Virus record (IMG/VR): IMGVR_UViG_3300026549_000032
Span: 154,382 to 218,381 of that record
DNA: 64,000 nt
Source of the DNA: a virus
Taxonomy: Duplodnaviria > Caudoviricetes
Direction: 5' to 3' (one strand)
Shown piece by piece: positions 1-64,000 of the stretch. The translations under genes were made by a program, and so were the position numbers. Below the pieces are notes generated by a model that was not told the DNA's origin, searched no databases, and saw only the letters and a list, made by a program, of their open reading frames with translations. The stretch's first letter is position 1, and every line of letters starts with the position of its first letter.

Positions 1-74
1 CGAGACTTAATTTCACGGGGCTGGGCCGTTGATGCTGTTAGTCTAGGAGACAAGAACCCGTATAAATACGGAGT

Positions 75-449
75 ATGCTTTGGAGGCTTGATATAATACA
101 TATCGAAGTAAACGATTGGGATCCGACCGACAAAGAAAAAGAGTTAATAGAATACATAGAAGAGCAGGGCAAAGAGAATGACGGCTATAACTACTGTTGG
201 ACTATGTACGACATGGCTCAATACTACTTAATAACTACAACAAAGAGGTGGTTAATGGAACATGGATTTGAATCCTTGATTTCTCATGCTGCCGATTGGG
301 GTTATCACTTATATTCACTCAGAATGTATCCCACTAAATTTACGGGAGAATTCTTAGATGGATTTGATAACGAGATTTATGCTGGGAAGGAAGAGATAAA
401 TAAGTGCCTCCTGAGAGGGATAGAATTAGGATATCGTAAAAAGAAATGA
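75..449 (+). CDS. hypothetical phage protein with M-x-W N-terminus (MLWRL)
   Basis: ORF track; N-terminus matches the MxW family. Confidence 0.6.
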   Translation: MLWRLDIIHIEVNDWDPTDKEKELIEYIEEQGKENDGYNYCWTMYDMAQYYLITTTKRWLMEHGFESLISHAADWGYHLYSLRMYPTKFTGEFLDGFDNEIYAGKEEINKCLLRGIELGYRKKK

Positions 450-476
450 TATCCTTTTCTTTTTCTTATAGGTGAT

Positions 477-866
477 ATGATATATAAATTTAGAATAAAA
501 CCAGAGTTAATGTGGTGGAGGTCTGGAAAAGATTATGCAACAGACAATCCACGTGACCTCTGGGAAGTAACTAATTATTTAATCGAAAGATCATTGAAAG
601 AGTTTTTCGAATATAGGCCAATGACACTTACAGCCAAATATGAGATGGAACGTACTATAGAAGTAGCCATCGAAAAGTGCATACGAGGATATACAGGTAA
701 ATGTTCTATTGAACCTGATTGGTTTGTACACCTAGTGGGAAGTTGGTATCCTGAAGCACTTTCAAATTATGGTGGGAGTATGGACTTGGTTATCTATAAG
801 CCGGAGGAGTTAAAAGTAATCATCAACTCTCTGATGGTGGCGAAGTACATGCAGAAACTCTTATAG
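477..866 (+). CDS. hypothetical protein (MIYKF), possible tail-sheath C-terminal-like segment
   Basis: ORF preceded by motif variant TCTTATAGGTG; YLIERSLKEFFEYRPMT loosely resembles sheath C-termini (weak). Confidence 0.4.
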   Translation: MIYKFRIKPELMWWRSGKDYATDNPRDLWEVTNYLIERSLKEFFEYRPMTLTAKYEMERTIEVAIEKCIRGYTGKCSIEPDWFVHLVGSWYPEALSNYGGSMDLVIYKPEELKVIINSLMVAKYMQKLL

Positions 867-870
867 GTGT

Positions 871-1269
871 ATGGAAGAAAAGAAAATAAAAGACCTAGAA
901 AAAGAACTACGAGAAGTAGACGAAAGAAGAAAAGAAATCATTAAAGAAATGGCTGATCTCAGAGCTAAGATTGCTACTAAGAAGTTTAAAGATATGATAG
1001 GAGGGTGTTATAAGCATCCTAACTATTACTGTGGCAGTCCGAGGTCAGAGCATTGGTACATATACTCAAGAATAACTGGTATCTCTGGGATGGATTCTCT
1101 AGGGGATCCGATCTACGTGACGGAATCTATTCAGAAGACTTGTGATGGAAGGATTGAATATAACCCGAATAATCATGAGACTATGAATAGTAATGACGTG
1201 GGTGGTTGGATCAAGATATCCTTTGAAGAGTTTATGAAAGCAAGAACAGAAATCTTATGCTTGACTTAA
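871..1269 (+). CDS. coiled-coil + (I/V)GK-motif paralog family protein
   Basis: N-terminal coiled coil, MIGGCY, C-terminal KISFEEF; same layout as 45689, 46093, 51260, 51675. Confidence 0.5.
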   Translation: MEEKKIKDLEKELREVDERRKEIIKEMADLRAKIATKKFKDMIGGCYKHPNYYCGSPRSEHWYIYSRITGISGMDSLGDPIYVTESIQKTCDGRIEYNPNNHETMNSNDVGGWIKISFEEFMKARTEILCLT

Positions 1270-1812
1270 ATTATAGGAACACAAACCCTGGGGACCTGGT
1301 ACAGGGGAAGAAAACAGGAACACTCCTCAGAGTCTTGAGGGTTGAGAAGGATGGCCTTTTCGTGGAGGGTTTCAAACAGAAAATTCAATACGAAGACGTA
1401 GAACCTTTCTGGATCTATCCCATTGAGAGGGTTGAAGCCCTAAAAGATATAATCATGGCTGACCCAAGAGAAGACATCGATGGAAAAGGAGATAAGAAGT
1501 ATGAGTTCTGGTTTGGGGATTATAAAGTTTTAACTTTCATGAAGTCGGTAGGTAATAAGGTTAGTGCTTCATGGAGAGAATATCTCCAGACGCCTACCAA
1601 CCTAGATATTACCACAGATCGTTTCAGTGATGTTCAAAGGATGTTCTTTGAGGCAAGTGATGGGTACAGAGAACTACCACTTACCCTTCCAAAACTACCA
1701 ACCTTAAAGTGGAGGTGTTTGGGTTGTGGTCGAGTAATGGCTGAGCCTGGACCTCATAGATGTGGTAGTAACTTCCAAAAACATCACTTGACTTGGGAAA
1801 ATTTGATACTAT

Positions 1813-1842
1813 AGGGGACGTAAAACACGTCCTTTTTCTTTT
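1813..1842 (+). terminator. intrinsic terminator
   Basis: GGACGT-AAAAC-ACGTCC hairpin plus T-tract, directly before a CCTTA-N4-TG motif. Confidence 0.7.
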
Positions 1843-1847
1843 CACTC

Positions 1848-1858
1848 CCTTACCTCTG
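1848..1858 (+). promoter_or_regulatory. CCTTA-N4-TG promoter-like motif
   Basis: CCTTACCTCTG, 2 nt before ATG at 1861; heads the unit that contains the MxW array. Confidence 0.65.
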
Positions 1859-2505
1859 AAATGAGATTTAATTTAATTTATAAAAGAATTAAAGATACAG
1901 ATCCAATAGAGATTCCTAGTCTGGTGAGGGATGATGAAGGAGGAGCATTATCAGGACCAGAAGCTTATAAAGCATTCTGGAAAGCCTATAATGAAACTCA
2001 ACGCACCATAAACGCGCTGATATATCAGTTAGAGATGGTACGTGACTCACTTAACAAGGAATCTAATCAAACAAATAATATATGCTAATCCGGATAACAA
2101 ATCAGAAACTGATTCGTGATGCACTGAATAGATTAGCAGACTTAATGTACGAAACTAATGGACACTACCTCAGGAAGGTTCTTTACGTGGACGATTACTT
2201 GTATCTAGGGCGACACGGTAATAATCTGAAGTACTCTGATAGGTTGGGCATAGTATGTGTAAAAGCATGGCAGAAAAATTGGAGAGAAGGTTACTTCTTA
2301 ATGAAAGAATTAGCGACCGTCTTAAATTCTCAAACCCTCGCTCTACCTTTCGAAGAAGTTCAGAAAAGAATCTGGCAGGAAGCTGTTAATAAACCTTCTA
2401 ATGTAGATTACCTAGAGTACTTAGATAATGCTTACATAACTGTTATGAAGTTTAATAGCATTGTGTTCAATTGGTTTTGGGCTAACTTTTTACATCACTG
2501 GGACA

Positions 2506-3012
2506 ATGTTGTGGCAGCCTATAGAAAGAAAACCTGATGTTGTTATATCTATGGGGAGGTCCTATGTAGAGGATTTCCTCGCCTCAAAAAGAAAGATGAG
2601 CGAACAAATTCCCTCCTGGACAACAATAGCTAGGTGGAGAGGTCATCCCGGAAGGGGGATAAGAGATTTTGGTTTAAATATAACAGATGCTCCTTTTACG
2701 AGAGAACTCTTACATGACTGGTGGGTACATGGAATCGTATCAAACCAGTGGAGAGGTGTCGATGGTACAAAAGCTTTGGAATTATTACCAAACAAAACTA
2801 TTCATGACGCACTCCGTGAATTTATCTACCCAGAAGTGAGTGGTGATTGGAGTGCTAGAGAGGAAAGAGAGGAGAAAGCTTTTGCGTTAGCAATTGTTAG
2901 GATAGACTCTCTATGGACTAAGTTTTGTGAATATTTTATAATTAGAAGATTAATATATGATAGAGTACAAAGAAGGGAACATTTTCACATCTCTAGCGCA
3001 GACTATTACTAA
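2506..3012 (+). CDS. hypothetical protein, MxW family (MLWQP)
   Basis: In-frame ATG at 2506 within ORF 2461..3012. Confidence 0.55.
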   Translation: MLWQPIERKPDVVISMGRSYVEDFLASKRKMSEQIPSWTTIARWRGHPGRGIRDFGLNITDAPFTRELLHDWWVHGIVSNQWRGVDGTKALELLPNKTIHDALREFIYPEVSGDWSAREEREEKAFALAIVRIDSLWTKFCEYFIIRRLIYDRVQRREHFHISSADYY

Positions 3013-3586
3013 TACAGTAAACCTGATGGGAGTCATGGGAGCTGGCTTGGCGTTAGTCCATAAAGCCATATTTCCAAGGATGTATCAAACCTACAGGGAC
3101 TACTGTAAGGCTGGTCAATTTAAAGCAGGTCAGCTTTGGGTATGGGATCAGTCCTGGAAATGGCAGGTCTTAAACTTCCCGACGAAACGACATTGGCGTG
3201 ATTGGTCAGAGATCCCTCTCATCGAAATGGGACTAATGAACTTAGTGAGAACGTATCAGGAGAGAGGAATAACTTCTCTGGCAATACCACTCCTGGGTTG
3301 TCAGAATGGTCACCTGAAAGAGAAGGATGTACTGCCAGTCATGGAGAAGTGGTTAGGACAGATGAATATCCCCGTAGAAATATGGAGACGAAATCCTGAT
3401 GCCCCAAATCCAATCTGGAATGAGCTTAAGTTTAAGTGTTCGGCAGGGAAGACAACTTTCGAGAGAATAGTTCTGGAATGTGAATCTTTCGAGGACTTGG
3501 TTAAACGACCAGGTATAGGAAGAGACTCTTGGGCTAAGGAAACAGGTAAAATACTAGGGATAGAGAAAGATGATATTCAGAATTAA
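2957..3586 (+). CDS. macrodomain protein, DarG/Poa1p-like ADP-ribosyl glycohydrolase
   Basis: GNIF, NTVNLMGVMGAGLA, NFPTKRHW and SLAIPLLGCQNG are canonical macrodomain motifs. Confidence 0.85.
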   Translation: MIEYKEGNIFTSLAQTITNTVNLMGVMGAGLALVHKAIFPRMYQTYRDYCKAGQFKAGQLWVWDQSWKWQVLNFPTKRHWRDWSEIPLIEMGLMNLVRTYQERGITSLAIPLLGCQNGHLKEKDVLPVMEKWLGQMNIPVEIWRRNPDAPNPIWNELKFKCSAGKTTFERIVLECESFEDLVKRPGIGRDSWAKETGKILGIEKDDIQN

Positions 3587-3716
3587 TAATGATATATCTG
3601 ACCTTGTCGGTTGGTATAACGGAATACCTGTCATCCGAGTAGATCGAAGGGAATTGAAAAGAAAATATCTGACCTTCTTGACGATGCGAGATTTATTCGG
3701 AGTTCAGTTTATATGA
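3570..3716 (+). CDS. 48-aa micro-ORF MIFRINNDISDLVGWYNGIPVIR..., capsid-like segment
   Basis: Manually translated; ATGA overlap with the next ORF; GxYxGxxV motif shared with 28169, 30160 and 32210. Confidence 0.6.
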   Translation: MIFRINNDISDLVGWYNGIPVIRVDRRELKRKYLTFLTMRDLFGVQFI

Positions 3717-3823
3717 AGTGGAAATTGAAAACGATAATTGCATCTTGGAAAGGGAAACAGCCCGTATTCCATGCAGAAAGATTTCCATTTCGTTTCTGGA
3801 ATGAAATTTGGTTACCGGGATGA
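3713..3823 (+). CDS. 36-aa MxW micro-ORF (MKWKLK)
   Basis: Manually translated; ATGA overlaps at both ends. Confidence 0.6.
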   Translation: MKWKLKTIIASWKGKQPVFHAERFPFRFWNEIWLPG

Positions 3824-3987
3824 TTTGGAAAATAAATCAAACAGAAGAAATTGGGTACTCTATAACCCATGATAGACCTGTCTATAATTTTAGAAGGGAA
3901 TATGGCCAAACAACTAGTAGCAATATATCTGATTGGTTTAAAGAATGGTATGGGAAGTTAAAAATACTAGAAGGAAACTTAGAGTAA
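3820..3987 (+). CDS. 55-aa MxW micro-ORF (MIWKIN)
   Basis: Manually translated; ATGA overlap with the previous ORF. Confidence 0.6.
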   Translation: MIWKINQTEEIGYSITHDRPVYNFRREYGQTTSSNISDWFKEWYGKLKILEGNLE

Positions 3988-4127
3988 CTGTTAAGATACC
4001 TTTTGGCAAAGTATCATCCAATGGGATAATATATAACAGTGAAGCTCTTCTTGAAGCGATCAAAAGCTGTAATGGCCTAGGAGAGATAACTCATAAAAGT
4101 TCTGACGGACTATGGTTTGGAGTATAA
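3945..4127 (+). CDS. 60-aa MxW micro-ORF (MVWEVK), prohead-protease-like segment
   Basis: NGIIYNSEALLEAIK...LGEITH resembles T4 gp21 NKRLYPKRILEKAV...LGELNHP. Confidence 0.6.
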   Translation: MVWEVKNTRRKLRVTVKIPFGKVSSNGIIYNSEALLEAIKSCNGLGEITHKSSDGLWFGV

Positions 4128-4345
4128 GCCAAGAGGTATTGTTTAGTGAAACCGTCGATAGATTCATGGGAGAATGGCAGAAAATACTTAGAGCGAGTAT
4201 GCGTGCCTTCAGTGCTTCCATGACAGTTGACTTGAATCCAAAGAATATAAACTATGTCACGAAGACTTCGACAGGAACGTGGATTCCAAGTCAGTATGAC
4301 ATAGATACGACTTTGGGAAATAACAATATAGGATATTCGACATGA
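4112..4345 (+). CDS. 77-aa MxW micro-ORF (MVWSIS)
   Basis: ORF track; LFSETVDRF is shared with the next ORF (LFSRKVDRF). Confidence 0.6.
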   Translation: MVWSISQEVLFSETVDRFMGEWQKILRASMRAFSASMTVDLNPKNINYVTKTSTGTWIPSQYDIDTTLGNNNIGYST

Positions 4346-4503
4346 CTTGGGAAGTAAATGCGATACTGTTTAGTAGGAAAGTTGATAGATTCTCTACTAA
4401 ATTTAGAAGCTCTTTCCGAAAGGCAATGATGCTTTCCTACATGTATGGTGGGGATGGACATGTCGTATTTGATTACGAAACAGCAGGATGGAGTGGAAGT
4501 TAG
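4342..4503 (+). CDS. 53-aa MxW micro-ORF (MTWEVN)
   Basis: Manually translated; ATGA overlap; paralog of 4112. Confidence 0.6.
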   Translation: MTWEVNAILFSRKVDRFSTKFRSSFRKAMMLSYMYGGDGHVVFDYETAGWSGS

Positions 4504-4742
4504 CGAAACTAGGAATGCCTAAGCGTTTTTATGATAAGTTAGTCAGAGATGGGAATATAATATTTGCTCCCTACATGCCACTAACTAGTACGCCAACCAT
4601 AGGCAACTTCAGCAATCCCGCGCAAACCGTAAATACCAAATATTATTGTGCGGATACTACTATCTGGTCTTCTAAGAAGATACATACTATCCGTCCCTGC
4701 ACGCTTGACGAGGGAGGAGATAGTGACGTTAGTGAAACATGA
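4488..4742 (+). CDS. 84-aa MxW micro-ORF (MEWKLA), major-capsid C-terminal-like segment
   Basis: IIFAPYMPLTSTPTIGNFSNP resembles the gp23-family YAPYxPL...NFxP motif. Confidence 0.65.
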   Translation: MEWKLAKLGMPKRFYDKLVRDGNIIFAPYMPLTSTPTIGNFSNPAQTVNTKYYCADTTIWSSKKIHTIRPCTLDEGGDSDVSET

Positions 4743-4909
4743 CTTGGAACTTTTCAGACACAATGACCATGGCGATAGAACAGAGGGGAAAGATGGGAAG
4801 AGGTCCTAAAAGACCTAACCTACTCTACTGTTTTAAGACTTGGGTTGAATTGAAAGAGAAAAATGAAACGCTTTTCAAGGCGTGTGAGAAGGAGCTTTTG
4901 AGGAAATGA
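4739..4909 (+). CDS. 56-aa MxW micro-ORF (MTWNFS)
   Basis: Manually translated; ATGA overlaps at both ends. Confidence 0.6.
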   Translation: MTWNFSDTMTMAIEQRGKMGRGPKRPNLLYCFKTWVELKEKNETLFKACEKELLRK

Positions 4910-5010
4910 TTTGGAGGATCAATCCAAGAAAACGGACAAGGACTAGTGGTGTGTTTATCTTGACCAAGGATGGACTTAAGCCTATAAACATTCCGAGGAC
5001 ATGGAAATGA
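4906..5010 (+). CDS. 34-aa MxW micro-ORF (MIWRIN)
   Basis: Manually translated; ATGA overlaps; contains ILTKDGLKPI. Confidence 0.55.
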   Translation: MIWRINPRKRTRTSGVFILTKDGLKPINIPRTWK

Positions 5011-5132
5011 AGTGGAATATAGACATAGATATTTCAAAAGTCCTCCGCCTACGGAGATTAGAATTGATGATGTTTGAGTATTACATTAATCATGATCTGG
5101 GACGTATTAATCGAAGAAATAGGACTTGCTAA
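5007..5132 (+). CDS. 41-aa MxW micro-ORF (MKWNID)
   Basis: Manually translated; ATGA overlap. Confidence 0.55.
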   Translation: MKWNIDIDISKVLRLRRLELMMFEYYINHDLGRINRRNRTC

Positions 5133-5217
5133 ACTAACCATCACTACTTCAACTAAAACAACAACTCATACATGTAAGTTGACGTTAATAACCTCCAGCG
5201 ATGGTGTTAAACGTTGA
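5092..5217 (+). CDS. 41-aa MxW micro-ORF (MIWDVL)
   Basis: Manually translated. Confidence 0.55.
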   Translation: MIWDVLIEEIGLAKLTITTSTKTTTHTCKLTLITSSDGVKR

Positions 5218-5225
5218 AAGAAGAT

Positions 5226-5435
5226 ATGAGGTGGGAGTTTAGTGAACTGGTTAATAGATATGTTAGTCCTCCTATCCCAACACTAGATGATATGTCTAAC
5301 TTAACCTTCTGGGAAAACACCAACAGTAATCTCAGAGATGGGATAAAGGCATACAAACAATTATTACACGTTTACAATGCTTTGGGAGTTAAACCTGATT
5401 TTGAAACCCATCCTGTGGTGGGCGAGGGATTCTGA
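5226..5435 (+). CDS. 69-aa MxW micro-ORF (MRWEFS)
   Basis: In-frame ATG at 5226 within ORF 5214..5435; VYNALGV is weakly portal-like. Confidence 0.55.
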   Translation: MRWEFSELVNRYVSPPIPTLDDMSNLTFWENTNSNLRDGIKAYKQLLHVYNALGVKPDFETHPVVGEGF

Positions 5436-5643
5436 GATTTTCATAGTAGACAGAACCACAGATCCGGTCACCCAAGTAATAGAAGATACAGATGCAGCCT
5501 GGAATAGCTATCATGAATATCAAGCAAAGTACGGGACAAGACTCTTTCCAGAGTACCCAAGCAGGAATGACTGGTATTTTGCAGTAGCTATGACTATGCT
5601 TGAGAATGGTGATTATAAACTAGAAGTATGCAGTGGGAAATAA
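5377..5643 (+). CDS. 88-aa MxW ORF (MLWELN)
   Basis: ORF track. Confidence 0.6.
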   Translation: MLWELNLILKPILWWARDSEIFIVDRTTDPVTQVIEDTDAAWNSYHEYQAKYGTRLFPEYPSRNDWYFAVAMTMLENGDYKLEVCSGK

Positions 5644-6011
5644 GAATAAATCCTAAGAAGTCAGCTAAGATACTAAATGATGAGGTGAGACTGATGGATA
5701 TGATCCTAGAAGCTGAGAAAACTGGAGTTCGTCCAGACACTCTCTACTTTAAAAATCCTTTCGGCGGAAATAACCTTGATTACTCTCACTTCAAAGACCT
5801 ACAGTCTTGTAGAGACAGGTGGGACGATGTTGAAGAACTAATCCTTAGGAAAAATGTAGTCATGCATAGTTACGTCGCAACTGTCGGCAGGAACTATGAA
5901 GGCTATGTCAAGTTTCTTAAGAGATGGAAATGTGATAGGAGTATAATCTCTGAAGAGAACTTTAATAAGTGGTGTGATGAGGTGGAAAATAGATCAAGCG
6001 AAGATGTTTAA
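5628..6011 (+). CDS. 127-aa MxW ORF (MQWEIR)
   Basis: ORF track; C-terminal YEGYVKFL..SEENF resembles 6965 YENYITYF..TEEEF. Confidence 0.65.
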   Translation: MQWEIRINPKKSAKILNDEVRLMDMILEAEKTGVRPDTLYFKNPFGGNNLDYSHFKDLQSCRDRWDDVEELILRKNVVMHSYVATVGRNYEGYVKFLKRWKCDRSIISEENFNKWCDEVENRSSEDV

Positions 6012-6084
6012 TATGTACTTTGAATATTTTCGCGATAAGATCTTCAAAGCAGCGAAAATTCCAAAAGAACGTTTTAGTCAATGA
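5977..6084 (+). CDS. 35-aa MxW micro-ORF (MRWKID), portal-like segment
   Basis: EYFRDKIFKAAKIPKERF resembles the T4-like gp20 D(I/V)xYFxxKLYxALxVPxSR motif; ATGA overlap with the next ORF. Confidence 0.6.
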   Translation: MRWKIDQAKMFNMYFEYFRDKIFKAAKIPKERFSQ

Positions 6085-6194
6085 CTTGGAAGCTCTATGA
6101 CACCCCAGAAGACAAGGCTAGGTTTGCTTTGTGGAAGTTCTTGAAGGACGAAGCATTTAAGAAGCTATGGAATGGAAACTCACCGACGACCTAG
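6081..6194 (+). CDS. 37-aa MxW micro-ORF (MTWKLY)
   Basis: Manually translated; ATGA overlap. Confidence 0.55.
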   Translation: MTWKLYDTPEDKARFALWKFLKDEAFKKLWNGNSPTT

Positions 6195-6340
6195 AAGGGA
6201 ATACTCGTTTGATTCTGAGAAAGTACACTGGGTTGAAACTTACTGATTCAGTGAAGGCTAAAATGGAAGAAGACATAAAGAAAGCCGTTATCACAGAATG
6301 GTTAAAAGGCGGGCTTAGTTCGTTATGGTCTGGAAAGTAA
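6167..6340 (+). CDS. 57-aa MxW micro-ORF (MEWKLT)
   Basis: Manually translated; ILRKYTGLKLTDSVKAKM is weakly sheath C-terminal-like. Confidence 0.55.
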   Translation: MEWKLTDDLEGNTRLILRKYTGLKLTDSVKAKMEEDIKKAVITEWLKGGLSSLWSGK

Positions 6341-6435
6341 CTAATGTACTAAGACCACATCAGAAAGAGTTTTTCGGTTGGCTTAAAGGAGAAGTAGAAA
6401 AGAAAATGCAGGAATTAATAAAGTTGGGTATCTAA
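6325..6435 (+). CDS. 36-aa MxW micro-ORF (MVWKVT) with a Q-motif-like LRPHQKE
   Basis: Manually translated; last ORF before the terminator at about 6424-6450. Confidence 0.55.
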   Translation: MVWKVTNVLRPHQKEFFGWLKGEVEKKMQELIKLGI

Positions 6436-6450
6436 TCCCAATTTTATTTT

Positions 6451-6461
6451 CCTTATTCGTG
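6451..6461 (+). promoter_or_regulatory. CCTTA-N4-TG promoter-like motif
   Basis: CCTTATTCGTG, 1 nt before ATG 6463, directly after a terminator hairpin. Confidence 0.65.
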
Positions 6462-6964
6462 TATGATTAAAATATTAATTTCAGAATTACAACAGAGAGA
6501 GGACAACTTTGCGAAGATGCGCGAGTTGACAACAAAAAACGATGAAATCCGCGATCATGTCGCCTTTCTAGTTAGTCAGACCAACTTGAGAGGCTTGATT
6601 GTGGGAAAACTTGGTAAGACTGCCGACTTTGATCCTGAGGTCGATGAGTTTGAGATTATCGGGTATGAGAAGTCAGAGGATGCTAAACAAGTCAGATTTA
6701 AAGTCAGCGTTAAAAAGAACGAGATGGACTTAGGTCGAGCAAGAGCAACTATGCTTGATGTTCGTCTGACGGACTGGATTGACTTATGATCTTTCGTCTG
6801 AACAAAAAAGCGGCGGACTTATACTACTGGACCATGGGTTATAGGCATAGGAAGGGATTACTTCTCTTACAAGCTAAGCCAGGAGAGCTGTTTAAAGAGT
6901 TCTTGGTGGATGACCCAAGGTATTCTCTGAGAGGAATTGCTAAGAGAGTATTAAGGGTTGGGCC

Positions 6965-7423
6965 ATGATTTGGAAAGACGTAGCTTTTACTTATAACTTC
7001 ATTAACGAGGAATACTTAGCTATAGAAGTTATCAGGAACGAAAAAGAAACGGCAGAGGAATTGGGATATAATCCTTGGGGAATGCTAAGTAAAGTTAGCC
7101 TGGATGACGGACTTTGGTCTCAATTTCTTGGAAGATGCTACGAGACAATCGGAAAAGCACCTAGAATCAGGAGAGACTATTTCAACAGGCTCTTAGATAC
7201 TATAATGCCTGATCCGAAACTCATGTTTCATATGCCCATTGTTACTAATCTTTATACTTGTACGGAAGATTTTATCACAAACATGGGCTACTATTCGACC
7301 TATGAGAACTACATAACGTATTTCACTGGAAAAGGGTGTTGGAAGAAAGCCCTAATGACTGAAGAAGAATTTACGAATCTGTCTAACCTGATTAGTACTA
7401 CTTATGATACTAGAGAATCATAA
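6965..7423 (+). CDS. hypothetical protein, MxW family (MIWKD)
   Basis: ORF track. Confidence 0.6.
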   Translation: MIWKDVAFTYNFINEEYLAIEVIRNEKETAEELGYNPWGMLSKVSLDDGLWSQFLGRCYETIGKAPRIRRDYFNRLLDTIMPDPKLMFHMPIVTNLYTCTEDFITNMGYYSTYENYITYFTGKGCWKKALMTEEEFTNLSNLISTTYDTRES

Positions 7424-7986
7424 AATAGACGACTATAGTGATGATAGCATAGTCTGTGGATATTGTCCAGAGAACTTAAGGGAAGAGGAATTAAAGACTT
7501 TTGTTCCTCTTTTTACTGTTATCCAATATGACATAGGACTCCTGCGAGGACAAGAGTGGGAATCTGGAACTGGCTTGGAATGGTTTGTCTGGTATAAGAA
7601 ACAAGAGAACCATTGGACCTATCCGGTCTCCACAAAACCAGACCCGTTTTATACATCAATGGACGCCGACGGTAAAATGGTCCGTGGATTTGTTGATGAT
7701 AGATACTATCGAATTCACATTCTCTCTATAAGTGGTGAAGGAGATAGATACTCTTCGTACGGCGGAGTTTCACTAGTCATAGATAGGTGGAATGGAGAAC
7801 CGCATGTGGTAGGGATTGGTGAAGATGATGGTTGGTTCTTTCCAGAGACTCTCTATTGGAGGAACTTAGACAAAGAAGGAATCAATAAGTGGGAACTCTG
7901 GAGACTGTGTCAAGCTGTAGGAGATGTTAGGTGGGAAGCTTTCGGTGAGGAAGAAGACTACGGACAGAAAATAAAAGATTGGTTGT

Positions 7987-8433
7987 ATGGTTTGGGGAAT
8001 AAGTAATGTTTGGATAACCTATGCCATGTACCAGGGATACAGAACAGTTCCCATGAGAAGTGACCTGGATATCTTTGAAAGGTCTACTAGGGATAGTGGA
8101 AAGCTACTTAAGATCTATATGGATGAACTAAAGGAACACTTTCCAAAGGCCTTTGAAGAGAACCCTTTGATAGGAACTTATAATAGTCCATATCAAGAGA
8201 GTTTTGAACAGTACAACCTTCGGTACCTAAGGTACATGAGAATATTCTCTTGGAACTCGGACCTGAGGGCAGCACTGTGGGATACTTACAAATACTCTGT
8301 CATGATTCCCTACAGGAAGAACAAACTTCTACGAAAGCTGGCAAAGGAATGCAATAGAACCATGCGAAGAGAACCAGACTTTATCAGGTACATCTTTAGC
8401 AGAGAAGACATAACTAAGTATAAAGTGGTATAA
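7987..8433 (+). CDS. hypothetical protein, MxW family (MVWGI)
   Basis: ORF track. Confidence 0.6.
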   Translation: MVWGISNVWITYAMYQGYRTVPMRSDLDIFERSTRDSGKLLKIYMDELKEHFPKAFEENPLIGTYNSPYQESFEQYNLRYLRYMRIFSWNSDLRAALWDTYKYSVMIPYRKNKLLRKLAKECNRTMRREPDFIRYIFSREDITKYKVV

Positions 8434-8450
8434 TTAAAAAAAATACAAGT

Positions 8451-8867
8451 ATGTTGTTAATAGTAATGATTATTTTCTGGAGTATTGTATTAGTAGGACT
8501 CTTAGGATACACATTAATTAGTGAGTACAAAGATTGGAGAAGAAAGAAAACTATGGAAGCCAACTTAGAATACCCTCCTAAGACGCCCATCAAACTTTTC
8601 GCAGTCAAACATGTCCTTCATTGGAAATTAGAGGGAGATGATTTTGACATGGGAAAGGTGAAGGAAGCTAAGAAGGAGTGCATCAGGTGGCTTAATGCGA
8701 CGATCTATAAGGAACCTGGACTGGAGAGTATAGTAGTAGTTTCTCCAGAAGACCTAAACAAATGGAGAGACAAGTTCCGTACCTTAGGCGATATGAAGGC
8801 TTGGATAAAGGAACAGGACGAAATACTTGCCGAATACATAAAGATCAAAGAAGGAAACTTCGAATAG
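8451..8867 (+). CDS. N-terminal membrane-anchored hypothetical protein
   Basis: Hydrophobic N-terminal helix followed by a basic stretch. Confidence 0.55.
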   Translation: MLLIVMIIFWSIVLVGLLGYTLISEYKDWRRKKTMEANLEYPPKTPIKLFAVKHVLHWKLEGDDFDMGKVKEAKKECIRWLNATIYKEPGLESIVVVSPEDLNKWRDKFRTLGDMKAWIKEQDEILAEYIKIKEGNFE

Positions 8868-8869
8868 GT

Positions 8870-9172
8870 GTGAACTGGCTAGGGGTAAGAGATAAGAGAG
8901 TAATTTACGAATATCTTCGCCTGTACGACGATAAGTTCAACGACGGACTAGACAACATCTACGAACAAAGCGCTCTTGAGATTGCTCAGTGGTTTGAGAA
9001 GAGATGGCCAGATAAAGAGCTAAAGTCGAAAGGAACAGTTGCTCGAAGCTTATTGTATACTTTCGGTTACAATCAAATAGGAGACGTCTTGGCTGAACTA
9101 ATAATCGACATAGAGGCATTGGGCAGAGCTTTTGAAGAAGAGATCGTACCAGAAGCAAGGGGTTGGATATGA
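8870..9172 (+). CDS. MxW family protein (GTG start, MNWLGVRDK)
   Basis: In-frame GTG at 8870; paralog of 9169 (MNWMRVKNK). Confidence 0.5.
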   Translation: MNWLGVRDKRVIYEYLRLYDDKFNDGLDNIYEQSALEIAQWFEKRWPDKELKSKGTVARSLLYTFGYNQIGDVLAELIIDIEALGRAFEEEIVPEARGWI

Positions 9173-9474
9173 ATTGGATGAGAGTTAAGAATAAGGACGT
9201 AATCACGGTTTACGTTAATCTCTTCGAAGAGATCCAACCGAAAAGAGCTGGAAAGATACTTCTCGATTGTTTCCAAGATAATGTAGAGGACTTAGTAGAA
9301 TGGCTCAAGGTGGAAAGACCAGATATAGACATAACTAACCCAATAGGTAACTTAGAGGGAGATAAGAACATAATCGATGCCTTATGGTCGGTGAGGTCAA
9401 TCTGGGATGCCTTCCTGGAGAGGATCGTAGAGCCGGTTAATGATGAACTGCCGGGGATGGTGCCAGTAATGTGA
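9169..9474 (+). CDS. MxW family protein (MNWMRV)
   Basis: ATGA overlap; tandem paralog of 8870. Confidence 0.55.
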   Translation: MNWMRVKNKDVITVYVNLFEEIQPKRAGKILLDCFQDNVEDLVEWLKVERPDIDITNPIGNLEGDKNIIDALWSVRSIWDAFLERIVEPVNDELPGMVPVM

Positions 9475-9504
9475 GATGACTAAAGGCGGTCATCTTTTTT
9501 TTTT
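9474..9504 (+). terminator. intrinsic terminator
   Basis: AGATGAC...GTCATCT hairpin plus long T-run. Confidence 0.75.
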
Positions 9505-10030
9505 GGAGTTGGGAGTTTCCGTGGATCGACGTCTGGAGCGAAGCAGAAGACAGAGAGGAACAAAAGACATGAAAGACAAAGAGGTCCCGCCCACCGCGCC
9601 AACTCCACATGCTCCGCCTAATCGGCTACACATGTTCCGCGCCCGGGACCTCTAATGGGAAAAGGCCTTCGGCCAATCCCAGATGGATACTATGGGAGAT
9701 TATATTGTCTCGAGCCTGAACGAAGTGAGGGCGAAGAGAAAAGAAAACAAGGTAATTATTTTTTTAGGGTAGATAACCATTACATAGGATACTGGTAAGT
9801 TTTATCCTTAAAAATAATTGATCTCTAGTAGAAGGTATTTCTTTAGGTAATTTTGCGTAAAAATACTCTATATAGATATCTGTGTACTTTTACCCTTAAA
9901 AGTAACTATTTCTGGAAGGTATTTTTAGTAAGGTGGGGGATTTGGTTCGATTTTGGCTAATTTTGTCTCTATATAGGCCTAAATCCCCCATATTTTTAGC
10001 CTCAAAATTAATGAAAACCTTATACATGTA
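9505..10030. other. structured non-coding region (inverted and direct repeats), possible origin, ncRNA or element end
   Basis: 10-bp IR AGAGGTCCCG (9580)/CGGGACCTCT (9644); GGCC-TTC-GGCC hairpin; imperfect direct repeats TTTTAyCCTTAAAArTAA..GAAGGTATTT; IR TGGGGGATTT/AAATCCCCCA. Confidence 0.45.
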
Positions 10031-10107
10031 AAGAAGATTATTTGTTCAGCAGAGCTTCACGGAGGCTCCCAACTGAACATTTTTTAACGAAGTACAAATT
10101 TTATTCT

Positions 10108-12108
10108 ATGAATGTAAAAACATTAGTTGTACCAAAAGGAATACGGTACATTTCACAGTGGGAAGGGTTTAGCCTTCCCGAGTTTCCAAACATTATTGAT
10201 AAACAAATTCCTGGTTGTGGATTTACTGAGTATTGTATAACTAATAATCAGAATATTATTTTGGTTTCTCCAAGAAAAATTTTGTTACAAAATAAAAGAG
10301 ATCAGCATCAAGGGGAAGTTTACTTAGTACAAAGTATTCTTCCTGAACTTGGTGTTGATTTAGATTTGACAGATAAGAGAACCGGTAAGAAATCTGCAAC
10401 AAAAGAATTCTCAGAAGAAGATAAAGCAGCTATTGAAAGAAACTATATCCGAATTAGGGAGGAAGTTATTGGTCATTACTTAACTAGATCAGCTGTAGGA
10501 CTTTCCTCTAAAATCCTAGTTACTTATGATTCTTATGGAAAAGTAAAAGAAGCATTAACTAGTATTGGGGTTTTTGATCAGTTTTATACTGTTGTAGATG
10601 AGTTTCAGTCAATTTTTGTTGATAGTAGATTCAAGTCTGAAACAGAGATTGAGTTTTTGAATTTCCTACAGGATGTTAACAGACTTTGTTATGTAAGTGC
10701 AACACCAATGTTAACTAATTACCTTGAAGATCTTGATGAGTTTAAAAATCTTCCTTATTTTCAACTCGACTGGGAGACAGAAGATAAGTCTCGAACAATT
10801 AAACCTCACTTAGATATTAGATCTCTCAAGACAGTCCAATCTGATGCTTCTAAAATTATTGAATCATATAAATCTGGCAATTTTAAAACATCAGCCAGAA
10901 TAGGGAGTGATGGAAAATCAGAAATGGTTAAATCTAAGGAAGCAGTTTTTTATGTCAATTCGGTAAATAATATTATCAATATTATTGATCGTGCAAATCT
11001 GAAGCCAGAGGAAGTTAATATTCTCTGTGCAGATACTCCAGAAAACTTAAAGAAGATTCAAAAGAAGCTTGGAAAAGGATTTACCATTGGAAGCGTTCCT
11101 TTGAGAGATGAGCCTCGGAAAATGTTTACCTTATGTACCCGTACGGTTTACCTTGGCGCTGATTTTTACTCTGATAATGCAAGAACATTTATCTTTAGTG
11201 ATGCTAACATTGATTCTATGTCAGTAGATATCACTCTTGATCTCCCTCAAATACTTGGTAGGCAGAGACTTGAATCTAACCCCTGGAAGAATAAAGCTCT
11301 GATTTACGTGAAGATTAGATCTAGGGAAAAGATGATGCTAGAGGAGTTTAAGGAGCATATTAATAAAAAGCTAGAACTTACTAAACAGCTTCTTGAAAAC
11401 TACGAAGTAGCACCTAATAAATCTGCAGCCACCATGGTATACGAAGATAGAGCCGCGTATAGAAAATATTCTTTTGATTACGTGGCAGTAAACAAAAAGG
11501 GTGGAAGTAATAAGTTTCCAGTCATGAATCAACTTGTTATGATATCTGAGAAACGAGCTTATGATATTCAGCAGATAGACTATGCCGATAGATTTAGTGT
11601 ATTTAATACTATTCAAAATACTTTTGAGGTCGCTGATCTTGAAATTACTGAAGAAATTACCAAGTTTCAGGATAAATTTCAAACAGCCTCTACTCAGAAG
11701 AAGAAAATGAAAGTTTTATGTACAGAGGAAATTTCAGAGGCAGCTTTACCCTCGATTTTAAATCTAGTTCCTGAATATATGAAGAAATTCTATATTCTTC
11801 TTGGCCCGGAGAGATGTAGATCTCTTGGTTATGACTACAGTAAAATGACCTACGAAGTAGAGCATGTAAAATTAAAAGACGACGCTATCTTGAATAGAAT
11901 TTATCAAGAATTTAGCGTAGGAATTAAAATTACTAAAGCCGAAGCTAAGGCAAAGCTAGTTAAGCTCTATCAAGAGGTTGGTTATGGTAAAACACCAAAA
12001 GCTGTAGATCTGCAAGAGTGGTTTGAAATAAAAAGGGCTCAGATTAAAGATCAGGTTACTGGTAAATTTTCAGAAGGTTTTGAATTACTAGCAAAGAAAA
12101 TCAATTAA
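10108..12108 (+). CDS. SF2 helicase-like protein with degenerate Walker A
   Basis: PGCGFT (motif I-like), VVDEFQ (II), SATP (III), TRTVYLGADF (V), QILGRQR (VI); likely start ATG 10108. Confidence 0.65.
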   Translation: MNVKTLVVPKGIRYISQWEGFSLPEFPNIIDKQIPGCGFTEYCITNNQNIILVSPRKILLQNKRDQHQGEVYLVQSILPELGVDLDLTDKRTGKKSATKEFSEEDKAAIERNYIRIREEVIGHYLTRSAVGLSSKILVTYDSYGKVKEALTSIGVFDQFYTVVDEFQSIFVDSRFKSETEIEFLNFLQDVNRLCYVSATPMLTNYLEDLDEFKNLPYFQLDWETEDKSRTIKPHLDIRSLKTVQSDASKIIESYKSGNFKTSARIGSDGKSEMVKSKEAVFYVNSVNNIINIIDRANLKPEEVNILCADTPENLKKIQKKLGKGFTIGSVPLRDEPRKMFTLCTRTVYLGADFYSDNARTFIFSDANIDSMSVDITLDLPQILGRQRLESNPWKNKALIYVKIRSREKMMLEEFKEHINKKLELTKQLLENYEVAPNKSAATMVYEDRAAYRKYSFDYVAVNKKGGSNKFPVMNQLVMISEKRAYDIQQIDYADRFSVFNTIQNTFEVADLEITEEITKFQDKFQTASTQKKKMKVLCTEEISEAALPSILNLVPEYMKKFYILLGPERCRSLGYDYSKMTYEVEHVKLKDDAILNRIYQEFSVGIKITKAEAKAKLVKLYQEVGYGKTPKAVDLQEWFEIKRAQIKDQVTGKFSEGFELLAKKIN

Positions 12109-13292
12109 CAGCCTTATTAATGTTATGGTAGAAAAAGTTTTAGAAAATCAATTTATTGAATTAGAGAACAAAGAAGAACAGTTTAGTATATTGACTACTT
12201 TTAATGAGCTTTACTTCGATGCAAATCCTGCTATTGATGAGTTTCTCTTTCGGGTACAGAACTATGAAATGACAGATCTTCCTTTTGGACAGAGATATTT
12301 CATGCTGTCTCCTCTATCCCTTGAAGAATATTATGATGTAATAGGGTACTTCGTAAGGAATGGTTATAGAAAGAGGCTTAAGTTATCTATATCTAGTCCA
12401 CACGAGTACAAGGGGACTCATTATAAAAGAGAAATTTGGACTTTTGGTAGGATCCAAGAAGAAAAGAATTATTTTAAAAAAGCAATATATGTTTTTGAAC
12501 CTTTTCAATATCAGCTTAGAATTTTTATCAAGGTAGACAGAAAACAACTTGAGGAATTTAGAGAATTGTTGAAGGGGCTGTCAGGATATAAAATTAATTG
12601 GCTCCTAGTAGATAGAGAGCCTCTGGCAGAAAGTGATTGGATTTTAAAATAATCTTAATTGAGATGATAATTTTAAGAGATAAAAATTTTGCTTCAAGAG
12701 CTGAGATTGGAGCTAGACCCGATAAATGCGCCGAAAAGCAATGTGAAGGTGTTTTGATAGAACTTATCAAAGCACTTGAATTTTACGACCGCCAGAGTAA
12801 TATGAAACACTGGTTGCTAGAAGAAATAGTTGGAAGATACTTTAAAGAGGCTGTAGTAGCAGGAACATCTATAACTGACTGTTTAATTAGAGGAGACGAT
12901 GGTCCAGAGGTAAAGAGACGAATCGGTATTAGACTTACCACAGGAGATAAATTTATAGAAGAAGTATTTGATCTTTTTAAACCAGGTAAAGAACAATATA
13001 GGAAATATGCTTCCTCTTATAAAAACGAATTAGATAACCTAAATCTAGATGTTGATACTTATAAGAGGGTTTTGAAGTATATTTCCCTTACTTTTACTGG
13101 TCAGATTGATCCAGACGTAGACGACTTTTGGAATAATAAAATATCAACTATGAAGGTTGACTACAACTCCATATGTCCTTTAAATACCGAAGTGACTAAG
13201 AGAACCGAACACCTTTTGCTTCAATGTATAGTTAATATCAAATGCTATTCAACTCCAGAGATGGATAGACTATTGAGAAATTATTAAAAATA

Positions 13293-13332
13293 AAAGGAGT
13301 TCAGTCCTAATTAAGGGCTGTTCTCCTATTTT
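13293..13332. terminator. bidirectional terminator between convergent genes
   Basis: AGGAG-TT-CAGTCC...GGGCTG-TT-CTCCT hairpin with A/T tails. Confidence 0.65.
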
Positions 13333-13701
13333 TATCTTACTCCGACTTTATATACGGCCACTTTTATACCACTTACACCCTTCTCAATGAAATACATTAC
13401 TCCTTTCCCTGGTGATATTTCTTCCTCCCTAAAGTAGTGTGGTTTTCCTTGTGGTAAAGTCTTCAAGGCCTCTGACTCCGAATTCAACATAGAGTACTCT
13501 AAGAAATCCGTTACGTATACTGGCTTTTTAAAACCAAACTTTTCCGGGTCCCTAGAGATTTGTGATATTGTATCTAGGGTTTCTTCTGCTTCTAAGTCTT
13601 CGTAGAGTCGTCCACCAGGCCACTTAATTTGTTCGGCCACAAGGTAGTATTTCGTTCCTTTGTACTTAGTAAACAGGGCTTGAACCGCTGCCTGAAGATT
13701 A

Positions 13702-14343
13702 TTACATCTCTTCATCGTCTATCCTCCTCTTAAAGTAATACTTACTTCCATGAATCGGACCACACTCGGGGCCACAGTTAATGGGATATGTCGTAGTGGG
13801 CTCTATCCCACACATTTCCCAACCCTGTTTGCCAAGGGATGTTAGGGTCTTGATGTCGAGAGAAGTCAGGGTCTTATATTCCCAAAGATCACCTTCGTAG
13901 TCATAATCTTCCTCATCCTCGTCGTCTTCATCCTTATTGTACTCGTCGAGAGGACCTAAGAGAGCCTCTAGTTCCTTTAACCTGGTGTAGAGAGTCTCAT
14001 TCGTTACTGTATACTCGGTGTAATCCTTCTTATCGCCTTCAAAGGAAACTGTGATGTAGCTCTTGTAGAGTATCTCTTTGCTGTTTTCATTTACATACTT
14101 AATGCTCCCTAGACGAATGGCGGAGATAGGAACGATCTTTGAATTGAAAATTCCTTCCTTGTACATGTCCTCCTCTGCCTCCACTTTGAAGGGATAGTAC
14201 CAGTGAGGTCTATATTTTTCACCTGCTCTAGCGACTAGTTTACGCTCAAAGTCACCATAAGATTCGTCCCAGTAGAGGTCTTTTATTTTACCACCACTGT
14301 CTAAGCGTTCCTTTATTGTTTCAACGATATTCTTTACTACCAT
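13702..14343 (-). CDS. DUF4177-like domain protein
   Basis: WEYKTL...LGKQGWEMCGI...YYFKR. Confidence 0.55.
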   Translation of the reverse strand: MVVKNIVETIKERLDSGGKIKDLYWDESYGDFERKLVARAGEKYRPHWYYPFKVEAEEDMYKEGIFNSKIVPISAIRLGSIKYVNENSKEILYKSYITVSFEGDKKDYTEYTVTNETLYTRLKELEALLGPLDEYNKDEDDEDEEDYDYEGDLWEYKTLTSLDIKTLTSLGKQGWEMCGIEPTTTYPINCGPECGPIHGSKYYFKRRIDDEEM

Positions 14344-14726
14344 ATTACTTTTCGTTTAAGCCAAAACTTATTAGCATGTTTCCACTGTCCTTCCTTATTG
14401 TCCATGACTGGTTGAACACTAACCAGTTCCCAACCAAGTTCCCCATACTCGTTGAGGTCTTTCTCAGTTATGTTTAGTCGGGTTATGTATTCGAACTTAT
14501 CAGGCCTTCTACTGTAGTTGGAGGTTATGCTGGATCTGAAATTCCACTTATCATCCCAATCTTTAAACTCTCCATAGACTTCAGTCCCATCAAGTTCTTC
14601 TATGGTTAGTCCATAATGACCTGGTCCATCTTTTATTCTAGCTACACGACTCGGACCATAATACTGTTTTTTGATAGGCTGTTTCTCTTCTTTACTCATG
14701 ATCCCGTTCTGGTGCAGTAATGCCAC
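14337..14726 (-). CDS. DUF4177-like domain protein
   Basis: KFEY...LNEYGELGWELVSV...FWLKR. Confidence 0.55.
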   Translation of the reverse strand: MALLHQNGIMSKEEKQPIKKQYYGPSRVARIKDGPGHYGLTIEELDGTEVYGEFKDWDDKWNFRSSITSNYSRRPDKFEYITRLNITEKDLNEYGELGWELVSVQPVMDNKEGQWKHANKFWLKRKVIW

Positions 14727-15556
14727 TCAGTCAGTTCCTCAATCTTCTTCCAGTCTTTGTCACTGGGGTTGCTACAATCATCAGCCCAGAAGTCCATGCA
14801 ATCACCATCCAAGTCATTGGGAGTAGTGGGAATTTTGACGGAATTGGTTTTGAGGATTTCGTCGAATGGAGGAAAGTCCTTCTCATGTTCCTCTAACCAG
14901 TCCATTAGACCGTAATCCGCGAAGTTAAATCTGGCACTATAGTATAGGAAGTCTTTCTGCCTATCTGTTTCGAACCAAGACTTGCCTTCATCGTTGGTGT
15001 AAGTCCGGAGAAAGTTCTCCTTATGGTTCTTTTCCCATGGCTTCTCAGGATCAGGAACGATGGCTTTTACCTTCTGAATTACACTCACCACATAATTTCT
15101 GAACTCCTGAATTAATGGAGTTGGTGTCTCAAGTTCTGGGTAATATTTATACTCATGCTGCTTTCCGTCCCACTCAAGCATTTTTATTGCAATCTCAGGG
15201 ACCTTCGGATCAAAGAGGTAGTTCAGAAGTGTATCCCAGTAGACTTTATTCTTGTTAACGGGGTCAGGGCAAGCTCCCCATATTTCTCGGTACATATCAT
15301 TTTCATCCTCTTTGAAACCTGGGGCTTGGTAAGAATCTTCATAAACCCAATCCTCTTCTTCACCCTCTTCAGCCTTTTTCATAGCATCCTTGAGACTCTT
15401 AACCCACTCTTTATAGCGGTCATAAGAGAACTGGATAAGTCTAAAGAATGGGATCTTCTTCTTTAACTCCTCAAAGGTAATACCTTCCTTTGGTCCACAT
15501 ATAAAGACCTCAGTCGAGGAGTTAGTAATAACGTCTGTCTTACTTTTGATCTTCAT
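14696..15556 (-). CDS. TNSS-leader family protein 1
   Basis: N-terminus MKIKSKTDVITNSSTEVF. Confidence 0.65.
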   Translation of the reverse strand: MKIKSKTDVITNSSTEVFICGPKEGITFEELKKKIPFFRLIQFSYDRYKEWVKSLKDAMKKAEEGEEEDWVYEDSYQAPGFKEDENDMYREIWGACPDPVNKNKVYWDTLLNYLFDPKVPEIAIKMLEWDGKQHEYKYYPELETPTPLIQEFRNYVVSVIQKVKAIVPDPEKPWEKNHKENFLRTYTNDEGKSWFETDRQKDFLYYSARFNFADYGLMDWLEEHEKDFPPFDEILKTNSVKIPTTPNDLDGDCMDFWADDCSNPSDKDWKKIEELTEWHYCTRTGS

Positions 15557-16313
15557 TTCTTTTCTTGATTATATGATTCTTTGTATCTAATTCCCAAATC
15601 TCGTTTATGGCAATCTCATCCATAAACTTCTTCACCTCTTCTGGAGTGGCTGGTCTTATATCATCCTTATCCATTATAGTCAAGGGACCATCTATCGCCC
15701 TGTCTAGTTGGAATCCACCGTCGTAGGAAGGATGATAGGTAGAGATTTTCTGTCTATCCTTTGATAACATGAGGACAAACCTAATCCCTTTGTAGGACTT
15801 TGTGAGTCGTTCCATGCTTTTATCGAAGAAAACTGTTACCATAGAACCATCATTTGGGAGACTCTCAACCAGACTCTGCATTCTTTCCTTATGCTTCATC
15901 TCTTTCCAGTCGTCGACCAGACTTCGTCCACCACATTCGGTATCATGAGATCCGAAAGCATAGCCAACGAGGTCCTTGTAATGATGTTTGGTCTTTTCCC
16001 AAATTTCGTCGATGGTCTGCCCTGGGTAGTCATAGAGGAAGTTTCCTTTCTCTTCCCATGGGTCCTCATCTGGGAGGGGAATTTTATCTATGTTGCCTGT
16101 TGACCACAAGTCGTTCCAAGCCCAACCTTTATAATCACGATCGGTTATGGTTTCCTTTAAGTCATCCAATGTATTAACTTCCCAGAGATCTAGCTCTTGG
16201 CCTTGTTCTTTAATCCAAGCCTTCATGTCGAAGTAGTCTTTGTCCATCTTGAATATGAACACTTCAGTACTACTATTCGTTATAACATCCGTTTTAGATT
16301 TAACTTTTATCAT
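15540..16313 (-). CDS. TNSS-leader family protein 2
   Basis: MIKVKSKTDVITNSSTEVF from ATG 16313. Confidence 0.65.
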   Translation of the reverse strand: MIKVKSKTDVITNSSTEVFIFKMDKDYFDMKAWIKEQGQELDLWEVNTLDDLKETITDRDYKGWAWNDLWSTGNIDKIPLPDEDPWEEKGNFLYDYPGQTIDEIWEKTKHHYKDLVGYAFGSHDTECGGRSLVDDWKEMKHKERMQSLVESLPNDGSMVTVFFDKSMERLTKSYKGIRFVLMLSKDRQKISTYHPSYDGGFQLDRAIDGPLTIMDKDDIRPATPEEVKKFMDEIAINEIWELDTKNHIIKKRNEDQK

Positions 16314-16316
16314 ATT

Positions 16317-16327
16317 CCTTATTAAGG
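16317..16327. promoter_or_regulatory. overlapping bidirectional CCTTA motif
   Basis: CCTTATTAAGG reads CCTTA-N4-GG on both strands, between divergent genes. Confidence 0.55.
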
Positions 16328-17892
16328 TAATGAAAAAGTTATGAATCAAGAAAAATTTAAAATTACAAACACAACAGAACTAAAAGACGGTGAAATTATA
16401 AAAAGTGGAGACATCTGGGCGGCTTATAAAGGTCAGTCTCCGAAAGATCCGGAACAGATGTTAGTTCACTTCTCTATTAATATAGCAACTGGTACCCTCA
16501 GGAAAGAGGAGCATGAAGTACCGAAGTGCTTGGGTTGGGGAAGAACGTCTCTGTTGATGAGATGTGAGTCCTTTCTTCCAGCCCTCGATAGGCACGGTTA
16601 TGTATGGAATAATGTGATGAGAAAATTAATTGCATTCCATGGCTAAAAAGGAAAGAACTGAGAAAGTCAGAAAGTACTTAGAGTCTCTCGACAAAGGAGC
16701 ACTCTTATCAATCATTAAGTACGGCTTGAGAGGAGATAGTAGTGCACCTCCTGAAGTTACTGTGGAGGACATATACGAAGTAATTGGTTGTCAATATATA
16801 AGTGAAGTAGTATGAAAGATTACAGCGGAAAGAGTTTAAGCGAACTAAGTCGCGAAGAAGTTGCAGAGATTATTAAAGTTGGTGAAAAACTTCCTAAAGA
16901 GCTGTCCATTGTTGGATGGGATGATATCGAGGAGGATGAACTCGTTGATGACTCCGCCCTTGAGGAACAAGCTACCCACGAATGGGTTAGGGAGAATTTC
17001 GTCGGCAAGTGTTTCATGGATACCCGCCAGACGATTGTCTTGAAGATACTCAGAGTTCGTGACAGTGACGGTCCTGATGAATTCCTGTTTGAGGAGTTTG
17101 ACAAGGACGATAAGACTGGTTCTTGGGGACTCATGGAGTATTACATGTACGAGCAGCAGGGTGAACCTAAGCTTGATGTACATGGCCCTGATCACGTATT
17201 TGTTGAGCAGAACGTCTTTGATGGATACTGTATGGGCAATGATGGTAATTTGTACTTGGAGAAAGAGGAGTCAGGAATGTATATACCCCTCCGACCGATC
17301 GAGGAAGAGGCCTTCAATAAGATCAAGGCAGAAGTTTACGAGGACTATAAACTCGGCTATTGATGGACTGTAAGGGATGAACTAAGCAACTGTTACGATG
17401 GTCTATGTGAAATGATTAAAGTATATAAAGATGTTGACTGACGAACAGATTGAGGCACGTGCCTTAGAGATATTCCCCGTTCGAGAGAAGGAGAATAAGA
17501 AAGCGACTGGCACCTATGATAGTAACTTTCCAAGGCGGAAGGCCTATATACAGGGTTGCAAAGACTTTAGGGATCAACTCCTAGCCAAAGCAGCGAGAAC
17601 TACTTCCAAAGTTATCAAGGCTCAGGAAGAGGATACGTGTAGACCCTACTTGGCACTTGAGAATTTATGTTATATCCCCGCTCCAAAGTTTTGTGAGGAA
17701 GGGGATAAAGTTACGGTTATAATGATTAAAGAAGATGTTTGAAGATGCAAAAGCAGCATTATCCGCTGCATATGGTCTCGTAGAAGACAGATTAATGCAA
17801 CACGACTACCGGACTGGTCCTGGCAAGAAGGCTCGGAAAAAGAAGAAGGCTGCACGCCGTCGGGAGAAACAAGGACGAAGAAATAGTAGGCG

Positions 17893-18270
17893 ATGAGCGA
17901 TAAAGATAAGAAACTTCTTTTAATAGATCTAAGTGCCAGATTGCCTTATAGACAGTTTGTCTTATTAGGCGGAAAAGAAACAGTTATGCTGTGTGGCATT
18001 GATGGTGATGAAGTATACCTAAACATTGACTCAGATTCATTTCATGTAGAAAGCATCAAACCTTATCTCAGGCCAATGTCTTCAATGACGAGAGATGAAT
18101 CCTATGAGTTAGATCACGTTGAAGAGAGATATGATAATCACTACGATTCGATAGTTGCACAAATTGATTGGCTCAATAAGCATCATTTTGATTATCGTGG
18201 ACTAATTGAAAAAGGTCTTGCATTGGAGGCACCAAAGGGAATGTATGGTACGGACCTGCACAACAATTGA
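17893..18270 (+). CDS. KPYLRPMSSMT/HHFDYRGLIEKGLALEAP family phage protein
   Basis: Paralog of 18342 and 43185. Confidence 0.65.
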   Translation: MSDKDKKLLLIDLSARLPYRQFVLLGGKETVMLCGIDGDEVYLNIDSDSFHVESIKPYLRPMSSMTRDESYELDHVEERYDNHYDSIVAQIDWLNKHHFDYRGLIEKGLALEAPKGMYGTDLHNN

Positions 18271-18341
18271 ACAATCCAGAGAAGTGGTGGAAAGTCGGGA
18301 AGACAATATCACTTCTCCTACCCTCCCTGTATTCTAGAGAT

Positions 18342-18800
18342 ATGAAAGAAGAAGATAGAGAATTATTGTATAGGGAACTATGTGCTAGAAAACCTTTTGG
18401 AGTAATAGCTAGTACTATAAAGGATGTAGATACTAGTGTGGATCTAGGGCATGGAAACTATAAGCAGGCCAAATTCACTGGAAGGATTAGTTGTATATCT
18501 TACCCAATAATTAGCATAAGTGATGAGACCCTTGAAGAGTCGGGTGATTCTCACATTGATAATGTCCGGCCTTATCTTCGTTCAATATCCTCATTAACTG
18601 CAGAAGAGGAAAAGGAAAGAAGAGAGTTAGGAATTTGGATAAAACAGATCTCGAAAGATAAAGTAGTATTCAAAGGAATAGAGTTAGAGTCAGATTTTAC
18701 AAAAGCTTTAAACTGGATTTATCAGCACCACTTAGATATAAATGGGTTGATAGAAAAAGGTCTAGCTTATGAAGCACCAGATGGAATGTATCGATTATGA
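18342..18800 (+). CDS. same family, copy 2
   Basis: RPYLRSISSLT, HHLDINGLIEKGLAYEAP; likely start ATG 18342. Confidence 0.6.
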   Translation: MKEEDRELLYRELCARKPFGVIASTIKDVDTSVDLGHGNYKQAKFTGRISCISYPIISISDETLEESGDSHIDNVRPYLRSISSLTAEEEKERRELGIWIKQISKDKVVFKGIELESDFTKALNWIYQHHLDINGLIEKGLAYEAPDGMYRL

Positions 18801-20305
18801 AAAGACCAAATAGAGGATTAAAGAAGTACATTAGAGTGATGAGTATAAAATCAGGTGATAACTAGGAGAATACCCAAAGAGAAAAAGTCTTTATGAAAAC
18901 GTCTGTTATGGTGGATAGGACTGTGAAAGGGAGAAAACACTCTCCTTTTCTTTTTTGTACCTTAGAAATGAAAATAATAAATAAACAATATGATAGTAAA
19001 TAGAAACCCAAATTTTATTGTCAAGACTGTAGAAGGTTTGACAATATGTATTGAAGATGAGTTTATTAAACGGACCCCTATCCCTGGTGATGGTGCAATT
19101 AAAATTAAAGTCGATTGGTCAACTTATGGAGAGGTTGCTAGTTGGCTTGCCGCGTATGATAAAGACGACATGGGTAAAATTACTAAAGATAATTTTGAGG
19201 AATTCAATGACGGTCAGTTTTTTGAGTGTGAGGAAAATATGATTCGAAACGGTGGTCTTTGGTTGTCTACTTTGTACGGAACTGGTGAAAAGTTTGACGC
19301 CCTGGATCACAATCAAAAACTCCCACCTGATACACCTTTCACTAAAATTGTAGCAAAAGGATGTAAGGCAAAGTGGGACGAGGAAGTTAGGGTAATTTCA
19401 ATTTATACAGGTCGACAGGGGCTACTGACTATTACTGTTTTCGATAAGGCCACTGGTCAGTGTATGTTCTCTTGGGCATGTCTTGAGTTGTTTTTAAATT
19501 ATAGATCGAGATAGTATGAGCGACGATATGACTTATGAAGAGTACTTGAGGCACGTCCATCCAGAGGCCTATACTCTTGGCGATTATGGTAAGTGGGTTA
19601 AATTTGGAGACTCTTATCCTCCGATAAATCCAAAAGGAGGCACGACAGTAGAAGTACTCTACGAAAATGGAAATCCTGGTTATGAATGGATTAATATGCA
19701 CGACGATGGAACCGTAAGATGGAGGGATTTTGATTTTAACCAAGAATTTTCATGGGGAGAATATGAAGAACACTATTGGCGATTCATTCCAGAAGACCCG
19801 CCAGGTAATTTCGGATATAACGTTGGGTAAGCGGTAACTTAGGTTACCGTTTTATTTTCTAATCGCCTTATGGATGTAATAAAATAAAAGTATGGTATGG
19901 CAAAGAAAATAATATTAGATCCTATTTGGGAATGTGAAACTATTCCTGATATGAAATTTGAAACAGAAGAAGACGCTGACAAGTTTGATAGCGTGCTAAG
20001 AAACTATATATCAAATAAAGAGGCTATATCTGAATTTGAGAAAGCAGAGAATGGTTTTCCTTCTTGGGCTGCGTTATGGAGACAGATAAGTATTGGAGAA
20101 TTCCATTTTAAACTTGAAGGAAAGTATTCAGATGAGCTTATCGCAGCTTGCGAAACTTGTTTTGAAGTTGGGGAGATTGCGATCATAGCGATTGCTATAC
20201 TCCTGTTATGGCTTATATATTTGATCACCTGCATCCAGATGTGGTTAAATTACTTCTTAAAGAAGGGCATAGATAAGAAAGAACAAATAAATAACTATTT
20301 AAAAT

Positions 20306-21391
20306 ATGGGAAGTTTTAATCATAAGTGTAATTTTTCACAACTCCCTGCTAAATGCGGTGATCGTATTGTCGTTTTGGTAGGTGTACGAATGACTAAAGA
20401 TGTAATGGATGCTGATGGTTTTGCACCTGGTAATTCTTTCACTCCGATTTCAGTTCCTATCCGAGGCGAATACAATGACTATGGTGGAATTGAGAATGTA
20501 GATATGACTCCGGGCATTGAGGCACTTGAGAAATACTTTGATATGGAGGTTGGAGAGCTAGTTGATCATGCAGAACGTATTACGTGTGGATGTGAGAGAC
20601 AGATTGGTGATGATTATGAGAAGATATGTAATCTCATCAATTCAGTCAAAGGATCTTCATACCACAAAGAGCATGGCTTAGAACTCTCGTACATTATGGA
20701 GCATGAAGCTGTATTTGATGATCTGATAGCTATGAATAACCTGGCTATTAAGGATAGAGAATACTGGAGATTACCTCATAGATTCTTGGAAGACCTCGGC
20801 TATACGAAGAATGTTATAGGAGAGCACAATCATTACGAAGTGATTAAGTGGACTCATGATAATCTTCCTGAGCTAAAAGAGGAGTGCTATGTTTGGAAAA
20901 CTAAAGACTTTAATGACTATGGTAAGACAAGTCATACTCTAGCAGACCTCTGTGAGTATATCGGAGCAGAAGTTCCAGAGAAATACAACGAGAAGTACTA
21001 TGAAGAAAGATTTAAGGCTGATATCGCTTTCTTAAGAGAAAAAGAGCAGCACTCTGGTGACATTGACTGGATATTTAGACACTCCGAAGATAATAACGAA
21101 TATTCATTCCTTCGTCATGCAGAGTTTGGTCTCTTCCATAGAGGCGAGAACTCAGGATGTACAGAATATCTCATCTGCTCGTTGGGCGAAAGAGACACTC
21201 ATATGGACATAAAGTACATGAAGGAGATTATTGAGGTTGGTCTGTTGTATGATGCAATGAATATGCTTCAGATGACTTGGGGAAATACGAATTATTATCG
21301 CCAAGATATTAACTACGACCTTCATGTTAGGTTCCTTGAGAAGTGTTTGTCTGTGGTGAAGGAGAAGAAAAGAAAGTATGAAGAGGAGTAA
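20306..21391 (+). CDS. hypothetical phage protein (MGSFNxxC...GEYNDYG)
   Basis: 361-aa ORF; N-terminal motif recalled from uncharacterised phage proteins. Confidence 0.5.
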   Translation: MGSFNHKCNFSQLPAKCGDRIVVLVGVRMTKDVMDADGFAPGNSFTPISVPIRGEYNDYGGIENVDMTPGIEALEKYFDMEVGELVDHAERITCGCERQIGDDYEKICNLINSVKGSSYHKEHGLELSYIMEHEAVFDDLIAMNNLAIKDREYWRLPHRFLEDLGYTKNVIGEHNHYEVIKWTHDNLPELKEECYVWKTKDFNDYGKTSHTLADLCEYIGAEVPEKYNEKYYEERFKADIAFLREKEQHSGDIDWIFRHSEDNNEYSFLRHAEFGLFHRGENSGCTEYLICSLGERDTHMDIKYMKEIIEVGLLYDAMNMLQMTWGNTNYYRQDINYDLHVRFLEKCLSVVKEKKRKYEEE

Positions 21392-24300
21392 GAAGATAAC
21401 AGACAATTACGTACTCTTAGGTGATGATGTAACTAACGAAGATCAATCAGTAGAGCTGAGAGAAGCAGGATTAGACCTCTCTATAGCAGACCATACTTGG
21501 CGAGTAGTTTACTATGACAGAGAACTAGACATGGCAGATTGGGAGGTTGAGAAAGTTGAATACCGTCAGTCAGAATTTATCATTCAGGCTATGGGAAAAG
21601 ATCCAACTAAATCAATATATCCCGCCTGGTCATTACTGTCTCTTATGTCTTGGGTAGCTACTAAAGGAGAATGGACATTAGTATCGAATGGTACACTGAA
21701 GTTTAGATATAATGATCCTGGAATGTCTGGGATTACTTTGGAAAGTCCTAGAGAATGTGACTTATTGAATTTATTTGTGCAATTAACGTTAAAATTATTA
21801 AAGAAATAGGCATGATCGATAAAGTATATATGACCGACTCTACTTTAAAAGAGAAGGAACTTAAAGTATTGGGAACTGATCTTTTTAGGTCAGACTTAAT
21901 CCTTGTAGATGTCGGTAATGGAACCTATGAACAAGTTAGTGCTAGATCCCTTGCTTACGGTGGCAGGTATTCATATTTTCGAAAGGACGGACTTGTGTAT
22001 CTATCTGCTAAGCCTGTTCCCTCTGGGAGTCAGCGTTTAGATAAATTAAGACTTGAGGATAGGATTTCTTTTATACTAGTCGATAAATTTAACAACGGTG
22101 CATTTTTCTTAGAAAGAAAATCTGAATCTAGTTTAAAAAGTACAGAGTCATCGTATAAAGAAATGAAAGCTAGAGTCTTTATCTTCCGTGACCCAGATAG
22201 ATTACACAGATTTCTATTAGAGGAGGATCTGTGGGAGGATATGGTTAAGAGAGTAGATGCTGAAGTAGAGAGACGAAAAGAGAAAGTCAGAGAGAAAAAG
22301 ACTTTAACCGAAGATGAAAAGAAATTCTTAAGCTCTCAGCAATCAGGATCCCTAGAAGAAGGGAAGACATATTATGTAAGTTACGGACAACAGATAGAGA
22401 AAATTACTATTAAAGAGAAACTATTAGAGAGTGGTAATCTTTATCTCCTCGACAATGGTAGGTACTTCAGTTGGTGTTATGGACGTATTTATAATATGCC
22501 GCCGTTGGAAAATATGAGGCCTATTCCCGTAATAGCAGACTTAGCAGATCCTAATAACTATTTAGAGGATTCATTGGAAGAAGCGAAGGATAGATTAAAA
22601 ACTCTCAAAAGTTTCTTTGACGATCCATGGAAGAAGGATACCTTGGATGTTCGAGTACTAGGAAAATCAAAGATAATGAAATCTATTAAGAAGAAATATA
22701 ATTATAGAATTTTTATAGAATGAGTTTTGGCTCATTCTTTCTTTTCACTCCCTTAATTTTGTATGGAAAGAATAACAGATAGAAAATGGTTGCAGAAAGA
22801 AAACAACCTAATAGGAAAAACGCTATGTATTATCTGTAGAGGATTTAATGGTGTAAATCCCGAAGACGGTGTGCACACCCTTAGATTCTCTAGCACAGAG
22901 TATGCTATTGATGTAGAGAGGATTGATCCTGATCATATGAAGGCAGTTGACTATATCTATGGCAAGAATGTGATTATAGTTGACTGTGCGCCTCCTACAT
23001 TAGAGAGGGAAACTCCATCTATATCAACTACAGACTGCTTGATCATTGACTACTTCCACCCAGGCGAATTTGAGAAGTATGAATACTACATCATGACTAG
23101 GGAGGAAGCCATCGAGCAAATAAAGAATTATAATCAGCAAATCGTTGGTGACTTGTTTAAGTTATGAAGAAAATACGAGTTGGCTTTGGTACTAATGGAG
23201 ACATCTACGAAGACTTAGAGAAATGTAAAGCTTGTAACTTCTGTACTCACTTTATGGGTTATGGTCTTCATTGGTGCGCTGGAAAGTGCCTTAAGAAGAA
23301 CAAAGAGATAGAGGGCGGTTATACTGGTAATTACAGGAAGACTGCCATGGAATGTGACTCCTTTGATTGTAGGCCAGACCTATTAGTAGATGTGTAGATA
23401 CAAGGTTAAGCACAAGTGTATTAAACAGGACAGTTACTCTGGGTTCTTGGATGGAGAGGTTTATAGTATTGAACCTGCCAAGGGACTTGAGAGTTGTGCT
23501 GTTCTAGTGAGAGGGAAACTTGTGGTAGAAGTTAATGGGAAAACTACAATCACCGAAGGAGTTGTAATTCCGAACGATGTAATAAGTGAATATTTCAAAG
23601 TAAATGTTGATAGATAAGATTTGTAGCTTATTTAAAGGCGACGAAGAAAAGATAGTAATATTTGATAACAAATATTCGATAAAAGACCTGGATAAGATAC
23701 GAACAGGAAAGAAGGAAGATTCAACCTTAGAATTTCTTGAGTCAGATCTAGATTATATCTGTGATTGTTCAACGGTTCCCTTCTTTGAAGATTACAGGTG
23801 GACATTTAAGAACAAACAAACTGGTCAGAAGGTCGATGTCTATGTTAGGTATAGATCTGATCCAGGAACTATAGAATTTATGGATGGACAAGATAGTATA
23901 CTCCTATATAAATTAAAATCATGAAACCAACAGTAGCATCAATTTTATATCTAGTATTTATTATAATCCTATTTATAACATACCATACTCACAATTCTGA
24001 CTTTGAATCCACAGTAGTCGGATTGCTTGTTATAATTGGGTGTCAGAATTTCAGTAGTCAAACTAATAATAACAGATAATATGATAGTAAAAGAACCGTT
24101 TACAATCGAAGGCTACTTAGGCGGTTATAAAGACGCAACAGTAGTCGACAAGAAAGGAAAGAAGGTCGATGTAGAAGGCCTGACTCTTCACGAACTTTCT
24201 AAGAAGCAGGAAAAGGAAGAACTGTTCTTCCAAATAGAAGTCCCAGACAGATCTCTATACCTCGTCAAAAATACAGAGGTGTCAGACCGAGCCAAAGATT

Positions 24301-27300
24301 TTATTAAAACTATGAGGTCTCGTGAAGATGTAGAGAAAATTGCAGGATGGTTTATGAGCCTGGTTGGCTATTTCGGCCACTATGCATTTTTCACAAAGGA
24401 ACTTTGGAGAAAAGTTAAAGGCTTCGAAAAGGAAGACGAAGCAGAAGTCATTCTGGCCTTTATTCAGTGGTGGTTTAGAAATGAATTTGGCCTACAGACT
24501 CAACCCTGTGGTTGTGGGTGGTATGGTCACTTCTCAAAATACACTGAGGATGATGAAAGTTTTGAAGATTACATTGAGAGGTACAGACCTGTTTTTGAGG
24601 CCTTCACTGACTGGTGTTGTAAACGAAGATAAGACACGACTAACAATGTCGTGTTTATTTTTATCAGGCTTAACCTTACATATGATATGAGTAAAAATAT
24701 GAAAATAGAAGACTTAGCAAAAGAGTATTCTGATAAAAGAGTAGCGGAGAGCCCTAACAACGAATACAAGAATTATTCTCAAACAAAACAGAAGGAACTT
24801 ACACATTTCGATGGCTATGATATTGAACAAGCCTATGAAGATGGAGGGAAAGCTGTTTTAGAGAAGATTATGCAGGCTATTCGCGATAAGAAGACAGGAA
24901 CTAGATTTGGTGATGTGATAGATTGCATTAGAGAACTTAGAGGAGATGATTGAGAAGAAATATATCTTAGACAAGAAAACCTTGACCTTTTTCAAGGCCT
25001 ACATTGAGCCACAACATGAGTGGAGTAGGATGAGAATCGGTTCTGGGGAATGGGTTAAAGTTTTCAACGACATTAATCCTAAGACTGGTGAAAGAACTGG
25101 AAAGGGTTATGAAGAGGATTGTATATTTGGATCGGCCAAGGAAGGTAAGAAAGGCCTGATTAAGTATATTGAAGGTCTGGTGAGTAATAATCACAATAAG
25201 ATAAACCAACTCCGGGCTGAGAATTTAAAGTATTTGGAATTAATTGCTAAACTGAAAAATGAGTAACGAAGATTACATTAAAGAGTATCCCCACTTGTTT
25301 AAAGATGACATAGATAAGTGGTTATTTACTGAATGTAGTATCATGGGCGGTGCTTGCTCGTCTATTGAGAGCCTACGGTATTCTGTGGCAAGAGGAATTG
25401 CCGAGAAACTCTGGCGAGACGATGCTCCACGAAAGCCAATCAAAGTATATCGCGTAGAAAATGAGGCTGAAGAGAAAGGTCTCTGGCGTAAGTTTGACGG
25501 AACGTGGGAACCACTGTTCGACATGCTGACGGATGGTAAGTGTAAGGACATGCCAATGGAATTTAGTCCCTTGTATAGCGAGGGCGGGAAGGCATGGTTT
25601 GCTAGTGCACCCAGTAAAGAAACCCTACAGGAATGGTTCAGTAGGAGAGACCTAGTAGAGCTCTTGAACGCTGGATTTACTATCTCCGAGTTCATTGTAA
25701 CAAACTACAAGAAGGTCAGTGATTATGAGTATATCTTCACAAGAGATAGTATCTTATGTAGGTCCTACCTTGGCGTCGAGGACATATACCCGACAGACTT
25801 TGTTGGAAAATCAATAGAGTTCTGGACTGGATGTATAGAAGATTGCATGTCTAGGTACATGGAAACGTGGGACCCAGAGATGAAAGAGAAGACTATAGAG
25901 AACTTTCGTAAATTCTTAGAGAAAGATGACGCTGGCTGAGAAAAGAATAATTCAAGGTGAGATTAAGAGACTTAAGGGAAGTGGTTGTGCATCACCTCTG
26001 TCAGTCCTAGACGATCTTGATGCTTTCGTTGAAAATTTGGCAGAGGAATTTATTGAGCCTGACTTCCAGAAACATGCTGAGATATGGTTGAACTACTTTG
26101 TCGAGAGAAACGACAGTGTTAAGCGGAAGTTAGTCTATGAGACGGCTAAGGAATTTGCTAAGTGGCAAAGAGAGCAGCTGAATAAAGTCTATATATTAGT
26201 TGGCTATAAAGCTGCCACTGAACCATATGGCCCTCAAGACAGTGATATTCTTGGTTATTGCTTTACTGAAGAAAAATGTAAAGAATTGCATGAGAGGCTC
26301 ACTGATAAGTATATCCCAAAATACCTGGATCATTCAACCTGTAGTATGATAGGTTGGAAGTTTAAGGGTAAATTCGAAGACTTTCTCAAAAACCGAGATT
26401 ATATTCTAAAGGACGTTAGTGATGAAGAGCTTAGGAAAGATTGGGATAAGTGCGGTAGAAGTACAAGTTTCGACCCAATATATGTAATGATAGGTTGGGA
26501 AGAGGTTGAACTAATTACTGATGAACTTCCTAAGTGCCGATATACTGGTGCTGTTTACGTAGAATAAAGAATTATGACAGACTTAGAAAAAGTAATAGCA
26601 GAGATTGAGAGACGTAGGGAGATTAACTTTAACGTCAGCCAACAGTGTAGATTACAAGAAGATGATGAAATTATCAGCTATATCAAGACTCTCATAAAGA
26701 GAAGAAAAGAGCCCGCCGAAGAAGGTGGTGCTAATCCTTCTCTGATCGAGAAAGCAACTAGGTGGTTTGATAATATCGTCGATGAGTGCCAAAAGCTGAC
26801 GACCGGAAATGTATCTCACATAGGGACACAGATAAAAGGCATGGCTAAGAGGTCTGCCGAGTACTTACGCAGACACAAGGATGATCCTACTAACACAGAT
26901 TTCAAGAAGGAGTTGAATGAATGGTGTAGATATACTCATCAGAATGCCATAGTTGCGACGGCTGTTCACTTCGCTAATTGGCAGAAAGAGCAGATAATGA
27001 GAGAAGCTGTTGATGGTTATGTAAGTAAAGAAGATTCGTCTATTGTCTTTACCGATGCAGAGATGGGAACAGATAAAGTTAAAGTAATGGCTGTATGACT
27101 GAAAAAGAAATAATCAGAGAAGAGGTAAGGAGACGGAGAAAAGAGAATTTTGATCATTCTCAGCAGGCAAAAGCATTGGAGGACGATGATATTCTCTACT
27201 TCATTGACAATATGCCCACCGAAGAAGAGAAGAAACAGTCACAGTGGTTGAAAGAACTCCAGGATAAACTGGATAATGCCACTGATGAAGAGATAAAAAA

Positions 27301-27377
27301 GTGGTGGGAGAAGTATTTCAAAGACAGAGAGGAAAAGAAACCTCTTTGGAAAAGAGTATTTAGCTGGATTAGGAGAG

Positions 27378-27779
27378 ATGCTGTTTAAAAGTCAATACGA
27401 TATTGGTCAAAGTGTGTGGGCAGTTCAGCAACAATATGAACCTGTTCGTAACGCCTGCAAGCTTTGTCATGGAAAAGGAATGGTTCAGATAGTTGGCTCA
27501 GAAAAACTAGCCGTCTGTCCAGAATGTAAAGGACATGGTTATTTCGACGGTGGAGCCATTTATCGATGGGTTCTTGGCATACACTCAGTGGTCGGTCAGA
27601 TTAATATTAAAGCTGTAAAAACACCTAATAAAGGAATTATTACGACAGTTGAGTACATGCTGAGAGACTCTGGAATTGGAAGCGGGTCTATTTGGAAAGA
27701 AGATCAACTCTTCTTGACAAAAGAGGAGGCCGAAGCCTACTGTGATAGAATGAATGAATTGGAAAGTTCTAGCAAGTGA
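27378..27779 (+). CDS. DnaJ-type zinc-finger protein
   Basis: Two CxxCxGxG repeats (CKLCHGKG, CPECKGHG). Confidence 0.6.
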   Translation: MLFKSQYDIGQSVWAVQQQYEPVRNACKLCHGKGMVQIVGSEKLAVCPECKGHGYFDGGAIYRWVLGIHSVVGQINIKAVKTPNKGIITTVEYMLRDSGIGSGSIWKEDQLFLTKEEAEAYCDRMNELESSSK

Positions 27780-28164
27780 TTCGGTATCGCTGGCCTTCAG
27801 AGAATCCATAAAATTCTATAACAGCCTTTGGAAAAAGGGTTTAGGACCGTATCCACCATATGTAGCAGGAGAGTATGTCTGGCAAGACATACGATTGATT
27901 CCTGGAACTAATATAATAATATTAATTCCTTATGACTACCAAGATGGTACGTACGGAGTGATTGGGGAATTTGATGGCTGGAAATATGTGCAACCAATCT
28001 TAATTACATGTATTGCTGAATTACATAGATATTTGAATGTGGTTAGTAATGATATCTACAAAGCGTTGGTTCATATACTGAGCGAACATACTGCGATAGT
28101 AGCAGATTATTCAATCTTAACTACAGATATTCCAGACGCAATACCTATAACGAGCAATTATTGA
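27754..28164 (+). CDS. MxW family protein, weakly capsid-segment-like
   Basis: MNWKV; YVAG and IGEFDG motifs. Confidence 0.45.
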   Translation: MNWKVLASDSVSLAFRESIKFYNSLWKKGLGPYPPYVAGEYVWQDIRLIPGTNIIILIPYDYQDGTYGVIGEFDGWKYVQPILITCIAELHRYLNVVSNDIYKALVHILSEHTAIVADYSILTTDIPDAIPITSNY

Positions 28165-28168
28165 TAGT

Positions 28169-28789
28169 ATGAAGTGGAAAAAGAAAATAAGATTCGAAAG
28201 GTTTGTTATTAACCTAAGAGAATTAGATGACGGTTGGAAACCTAAGGAGACCCTCGATTCCATGATAATTAAGGCTGAATGTAAGCTGGCAATTAAAACA
28301 GTTAAAGGAAATAGTCCAAATCTGATTATAGCCGGATCGAGACTCCTAGAAGAGTTTAAGAAGAGTAGCCTATGGGATGACACCCTTAGCATTAACGTAC
28401 TAGGGCCTATACCAGCTACAGATATAGTTAATGAATTTGGAACTGAATGTGAAGGATTCTACAAAGGGATTACTGTTTACTCTTCTGATGATATCCCAGA
28501 TAACGAAGGGTATCTAATAGGAAACTGCTCTGGTGTTAATCATGGGCCTGGAATATTGAGGTTAGTTTGGGAAGATGGTACTGAACCAGATAAGAAAGTC
28601 TCTATGAAACTAAGCCATCTTGAACTAACTATGCTCTTGGATTCTCCTAGATTAACCACTAGATTGAGAGAATACTTACTAGAGAAAGACCTCGGTTTCT
28701 GGGGAAAGGCTGGATTTTTCAGAAAGTATAACTGGGATCATTTCTCAACAGAAGAGTTGCTTGAAATCTATCAGGCAATAAAGGAGTAA
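28169..28789 (+). CDS. MxW family protein with gp23-like capsid segment
   Basis: LAIKTVKGNSPNLIIAGS...EGFYKGITVYSSDDIPDNEGYLIG resembles gp23 IARQTGRGEGNFIIAS...GVLGGKYRVYID. Confidence 0.55.
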   Translation: MKWKKKIRFERFVINLRELDDGWKPKETLDSMIIKAECKLAIKTVKGNSPNLIIAGSRLLEEFKKSSLWDDTLSINVLGPIPATDIVNEFGTECEGFYKGITVYSSDDIPDNEGYLIGNCSGVNHGPGILRLVWEDGTEPDKKVSMKLSHLELTMLLDSPRLTTRLREYLLEKDLGFWGKAGFFRKYNWDHFSTEELLEIYQAIKE

Positions 28790-29909
28790 ATCTCCTTTTT
28801 ATTTTCACAGCCTTATAAGAGAAGATAAACATAAGAATATATGAAAAAGATCGAAAAATTAGAGAACGGTAAATTTATTTTTGATTTTGATAAATATTTT
28901 TCGTTGCCAGAGGCCATTAAGGGTCAACTACACGAAGAAGGTGACCTGAGTGACGAGGCTATCTTGAAACTTGTTACCTACTGCTATGGAACTAAGGAAG
29001 ATAATCCAAGCTTTACTGACAAGCAATGGAAGAAGTATCTAAACCAATGGATAGAGGATGTAAGAAACTACAAACCCGGCGAGAAGTGTGTATGCCAAAC
29101 AGTGCATGAATATTCTGGCAGTACTAGGGTTGGTGAAGGTGGAAGATATACTTGTTTGAGTATGAACTCAAGCATTGACAATCAAACTGGAAAACGAAGC
29201 TATTACCTAGAAGCTTCTGGAGATGATCAAGATTTCTTAAGTATTCGATATTGTCCTATCTGTGGAAGAAAATTATGGTAGATAATTTAGTAAACCCTTT
29301 CATCGGATATAAACCGCCTTTCGAGTTTGACGGGCATAGTTATATATTTACAGATGAAGGTTCCATGGCTCTTTGTAGCCAGAACTGGGACGATGTAGAA
29401 GATATTCTTGAGAGAGTAGAAGGCCTCCTGAATAAAAAGAGAGAAGACTATTTTGAAGCTATTGGAACTACTGAGAGCGATCCTTGTGCATTGAAGATAG
29501 ACAACGTTTGGTTTATCATTCGTGGTTGGGGTCACCTGACGGGAACTGGTGCAATGAATCTCCCTCAGAAGGAGGCTTGTGAAATACAAGATGCTTTCAG
29601 AGATTGGCTTATCGCTCGGTTGAAAGGTAAGGAGAGTCCTTATGACATCTACTATCAGGAAGCTAAAGATAGAGTTATTCCAATCCCAGAACCCGAACCA
29701 GAACCTGAGATTCCCGAAGATGCTAAGTATACAGAGATAATTTTGGAAGAAGGGGAAGAACTTCCTGATCTCTGGTCTACGGCGCAGATTCGAATTAAGA
29801 AAGTCCCTAAGGGTTGGAGAAAGAAACAGGAGAGGAAGAAACGGCTAGAAATGTTAGCCGTTCAACAGCCTTTCTATACTAGATTCTTGAGACTAAGGAG
29901 GAAGAAAAG

Positions 29910-30197
29910 ATGACATTGATAATTTACATAGTTGTTGCTTTCATCAATGTTGTACTTCACATACTCAGAAGCATACTAGTTATTAAGTCAGGTAAACTCC
30001 TGGCTTCTTTTGCGAACTGTGTCTGCTACACATTCTCGGCCGTTGTTATAAAGTTTATAGCAGAGGTTGATCTCATGACAGCCATTATTGTACAGGCGGC
30101 CACTAATTTCTTAGGATGTTGGGTTGGTATGACCCTCGGTGACTGGATAACAGAGAAATATGGTGTTCAAAGATTTAACAGCAAGAATAACACTTGA
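29910..30197 (+). CDS. small multi-pass membrane protein
   Basis: About 3 hydrophobic helices. Confidence 0.6.
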   Translation: MTLIIYIVVAFINVVLHILRSILVIKSGKLLASFANCVCYTFSAVVIKFIAEVDLMTAIIVQAATNFLGCWVGMTLGDWITEKYGVQRFNSKNNT

Positions 30198-30522
30198 CCT
30201 GAGAAGATCAGAACCAGGGGCAGAGAGAAAAGTAGATTTCTTGAAACGCTTAGATGAGACTTTTGAGAAGAAAATCATTAACCACCTGAACAGGATGGGG
30301 TACAAGCCTTTTTCGATGTTTGTCAAAGAGAAAGATATGGGGCTTTTCTCATGTAGTCGTAATTTCGACAATGATGGAGGTACTTACTTTGGACTTAAAG
30401 TCTTTGCTTCTAACAACATGATCAACCCAGAGTATGGAGTTTTCGTGACGGGAAGGAATCAAAAACGACCAACCCCAACAAAGATCATCAGCAGTTTAAT
30501 ACCTTACGACTTGTTGCTATGA
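30160..30522 (+). CDS. MxF family protein, capsid-segment-like
   Basis: MVFKD; ITLDL...GGTYFGLKVF. Confidence 0.45.
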   Translation: MVFKDLTARITLDLRRSEPGAERKVDFLKRLDETFEKKIINHLNRMGYKPFSMFVKEKDMGLFSCSRNFDNDGGTYFGLKVFASNNMINPEYGVFVTGRNQKRPTPTKIISSLIPYDLLL

Positions 30523-30815
30523 TATTCAAATATCTAACTATACAATACCCACCCTTATTCGCAGATGATATAGACTACGAGATTGAGGAGAAGATATTTA
30601 ACGTAAATCCCGGCGTCTTAACATTCTATGTAGGGAAAGAAGTATTGGAAGTTCTTAAAGAATCTCCATACTACATAAGACGAGGTAAGTATTGTTCTGA
30701 TGGACGAACTGGAACTTATGATAAGAGAGCAGTTTTCTTAGTCGATTATCTCCTACCAACGGTTCTTGTAGCAGAAGGTCCGAGGGATGAAATGACGTTT
30801 AGAGTCTGTAAGTAA
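30519..30815 (+). CDS. MxF family protein, capsid-segment-like
   Basis: MIFKY; FYVGKEVLEVL...TGTYDKRAVFLVDY. Confidence 0.45.
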   Translation: MIFKYLTIQYPPLFADDIDYEIEEKIFNVNPGVLTFYVGKEVLEVLKESPYYIRRGKYCSDGRTGTYDKRAVFLVDYLLPTVLVAEGPRDEMTFRVCK

Positions 30816-31494
30816 GACTCTTTTCTTTTTGCCTTACCTATAGAAATTAAAAAATTTTAAGATATGTTTGAAGAAATAAAAGTAAAGAAAGTATTTCAGC
30901 TTGCACCAGAAAATGCACGCGAACCGATTATCACGACTACAGATGAAATAGAAGCTAGGAAAATGGCCGAACAGGCTAACAAAAATATAGCTTACATGAA
31001 AAAGATGCGAGAAGGATTGATCTCTCGCCCTGACTGGAAGGAGGTTATGGAAGATTTTGAAGAGAATGGGAAACTTCCAGAAGACTTCTATAAATACTTT
31101 ATGCTTTGTTATTTCAATTATGATTTCCTCGCCAAAGAGCATCTGTTCAAGATGGACTATGAAACCAATATAGAATGGATGGAGTATGAGACCAATACTT
31201 GGGTAGCCCTAGATAAGCGTGAAGTAGATGAAGATGAACGACACCACGACTGGGTTTCTTGTGGCTGTAATTGCTATATTCTTAATACAAAAGATTACTA
31301 TAAATTGTATATAGGAGATGAACCGCAGCACAGATCTGTCAAAATACCGAAGGATTATTCTTATGAAGACTTTAAGAAGGAAATGTCTGTAAGGCATACC
31401 AACAAAGAGATGGCAGAAAATCCAGTCTTAGACAGAATAGAACAAATTCTTACGTTTGAAGAGCATAGGATTATTTTCTGTGAACTAGATTAAG

Positions 31495-31857
31495 ATGATA
31501 TTTAAGAACATAGATATAGGAACACGGATAATCAAGATACCACATCTCTATAACTTAGAGCAATCGTTAAATCTTCTTGACTATGAGCTTGGAAGAGCTT
31601 GGTTTCTAGATTTTAAAAAGGGATTTAATAGAATACAAAGTATACTGTGTGGAATTAAAGTATACGACCTATTTGTATTCTATAATGATTTCAAGAAAAC
31701 CAATCCTGCTTCTGGTTGGAATACTGGATCTAACCCAATTAGATTAAGTAAGAGGTTAAAACCAGACCACATTTCTATTACTCTTGAAAAACCAAGTACG
31801 AATCCAGCATCTGATTGCCAAGTTGTAGAACTTGAACTTAGAATAATAGAAATATGA
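31495..31857 (+). CDS. MxF family protein, weakly capsid-segment-like
   Basis: MIFKN; SILCGIKVYDLF...GWNTGSNPIRLS. Confidence 0.4.
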   Translation: MIFKNIDIGTRIIKIPHLYNLEQSLNLLDYELGRAWFLDFKKGFNRIQSILCGIKVYDLFVFYNDFKKTNPASGWNTGSNPIRLSKRLKPDHISITLEKPSTNPASDCQVVELELRIIEI

Positions 31858-32209
31858 AAAAGAAAAGAGATTATACACCCCTAACAAGGGAATATTTCGA
31901 GAAAGCAGGCTATGACATTAAACTCGAGGATAGAGAGCCTTTAATGCCAGGACTTGAACCTTGGAAAGAGTGGGTTGCATACCTGAATAGGAGCCTAGAC
32001 AATGGTGATGAGGTCTATATTAAAGGGTATGTCACCAACTCAATGTACGAAGGAAGATTTGTCTTCACTGGTAACATAGGAAGTGACTTGCATGCTTGTG
32101 TTAGACTTTATACAGTCAATGACCTAATGAACTTATACGCTTTGGGTCATATAACACCAGATTTTAAACAAGTTCATGATAAACCCTATATAAACAAGGA
32201 TATTAAAAT

Positions 32210-32608
32210 ATGATATTTAGTTTTTCGGAGCAAAATCTTAAACTTGCCACTCTTCCAACAATAATAACTTTAGATGTAACTGGACCTACTAAAAATTTTT
32301 TAGATTATAGATCTAAAATTAAATGGTTTGAAGCCTGTATTGATATATTCTTATGGGAAGCTTTAGGACCAGTAATGCCAGGAATGCTTCGAGGTTATGT
32401 GTGTTGTAGAGAATTAGCAAATCTATTCCAAAAAACAAAACTCCTAGGTAGTTTCAAGGATAACTCCGCAGATCCAACAACTGTTGGTCAATATAAAGGT
32501 TTTGATGTTTGGTATCTCAGAAACGTACCGAATGGAGTCGGGTATGTTATGTATACACACGACGATATAACTAAAAAGCCTGGTTATCTTAAATTTGAAA
32601 TTAAGTAA
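32210..32608 (+). CDS. MxF family protein with capsid-like segment
   Basis: MIFSF; ITLDV..FLDYRSK..GYVCCRELANLFQK..VGQYKGFDVWY..GVGYVM. Confidence 0.5.
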   Translation: MIFSFSEQNLKLATLPTIITLDVTGPTKNFLDYRSKIKWFEACIDIFLWEALGPVMPGMLRGYVCCRELANLFQKTKLLGSFKDNSADPTTVGQYKGFDVWYLRNVPNGVGYVMYTHDDITKKPGYLKFEIK

Positions 32609-33065
32609 TAGTTTTCTGCTATTACTTTTTCTTTCCTTATTAGTGTAATGAAGAAAAAGAAAAGAATTATAACTAAGTTTAAGCTTAGATCAGTCGTATT
32701 AGATGCGAATGATAATGTAGAGAAGATTATTCGAGAATCCCCAGAATTCGGGAAAGATCAAATCTCTGTTGGCATTTATACTCTCCTCTGCAAAGATGCG
32801 CAGGAATGGGAATATCAGGAACTCCTTCGCCTAGACAGTGAGTATGACTTGACAACCTGGGATACACCTGATTTCAAAATCCTCGAGATCCAGATCAAGT
32901 ATAATGATGAACCTGATTGGGAATATTTTGAAGATCCAATCGAAGGCTACTACAATCTCTAGGCCTTACCCATGATATGGAAGAAGAAAATAAAGATTGG
33001 AAATCAAGTGCAATAGTATTTGTAATTATGATGACAATATTGTTTTTATTAGCAGCTATATTTAT

Positions 33066-33638
33066 ATGAAAGAAAAAGTAGAGCTAGTGATAAGAGCAAA
33101 CGATTACTCAACGGAAGACTTGAAGGCACTTTATATCAGAAATAGAGATGCCTTGGTCCTCGATGAGAAGGCTAGTAATAGTAAAATAGAAGATTCTATC
33201 CGAGACTGTAAAGGAGCCGTGATGATGTTAGGTCATGGTACCGAGAATGGACTCTTAGGAGTTTTAAACCTAGATACCTTTGAATCTAATCGCTTCCTGA
33301 TTTCCTCTAGACATGTCCAGTTTTTGCGAGGGAAGACCTGTGTAGGGATATGGTGTAATGCTAATGTCTTTGCTGGGAAGTATGGTCTTACTGGGTTGTT
33401 CTCTGGTATGGTCGTATCGGAGTTTGAAGAGGCTGTTATGCTATCTATTCAAGCTGATAAAGATGAAATCCTAGCCCACAATTACATCTGGTCTGGTGAC
33501 TTGTCCTATTGTTTGGCGAACTACGACCTGAAGGATGTTCCAGCAGCTATGCTAGAAAGAGATAAGTGGCATACTCCACTAACGGAATTCAATTATTCAT
33601 CTTTATATTACTTCGAGAATGGGGAAGAACTTTTGTAA
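33066..33638 (+). CDS. putative caspase/gingipain-fold cysteine peptidase
   Basis: VMMLGHG and VGIWCNA motifs give a His-Cys dyad pattern; likely start ATG 33066. Confidence 0.4.
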   Translation: MKEKVELVIRANDYSTEDLKALYIRNRDALVLDEKASNSKIEDSIRDCKGAVMMLGHGTENGLLGVLNLDTFESNRFLISSRHVQFLRGKTCVGIWCNANVFAGKYGLTGLFSGMVVSEFEEAVMLSIQADKDEILAHNYIWSGDLSYCLANYDLKDVPAAMLERDKWHTPLTEFNYSSLYYFENGEELL

Positions 33639-36600
33639 GGTGGAAGGCAAGTGGTGTAAGCTCCTGAGACGTGGAGTCTGTGGAGAAACAAAGACAGACC
33701 TGAATCAGGTTAACCGTTGTCCAAAGCTGGCTAGAATAGAGACAAGAAGATTGGCAGATCTCTTAAAGGAAGTTAGTTTTGATCCTGTCTTCTATAAGCT
33801 CTGCCACTGGTTTAACGATCAGGAAGGTAGTCGAAATGGATATGAGAGTGTTTTTAATAAACTTGTTCTCATGAGTCCGAAGAAACATAGGCTCGATGAC
33901 TTGTTTATTGAAATTCACATAGTCAAAGAAGACGATGGTAGTGAATGGCTTAACGTCAGTGGTGTTAGTGTGCTTGGAAGCGATACCACCAGCTATGGAA
34001 TTGAGTTTAATCCTTGGCGAGATTGGGTATCATCCTTCATAACCCAGAAAACTCTTGACACTCTTGATAAAGAGGACATTGTAGCAGCTTGCCTCTATGA
34101 AATGACCTTCTTTGGATTCGAGGAACAGAGAGTCCAAGACGAGAAGAACAAGATATTCAATAGTATAGAGGAATGTAAGAAAGCAGTTAAAGATGGGAAG
34201 ATTTAAATACAAGGATAAGTTTACTGAAGAAGAGATCAAGGCTGATGCCAAGAGAAAGGAAGAAGAGGATAAAAGGAAGTATGGCGATAAGATGCCGAGA
34301 CTTCTGACAGGAAAAGATTATCTGAGACTTTCCAAGGAATGGTTTAAACTTGAAACCACGGTAAACTCCTATGCCAATTCCATGGATGTCCCTGAAAAAT
34401 ATTGGGATTTTTGGTTTGCGTATGGTCATTTTGATAACGATTTTGATGGTTATTTTGCAGAGGCAGCTGGAGAACTTTCTGAACAGTATACAACTGAGAT
34501 GAGAAGTGCTGTCTTGAACTATGCTTGGCATACATATAACAAGAAGGAAGGTGAGGAGATAACTTACCCAGCACCGACCTTAGAGAAATACTTAGACGAT
34601 GTCTTTGAAAGAGAGCTTCGTGCATTCAGAGACGAAGATACCTTAGAGAAGATTATCCGAACATCTGTCGCCCTGAAAGCTGGTATCAGAGATGTTAATA
34701 ACCAGAGCTTTGATAAAGAATTCAACAATATTCTGAATTACTTCAAGCCGGGGACTGATGGTAGAGAACATTGCTATATTGGTAAGAAGAGAGTTTTTGA
34801 GTTCTTAAACGAAGCTCAATATAACTCAGAGAAGATAAACATAACTCCGAAAAACTATAAGAATTGTTGGTGGAACGGAGACGTCATGGTTTGTCATATA
34901 AGTGGTGAAGAAATTGATATATTATGAACAGCGAACAAGAACAAAAAGCAAGAGAAGTAAAGGATAAAGTAATATCCGACTTCAAAAAGATTAATGAGAT
35001 GATGGTTCATGCATTACCTTTGAAAGATGTCATCTCTATCCTGAAGACTGTTATCCAAATACTGGAAGATCAAAGTGAAGGACAGGACCACGGAAGTACT
35101 TGTCTCTTCTATTCCTATAGAGAGGAGGAAGAAAGGTTCTCTATTAGTATCAGATTTGATCAGTCTTATAAAGTCTACTACAAGGAAGACAACTATCGAG
35201 TTGGAGTAGGATATAACTGTAAGTATGAAGATACTAAACCTCTTGACGAAACAGCAGGTATAGTTTTAAGATATATTCTAAGAGTTCTTATTGAAGACTT
35301 GTTAGAGAATTGTAATTCAACAAGCTCTTTACTAACTTATATAATAGATCACAAAGATGAATAAGAAAGCGTTATTAGAATTACTCAGTTTTCCGTCAGA
35401 GAAAGTATTGCCAGGGACTGATGTAGAGAAGCTGAAAGTTTATGAGAAAGATCTTAATAAGATTCTTGATCAGTTAGCAAGCTATAAAGAGAAGATCAGA
35501 GAACAACTCAGAGAGAAAGAGGTTGAGCCCAGATTAAAAGAAGTGGCTCAAATAATCTTCGACGCTTATCCAGAAGTTGAATTTATCGCCATCTTAGAGA
35601 GATATTGTTCGGACGATGATTCTGGTAACTGTTATTACTGCACAGAAACGACGAATAACGTATTTCCAGATATTAATGAAGATGATGATCCTTCTAGATG
35701 GACGAAAAAGGTGGAATCAGCGTATGAAGAACTGTGTAATCTCTTCACAGAGTTGTATCCAGATCTAAACTTTGATGATGAAGATAATGCAGCATTCTGT
35801 AGGCCAAAAGCTTACTACGGAATAGATAAAGAGTTTGATGCTGCCAGATGGGAAGAGGAGTAAATTCTTCTCTTCTTTTTCCTTACCTATGTGAATATAT
35901 TTGGAATGAAGACTAGAAAATGTAAGGATTGTCCCTTCGCACAAGCAATTGAAGGAATTAAGGATAAAGTTAAGTGTACCCTTCATATTGATAAAAAGTG
36001 GTACAATGAAAAAGAGCTTGATCATAAGTGTGACTTCTCAGAGGAAACCGTTAAGCTCCTGAGTGGTCAGAAACCTAGCCAACATAGGTTGTTTGTTCTT
36101 GTGAACGATAAGTTCAAAGGCAATATGACTGAAACTCTCAAGTGGGCTGGTAGAGCCATAGTCCAATATTATAGAGACATCATGGAGCTTTATGCCGATT
36201 ATGCTTTCTCTAGTACAGATGATGAGTTCCAAGACTACTTTGGGGAAGCTTGGGCTGGTCCAGCAGAGTTTGTATATCTTTGGTATCCAGAGGAAGACTT
36301 TAAGGGTTGGTCTAGGTGTCACTGGAATTTTAGGAACAATGGTCTTAAGTATATTACCGCTAGTAATGCTGAGGATGAAAATAATCAGATTATGTCCGTC
36401 GCTATCTGGGAAGATGACATCTATGATAAGAACAACTATGATTACTGTGACTATGACTGGGGTATTGAATATGCCCTGAAGATATTGGAGAAAGAATTAA
36501 AGAGGATTACATAAATAATGGACTAATGGTGTATAGCATTGACCCAATAGTATTAAGCAAAGGCTCAGAGATACTCATGTATCTTACAACTAGGATAGTA

Positions 36601-36780
36601 CGGGACTTAGAGCAACAGAAGATTAGCGCAGTCCAAACTACTTATAACGGAAGTGGATCTTCGGATATTTCTATTATCCCTATTAGAGGAGGACTGAGAA
36701 CATTTCACTTCTACGATGGAAAAGACAAAGAGAATAAGGATGAACTCGAAAGCTTGAGGAAATTCTTAGGTTGGAAATGA

Positions 36781-36948
36781 ATGGTCTGGAATTTCACTAA
36801 ACAGCTAAAAGCTATTCGTTCTAGGACAGGAGCAGGAATGGCTAACATTAAACGAGCTTTTTTCAAGAATAGATGTAATGTAGATAGAGCCGTAACAGAT
36901 ATTAATGGATTTCCGGATAGTGGATATGTAATCTTAAGTACGAAATGA
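36781..36948 (+). CDS. 55-aa MxW micro-ORF resembling the EF-Ts N-terminal (UBA-like) domain
   Basis: Manually translated MVWNFTKQLKAIRSRTGAGMANIKRAFFKNRCNVDRAV; EF-Ts consensus VKxLRxxTGAGMMDCKKAL..GDxxKA. Confidence 0.6.
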   Translation: MVWNFTKQLKAIRSRTGAGMANIKRAFFKNRCNVDRAVTDINGFPDSGYVILSTK

Positions 36949-38560
36949 CTAGGAAAGAAGAGATAGAGAAACAGATTGCAGAAAATGCAGAAGCCTTTAA
37001 ACGTGGTGATATGACCTATGAGGAACTTCACAGTGAGCAATACCTCCTGTTTAAAGAGCTGAGGGAGATAGAAGGAGAATGATATCTCCTTTTTCCTTAT
37101 CTGTGGAATAAAACAATAATAAGATATGAAAGCAGCAAATTACGGTATTAGTAACAAATTTCCTTGTGCTGTATTTATTTATCAGGTAGAATCACCTGAC
37201 GGAGGAAATGACAGAACTAGGGCAATAGCTAGAACTTGGGAAGAACTTAGTTATTATGTGGTTCAAGCTCTCCTCGATGAGCAAGATAGCTATTATATCA
37301 AGCTTGGAGACGAGAAGATTGACTTAACTGATGAAGAGCTCTTTAAGAAGATTGATCAGAAGTGGCCACAGACTACTAGATATCAGGCTATGGTCTACCT
37401 CTTAGAGAGATCCATCCGAGAGGGTACTGAGGAAGATATAGAGAACGCCTTGAAGGATTTCAACAAAACTTACCCAGATCTTAAGTTCAAATGGATAAAG
37501 AGATAAAAGTAATTGATAACCTATTCAATGTTATCCTACAACTAGGCTCGGAGAAGGCTAGGACCGTATGGAATAACTGGGAAGGAAGACGAGCCGTCCT
37601 ACAATACATGATGATGCTCCTTGGGAGATCTGATTATTACCCAATTTTCCATCCACAAGATAGGCCCACCATCAATTGGACCTTAATTATAGGTGAAGAG
37701 AATAATCCACCCGAGTGTGCTAGTAGTGGAAAGATGCGAATCCGATTCGAACTTGCTGATGAGATCGCTGGTATCCTGTGGACTAGGAATGAAGAGGTTA
37801 GTTGCAAAAAGTCCGTTCGACGTCTTGACTCCTTGAAAGAGCTCATTGACGGTGATTGGGTTTGGGTATTAGAGCGCAAACTGCCTATCGATGCTTTGGA
37901 TTGGGGTATAGTAGAAGTTAGTAATGTTAAGACAGCTAACGGAATAACTACATTCTATGCAGCGGGTTACGGACAGGCTCGTGGAATTTCGAGTAACCTA
38001 GTTGCATCCATAGGTCAGAACACTAAAGCATTCCTAACTAAGACGGCTATCTTAGATGAGCTTCGAAGATTAAAACTAGATATAGCAAATACTACAAAAC
38101 GCATAGAAGATTATAAACTAATTAAATAATAAATCTACCACTCCAAGGTAGGTTTTTATTTGCCTTACTATAGTATGGATGATATATTTCAATTTTTAAA
38201 ACAACAATTTACAAAAGAAAACTCTACGATATTAAACGTAGCTAGTAAGATTATAAGAGAAGAATCTTCTCCGTCCGAACAAGAGGTTTTCGTCAATGCT
38301 TTCAGAAAAGTAATAGAGCACTATGAAAGTTCTGATAGAACATATACTCAAGCTTATAATGAGTATAGGAAAATATGGACTGCTCAACTTTGGAAAGACA
38401 TTGATAGCCTACCTTTTGTGGTACAGACCCATCTCCGTAACTTAAACAATGCTCTTTGGTCAGAGGGAGCTAAGAAGATGGTTTGGAGAGATAAACTGGA
38501 GAAGTATAAGAAATCTGGTGGTGTTAAATTTAAGAATCAGCTTAGGAGGGCTGGATTGAT

Positions 38561-39100
38561 ATGATTCACATAAAAAGTAAGACCGACGTTATCACAAATT
38601 CATCCTCAGAGGTGTTCATCATGAAACGTCTCCCTGGAGATACTAGAACGTGGGAAGAGATTATCAAAGTCATTAAGGCTCACCATGATGCCCACATGTC
38701 TGAATGGATCCCCGAGACTAAGTCGGATATTCAACATCCCGATGAGGAGAATAGATATGACTGTTACTCAGGGGATGTTCAGGATATTGAGACTGAGACC
38801 TACGACCAGATGTTTGAGGAATCGAAGAAACGAATTCCTAAGCTTCGTCGTGGAGAATACACCAAGAAGATGTTTAACATAAGTCAAGGTTGGCTCGATG
38901 CCATTGAGGATGAGGATATTCTATTGATCAGATTAGATCAGGGATTCAGCTCTACCATATACTACATCCTCAAGAACTTCTTTGTGTTTGAAACTTGGAT
39001 GTGTGGTTGGGTTCATGATGAGAATGGAAGATATACTCACAAGAACTATGAAAAGTTTGAAGAGCAATATAAGGAAGAACATGACGATGAAGAATGGTAA
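38561..39100 (+). CDS. TNSS-leader family protein 3
   Basis: MIHIKSKTDVITNSSSEVF. Confidence 0.65.
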   Translation: MIHIKSKTDVITNSSSEVFIMKRLPGDTRTWEEIIKVIKAHHDAHMSEWIPETKSDIQHPDEENRYDCYSGDVQDIETETYDQMFEESKKRIPKLRRGEYTKKMFNISQGWLDAIEDEDILLIRLDQGFSSTIYYILKNFFVFETWMCGWVHDENGRYTHKNYEKFEEQYKEEHDDEEW

Positions 39101-39425
39101 ACTAGTTAAGAGTAAAACAGATGTCATCACTAACTCAAGTACTGAAGTATTTGTTCTGGCCAGAAATAAAGGTGATAATAGAACTTGGGAAGAGATTCTT
39201 GAGGCTATAAAACAACATCACAGCTTGCACATGGTTGACTATAGCCGGAACTATAAGAACCCAGACAAACATGGCTTCGTAGATGAATATTCCGGTGATT
39301 GTCAAGAGATAGAAGTTAAGAAGAAAAGCTCGGTCTTCTTAGAGCTTTGGTTCGATCGAGGATTCTGCTCACTTCATGAATATCTTGTCGAGAACTTTAA
39401 AGAAATTAATTCGTATAACCTATGA
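39087..39425 (+). CDS. TNSS-leader family protein 4
   Basis: LVKSKTDVITNSSTEVF; start at ATG 39081 or 39087; tandem paralog of 38561 (RTWEEI..IK.HH, YSGD). Confidence 0.6.
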   Translation: MKNGKLVKSKTDVITNSSTEVFVLARNKGDNRTWEEILEAIKQHHSLHMVDYSRNYKNPDKHGFVDEYSGDCQEIEVKKKSSVFLELWFDRGFCSLHEYLVENFKEINSYNL

Positions 39426-40132
39426 GCAAGCCTAAATCCTCTCGAGTAGTATGTCCTGCTTGTGGGAGGATGAAAATGGTATTCGAAACGGAAAAGAAAG
39501 CTCAGAATTTCATGAAGTTCAATAATCAGAACTTCGACAATACTGAAGTTGTTCCTGTCCGTGCTTATTACTGTGCCGCCTGTGGTGGATGGCATGTAAC
39601 TAAAAGGAAGACTTGGAATAAGTATAAAGAAGATCCAGCCGAAAAATTAGTCAGAGCATACAAGAATGCCACTGAGAAGAAACCTAAACGACCCAAGGAA
39701 GTACGGAATAAGGAAGAAGAGAAAGATAAAACTCTCCTTTATGATGCTGCCTATAAGCTGGTTTGTGACTTAAGGTACAAGTATGCTCATAGTCGTTCAC
39801 TCTTGGACTTGGAGGAGCTTAGGAAGGCTAAACAGGCTGTCGAAGAGCTAGAGAAACACCCTGATAAGACACGCTATCGTAAGAAAACGAACCAACTGGA
39901 GAATGCCCTAGAGACTCTCTGGTACAATATGACAAGTCTATACCTAAGTGAGGCTGGAAAAGCTTTACTGAAGGATAATAGTCAGGAAGACCTTTTAGGA
40001 ATTAAGACAGAGCTACTCGATTGGGTTGGACTAGTACCCGTTGAGACTATTATTCGAAGCACTATATACAGTGACTTGGACAAAGAAGTTCAGAACCTAG
40101 TGAAGAGAATAGATGATAAGATCAATAACTGA
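39422..40132 (+). CDS. zinc-finger protein
   Basis: CPACG and YYCAACGGWH. Confidence 0.5.
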   Translation: MSKPKSSRVVCPACGRMKMVFETEKKAQNFMKFNNQNFDNTEVVPVRAYYCAACGGWHVTKRKTWNKYKEDPAEKLVRAYKNATEKKPKRPKEVRNKEEEKDKTLLYDAAYKLVCDLRYKYAHSRSLLDLEELRKAKQAVEELEKHPDKTRYRKKTNQLENALETLWYNMTSLYLSEAGKALLKDNSQEDLLGIKTELLDWVGLVPVETIIRSTIYSDLDKEVQNLVKRIDDKINN

Positions 40133-40487
40133 TATCATAACTAACTCTAGCACAGAGGTTTATATAATACAAGCCCCAACCGGAGTAGACTTCAAATGGA
40201 TGACAGATCTTGAAGAGAAGATTAATAGCCTACTTAAAACTGATAGGCCAAACTCCTGGGAAGGTATTGACTCTATAGATGTCCTCCTGGACAAAGATGG
40301 ACACGCTAGAGTTACTCTAGATGAACATACTAAGAGGGCGCAGGAATATCTCCTACGGGAGCAAAAGGTGCTTGATATATGGCCCGACAGTAATGGGCTC
40401 TTAGAGGACAAATACAACCTAAACAAAGAAGGTAAACCACTCAGTATAAAAGAAGAGTGGATAGAAGAAGAATATGGAGAAGGATAA
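40113..40487 (+). CDS. TNSS-leader family protein 5
   Basis: MIRSITDIITNSSTEVY. Confidence 0.6.
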   Translation: MIRSITDIITNSSTEVYIIQAPTGVDFKWMTDLEEKINSLLKTDRPNSWEGIDSIDVLLDKDGHARVTLDEHTKRAQEYLLREQKVLDIWPDSNGLLEDKYNLNKEGKPLSIKEEWIEEEYGEG

Positions 40488-40539
40488 TCTTCTCCTTTCT
40501 TTTCCTTACCCATGAAAGTATGATAACAATTAATTTGCT

Positions 40540-41016
40540 ATGAACAGAAAAGTTGTGTATAATGCTTGCTATGGGGGATTTGGACTTTCCCCATTAGCGA
40601 TTAAGCGATATTATCTTGCCAAACATCCTGGAGCTAGACTCTTCTTCTATAAAACAGAGTACCTTGATGGAGGGCAGAAAGCTACTAGGATACCAGGGGA
40701 TGATAAGTCGCTTAAAGGATTAAGCTCTCATCGGACGGAAATTAGGACGAAGGATTTCGGTGAGGAATTCTACGTTGAGAGTATCGGTAGTAGTGATGAG
40801 AGTGGATTCTGGTCTAACAAATACTATGTCTCCGCCTATGATATAGAACGAGATGATCCAGATCTGGTTCGCATTGTAGAGGAGCTTGGTGATGACGCCA
40901 GCGGTGATTGTGCCGAGCTTGCAGTTGCAGACATAGGTGAGGAGAAATACAGAATCGAAGAGTACGATGGTTGGGAGTCAGTTATTACTCCTTCAACTGA
41001 GTATGAGTGGAAATAA
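40540..41016 (+). CDS. conserved hypothetical phage protein
   Basis: YNACYGGFGLS...RDDPDLVRIVEELG...IEEYDG motif set recalled from many phages. Confidence 0.55.
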   Translation: MNRKVVYNACYGGFGLSPLAIKRYYLAKHPGARLFFYKTEYLDGGQKATRIPGDDKSLKGLSSHRTEIRTKDFGEEFYVESIGSSDESGFWSNKYYVSAYDIERDDPDLVRIVEELGDDASGDCAELAVADIGEEKYRIEEYDGWESVITPSTEYEWK

Positions 41017-43184
41017 GGGCTTAATTGCCTTTATTTTTTCCTTATATATGAAATATAAAAAATTAATTAATATGAAAACTATCGAAACAATAAAACAAAT
41101 GATAGCTGATGGACAGATATCACTAGAGGTTGCAGAGAAATATTTTCCAGAGCTTAGAGAATCAGAAGATGAGAGGATAAGAAAAGAGCTTGTTGATTTT
41201 ATCTATGATAAAACAGATACTTATGAACTCAAAGAAAAATCTAATTCTTGGCTTGCTTGGATTGAAAAGCAAGGTAAACCTACTTATAATAAAGGATTGT
41301 CAGAATTGCTCCATAAAGTAATCTGTAGATATATTAATGACCCAGATATTCCATATTCTGAGAGAGAAATAGTTTCAATAAAAGTACTTCCTTACGTTGA
41401 ATTGCTTGAAAAGCAAGGAAAGCAAGAAGCTCTTTGTGACAAATGTAGAAAAGAGCATCCGTCCCATTCTTGTCAAGATATAACAGAATTGGGAAGATGC
41501 GCTGTTGAACATGAACAGGAGTCTACTGGTAAGGTTAAACCAAAGTTTAATATTGGCGATACTATTGTAGAAAAAGACCTTGATGAATGTGGTTACGGAA
41601 CTATTAAGGATATTAAAGATGGACAATATATTTTTACTGACGGTTCTGCTATGAACATTAATGAACAAGGTGGCTGGCAACTTGTTAAAACTTCTACAAA
41701 ACATTAAAAAAATATGGAAGTAATAGTAGTTACGAGAACATATAATAATTACGAGGACTCTTATACAAAAACGCTGGGTGTAGTAACCTCTGACAATCAA
41801 GCTAATGAACTTATCGAGAAAGATAAGCATAAAGATGATGCATTAGGTATGACAGTTACTGAATATAATAATCAACTTTATGCTATTAATGAGCGTTTTA
41901 ACAAATTAGCTATTAATGAAGAGTCATGTCCTAAGAAAGCTGGATGGCTATATCGTTATGACTATAATCAATTAACCAAACAGCAAAAAATCGCATATGA
42001 CATTATTAAAGCTGGTTGGGAAGAATTAGGAAAACCTGCATTTAGATATTTTAAAGAAGAATTTACATATAATAGTGATTATCGATATTATATGCAAATT
42101 TTGTTGGGATTTAGAAGAAATACTATAGAAGAAGTAAAAAATATGAGTCGTGCTTTTCATAATTGTGAAGATCCCGATCATATAACTTATAGGAAAGAAA
42201 AATTTATAGTAGATGTAGATAAGATAGATCTCAAATTCATCAAAGACAGAGTACAACCACAATCACGGCCTGCTTGGGGTGAAGAGGATGAGAAATTATT
42301 TAATAGAATTTGTGACCTAATTCATGAGGCAGCCTACGAAAATTGTGAGACTAATGAAGATGGTAAAGAATTAGGCGAATATGCAAAAATGATGCGTTTG
42401 CTCAAATTCCTCAAAGACTGTATACAACCAAAACAAGAGTGGAGCGAAGAAGATGAGTGGAAATTTTCCGACATCTTGGCCTTGTTAAGAGGAGGGGAAA
42501 ACTGTCACTATAATACTCCTGAACTATTTGATTGGCTCAAATCCCTTAAAGAATTACTTAAACAAAGTTGTATAACCACAGTAAGAGTTAAGAGACAATA
42601 TGGAAGAAATGATATATAATAAAGTATTAGATGGTGAATCATTGGTCAAGGAATTATTGAAAGAACATGGTTCAGTTACAGATGACAAAGGAAACTCGTA
42701 TTGGTGGGACACTATTGATAGAACCAAAAGGTATCAAGTCAGAAAATATGAATACCAGAGGGCTCTACAAGATTATCCCGTCATTTCTTATAAAATAAAA
42801 GAATTATGAGCACTGATATATGTACATCGTTAGAGCAGTCAAAGAAACTGCTTAGTCTTGGTCTTGACCCAAGCACGGCTGATATGTGGTGGAGCAGATG
42901 CACTATTACCGATTTTGGAGATAATAATCTAAAAGTATCTTACGCTGTAACACCTTGTAATATTAGTCAATTTAAAAATACTGATAAGGATATTCCTTGT
43001 TGGTCTCTTACAGCCCTTTTGGAGTTGATGCCTATAGGTTCACATATTGAGAAGAAAAACAGCGGCTACGCTTGTTACGTAGTATATACCAAACCGCTTG
43101 AGGCTAGTACTCCCATCGAAGCAGCATTTGAGATGATATGCTGGCTAATAAAACAAGGACATATTAAAGTAAAAAAGTAAGACT

Positions 43185-43664
43185 ATGACACAAGAAGATA
43201 GAAAATTACTTTTAACAGACCTTTGTGTAAGGTCGCCTTATGGAGTAATATGCCAGTTTATTTGGACCTATAGTGATGAAACTACAGGTGGAAAAAGTGT
43301 AACTGCTAAAGAAGATGATAATATAAGATGTATTGACATCCATACTAAGGAGATTCAGGCTGATTACTATGGGGAATGGGTTGATTTAGAACATTGTAAG
43401 CCATATCTTCGTCCAATGTCAAGTATGACTGAGGAAGAAGCAGTTGAAATAGATTCAATGGGATTTGCTTATTGGACAACTATGATTAATAATGATTTAA
43501 GATCAAGAGGTCCAATGTCATTATTAGATGCTATAATTACACATCATAAGATGGTTAAATTGATTGATTGGCTCAACGCTCATCACTTTGACTATCGAGG
43601 ATTAATTGAAAAGGGTCTTGCTCTTGAAGCACCAGAAGGAATGTACAAAATAAAGGAGAAATAA
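43185..43664 (+). CDS. KPYLRPMSSMT/HHFDYRGLIEKGLALEAP family, copy 3
   Basis: Near-identical C-terminus to 17893. Confidence 0.65.
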   Translation: MTQEDRKLLLTDLCVRSPYGVICQFIWTYSDETTGGKSVTAKEDDNIRCIDIHTKEIQADYYGEWVDLEHCKPYLRPMSSMTEEEAVEIDSMGFAYWTTMINNDLRSRGPMSLLDAIITHHKMVKLIDWLNAHHFDYRGLIEKGLALEAPEGMYKIKEK

Positions 43665-43834
43665 AATATGGCACATTGTAATTTAAAAATGGATGATAAT
43701 TGTTATGGTTGTCCCTATTATGGCTCAGGTGATATTGATGGTTGTAAATTAACAATCAAATTTCATAAGGAATTTCCAAACGGTGATGACAAACAATACG
43801 AGCAGTATATGCTTTCTAATGGAAGAATTAAAAT

Positions 43835-44295
43835 ATGACACAGTACATATCTAAAGACGATGCTGCAGCGGAGATAAAGAAGAGAAAGAGAGAAGCAGAA
43901 TCAAATTGTGGTGGGTATAAAAGTTATGAGGAACATCGCTGTAATGCTTGTATAGTCGACTTCTATGAAGAATTTTTAGAAATCCTTGATACTCTTGAAG
44001 TGAAAGAGATCAAGTTGCCAAATCCTCGTTTTCCACACCTGAATAACATTGTCGACAAAGTTTTGGTACAGGCAATTTGGAATCATTGGAATATGAGGAG
44101 GCAGAACAACTTGTATTGCTTGCAAAGGAAGAATTATTGAAAGACCTCGAAGTGAAAGAGGTGGACTTGGAGAAAGAACTTGACTCTATGATTACTCCAG
44201 AACTTAAATTCCATAAAGCCTTGCCTTCGTTATTTGATGTTGCCAAGCATTTCTTTGAACTTGGGCTTAAAGCGCAAAAAGGAGACAATGAATAG
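43835..44295 (+). pseudogene. frameshifted gene (two ORFs joined at the T-run 44061-44064)
   Basis: One extra T gives ...IVDKVFGTGNLESLEYEE..., fusing 43835..44140 with 44077..44295. Confidence 0.4.
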
Positions 44296-45277
44296 AACAT
44301 TTATAAAACTTGATTTAATTATGAAGAATTTTATTTTAGGACTATTTTTACTTTTTAGTGTTAATGGAATGGCTATTCACGTCCACCATTTTCATCATTA
44401 TTCCCGCCCACATCACCATAGTCACGTGACAACTCAGACAAGAAAGGTACAATCTCACAAAGCTCGTCCAAGAATAAGACGACATGACACAAAAGTAGTA
44501 AATACTTTCTGGCGCAATGGAGTCTTATATTATGTAATCCTTAGCCCAAAAAGAGGTCATGTTTATGAAAACAGGTTGGTTCTATGTGAGGGTTGTAACA
44601 AAGTGTTAGTTAAGAAAGGTGTAAAATACTGTAGCAAATGCAGAGGAATTAATAGACAAAAATAGTATGAACATGATTCAATCTGATTTAATAAAAGACA
44701 TCAAGCACTACAAAGAACTTGAATCTTCATTAGAACATTTAGAAGAACAGATAGACAAGGAAGCTCGGCAGTTGCTTAAAGAACTACAGAAGATTGATGG
44801 TTGGCAGTGCATGATTAAAGCTTGTAAAGACCACTATGCCAAGTATCCAAAGAAATTCTTCGACTGGTGCAGCGTGACACATACAGATAGTGCTGTGCAA
44901 TTTGTCAAGGGCTATTCTGACGGCGATGAATATGAAGTAATGGAAATTGACTTGCATAATTCATTAGCCATGCAAGTACGCAATAAGCAGATAGAACTAA
45001 GAGGGGAAGCACAGCGTAAGCAGCAAGAAATTAAGGAAAAAGAATTAGCCGAGCTAAAACGTCTTAAAGAAAAATATGAATGAAGGTAGCGAAATAGTAA
45101 AAAGAGAAAAGAAGTTAACCTTATGGGGTGTATTCTTAAGTTGGCTTGACAAGAAAACATGTCACCACGAATGGAAACTAGAACAAACTATTGAGTCTGG
45201 TTACAGTTACAAGAAATTCCTATACACTTGCACAAAGTGTGGGAAGTGGAAGAGAATTGAATTATGTAAGAGCTAAT

Positions 45278-45514
45278 ATGGAAGAGAAAGTAATTGAAAT
45301 TATTGCAGACTTGCTCTATATAGAGGACAAAAGTAAGATAAAGCCTGAGTCAAGTATAACCGAAGACTTAGGCGGGGACTCACTGGATAAGGCTGAACTC
45401 GTCATGAAGATTGAATCTGACCTAGGAGTAACAATCTTAGATGAAGGTGATCCATACTTTGATACAGTGGGAGATGTAATAAGATTAGTAAAAGAAAAGA
45501 AAGGAGAGAATTAA
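45278..45514 (+). CDS. acpP: acyl carrier protein
   Basis: 78-aa acidic protein with DLGGDSLD (phosphopantetheine Ser), ELVMKIE and TVGDVI. Confidence 0.85.
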   Translation: MEEKVIEIIADLLYIEDKSKIKPESSITEDLGGDSLDKAELVMKIESDLGVTILDEGDPYFDTVGDVIRLVKEKKGEN

Positions 45515-45688
45515 TCTCTCTTCTTTTTTATCCAATCAATAAGCTCTTTCCACAAAGGCTTGCTTGGGAGTTTAGGCATAATTGCTTCAAATGCCTTACA
45601 AGCCATGATTGTTACATAAAGGCAAGGTATTAGTACTATAACTAACAGTACTATAACTACAATTAAGATCCAATTAAGTATTGACATA

Positions 45689-46165
45689 TTACTTGGCGTA
45701 GAAAGCTGTTATTTCTTTTTCTACTTCCTGATCCAAGTCTTCCTTTGTCATTTCAACGAGATTCTTTGGATCAAGGACTAGTGTTCCTTTCTTACTAGTC
45801 TTCTTATAGATACCGCTGCCAGTTATCGTCACTACTCTTTCAGCACTTACCAGGATGACAGGCCACTTATATCCATAAACGTTGCTGGTTGAAACCTTTA
45901 CCACATTAGTGAAGTAATAAGTAGTCTTTCTTTCCTTATCGAAGTATTTATAATTTTTCCCGAGTCTCTTGTCCGTATTAAGCTTAAAGTCTTCTATTAA
46001 CTGCTCAATATGCTGTTTCTCAAGAATTCTCCCTTTAAGGGAATTTTCATATTTCTCAATGTTGTTCTCTAGAAGAGATATCTTGGCTTTTCCTAATATA
46101 TACATTTTATCTTCGTAGTTATATCGTTCATGAATTTGTTTGCACTCGACTGAACTATGTTGCAA
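45689..46165 (-). CDS. coiled-coil + GK-motif family protein
   Basis: RLGKNYKY...EMTKEDL. Confidence 0.5.
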   Translation of the reverse strand: MQHSSVECKQIHERYNYEDKMYILGKAKISLLENNIEKYENSLKGRILEKQHIEQLIEDFKLNTDKRLGKNYKYFDKERKTTYYFTNVVKVSTSNVYGYKWPVILVSAERVVTITGSGIYKKTSKKGTLVLDPKNLVEMTKEDLDQEVEKEITAFYAK

Positions 46166-46554
46166 GCCTCAGTTAAAGTTATCTCTTTGCTCATCTTCTC
46201 AAGATAGCTAGGACGATAGCACACACTATATCCTTCAGTTCTTATTGAGGTATCTTCGATTGTAATTCCCTTAGGACTTATTCGAACTTTAGTACATTCC
46301 AGGGCAAGAACCGGCTCGTCATACCTAGAGTCTCTCCCACAGATAATCTCTACCTCTTTTATTCCAAGATAGAGAGTGGTCAGTTGACCTTCCTTAACGA
46401 GTATATTCTTTCCCATGTACTCTTTGATTAACTGATTTCTTTTCTCTGTCAGATCTCTTAGCTCGTCTTTTAAATCAGCAATCTGCCTTTTGGTAGTTTC
46501 AATACTGTCTTCTGTTTTCTTTAATCGATTCTTAAGTATATCTAATTCTTCCAT
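46093..46554 (-). CDS. coiled-coil + GK-motif family protein
   Basis: EYMGKNILV...EITLTEA; minus-strand CCTTAAGAGTG 1 nt before ATG. Confidence 0.55.
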   Translation of the reverse strand: MEELDILKNRLKKTEDSIETTKRQIADLKDELRDLTEKRNQLIKEYMGKNILVKEGQLTTLYLGIKEVEIICGRDSRYDEPVLALECTKVRISPKGITIEDTSIRTEGYSVCYRPSYLEKMSKEITLTEACNIVQSSANKFMNDITTKIKCIY

Positions 46555-46555
46555 A

Positions 46556-46588
46556 CACTCTTAAGGTGGTGGGATAGCCTTATAGATG
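46556..46588. promoter_or_regulatory. back-to-back CCTTA-N4-TG motifs
   Basis: Minus-strand CCTTAAGAGTG (46566-46556) and plus-strand CCTTATAGATG (46578-46588). Confidence 0.65.
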
Positions 46589-49067
46589 AATAATTAAAGA
46601 AAATTAATATGAAAAAGAATGATTGGATAAGAATCGTATTTGATGTTTTGATGAGAGTTGGATATGAGGATAATAAACAAGATTCCATCTCGGAGTGGTG
46701 TACTAAGGATGGTTTTAATAACCCCGTATTCGTTAAGAAACTTGACTTAAGTCAGGTAGATAAACTTAAGCTATGGAATAGTAACAGCTGGATCGATTCT
46801 GTGGCAGTTACTGCTACGGAGGAAGATTTTTCAGATGCATGTGACTCTGATATACGCGTGGCTATTAATGATGGTCTTGGTCATCGTAATTTCTTGTATA
46901 TCAATGAGTTAAGTAGTGAAAATGTAGGTGCTATAGCAACACGAGTTAGTACTTTAGCTACTATAAAACCAAAAGAACTTAATCTTTGGGAACTATCTAA
47001 TGTAATAAAAGAATATGCTAATTCAGCAGCATCCTTCTCCAAGGAAGTGAAAATCGTTCTTGTGAATAGGGAAGGAACTATAGTCGATAAGCGTGGACTT
47101 TATACTGGTAGTCTAGAAAACCCCGAGAACATAGCAACCATAATAAATGGGAAGGAATCAGTTAATATATACGTGACAATATGATACCAACAACGGTTAT
47201 TATCAGTGGAGCAGCTTTCTTGATAGGAGTTGCATTGGGCGTAGGTAAGAAGGCCTACGATATTAAGAAAAGAAAGAATAAAAGTGGGAAAGCATAAGAA
47301 ACATAAGAAGCAAAAACAAAAATTCAAACAACTAGTCAAGAGACTACCTCCCATCACCAGAGAAGAACAAGCAGTTGGTGCTGCATACTTCATCTGGCGT
47401 GTAGGGAAAGGTAGAAACGACTTAGTTATCCCAGAGAACTTGACCAAGGAATGGTTTAAGATTGATGGAACCATAACCTTGGAAGAGAAGAAGGGAAGAA
47501 TGTTTATCGGCTTTGATACCCTGGATGTATGTCCTCTAGTGGAATTTGAAACAGAATTTCAAGGGAAGCTAGAAAAATTACTCAGGGAAGCCATAAACGA
47601 CAGTAAAATTTAAGGAAGGGACGTTGGTCCTTTCTTTTTACCTTACTGATGAAATATGGAAATTGATTATAAATTACACAGAGCAGAAGAATTAAGAAAA
47701 TTAAAAGACTTTTTCGAAAATTGTATTAATCGAGAGAATCCAGATTCGGTAGCAGGTAATTTTGGAAGGAGTGGAGTATTCTTTGGGAATGTCATCCAGT
47801 ATTGTAGCTTCGAAGTTCCTGCTAAGGCCATGGAGGAAATCTATAGGCATAATAAAGAGAAGATTGAATCTGATCTTTATTACTATGGAAGACTTAAAGA
47901 GTGGAAAGATGTTTGGGATCGCTCCACAAATAGGTCTTACATATCCCCGATTTCTGAGAGTGTTCTCTTAGTTTTGGCACGAATGAACTGTCAAGACAAG
48001 TCAATTACTAAGACTGATAAGAAGACTGTTATTGACTTCACTACTGAAGGCGGTTATTGTAAAGTCAGTATAGAGATCAAGAAGAAAGAAAATTCATATT
48101 GGGACGATGAGTCTGAACTGACCTACTCCGTTAATGGAGAAATAGAAACGACTTATTGGCCTGGTGATATAATTAATAGATTATGTTCGGAGAAAATTTA
48201 AAACAAGAGAAACTAGATCAAGAATTAAGTAAGAGATTAGTGGCAATAGGTATGCCAGTTAATTCTTTCCCGACTGGGACAGGCATTCACTTTATTGACC
48301 ACTTTGGCAATAATTGCGAAGAGACTAAAACCCATTACGACTGTCCCTTAGAGGAGGCTCTTAAGTGGTTCCGAGATTGTAAGCATATCCACATTAATCC
48401 TGGTCAGTATACAACCTTAGGGAAAGATGGGACTAAACATCTTTGGGGCTATGCCATAGTAGAAACTATTGGTGAGCATAGAGCTCTAAACGATGGCAAT
48501 CCAGATAATAACTATAACCGATATGAAGATGCGGCTATAGCTGGAATCAAATGGGTATTGGCTAACGTGGCAGTAACCATGACTGTGGCTGAACTCAGAG
48601 AGGCTTTGAAGGATGCTAAACCAGAAGCCCTAGTGACGGACGTCCTTGGCTCTGGACTCGTAAAAGTTGAGGTAGATGGGAAGGGTGTTGTACTTAACTT
48701 TGCTGGTGACAAATGAACTTAGAAGCAAAGCAGACGGATATCGTTAGAACAATTAATGAACTCCTCAAAAGAGATTATAGTAGCCCGTTTATTATCTATG
48801 CCTTGACAGGTTACCTGAAGAGCTCTCATCGTGGGGCTAAAGGATATACTCACCTGAAGGAGAAGATCACCCGTTATGTGCCAACGAAGCTTAATATTCA
48901 CGTCTTCAATCAGAAGGCAGATCCAAGAGCCTATTTCCCAAAGCAAGCATTAGCGGTGGAGATAGAAGGACATAAGAATGTCATGTTAGTTGGTCAGAAG
49001 AACTTTAAGAAATACTGTAGACGAATCTATGGTGGAATGAAAAACTTAGAAGAACTGATAATGATGT

Positions 49068-49601
49068 ATGAAAACAATTATAGTTAACTTGATTGGTGGG
49101 CCTGGGACTGGTAAGAGTACCCTTATGGCCCAACTTTATGCAGACCTTAAAATACTCGGAATAGAAGCTGAGATGGCACCAGAGTACGTCAAGGAGAAGG
49201 TTTGGGATGAATCATTCAAGGTCATGGACGACCAAATCTATGTGTTTGGTAAACAGCTACATAGAATCAACCGCCTGATCGGGAAAGTACAAGTTGTGAT
49301 ATGTGATTCACCTCTCCTGAATTCGATTGTCTATGATCAGAGCCAGAATGAGAAGTTTGCTGAGTTGGTTATAGACCAGTTTGGAAGATTCCCTAACCTC
49401 AACTTCTTCATTGAAAGAAGTACGTCCTACATCGTCAAAGGCAGACTTCAGACAGAGGAAGAAGCTAGAGAGATTGATGATAAATTCTTAGAGGTCATGG
49501 CCTTGTATCATATTCCCTTTGATATAGTGAACAAGGATCAGGCCAAGTATGTGATTATAAATCGAATCTTAGATGAGTGTAAAGAAGTTCGGGAAGTATA
49601 G
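49068..49601 (+). CDS. P-loop kinase, AAA_28/NadR-like
   Basis: NLIGGPGTGKST Walker A, EYVKE, ICDSPLL. Confidence 0.7.
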   Translation: MKTIIVNLIGGPGTGKSTLMAQLYADLKILGIEAEMAPEYVKEKVWDESFKVMDDQIYVFGKQLHRINRLIGKVQVVICDSPLLNSIVYDQSQNEKFAELVIDQFGRFPNLNFFIERSTSYIVKGRLQTEEEAREIDDKFLEVMALYHIPFDIVNKDQAKYVIINRILDECKEVREV

Positions 49602-51259
49602 ATCCGTTGATCCTCGCTACTACAATGTTCCCTATAAGTACTTAACCAGTGTTAGAGGGAAGAACGTAGATGGCAAGGATAAGTGGAGATACGAAACCTA
49701 CGAAGAATTTAGGGCTAAGTACAAGGATAGGTGGGGAAAAGACATCACCGAAGAAGAATTCAATGCCGTCGTCAAATACTATAAGGAGAATCGTCCAGAC
49801 TGGGATCGTGATGGAGACATAAGAGAGAAGATCACTATCAAAGAAGGTAAGGACAAATCTCTTTGTATCGTTGACTTCTTCGGCAAGAGGCTGGCCCTGG
49901 TAGGATGGCGAAACAATAAAACCTATTCAATCTCCATGCCTAAAGTCTACCCAATTGTTTGGGAAGGTAAGAAAGGTTATATCTTGTATCACGATCAAAA
50001 GCTTCTCTTCACCGACCGGTGGGGATGGGTGTTCTAAAAATGATGTACTTTCCATTAGCCCCTACACAGGAACGGATCGATTCTCTCTATAAGAGAGATC
50101 TTTATGTGAAAATAGCAGCTGCCATGGGAAAACCCGAACAAGCTGAGAAGTTGTACCAGGATGCAGTCAACAGGTACAAAGACTCATTCAGGTGGCAGGC
50201 TCAGTGTGCTAGATCCTATAAGATTCCAGAATTCTATAGAGACTACTGGTTTGGAGTTGATGGCAGCACCGACTGTTCCATCCTAATTGAGAATGGAATA
50301 AAAGTTGTCGCAGAGCACTACGTCAAACTGCTCAGAGACACTTTAGAGAATATTGCCTTAGACGAATATGTGATATTTGATCATAAGGAAGCTTTAAAGA
50401 TGTCTACAGTTCCGGTGGGAAGAAAAGAGAGACTCTTAGAAGAGATCAAGAAATGTGAAGAGAACGTTAAAGGAGCCTTTGACAAGTACATCAGGTCAGA
50501 GGCAATCTTCACAAATCCATCTCACCTGAGGACTACTGTGTTTAGAATCGGGGCAGCACAGGGAACTATTTTCCGTAATGATAGGACCGATGCAGAGTCC
50601 ACTTTTGAAAATAATTACAACTACCTAAAAAGATCATCTGGGACTGCTTACTTTGGTAAAAAAGCCGTTTGGGAAAGGATGTCTCAGGTTGTAGGAAAAG
50701 AAGTAACTGAGAAGAATTATAAAGATCTTTGGGCTGACTACGGCTTCTTCTACTGCCGAATCTTGAACGGAGAAATAACAGATATCAGAGAAATATGAGC
50801 AAAAGAAAATGGTTATCACCTGAGGAATTCGCTAAAGCACAAGCAGCGGCTCGGGAAGCAAGAAAGAAAACAACTTGCGCGTTTAACAATTACGAAGACG
50901 TCACCCAGGAAATGGTTGACAAGTTCTGGGAGAAACCAGCATACACAAAGAACCTAGTTGGGCTAGACAACATTCGGTTCGAATGGAAACCGGCCTACGA
51001 GAAGGCTAAGAAGAACGTAGCCATGCTGGATTATCCTATGTCACCGTCGTACACTATTCACTTCGATCGGGAGGCCAACCTGAAGATTATGATTCATCAT
51101 GGTTGCTCTTGGTCTGCTCAAAACCACCTACATCACTATGCAGGAAAATGTAAAGATTATTTCAAGATCTACACGTCTGCATGGTCTGTAGTGGATGAAG
51201 GAGTGTGGGAACTTTTATATGATGGACAAAAAGAAAAGAAGGAGATTTAATGTCTCCTT

Positions 51260-51715
51260 TTATTTTTCATTGATGAATAGATTATCAACGGATCTCTTAA
51301 TACTATCAACTTCAGCTTTAAGTCTCTTTTCGAACTCCTTGAGAGTAACTTCAGACTTATCCAGCCTCTCTGGTTCAATACCTATTCCACAATACCCCTG
51401 CTGTTCCCTGATAAAACCACGAGAACCAACAGAAAATATACAACTAGCTTTTATCTTAACCACGGGTGGTTTTGTCCCATTTAACCAAACCTCAGCACTA
51501 CTAACGTTTTTGATATAGTACCAATCATTCCAGTTATCTGATAGGAAAACTATAAAGTTCTTTCCTATATATTTTTCTGCATCAATACCAGAATCTATTT
51601 TCTCAAGCTCATATTTTTTCTGATTAAGCTTGGTTGATATCTCTTTCTCCTTCTGTTCTAGCTCGTAGATCTGCCTAATTAGTTTTCCCCGTTTTTCGTT
51701 CATAAGACTTAACAA
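51260..51715 (-). CDS. coiled-coil + GK-motif family protein
   Basis: KYIGKNFIV...EVTLKEF. Confidence 0.55.
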   Translation of the reverse strand: MLSLMNEKRGKLIRQIYELEQKEKEISTKLNQKKYELEKIDSGIDAEKYIGKNFIVFLSDNWNDWYYIKNVSSAEVWLNGTKPPVVKIKASCIFSVGSRGFIREQQGYCGIGIEPERLDKSEVTLKEFEKRLKAEVDSIKRSVDNLFINEK

Positions 51716-52094
51716 AACTTTTAAGTAATTTTTCTATGTCTCTATAAATCTGTTCTTCACTAACCTCTTTAAGTCCTTCAAAGGTCATTCGGTTAAGGAA
51801 GACTTCAGCATTTACTCTCTCACTAAAGGAGTAATCACCTTTAAGCATACACCAATACTCAACCACCCTCTCAGCTTTCATAAGGTAGGCATAGTCCGAG
51901 GTTGGGTTCTTTCTAAGATCTTTTACATTAATATAATACTGTGATTGTCCTTGAGAATGACTTACAAAGCATTTCCCAATCACAGCCTCACGATCTTTAG
52001 CTAGTTCTTGATCCTTAGATATTGCTAGCTCTTGTTCTTTATCCGCCAGCTTTCTCTTCAGGTCTCTAATTTCTTTTTCCAATTCTTCTTTCAT
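51675..52094 (-). CDS. coiled-coil + GK-motif family protein
   Basis: AVIGKCFV...EVSEEQI; minus-strand CCTTAATCATG 1 nt before ATG. Confidence 0.55.
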   Translation of the reverse strand: MKEELEKEIRDLKRKLADKEQELAISKDQELAKDREAVIGKCFVSHSQGQSQYYINVKDLRKNPTSDYAYLMKAERVVEYWCMLKGDYSFSERVNAEVFLNRMTFEGLKEVSEEQIYRDIEKLLKSFVKSYERKTGKTN

Positions 52095-52095
52095 A

Positions 52096-52129
52096 CATGA
52101 TTAAGGATTTTCTCTTTGCCTTATGGATG
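52096..52129. promoter_or_regulatory. back-to-back CCTTA-N4-TG motifs
   Basis: Minus-strand copy 52106-52096 and plus-strand CCTTATGGATG 52119-52129. Confidence 0.65.
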
Positions 52130-52158
52130 ATAATGAAATTTTATAAACAAACCAAACT

Positions 52159-53373
52159 ATGATTGTAAGAAGTTTAATAGAAAACGACACGTACAAATGG
52201 AACATTTCATATTTCTATATGAAGAATTATCCGTTTGCAGAAATTGAGTTTGAATTTTTCGATCGTCAGAGGACACCAGTCGACCAAGACTTCGTGGACC
52301 AGTTCAACCTGGAGTTTGCTAAGCTAACCATGCTTAAGCCACAGACAGGTGAGAAGGAGTTCATGATCAAGAGCTTTTACTGGTTGCCGAAGTGGTTCTT
52401 CGATTGGTACTTCGCATACTTCCGCTTCAAGTCGGACTGTGTACATGCCTTCTTGAGAGAGGATAGTTCGTTTGGCTGTAAGTTCTTTGGATCAGCTGCC
52501 GAGAAGACTTTTTATGAGATGCCAATCCTTATGATCTTTACTGCCCTTATGGAGCGTTACCGTGGAATGGACACGAAGGTCAATATGAAGGAAGTTGAGG
52601 ATATTGCCATGGCTCAAATTGAGTTGAGTAACAACCATAAGCTCTACTTCAGTGAGTTCGGTATGAGACGTAGATTCTCTGCGAACGTACAGGACTTTGT
52701 TGACAAGCTTATTGTGGATAATGCTAAGTATTGCATCGGTAACTCTAACTGTTACCTGGCCTTTAAGTTGGGTCAGAAAGTAAGTGGAACCATGGCTCAT
52801 GAAGTTCAGATGATGGTACAGGCTTTCCATGGTTATGTACTCGGAGGTTATCATACCGCTCAACAGTGGATGAATACATTCAACGGAGATGTTGGTATAC
52901 TTCTCCCCGATACGATTGGTAGAAAGCAGTTCCTGAACAACCTGACCAAACTACAGGCAAAGGCTTGTGATGGTTTCCGTCATGATTCAGGTCCATGGGA
53001 GGACTTCACAACAGATGTAATCAGGAGGTTGAACGAACTTAACGTAGATCCAAGGAAGAAGACTTTTGTATATTCAGACAGCATTAATATGTTCACCTAC
53101 GACGACATTCACAATAATGTTCAAGGTCGGGTAGGATTTGATCCCGCTGGAATAGGTGGTGCATGGACTAATAACACTGGAATTGAGGGTGCTAAAGTAG
53201 AGTGTGTATGTAAGATGACACGGACTAGAATCAACAAGACCAGTCCTTGGAGACCGACTGTTAAAGTACCCGACACTGATGGTAAGTACATGGGCGATAA
53301 GGAAGAAATCAAGACGGTTCTCCGTCAATGCGAAAGAATGGATGAACTTAAGAGACATTTCCCTGACGCATGA
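52159..53373 (+). CDS. pncB: nicotinate phosphoribosyltransferase
   Basis: SLIENDTYK, FSEFGMRRRFS, GTMAHE, LPDT, GFRHDSG, YSDS. Confidence 0.9.
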   Translation: MIVRSLIENDTYKWNISYFYMKNYPFAEIEFEFFDRQRTPVDQDFVDQFNLEFAKLTMLKPQTGEKEFMIKSFYWLPKWFFDWYFAYFRFKSDCVHAFLREDSSFGCKFFGSAAEKTFYEMPILMIFTALMERYRGMDTKVNMKEVEDIAMAQIELSNNHKLYFSEFGMRRRFSANVQDFVDKLIVDNAKYCIGNSNCYLAFKLGQKVSGTMAHEVQMMVQAFHGYVLGGYHTAQQWMNTFNGDVGILLPDTIGRKQFLNNLTKLQAKACDGFRHDSGPWEDFTTDVIRRLNELNVDPRKKTFVYSDSINMFTYDDIHNNVQGRVGFDPAGIGGAWTNNTGIEGAKVECVCKMTRTRINKTSPWRPTVKVPDTDGKYMGDKEEIKTVLRQCERMDELKRHFPDA

Positions 53374-54578
53374 AAGAAATCTTAGACAGGAGTGAGAACT
53401 ATCTTAGGATTTTCATAAACGATAATTTTAAGATAGATTACTCACTTCCAAAGTATCGACCTCTCCTTGAGAAACTAAAGAAACATAAAGGTGGAGAAGA
53501 AGCTGGGGCTGTCTTCAGTGATGATGTAGCTAAATTACTTAACGGCTATCTTACGGAGGACATGCCAAGACCGGTGGATCGGCCACAGCCCTATAAAGCG
53601 AGTGAGAAAGGCCTTGCTTTGATGAAGGACCTGACTAGCCAATTAGTTGACAAGGAGTTCTTTGAGAATCTAACGGCTGATGACTTGACAATAATCGTCG
53701 ATAGGGAGAAAGGTAAAGGTCTGATTAGAAAGTACTATGCCGACTGGGTCGTTGATGTAGGAACACCTAACATACTCAACCCTGTATTTGTTGAGGAAGG
53801 TGTCTCTGGGGAGAAGATTCCCAGCAACTCCCTATCTGACGGTAAGATAGAGGAAGAAAAGAAATCCTCGATCTGGGCTCGCCTAAAGGAATATTGGCGG
53901 AAGAAAGACCGAACTGAGAAGGACTTGGCGAAGGTCATTGATGAAGCTATCGCTGAGGAAGAGGAGGCTAAAGATCCAGACTACTATAAGCTGGATGTCA
54001 TGGCATTCTTCGACTTAGTAAAACTAGAGACACAAAAGGAGACCGAAGATTACTATAACCGAATCTCTCCTTACCTAGTGGCCTTGAAGAAAGCTAAACA
54101 GATGGGTCAGGAAGCTCTTGTTGACCAATGGCTAGGAAGATTATTTATCATTAAGTATGAATCCTTCCTTCGGGCATCAGGTTTCCATCATAAGATCTCA
54201 GAAGCTCAGCTCGTCAACTTCATCAAGAAAACGAAGAAGGGCGTAGCTTTGACTTGGGTTAAGAACTTTGCTCACCCTATCCCTGATGAAGTTATTGAGA
54301 GAAAACTTAAGGCAGATTCACTCCATGTCTTTGACAATTATGTCATCCTTCATTACGATCCCGAGGGAAAAGTATATGCCCCGACGGAAAAAGAGAGGGA
54401 AGAAGAAAGACAGCGAAGAGCAGATCCCATCCTCTTTGGAGTCCTAGAGGAAAGTCACGACTTGTACTACATTGCCGACTGGGTTGATGAGTACTGTGAC
54501 TTGACCTTGGATAAGTTCCTGGAAGTCAGTGGCTTAGATAAAGCCCAACTTGAAATTGATGAGAAGATTAAGATATGA
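53370..54578 (+). CDS. conserved hypothetical phage protein
   Basis: C-terminal FDNYVILHYDP...DPILFG...YYIADWVDEYCDLTL. Confidence 0.55.
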   Translation: MKEILDRSENYLRIFINDNFKIDYSLPKYRPLLEKLKKHKGGEEAGAVFSDDVAKLLNGYLTEDMPRPVDRPQPYKASEKGLALMKDLTSQLVDKEFFENLTADDLTIIVDREKGKGLIRKYYADWVVDVGTPNILNPVFVEEGVSGEKIPSNSLSDGKIEEEKKSSIWARLKEYWRKKDRTEKDLAKVIDEAIAEEEEAKDPDYYKLDVMAFFDLVKLETQKETEDYYNRISPYLVALKKAKQMGQEALVDQWLGRLFIIKYESFLRASGFHHKISEAQLVNFIKKTKKGVALTWVKNFAHPIPDEVIERKLKADSLHVFDNYVILHYDPEGKVYAPTEKEREEERQRRADPILFGVLEESHDLYYIADWVDEYCDLTLDKFLEVSGLDKAQLEIDEKIKI

Positions 54579-54909
54579 TGAAAGTTCTAAGCAGCAGTGC
54601 TAAAGCTGAGTGGACTGGACCAGAGCCTATTCCGGTCTTTATGATTGGATACTGTCTCAAGGGTGGTAAAGCTTTCATGGCTCCCCTCGGAAAGATCTTT
54701 AGGAAAGATTCCCCAGAGAGAACTGGTCTTGCCCTGATAACAGGAAACTGTCTTGATGGAGGATTCCAAGTAGGACGTGCGCCAACGACGGATCAGGTAA
54801 CGAGTGATCTCATGGATATAGGTGTATTTGAGGTACCTCCCCACACTCGATATGTAACAGATGGAGAATGGATTTATTCAGAATCATTAATTTATAAAGG
54901 AAAAGTAGT

Positions 54910-55716
54910 ATGAAAGAAATTATTGGAAAGAAAAACTTGTTCTTAGGAATAGATATAGAGAACGATTTTGTCAGAGTGGATGGACGTCTGTCTGTACCTG
55001 GAGCAGAAGAAGGTTTAAAGAATACTGTTAAGTTCTTTGATACCTATGGAAAGTATATAACTGACGTAGCCTTAACCATCGATGACCATTATCCAACTCA
55101 CATCGGCTTAGCTGGTGCATGGAAACTAGCAGATGGTTCTGACTTAGTGCTAGCTGACGGAAAACCCACCGTTATTACAGCCCAGGACGTTAAAGATGGA
55201 AAATATATCCCCAAGTATCTGGACTTAGAGAGCGTTATAACCTACCTGGAGAAAATCGAATCACTAGGAGGTGTGCATATTATTTGGCCAGACCACTGCA
55301 TTCGTGGCTCTCAGGGACAAGCTATTCCAGAGGAACTTGTTCAGGCCTTAAAGAAATGGTCTCTTGCCAATAATGGTGCTCATTATAGTCTTATTCATAA
55401 AGGCTACTATGATGGCGCTGAAATGTATTCAGCTATATCGTTTGCTGATGGTTCTCAGCCTGATTTCGGAAAGGAGATCTTGGATGCTATTGCTGACGAG
55501 GATTACGACAACATCTTCGTGGCTGGTTTCGCTAAAGATTTCTGTGTAAAGAGCACTCTCCAGGATATCATGAAGGATGATCGTTTCTGTGGAAAACTAA
55601 TTCTCCTCGACGATTGTATGGCTTCAATTGATCCTAATGATGAGATCACACAGGAGATTTGGGAAGAACTCGAAGACAACTTTGGTGCAGAAGTATGGAG
55701 GACGGAAGACCAGTAA
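54910..55716 (+). CDS. pncA: nicotinamidase (isochorismatase family)
   Basis: IDIENDF..GRLSVPGA, DDH..TH, WPDHC, KG..EMYSA, AGFAKDFCV. Confidence 0.85.
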   Translation: MKEIIGKKNLFLGIDIENDFVRVDGRLSVPGAEEGLKNTVKFFDTYGKYITDVALTIDDHYPTHIGLAGAWKLADGSDLVLADGKPTVITAQDVKDGKYIPKYLDLESVITYLEKIESLGGVHIIWPDHCIRGSQGQAIPEELVQALKKWSLANNGAHYSLIHKGYYDGAEMYSAISFADGSQPDFGKEILDAIADEDYDNIFVAGFAKDFCVKSTLQDIMKDDRFCGKLILLDDCMASIDPNDEITQEIWEELEDNFGAEVWRTEDQ

Positions 55717-56744
55717 AGATTACCTTAGAACGGGCTAAGAGATGGTATAAAGAGGGAGGCGAGCTAAGAAGTATCGCCCTCTCCCTTTATAGTTTAAAGG
55801 AGCTTGATCCACAACCTGATTTCGAGGATGTTCTCTTAGGAAAGACACCAGAGGATGTAGTAACAACCAGTGTGATCGTTCCAAGGAAGATGAACTCTGG
55901 GAAGGACGGACAAGAATATATGCAAGTCTATTCCCTCTTGGTTCGAATAGCCAAGAAGTGTAATAAAGGATGGACTCGGACAAGTGCTAACAAAGGTTAT
56001 TTCTTAGTAAAGAATCACAGGTACATTGGACCGGGCACAAGATTCGAAAAACCCTATAAAGTGTGCTCTCATTCTAATCTGAAGATTCCTGGGGTAGTTT
56101 ACTTCAAGGAAGAAAAAGATTGTAGGGCAGCTGGTAATTTCTTAGCAGAGAAAGGATTTCTTAAAGTGATATGGTAATAAATAGAGAGAATGTAATCGAA
56201 AAGCTCAAGCAAGAGTCCGAAAGGGCTGAGAGAGAACGTAAGTTAGGGATAGCTAGCGCTAATAACTTTAACTACTACCTGGAGGAATACCTTAAGAGTA
56301 ATCGATACTGGAAGGAATTCATTGCCAGTAAGATGAAGGGTGAATGGAGAGTTAAAGACTTGGCCAACGACCTCATTAGTATCTCTGTTATCTATCTCAG
56401 GGAGGACGATGCTTGTATCAGTATTCACAAGAGAATCAGAGAACCAGCTTACCTGACAGCAATCTTACAAGGAGAAGAAAGGCCTAAAGATTGGTGGTTA
56501 AGTGAAGACTTTCCTGTCAAAGAACTTACTATGATAGATGAGGTTGGTATTAAGTATCGACCAACGGCTATCCAGGAAGAGCTGGAGGACTTAAAAGTGA
56601 ATAAGAAAACCATCGATCAGAGGATAAAATCCCTGAAAGAGGAGCTTAAAAAACTGACCGTCTGAAAAGCCGTGAAAGCCTTATATATGTGATGAAAGAT
56701 TCACAAAACAAATGTGTATTTATTAATTTAATAACGAAGAAAAG

Positions 56745-57071
56745 ATGGAGAACATCGAAAACAAACAGAAGAAGACCCTTAAGCAGAAAGTTTGGGGTTT
56801 TGCAAAGCCTGTGCTGATTGCAACAGGTTTCGTGACCGTGGGTATACTCTACGGTGGTAACAAGTACGGTATCAAGACAAGAATCGATGGTGCCGCAGCG
56901 CGAGTAAAGGGTGGCTGCAAGAATGCCTACAAGAACCTGACGACTCGCAAGTCAACAGAATGTGCCGGTGGCCAGTGCGATTCAGCACCTCAGCAGCCAC
57001 AGTACAACAACAATCAGCCCCGCCAGAAGTGGAACAACAACGGCGGCGGTAAGTTTAACAACAAAGCTTAA
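56745..57071 (+). CDS. membrane-anchored hypothetical protein
   Basis: TM helix near N-terminus; Q/N-rich tail. Confidence 0.55.
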   Translation: MENIENKQKKTLKQKVWGFAKPVLIATGFVTVGILYGGNKYGIKTRIDGAAARVKGGCKNAYKNLTTRKSTECAGGQCDSAPQQPQYNNNQPRQKWNNNGGGKFNNKA

Positions 57072-57090
57072 TTTCAAGGAGGACAATAAT

Positions 57091-57303
57091 ATGAAAAAGA
57101 ATATTATGATTTTCGCACTCGGCGTAGCAGCTGGTGCACTCATCGTCGGATTCGACAAGGTTAAGAACGCAGTGGTAGAAGGCTACAATCAGGCCAAGGA
57201 TAAGATCAACGAAGCCCGCCAGCAGGCAGAGGCTACAGTAACTGATCCTAAGCCCGAGGGAGCTGGTGACCAACCTGAAAAGACCGATGAAGGAGATAAG
57301 TAG
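57091..57303 (+). CDS. small membrane-anchored protein
   Basis: AGGAGG upstream of ATG 57091; MKKNIMIFALGVAAGALIVG. Confidence 0.6.
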   Translation: MKKNIMIFALGVAAGALIVGFDKVKNAVVEGYNQAKDKINEARQQAEATVTDPKPEGAGDQPEKTDEGDK

Positions 57304-57479
57304 GAATCAGTTCTCCAAGATGTGATTAAGTAAATACAGACGCAGGAGTGTGGGGTTATTCAATGACCTCACACTTTTAAACACTTGAACAAGTAGGGAG
57401 GAAACTCCCTTTTGTTTTGAGTTATCTGATAACCTTATATGAGAGATAATAACAAGTTTAACAAAATATAGGAGAACAA

Positions 57480-57689
57480 ATGAAAGATTTAAACAAAGCA
57501 TTAGAAAAGAACAACAAGCGAGGAAGAATTTGCTTCGCTATGGCAGACGCTTTCGGTGGAGCCGGTGCTTTCCTGGCTAAGGGTGCTGTGATCGGTCTTG
57601 GTATCGGTCTACTCTTTGCAATAGGTGCCGACCTGTATTACAGGAAATCCACTAAGATAAAGCATGAAATTAGATTAACAACAAAATAA
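57480..57689 (+). CDS. small membrane protein
   Basis: Gly-rich TM segment; GGAGAACAAATG start context. Confidence 0.55.
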   Translation: MKDLNKALEKNNKRGRICFAMADAFGGAGAFLAKGAVIGLGIGLLFAIGADLYYRKSTKIKHEIRLTTK

Positions 57690-57701
57690 AGTAGGAGAAC
57701 A

Positions 57702-57983
57702 ATGAGTATTATTCAAAACTTAATGAACACGCCTTACAAACGCGCCACTGAGGAATTTATTAACAAGGATACCTCAATCACGGCAAGCTATGGGAGAACA
57801 CATGTTATCCCAAGTGGTTCCGGACTGATGGGTATAGTCCTCTTGGTAGCCGTAGTAGGTTACATCTTTGCCATGGTTAATGGTGGAGAGAAGAGACTAG
57901 TTAATGGTTACGAACGGAAACCTCGTAATAACGACCGTCGTTACCAGGGTAAAAATAATGGACCACGTGGGGGTAACCGATAA
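57702..57983 (+). CDS. small membrane protein
   Basis: TM helix; GGAGAACAATG start context. Confidence 0.55.
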   Translation: MSIIQNLMNTPYKRATEEFINKDTSITASYGRTHVIPSGSGLMGIVLLVAVVGYIFAMVNGGEKRLVNGYERKPRNNDRRYQGKNNGPRGGNR

Positions 57984-58061
57984 TAATAGCAGTTAAGAGA
58001 GCTATGTTGGTAAACCCTGCGTGCCAATTCATAGTAAGTTTTAAGTTAAAATTGGAGAACA

Positions 58062-59159
58062 ATGAAGAACATTGAAAAAAAGAACTGGGGTTATATCCTT
58101 TTAGGAGGACTAATAATCGCAGCAGGCGGCTGGTGGCTAACCAGAAGAGCCAAAGAAACCTACAAAGAGTTGAAACGCCGAGAGAAACTTGGTGAAGAAC
58201 TCATGAAAAATGCCGGGTTAACGGAGGATGCCGTGACTACGCTTCCACCACGCCCAGGAGACCCCGATTATGGAGTTGATATGAAGATCAACCTCCCATA
58301 TATGCTATTTGAGAAGGGTCGATTTGAATCTCTAGAGATTCCGCAGGAGTATTTCGATTCCGACCGTATTTTTACGGAGAAGGGAACGAGCGAGCATGTC
58401 GTACATGTCCGTCAGAGATTTGATAAGCAACTGAGACGTAACCTCTTAGATCTCATCTTCGAGATCCCCAGAAGTGCGGTCTCACCAAATATAGAAGACA
58501 GAAGCTCCAATGATGGCTATACGAGCATAGGTAATTTCATATATGCCTTCAAGGGAGACAAGATAAATAACAACAACGATTTCGCCTTCTCGGGAGGGTT
58601 GGTGAATACAATTCGTAACATCATAAACGATCCGCAGTATGGTATTAGTGACCTCAAGGTGGTTCCGAAGAACCCAATCGTTTCTAACCGACTGGTAGGG
58701 TATTACTTTATGAAGTATGATGTCGTAGAGGATGGGGAAGTAACTAAGGCGAGTGCCATGCTTCCGATTCCTGAGACACATTACGAAGGCATGAAGCTTA
58801 GTGATTACGTCTACGAAGTTAATAAGAAGCTCGACAATCGAGAGAGGATTGATATAACTCTTTCAGATCCGAGAGTTCAGAACGTAGAAGTTGGAGACAT
58901 TATCTTGGGCTATTGCATAACGTTGAAGATGAATGATGCCTATAATATAGATGGTATCAATGTAAACTCTGGTTTGGCTATCCTCCGATATATTGCAGAC
59001 GAGTTTGAAGTCCTCAATCGGACAGGTCGTGGTAAATTCCAGTACTTGAGTTTCCTGTTCTACGATGAGTGGGATGAGGAAGATGAGCTGAGATACTACG
59101 ACGTAGCAGTGAACAAGGAGACAGGCCGTTATCAGGTTTGCAAAGGAGTCCTCTTCTAA
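58062..59159 (+). CDS. membrane-anchored 365-aa hypothetical protein
   Basis: N-terminal TM helix; GGAGAACAATG start context. Confidence 0.6.
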   Translation: MKNIEKKNWGYILLGGLIIAAGGWWLTRRAKETYKELKRREKLGEELMKNAGLTEDAVTTLPPRPGDPDYGVDMKINLPYMLFEKGRFESLEIPQEYFDSDRIFTEKGTSEHVVHVRQRFDKQLRRNLLDLIFEIPRSAVSPNIEDRSSNDGYTSIGNFIYAFKGDKINNNNDFAFSGGLVNTIRNIINDPQYGISDLKVVPKNPIVSNRLVGYYFMKYDVVEDGEVTKASAMLPIPETHYEGMKLSDYVYEVNKKLDNRERIDITLSDPRVQNVEVGDIILGYCITLKMNDAYNIDGINVNSGLAILRYIADEFEVLNRTGRGKFQYLSFLFYDEWDEEDELRYYDVAVNKETGRYQVCKGVLF

Positions 59160-59167
59160 AGAGGAAA

Positions 59168-59218
59168 AATAAAAGGAGACCCTAGGATTAAGTTCCTAAG
59201 GTTTCCTTCTTTTTTTTT
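59168..59218. terminator. bidirectional terminator
   Basis: AAGGAGACC-CTAGGA...TCCTA-AGGTTTCCTT hairpin with A/T tails between convergent genes. Confidence 0.65.
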
Positions 59219-60024
59219 AGATACGTAAGCGAAGTGTCTTTGTGCCAAGGCGACCTTTATAAACAATCAGGTCATACTTGTCGAGGTCTGACATAACAAA
59301 TCCCAATGCCTCTAACCTGATGTCGGCCAAGGTTGGCTCTTTCTTTTTACAATCAAGGTCGTTATCATCGACGAGAAGTGTGGTTAGTGAGAGACGTTTC
59401 ATAAGGATACCTCCTTTTTCTTTGCTCCACCACCCTTAAGACGATCGCCCGGGTTTTCGAGTTTCTCGTTTTTCTTCTCTGGGACATCAAACTTGAAAAT
59501 ATCATGACGATATCTCCCCGCTTTCCCCTGATCCATATATGTCTTAACCGTGTTGGCTAAGAGAAATAATGAATCTTTCTTAGCGTGGTTTCTGATATTG
59601 TCATACATCTTCTCTGTTACTTTCTTGATTGTCTTAACCTCTCGCCTATGTTCGTATTCCTGAACCTCATCTACAATGGAGAGAAGTTTCCTGATAATAA
59701 CAATCACAGCATCGGCGGGAGACAAAGAACGCTCCACAAGACGAGTAAACTCCTTCCGGAGGAGTGGTTTATAGAGGTATAAGACACGACCATAAATCTC
59801 AATCTTCTCGTCATCTACATCTTTAAAAATTTTGGTATATGCATCCTGCACTGAGTGAAGGTATGACTTAATAATACCAAAACACCGACCTTCCTTTGTT
59901 AAGAATTGTTTAAGTTCTAGATACAAATAGTCGATGACATCAAGTAGGCCATCCACGTAGAGATTCTTCTCAACCAGTGAACCACCTACTCGTTCTTCAA
60001 TAGTAAATTCTTTCTTTTTCATAT

Positions 60025-60066
60025 CACCCATAAGGTTGATGGGGCCTCCGGAGCGCCTTATCTATG
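60025..60066. promoter_or_regulatory. back-to-back CCTTA-N4-TG motifs
   Basis: Minus-strand CCTTATGGGTG (ATG 60022) and plus-strand CCTTATCTATG (ATG 60069). Confidence 0.65.
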
Positions 60067-61695
60067 TTATGATAGATGCAAAAACAAGAAAAAGTATAGT
60101 CGGGGGATGGATAGAAACGTCCCCGGAATTTAAAGCAGTCCAAGAGACTTGGAAGGAGGCTGGTAGGTATATTGCCGAACAAGCCCTAGCATCCTTAACG
60201 GATAAAGAGAAGAAGTACTTAGAGGTCTTCGGGCTGGAACGGACTAGGACACAAGGAAGAATCAGCTACCATAGCGTAGGTGCTTTTGCGAAGGAGGCTG
60301 GAATGAGTCTTGCCATAGAGAAGTGGTTTTCCTTTGGTAGTTGTATATACAATGGGCGTACATTCTTTGATCGACATTCCTTGAAGAAGTGTGATCAGGT
60401 AGAATATGTAGACCCCGGTAATGTACCCCTCTTGTTCCTCATAAACCAAGACGACATAAAAAGGTTTAAGGAGGAGAAACCAGAGATTTTCCTTGAGGTG
60501 ACAACCCGATTAGTGGCTTGGTTTGACGCCTTGTATAAATTTAATGAGAAACTGAAGGGAATTGGGATGATCCTGACGAGAGATGATGTGACCCTGACCC
60601 TCTTGAAGAAATACTTAAAGAACCTATACGATGGAAGAAAGCGGGAAGAAACTAAGGGAGAGGTTTAATGAGAGAGTAAGTGATTATAGGAAATCACGAC
60701 TTTTCAATATAATCCAGTCTGACCTCTGGAAGAAAGATATAGAGGCCACAAGAAAGACGGACCTCTTAGTGAACTTAGTTCATGAAGCCTTGAGATCTGG
60801 AGAACATAACCTCTGGACAAAGGAAGAGTGGGAAGCATTTCTAGGGGCCCCCAGGATTAGAACAGAACAGGAAAAGAATGGTGGCTACTGTGTTAAAGGA
60901 ACGGGTTTCGGAATGCCCTCCAACACATGGAAACCAGAGAACGTAGAAATAGCTTTCGTCGGACGACTTGAGATGACTATAGTAAGTCCTCCGGGGCAAT
61001 CAACTCCAAAGGTTAGTAGCCAGAGAGTTGAACTGACAAAGGACACGTTCACGGCCGGGAAAGGTTGGTCAGAGAAGATAGGCTTAGCCCTGCTAGCATA
61101 TGCAAAGGAAGATTACAGAGTGAAAAACTGTATGAACCAATACCTCTCTCCCGACCTAGACACCAAAACTTTCCTTAATCCTCAGCTGGGACCTAAATGG
61201 CATCTCCAAGACCTCCTCGATTATAATGAGGATTGGTTTTGGAAGTATATTAAGAACGTAATTTACCTAGGGAGCTATCAATTGGACTCTCTATTCGAAG
61301 ATGAAAGTTTGAAGTCCCCACTAGAAAGTGAAGATATACTAACGGCTCTTGGAGCTCTTAAAGGACTGCTTGGACGATGAATAATAAAGAAGATACTTTA
61401 AAGTGGTTCGAAGAAACTGCTCGGTCCATTATAGAAGATGGTCATGGATTATTTTGTACGTATTATTATGTACATGATGATAGACACGATCCTTACTCGT
61501 TTACTATTGGATACGTACCATATAGTTGCGGGATGTGTTGTAGTTGTGATGATTGTCCACACAGAAATGAATACGGAGAATGTGGAGAAGAATCACTGTA
61601 TATACAAGAAGATGGAACCATATATTATACCGGGAGCGACAAAACATACACTCCCGATGAGTTTGATAACTTACTGGGTGAGTTTTATTAGAACC

Positions 61696-61760
61696 AAAAA
61701 AAATAGAGACACAGAAGGCGTGGATGTATTCTCCTTCTGGTCTCTTTCTTTTTCTTTTTT
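61696..61760. terminator. bidirectional terminator ending the DGR unit
   Basis: AGAGAC-A-CAGAAGG...CCTTCTG-GTCTCT with A-run and T-run. Confidence 0.7.
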
Positions 61761-62208
61761 AACCTAGATCGAATGGTGTAGCACCATCAACATCTAGCCA
61801 TCCTATTCTTCCCTCGGGTGGACATGGATCGTAGGAACCTTGCAGTTTTAAGATTTCCGGCTTATTGAGTTTGACAAACATCATAGTCATGTCTTTCCTC
61901 GTCCTGATAATCTTTGTCTGGAAAGGTCCTGTGATTCCTTTACTCTCCACTAGACGCATGGTCTTGCAGAGAGAAGTTCCCTCAGTCATTAAGACAGCTT
62001 TTTCAATCAAGGCATTCTCTGTGTTCTTCCAATAACTTATTTGTGCCACCAGAAGGTAACGTCCCTCATTAAAACGAGACTTTGTGAACTCGTAATGATG
62101 AATTACCATGGGGCAGGCCAAGCATTCTTTCGGACTAACTGCTTTTCCCTCATATTTAAGTTTGAGTTCATTGGCAGTTCTGGTCCTTGGTGTATACAGG
62201 TCCAGCAT
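61759..62208 (-). CDS. putative DGR accessory protein (not Avd-like)
   Basis: Overlaps the RT 3' end; beta-rich pattern with GPFQTKI, recalled as like small proteins downstream of Bacteroidetes DGR RTs. Confidence 0.45.
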   Translation of the reverse strand: MLDLYTPRTRTANELKLKYEGKAVSPKECLACPMVIHHYEFTKSRFNEGRYLLVAQISYWKNTENALIEKAVLMTEGTSLCKTMRLVESKGITGPFQTKIIRTRKDMTMMFVKLNKPEILKLQGSYDPCPPEGRIGWLDVDGATPFDLG

Positions 62209-63511
62209 AAGCTAATGGATTTAGGTGCATAGCAGGTGTTCGTTCTCCCGTCCAGAATCCTGATTCTAAGACTGGGAATGGCTCTTGTGGGTCACCAAGA
62301 ATTTCACCCTGTGGGAGTCGAGGTCTCAACCCTTCAGCGAGTGGGAATAGACGTTTATTTTCGTCCGATCGACAATCCCAGGCTTCGGCAAGGGACCTAG
62401 CCCTATGGTTGTGCCACTTCTTAGCAGCACGGTCGATCTCTATCCACCCCTCCACTGATTGGAGCCTATCGAAGAATGGCTTATATACCCTTCTCCAATA
62501 TCTCTCTAAGTTCCCTATGTCGAGTCCCCTAAGTCCTCCTTTCATACCAGCCCATGACATCATCACTCGGTCACGATCGTCCTTGTTCTCCGGGTTGAAG
62601 GGTTTCTTCATTTCCTTTTTGAATCTTCGTTCAATACGTCTCCGAGAAGGTGTCTTAAGGCGAGCATTATGGGAGTTAATAGAGGCCCCTAAGAACTCAA
62701 ATCTCTCTTCCTCACAGTGTACCACACGCCAGTTTGGTTTCAGGGACTGTCCGTTTTCCTCTGTTAGGTCACGGAGTACTCTCACCATGGTATGCAGGTA
62801 ATTTAGGTTTGAGCTTATCATAAGCTTGTCATCACAGAATCGATAGTAATCATGGATTCCATATTCAACGATGATGGTCCAATCTATGGCCGCATGATAA
62901 ACATGGCCTAAGATGTTAGAGGAGGCTAGCCCGAGGGCCATACCTACCTCTCCATGCATTCGGTCAATTGTTGCATCACATAACCAGATCAGCCATGGAT
63001 CCTTGATATGTTGTCTTATGTACTTAGCCATTACCTTGTGATTAATCGTCGGGTAATAGTGATGAGTATCACAGACTGCCACATACAAATCTTTTCTGTT
63101 ATGAACCCGCTTTATGACGAGCTCTCTTAATTCATGTTGACCTTTTCCTTTGATAGATCCATAAGAGTGAGGATGTATAATCTTTTTCTTCTCCATGAAA
63201 ACATACTTAAGGCATGCATCAAGGAGAGTATCCACAATTTGATCCTCTGGCACGGAAGCAAATATGTTTCGCCTCTTGCCATTCTCATAACGGATGAACG
63301 TATTGAATGGATGAAATTCATAAGATTGGGTCATGAGGGCATTATAGATTCGATCTATGTTACCCTCTGGGTCCTCAAAGAATTTACCCCAGTTCTTTAT
63401 CATGGATCGGGTCCACCTACTTCTTTTTTCTCCTCGACACAGGTAGGTAACTATGTCTCGGAGGCGGTCTTTTGTTAAGAACTTATCTCTTACTCTTCCG
63501 ACTTTCTTCAT
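62168..63511 (-). CDS. DGR reverse transcriptase
   Basis: ENGKRRNI, SYGSIKGKGQH, DTHHYYPTINH, GMALGLASSN, YYRFCDD, FEFLG; adjacent TR/VR pair. Confidence 0.92.
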   Translation of the reverse strand: MKKVGRVRDKFLTKDRLRDIVTYLCRGEKRSRWTRSMIKNWGKFFEDPEGNIDRIYNALMTQSYEFHPFNTFIRYENGKRRNIFASVPEDQIVDTLLDACLKYVFMEKKKIIHPHSYGSIKGKGQHELRELVIKRVHNRKDLYVAVCDTHHYYPTINHKVMAKYIRQHIKDPWLIWLCDATIDRMHGEVGMALGLASSNILGHVYHAAIDWTIIVEYGIHDYYRFCDDKLMISSNLNYLHTMVRVLRDLTEENGQSLKPNWRVVHCEEERFEFLGASINSHNARLKTPSRRRIERRFKKEMKKPFNPENKDDRDRVMMSWAGMKGGLRGLDIGNLERYWRRVYKPFFDRLQSVEGWIEIDRAAKKWHNHRARSLAEAWDCRSDENKRLFPLAEGLRPRLPQGEILGDPQEPFPVLESGFWTGERTPAMHLNPLAYAGPVYTKDQNCQ

Positions 63512-63703
63512 TACTATTTTTCGGAGTCTAGCTTTCGTTCGGACTCAATGTTACAAGTAGGAATTGACCTATGCAGGTCGGGGCGTTCCAGGAAATGTAA
63601 CAAGGACTTTTGCCTACTAGCTGTCGCTTTGGAGAACTCCATTGTAATGTGATTGCGAACCGTTGCCGCAAGATCTTCGCCCATAAGTCTTTTGTCTCAG
63701 AAA

Positions 63704-63825
63704 ATAGTTTCGCGACCACGCCTGTTCCAGTTCTCGTTCGTGGCATCGTTGTTGAAGTTGCGAGCGAACCCACCACATTTGTCACCGTTGTTCGAGTTAC
63801 CACCGAGACGCGGTAGGGGAAGACC
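63704..63825 (-). repeat. DGR template repeat (TR); 5' boundary approximate
   Basis: AAC-rich, reads GLPLPRLGGNSNNGDKCGGFARNFNNDATNENWNRRGRET; 3' 31 nt align to the VR with differences only at TR adenines. Confidence 0.88.
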
Positions 63826-63929
63826 TTTTATGTGGTTATCGTGCTCGCAGGACACACAACGAAGAGGGAGACGAGATGATTTCCGTGTGGGAAAAATTTT
63901 CGCGACCCCGCACTTCGTGTTCATTTAAT

Positions 63930-63958
63930 GTGCCTGCGGCACTACTGGCTAACGCCAG
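63930..63958 (-). promoter_or_regulatory. hairpins immediately downstream of VR/IMH
   Basis: Minus-strand CTGGC-GTTA-GCCAG and GTGCC-GCA-GGCAC right after the target stop codon. Confidence 0.55.
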
Positions 63959-63959
63959 G

Positions 63960-64000
63960 TCATGCATTCATAGTAACGCGACCACGCCAGCCCCAGCCCA
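63960..64000 (-). CDS. 3' end of DGR target gene (variable repeat, C-type-lectin-like terminus), truncated by the window edge
   Basis: Reads ..GWGWRGRVTMNA* versus TR NWNRRGRET; VR visible at 63970-64000. Confidence 0.8.
   Translation of the reverse strand, partial: GWGWRGRVTMNA

Follow-up and report, generated by a model that had tools for sequence, protein, structure and literature searches.

A large uncultivated phage from the gut or rumen encodes 17 adjoining mini-genes, and ~18 further small genes, whose products share the start Met-x-Trp/Phe/Tyr-polar-hydrophobic, making ~35 tag-carrying proteins in total. We favor, without going so far as to call it probable, the reading that this start is a short docking motif at the N-terminus of diverse cargo and that the DNA encoding it also acts as a recombination joint.

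The tagged array is a run of conserved small genes

The 18 plus-strand open reading frames (ORFs) proposed in a sequence-only reading tile positions 3570–6435 of the window (the whole 64,000-nucleotide stretch of DNA analyzed here), every one with the start and frame described there. Seventeen begin ATG NNN TGG R and one, at 3570, begins MIF. All except 5226 overlap the preceding ORF, as had been noted, many of them as ATGA: the overlaps measure 4 nt (ATGA) at seven array junctions, 16 nt at four, 17 nt at one (3570 with the upstream Macro gene) and 28–59 nt at five. ORF 5226 follows an 8-nt gap, and the same junction is ATGA in the relatives L011 and L014–L016. For four ORFs the window sequence offers alternative upstream starts (3808 TTG, 5001 ATG, 5214 TTG and 5974 GTG); the tag ATG of these ORFs is kept in every relative.

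Judged by its sequence features, the array consists of genuine small genes, each conserved in its own right, in one predicted polycistronic unit of ~4.6 kb (about 1861–6448). A terminator-like hairpin (1813–1835), followed by a T-rich tract and a CCTTA-N8-ATG motif (whole element 1813–1860, plus strand), probably marks where the array's transcription unit begins. A second terminator-like hairpin (6417–6448), followed by TTCCTTATTCGTGT-ATG (whole element 6417–6462, plus strand), marks where this unit ends and the next begins. Within 3586–6416 there is no hairpin or CCTTA motif and, beyond the 8-nt gap, no intergenic DNA; no Rfam family matched window positions 1–10000 at gathering score. The last untagged gene upstream of the array, within the same unit, encodes a 209-aa Macro-domain protein (2957–3586, plus strand; Pfam PF01661, E = 7.5e-9).

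We compared the array with six metagenomic loci (L011–L016); these relatives with DNA are fairly close, and deeper relatives are known as single proteins only. The array ORFs, with their lengths, starts and order, are preserved in the six loci at 55–100% protein identity, and public gene calls in the relatives list most of them. Per-gene dN/dS ranges from 0.05 to 0.58, and pooling gives 0.21 in frame, with 0.99 and 1.12 in the two alternative frames. The array's codon-usage score is intermediate (mean 0.004; real gene pieces score 0.093 and spurious ORFs −0.16), as chance open frames or a decayed pseudogene might give; the conservation of ORFs, lengths and starts speaks against that explanation and the dN/dS contrast between frames refutes it, so that we give it next to no credence.

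The array opens with the Phe variant, MIFRI (3570–3716, 48 aa), a paralogue of the gene at 6786, in whose place L012 and L014–L016 have a different, 44-aa MIFDL cassette. The cassettes that follow, likewise on the plus strand, start MKWKL (3713–3823, 36 aa; ortholog dN/dS 0.09), MIWKI (3820–3987, 55 aa; first 27 nt similar to 4906 and 5977) and MVWEV (3945–4127, 60 aa; dN/dS 0.09–0.17). Next come the tandem paralogues MVWSI (4112–4345, 77 aa) and MTWEV (4342–4503, 53 aa; dN/dS 0.08), then MEWKL (4488–4742, 84 aa; dN/dS 0.28–0.36) and MTWNF (4739–4909, 56 aa). MIWRI (4906–5010, 34 aa; dN/dS 0.09–0.18) precedes MKWNI (5007–5132, 41 aa) and MIWDV (5092–5217, 41 aa; dN/dS 0.28), and after these lie MRWEF (5226–5435, 69 aa; dN/dS 0.23–0.29) and MLWEL (5377–5643, 88 aa; dN/dS 0.05–0.09). 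The longest member, MQWEI (5628–6011, 127 aa), has a helical domain at residues 13–125. The final four are MRWKI (5977–6084, 35 aa), MTWKL (6081–6194, 37 aa; dN/dS 0.06–0.13), a second MEWKL (6167–6340, 57 aa; dN/dS 0.26–0.58) and MVWKV (6325–6435, 36 aa). The last protein is identical across L012–L014, and its cargo in L016 diverges past MVWKVTN.

The tag is concentrated in one part of the genome

Tagged starts also occur outside the array, some with Phe or Tyr in place of Trp3, and all the additional sites of the sequence-only reading were recovered. One block (75–9474, plus strand) holds M-x-W starts at 75, 2506, 6965, 7987, 8870 (with GTG as its start codon) and 9169, and M-x-F/Y starts at 477, 1861 and 6786. 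Another (27378–32608, plus strand) holds MLF at 27378, MNW at 27754, MKW at 28169, MVF at 30160 and MIF at 30519, 31495 and 32210; ORFs 28169 and 32210 have one alpha/beta domain in common and different tags. Two adjoining genes (36526–36948, plus strand) encode MVYSI (84 aa) and, from 36781, MVWNF (55 aa). The variants at 27378 and 36526 are additions to the first list. TDVITNSS, a second and longer N-terminal tag of this genome, is found on at least 11 proteins.

The extended pattern ATGNNNTGGRRNNT occurs 22 times in the window, always on the plus strand, and 17 of these occurrences fall within 3713–6338. Shuffled windows average 2.7 and never exceed 8 (100 shuffles), in agreement with the earlier judgment that such a run of Trp3 is very unlikely to arise by chance. 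Genome-wide, ATGNNNTGGR peaks only in the 150–170 kb bins, and Trp makes up 1.7% of residues. In a rough predicted gene set for the 218-kb phage record, genes with Trp3 number zero in 0–100 kb and one in 100–140 kb, with the others at window positions 75–36948; Trp3 is thus not a genome-wide habit, which settles a concern raised with the original claim. In other parts of the window, overlapping genes begin with MKK, MSK, MTE and similar, and initiation does not generally go with the tag.

The motif appears to be selected as a peptide

The logo of tagged starts reads ATG RNN TGG RAN NTN, with wobble bases and the first position of codon 5 unconstrained, and the sole conserved feature upstream is a purine at −3. 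Across 22 ortholog families (up to seven genomes), residues 1 and 3 show no variation, which confirms that the tag is conserved in related phages. Residue 5 varies in three families, between Ile and Val only, residue 2 in seven and residue 4 in nine; residues 7 and 8 each vary in 11. The Phe/Tyr variants (TTY, TAT) leave the K/R-then-hydrophobic context unchanged. Because wobble positions are free and Phe/Tyr variants exist, these patterns point to selection on the motif as a peptide rather than as RNA, although Trp has a single codon and the two levels of selection are inseparable for residue 3 alone. Regions upstream of tagged genes are less A-rich than those of other genes (A content 0.35 versus 0.42; p = 0.003), which would fit also with a role in expressing embedded, leaderless cistrons.

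The tag is separable from its cargo

Beyond the tag the cargos are mostly unrelated, as had been observed. When ortholog profiles trimmed of six residues were compared with hhalign, only 4112 and 4342 were linked (80%), and all other pairs stayed at or below 12%; the body homology expected of a tandem paralogous family is absent from these trimmed profiles save in that one pair. In an AF2 model of the 127-aa member, residues 13–125 have pLDDT values of ~71–91, and residues 1–9 (<50) form a low-confidence coil outside the helical domain. This structural support comes from one fair model (pLDDT 75); a second was poor (56.7). Homologues of a 206-aa MKWKK protein at 49% and 38% identity start MEWSN and MDWKN and have diverged over the ~25 residues past the tag, and its in-genome paralogue starts MIFSF. 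The called sequence of a 30% homologue (P0012), a protein record only, begins directly with the domain's first strand and has neither the extension nor the tag.

Cassettes turn over with borders at the tag

Between relatives, entire cassettes come and go or are exchanged for others, and the borders of these changes lie at the tag, which bears out the earlier suggestion of a cassette-acquisition site. In L012, the cassettes at 5007 and 5092 are deleted exactly between two ATGAAGTGG repeats of 9 nt each. An additional 44-aa MKWKV cassette is present downstream of the 4739 cassette in L012–L015, and three cassettes are replaced by one, with the border after ATGATATTY. Within sub-families of the tag, up to 27 nt are shared and then similarity ends.

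Alternative explanations of the shared start

The first five codons could instead be an expression element, a start context read as RNA or nascent peptide, through which ribosomes (re-)initiate on cistrons buried in upstream coding sequence; we regard both the element and this mode of initiation as unlikely, though worth serious consideration. The genome as a whole is without Shine-Dalgarno signals (genes −1.5 versus random positions −2.5 kcal/mol), the array starts have neither these signals nor the A-rich context of other genes, and all M-x-W starts but one (16 of 17) overlap the ORF before them, all of which such an element would accommodate. However, the conserved positions follow the codons (wobble bases are free and codon 5 is NTN), and TGG gives way to Phe or Tyr codons in the same context. 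Moreover, dozens of equally overlapped genes in the window do without the motif, the variants at 477 and 1861 directly follow promoter-like motifs, and the five overlaps of 28–59 nt are long for re-initiation.

Common descent would make the motif a relic of one ancestral mini-gene, multiplied by tandem duplication and retained because its N-terminus is structurally needed, without a common partner. Clear paralogues (4112/4342, 3570/6786, 8870/9169 and 28169/32210) and the likeness of tag sub-families over as many as 27 nt lend it some weight. Yet the cargos, 30 to 200 aa long and both helical and alpha/beta in type, show no profile similarity once trimmed, the one fair model leaves the tag outside its confidently folded part, and similarity ends sharply at 23–27 nt next to cargos under purifying selection, a pattern that fits recombination better than slow divergence; we consider this origin improbable, at a level close to that of an expression element. 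A considerably weaker candidate is that the motif is a recombination joint and nothing more, a DNA microhomology selected for, or hitch-hiking with, shuffling and devoid of a protein role. The indel borders at the motif, including the deletion between two 9-nt repeats, are what this would produce, but ~8 scattered constant bases are weak for recombination, and Trp3 is unchanged in 22 families while neighboring positions drift, which would require direct purifying selection in every gene.

Relation to known systems

That no described system has this layout, as the sequence-only reading had it, was too strong, because the T4 capsid-targeting sequence (CTS) and PeSLs have already been described. 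The closest known case is the T4 CTS, a constant N-terminal tag on diverse internal proteins (PMC3012670). Here, too, a short conserved N-terminal leader is the sole common part of diverse, otherwise unrelated and fast-changing small phage proteins, and the locus is polymorphic between related phages, as is that of the T-even phages. The array motif has five residues, in contrast to ~10 in the CTS, and is found on ~35 proteins, 17 of which are encoded in a single operon of overlapping genes that looks early rather than structural. In T4, the prohead protease cuts the leader off at a conserved Glu just behind it, (L/I)-x-E. We found no such cleavage site in the logo or in the 22 families, where neither a conserved Glu nor any other fixed residue follows position 5.

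In PeSLs, small early genes are shuffled by repeats (PMC2839356). As in those elements, small non-essential genes of hyperplastic regions are gained, lost and replaced here between border repeats: the ATGAAGTGG deletion, the MKWKV insertion and the MIF replacement are all bounded by a short repeat. Operon starts of the present genome also bear composite motifs of a hairpin plus CCTTA. Unlike in PeSLs, the border repeat consists of coding codons 1–5 and is constrained as peptide, rather than being a promoter-terminator element in intergenic DNA. The array also resembles the runs of small paralogous genes found in tandem in jumbo phages, being a long back-to-back run in a very large phage, but its bodies lack detectable homology and share the first five residues alone.

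Degrons and adaptor tags of AAA+ proteases (the ClpS N-degron, ClpX N-motifs and ssrA) mark many unrelated proteins for a single machine by a few terminal residues. The tag similarly places aromatic, basic and hydrophobic residues near the terminus of many unrelated proteins, in a phage with Clp-like genes. ClpS reads Leu, Phe, Tyr or Trp at a free N-terminus, whereas the aromatic residue here is at position 3 of the encoded protein, and ClpS (PF02617) was not found in the 60%-complete phage record.

A candidate address label on exchangeable cargo

Each array cassette has two parts, the five-residue N-terminal motif Met-x-Trp-(Lys/Glu/Asn/Asp/Ser/Arg)-(Ile/Leu/Val/Phe) and an unrelated cargo of 30–200 residues. 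In the docking reading that we favor, the motif would be a short linear peptide outside the folded cargo, with Trp3 and the hydrophobic residue 5 predicted on one face of an extended strand. We infer a common partner that binds the motif, a putative reader of phage or host origin onto which all tagged proteins would dock and which would sort, load, hold or remove them as a class. At the DNA level, the motif would supply the short repeat at which whole cassettes delete, insert or swap, keeping the array fluid between related phages. The original proposal that a constant tag on variable cargo suggests docking, targeting or packaging stands as to the tag, the unrelated cargo and the amino-acid constraint, and not as to the partner. 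Counted against docking are the motif's length, since five residues are very short for specific docking, and the Val or Thr at residue 2 of some tagged genes, where Met removal would give heterogeneous true N-termini.

The phage encodes a ClpC-like unfoldase with a unique 245-residue N-domain and a ClpP-like protease. A more specific version, to which we assign only an outside chance, is that the tag is a phage-specific address label read by a phage machine such as this pair, so that a class of ~35 small proteins, early or accessory, would be cleared, remodeled or capsid-loaded together at a set time, with the same codons as the joint for plugging in new cargo genes. The ClpP-like gene may simply encode a head maturation protease.

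Most small early phage genes are without known function or a handle for study, and a five-residue label on ~35 small proteins of one lineage provides such a handle. If a common reader exists, the tag would add to the T4 CTS a second, independent case of a constant peptide addressing a changing accessory repertoire, and a single sequence would serve in sorting proteins as well as in joining gene cassettes by recombination. Peptide addressing of this kind may be widespread among large phages and so far under-described.

The array lies far beyond chance

The 18 small, overlapping plus-strand ORFs that the sequence-only reading had described at window 3570–6435 (the array) all lie at the claimed positions, and 17 of them begin ATG NNN TGG R. 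In the window we counted 22 matches to the extended pattern ATGNNNTGGRRNNT, 17 of them within the array and none on the minus strand; shuffled sequences have 2.7 ± 1.6. Genome-wide, the motif is concentrated only in the array's part of the genome. Trp at residue 3 is not a common feature of this genome: in a rough set of 314 genes with an overall Trp content of 1.7%, it is absent from all genes within the first 100 kb. About 35 genes in window 75–36948 start with Met-x-Trp/Phe/Tyr, a polar residue and a hydrophobic residue, in that order (the tag, the rest of each protein being its cargo). They form three blocks, and every encoded protein has at most 206 residues. We confirm that the observation is far beyond chance. 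The same 16-nt overlap recurs at four cassette ends (window 4127, 4503, 5643 and 6340), where the upstream proteins end alike ([WC]-[SF]-G-x-stop) since the codons at their ends double as the tag of the following gene in another frame.

Genome-wide, operon starts carry a composite element in which a terminator-like hairpin is followed by a T-rich tract and then CCTTA-N5-9-ATG; the element precedes at least 30 operon-first genes on both strands (for example, at window 428–476, 22720–22762 and 32610–32647). It looks like a phage-specific terminator–promoter or start cassette, with a layout comparable to that of the T4 PeSLs. Because such elements flank the array at 1813–1860 and 6417–6462, with none between, the array and four upstream genes constitute one unit of 22 overlapping cistrons.

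The source record is a single virus sequence of 218,381 bp, with a CheckV-estimated completeness of ~60%, and the window spans its bases 154382–218381. Most large proteins of the genome have no Pfam or PHROG family. A Macro-domain protein is encoded directly upstream of the array, and a nicotinate phosphoribosyltransferase gene (NAD salvage), of a kind reported from gastrointestinal jumbo phages (PMC11662467), lies at window 52159–53373. A reverse-transcriptase gene of unassigned type (RVT_1, E 1.5e-7) is found near the record end at window 62168–63511 (−). Other recognizable products are TelA, two IMPDH-like proteins, a ClpC-like AAA+ protein and a ClpP-like protease. A Radical_SAM match at 75284–75487 of the full record is weak, its 26.6 bits falling short of the cut-off. 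Sample names suggest that close relatives probably come from rumen or gut metagenomes; contigs of 236 and 420 kb carry relatives. Shine–Dalgarno sequences are not in general use across the genome. Clear sites of this kind are confined to window 56745–59402 and depleted elsewhere; GGAGAACA-ATG occurs there three times, and AAGGAGG-type sites precede genes at 57091 (+) and 59217–59402 (−). The ~60%-complete record contains no tRNA genes, which speaks against a phage-supplied tRNA-Trp.

The array ORFs are conserved as separate genes

The codon usage of the array ORFs is by itself equivocal. The 127-aa member (ORF 5628) has a 61%-identical homologue, and the called genes on that homologue's contig match the array in length. 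Scanning metagenomes and looking up two contigs yielded six related loci with DNA, of which L011 is near-identical and L012–L016 are mosaic, with 55–100% identity per cassette. Across these loci, the cassettes are open frames that match those of the array exactly or closely in length. Their individual dN/dS values range from 0.05 to 0.58, and the pooled value is 0.21 in the annotated frame, compared with 0.99 and 1.12 when the two alternative frames are read. This conservation and the frame specificity of dN/dS bear out the earlier proposal that the ORFs are real, and indicate that they are protein-coding genes under purifying selection. Frame-specific dN/dS also rules out a decayed pseudogene. 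A frameshifted long gene or an alternative code is contradicted by the separate conservation of each piece with its own start, and no stop reassignment could join the ORFs because successive ones lie in different reading frames. At L013:9465–9520, the ortholog of cassette 5092 is shortened after a ten-A run, which reflects either cassette decay by a genuine frameshift or a mistake in the assembly.

Other searches returned little. IMG/VR scans found no relatives of the Macro protein, the 127-aa member or the family of ORF 6965, and two genome-contig scans found no relatives. In a phage collection, neither blastn with the region nor tblastn with a 514-aa protein of the large-gene region gave a match, and a 688-aa helicase-like protein had only distant ones. 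Twenty tagged or neighbouring proteins had no family in Pfam or PHROGs.

The tag is conserved as a peptide and separable from its cargo

The tag DNA follows the consensus ATG RNN TGG RAN NTN. The sequence ahead of the ATG has no Shine–Dalgarno site, and its sole notable feature is a purine at −3. Codon 4 is free at its third base and codon 5 at its first and third; the invariant T occupies the middle of codon 5, so that this codon encodes a hydrophobic residue. Related phages preserve the tag, as the sequence-only reading required: residue 3 is unchanged in all 22 ortholog families, and the only exchange at residue 5 is Ile for Val or the reverse. Residue 2 varies in 7 of the 22 families; residue 4 varies in 9, each time to a different polar residue. 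In genes outside the array, Phe or Tyr codons take the place of Trp in the same context. As read from these alignments, the pattern is the signature of selection on the peptide Met-x-aromatic-polar-hydrophobic, in which the alternation would make the aromatic side chain and that of residue 5 point to the same side of an extended strand.

The idea of one tag on unrelated cargos is likewise supported. With six residues trimmed, profile–profile comparison relates only the adjacent pair 4112/4342; further paralogous pairs either involve genes beyond the array or extend over the tag. An AF2 model of the 127-aa protein contains a helical domain (residues 13–125) preceded by a low-confidence coil (residues 1–9). 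Foldseek against the PDB gave no match with E ≤ 0.001, the best hit of a wide VIA-align search, a helical model, had a Z of 6.1 and lay within noise, and the ESM Atlas gave nothing usable; the predicted fold thus has no convincing known match. The AF2 model of the 206-aa MKWKK protein is poor (mean pLDDT of 56.7), and an exhaustive HMMER search found only four cluster representatives. Homologues of it at 49% and 38% identity begin with MEWSN and MDWKN, respectively, and the next ~25 residues are unalignable. In a 30% homologue, the called start coincides with the first strand of the domain, and the in-genome paralogue 32210 carries MIFSF on a 16-residue extension. The tag is therefore kept where its surroundings diverged, and the domain can occur in its absence.

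Cassettes are gained and lost at the tag

Cassette acquisition, proposed from the layout, is supported by at least three whole-cassette events among seven genomes, all with borders at the tag. Locus L012 is without cassettes 5007 and 5092; its junction reads from the 5007 upstream flank through ATGAAGTGG into the 5226 body, a deletion between two 9-nt repeats. L012–L015 have an additional 44-aa MKWKV cassette between 4739 and 4906. In L012 and L014–L016, one MIFDL cassette replaces the first three, the replacement starting directly after ATGATATTY, and in L016 one cargo differs after MVWKVTN. Up to 27 nt are common to the tags of 3820/4906/5977 and 4739/6081, after which all similarity ends. 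Some breakpoints fall within cargos, so relatives also exchange DNA by general recombination. Small genes are likewise shuffled via repeats at the PeSLs (PMC2839356), but their repeat is regulatory and intergenic, in contrast to the tag-coding repeat here.

A second, longer N-terminal tag, [KR]-S-[KIR]-T-D-[VI]-I-T-N-S-S-[ST]-E-V-[FY], occurs in the first ~20 residues of at least 11 proteins. These are encoded at window 14696–15556 (−), 15540–16313 (−), 38561–39100 (+), about 39015 (+) and 40113–40487 (+), and, outside the window, at 104554, 105062 and 105510 (+) and 138260, 139023 and 139547 (−) of the full record. Three that we compared by BLASTP are otherwise unrelated.

Possible roles of the tag

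The closest described case is the capsid-targeting sequence of T4, which sits on diverse internal proteins (PMC3012670). By comparison, the present motif is shorter, has no conserved cleavage site and is carried by ~35 genes of an early-looking region. The literature searched held no description of a Met-x-Trp start common to phage proteins, an absence that is weak evidence.

Candidate readers of the motif in this genome are a ClpC-like unfoldase and a ClpP-like protease. The 900-aa double-AAA+ unfoldase (80030–82732 (−) of the full record) has ClpC/MecB as its best solved relative (E 4.6e-144), and its first 245 residues are unique, the N-domain having matched only itself in a search of 5.8 billion proteins. 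Complex prediction with this N-domain (residues 1–250) and a 37-aa cassette gave no answer (score 0.00), which is evidence neither way. ClpS was not found in the ~60%-complete record. The serine protease (84895–85431 (+)), 2 kb from the unfoldase, could be a true ClpP partner or a head maturation protease. Because it matches Pfam (2.8e-61) and also head maturation proteases in PHROG (1.6e-36), the tag may be either a degron or a capsid-loading signal.

The tag might instead be an expression element, as the start regions of tagged genes are less A-rich than those of other genes; against this possibility, the motif is missing from many other genes of the window that are overlapped just as much, and tag variants directly follow promoter-like motifs. 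Two further rivals are a relic of common descent, to be set beside cargos that are mostly unrelated once trimmed, and a pure recombination joint, to be set beside both the cassette borders and the apparent selection on the peptide. The evidence best supports a short N-terminal docking motif carried by small, unrelated proteins, with the DNA encoding the motif doubling as the joint between cassettes, and it is plausible that the tagged proteins have a common partner.
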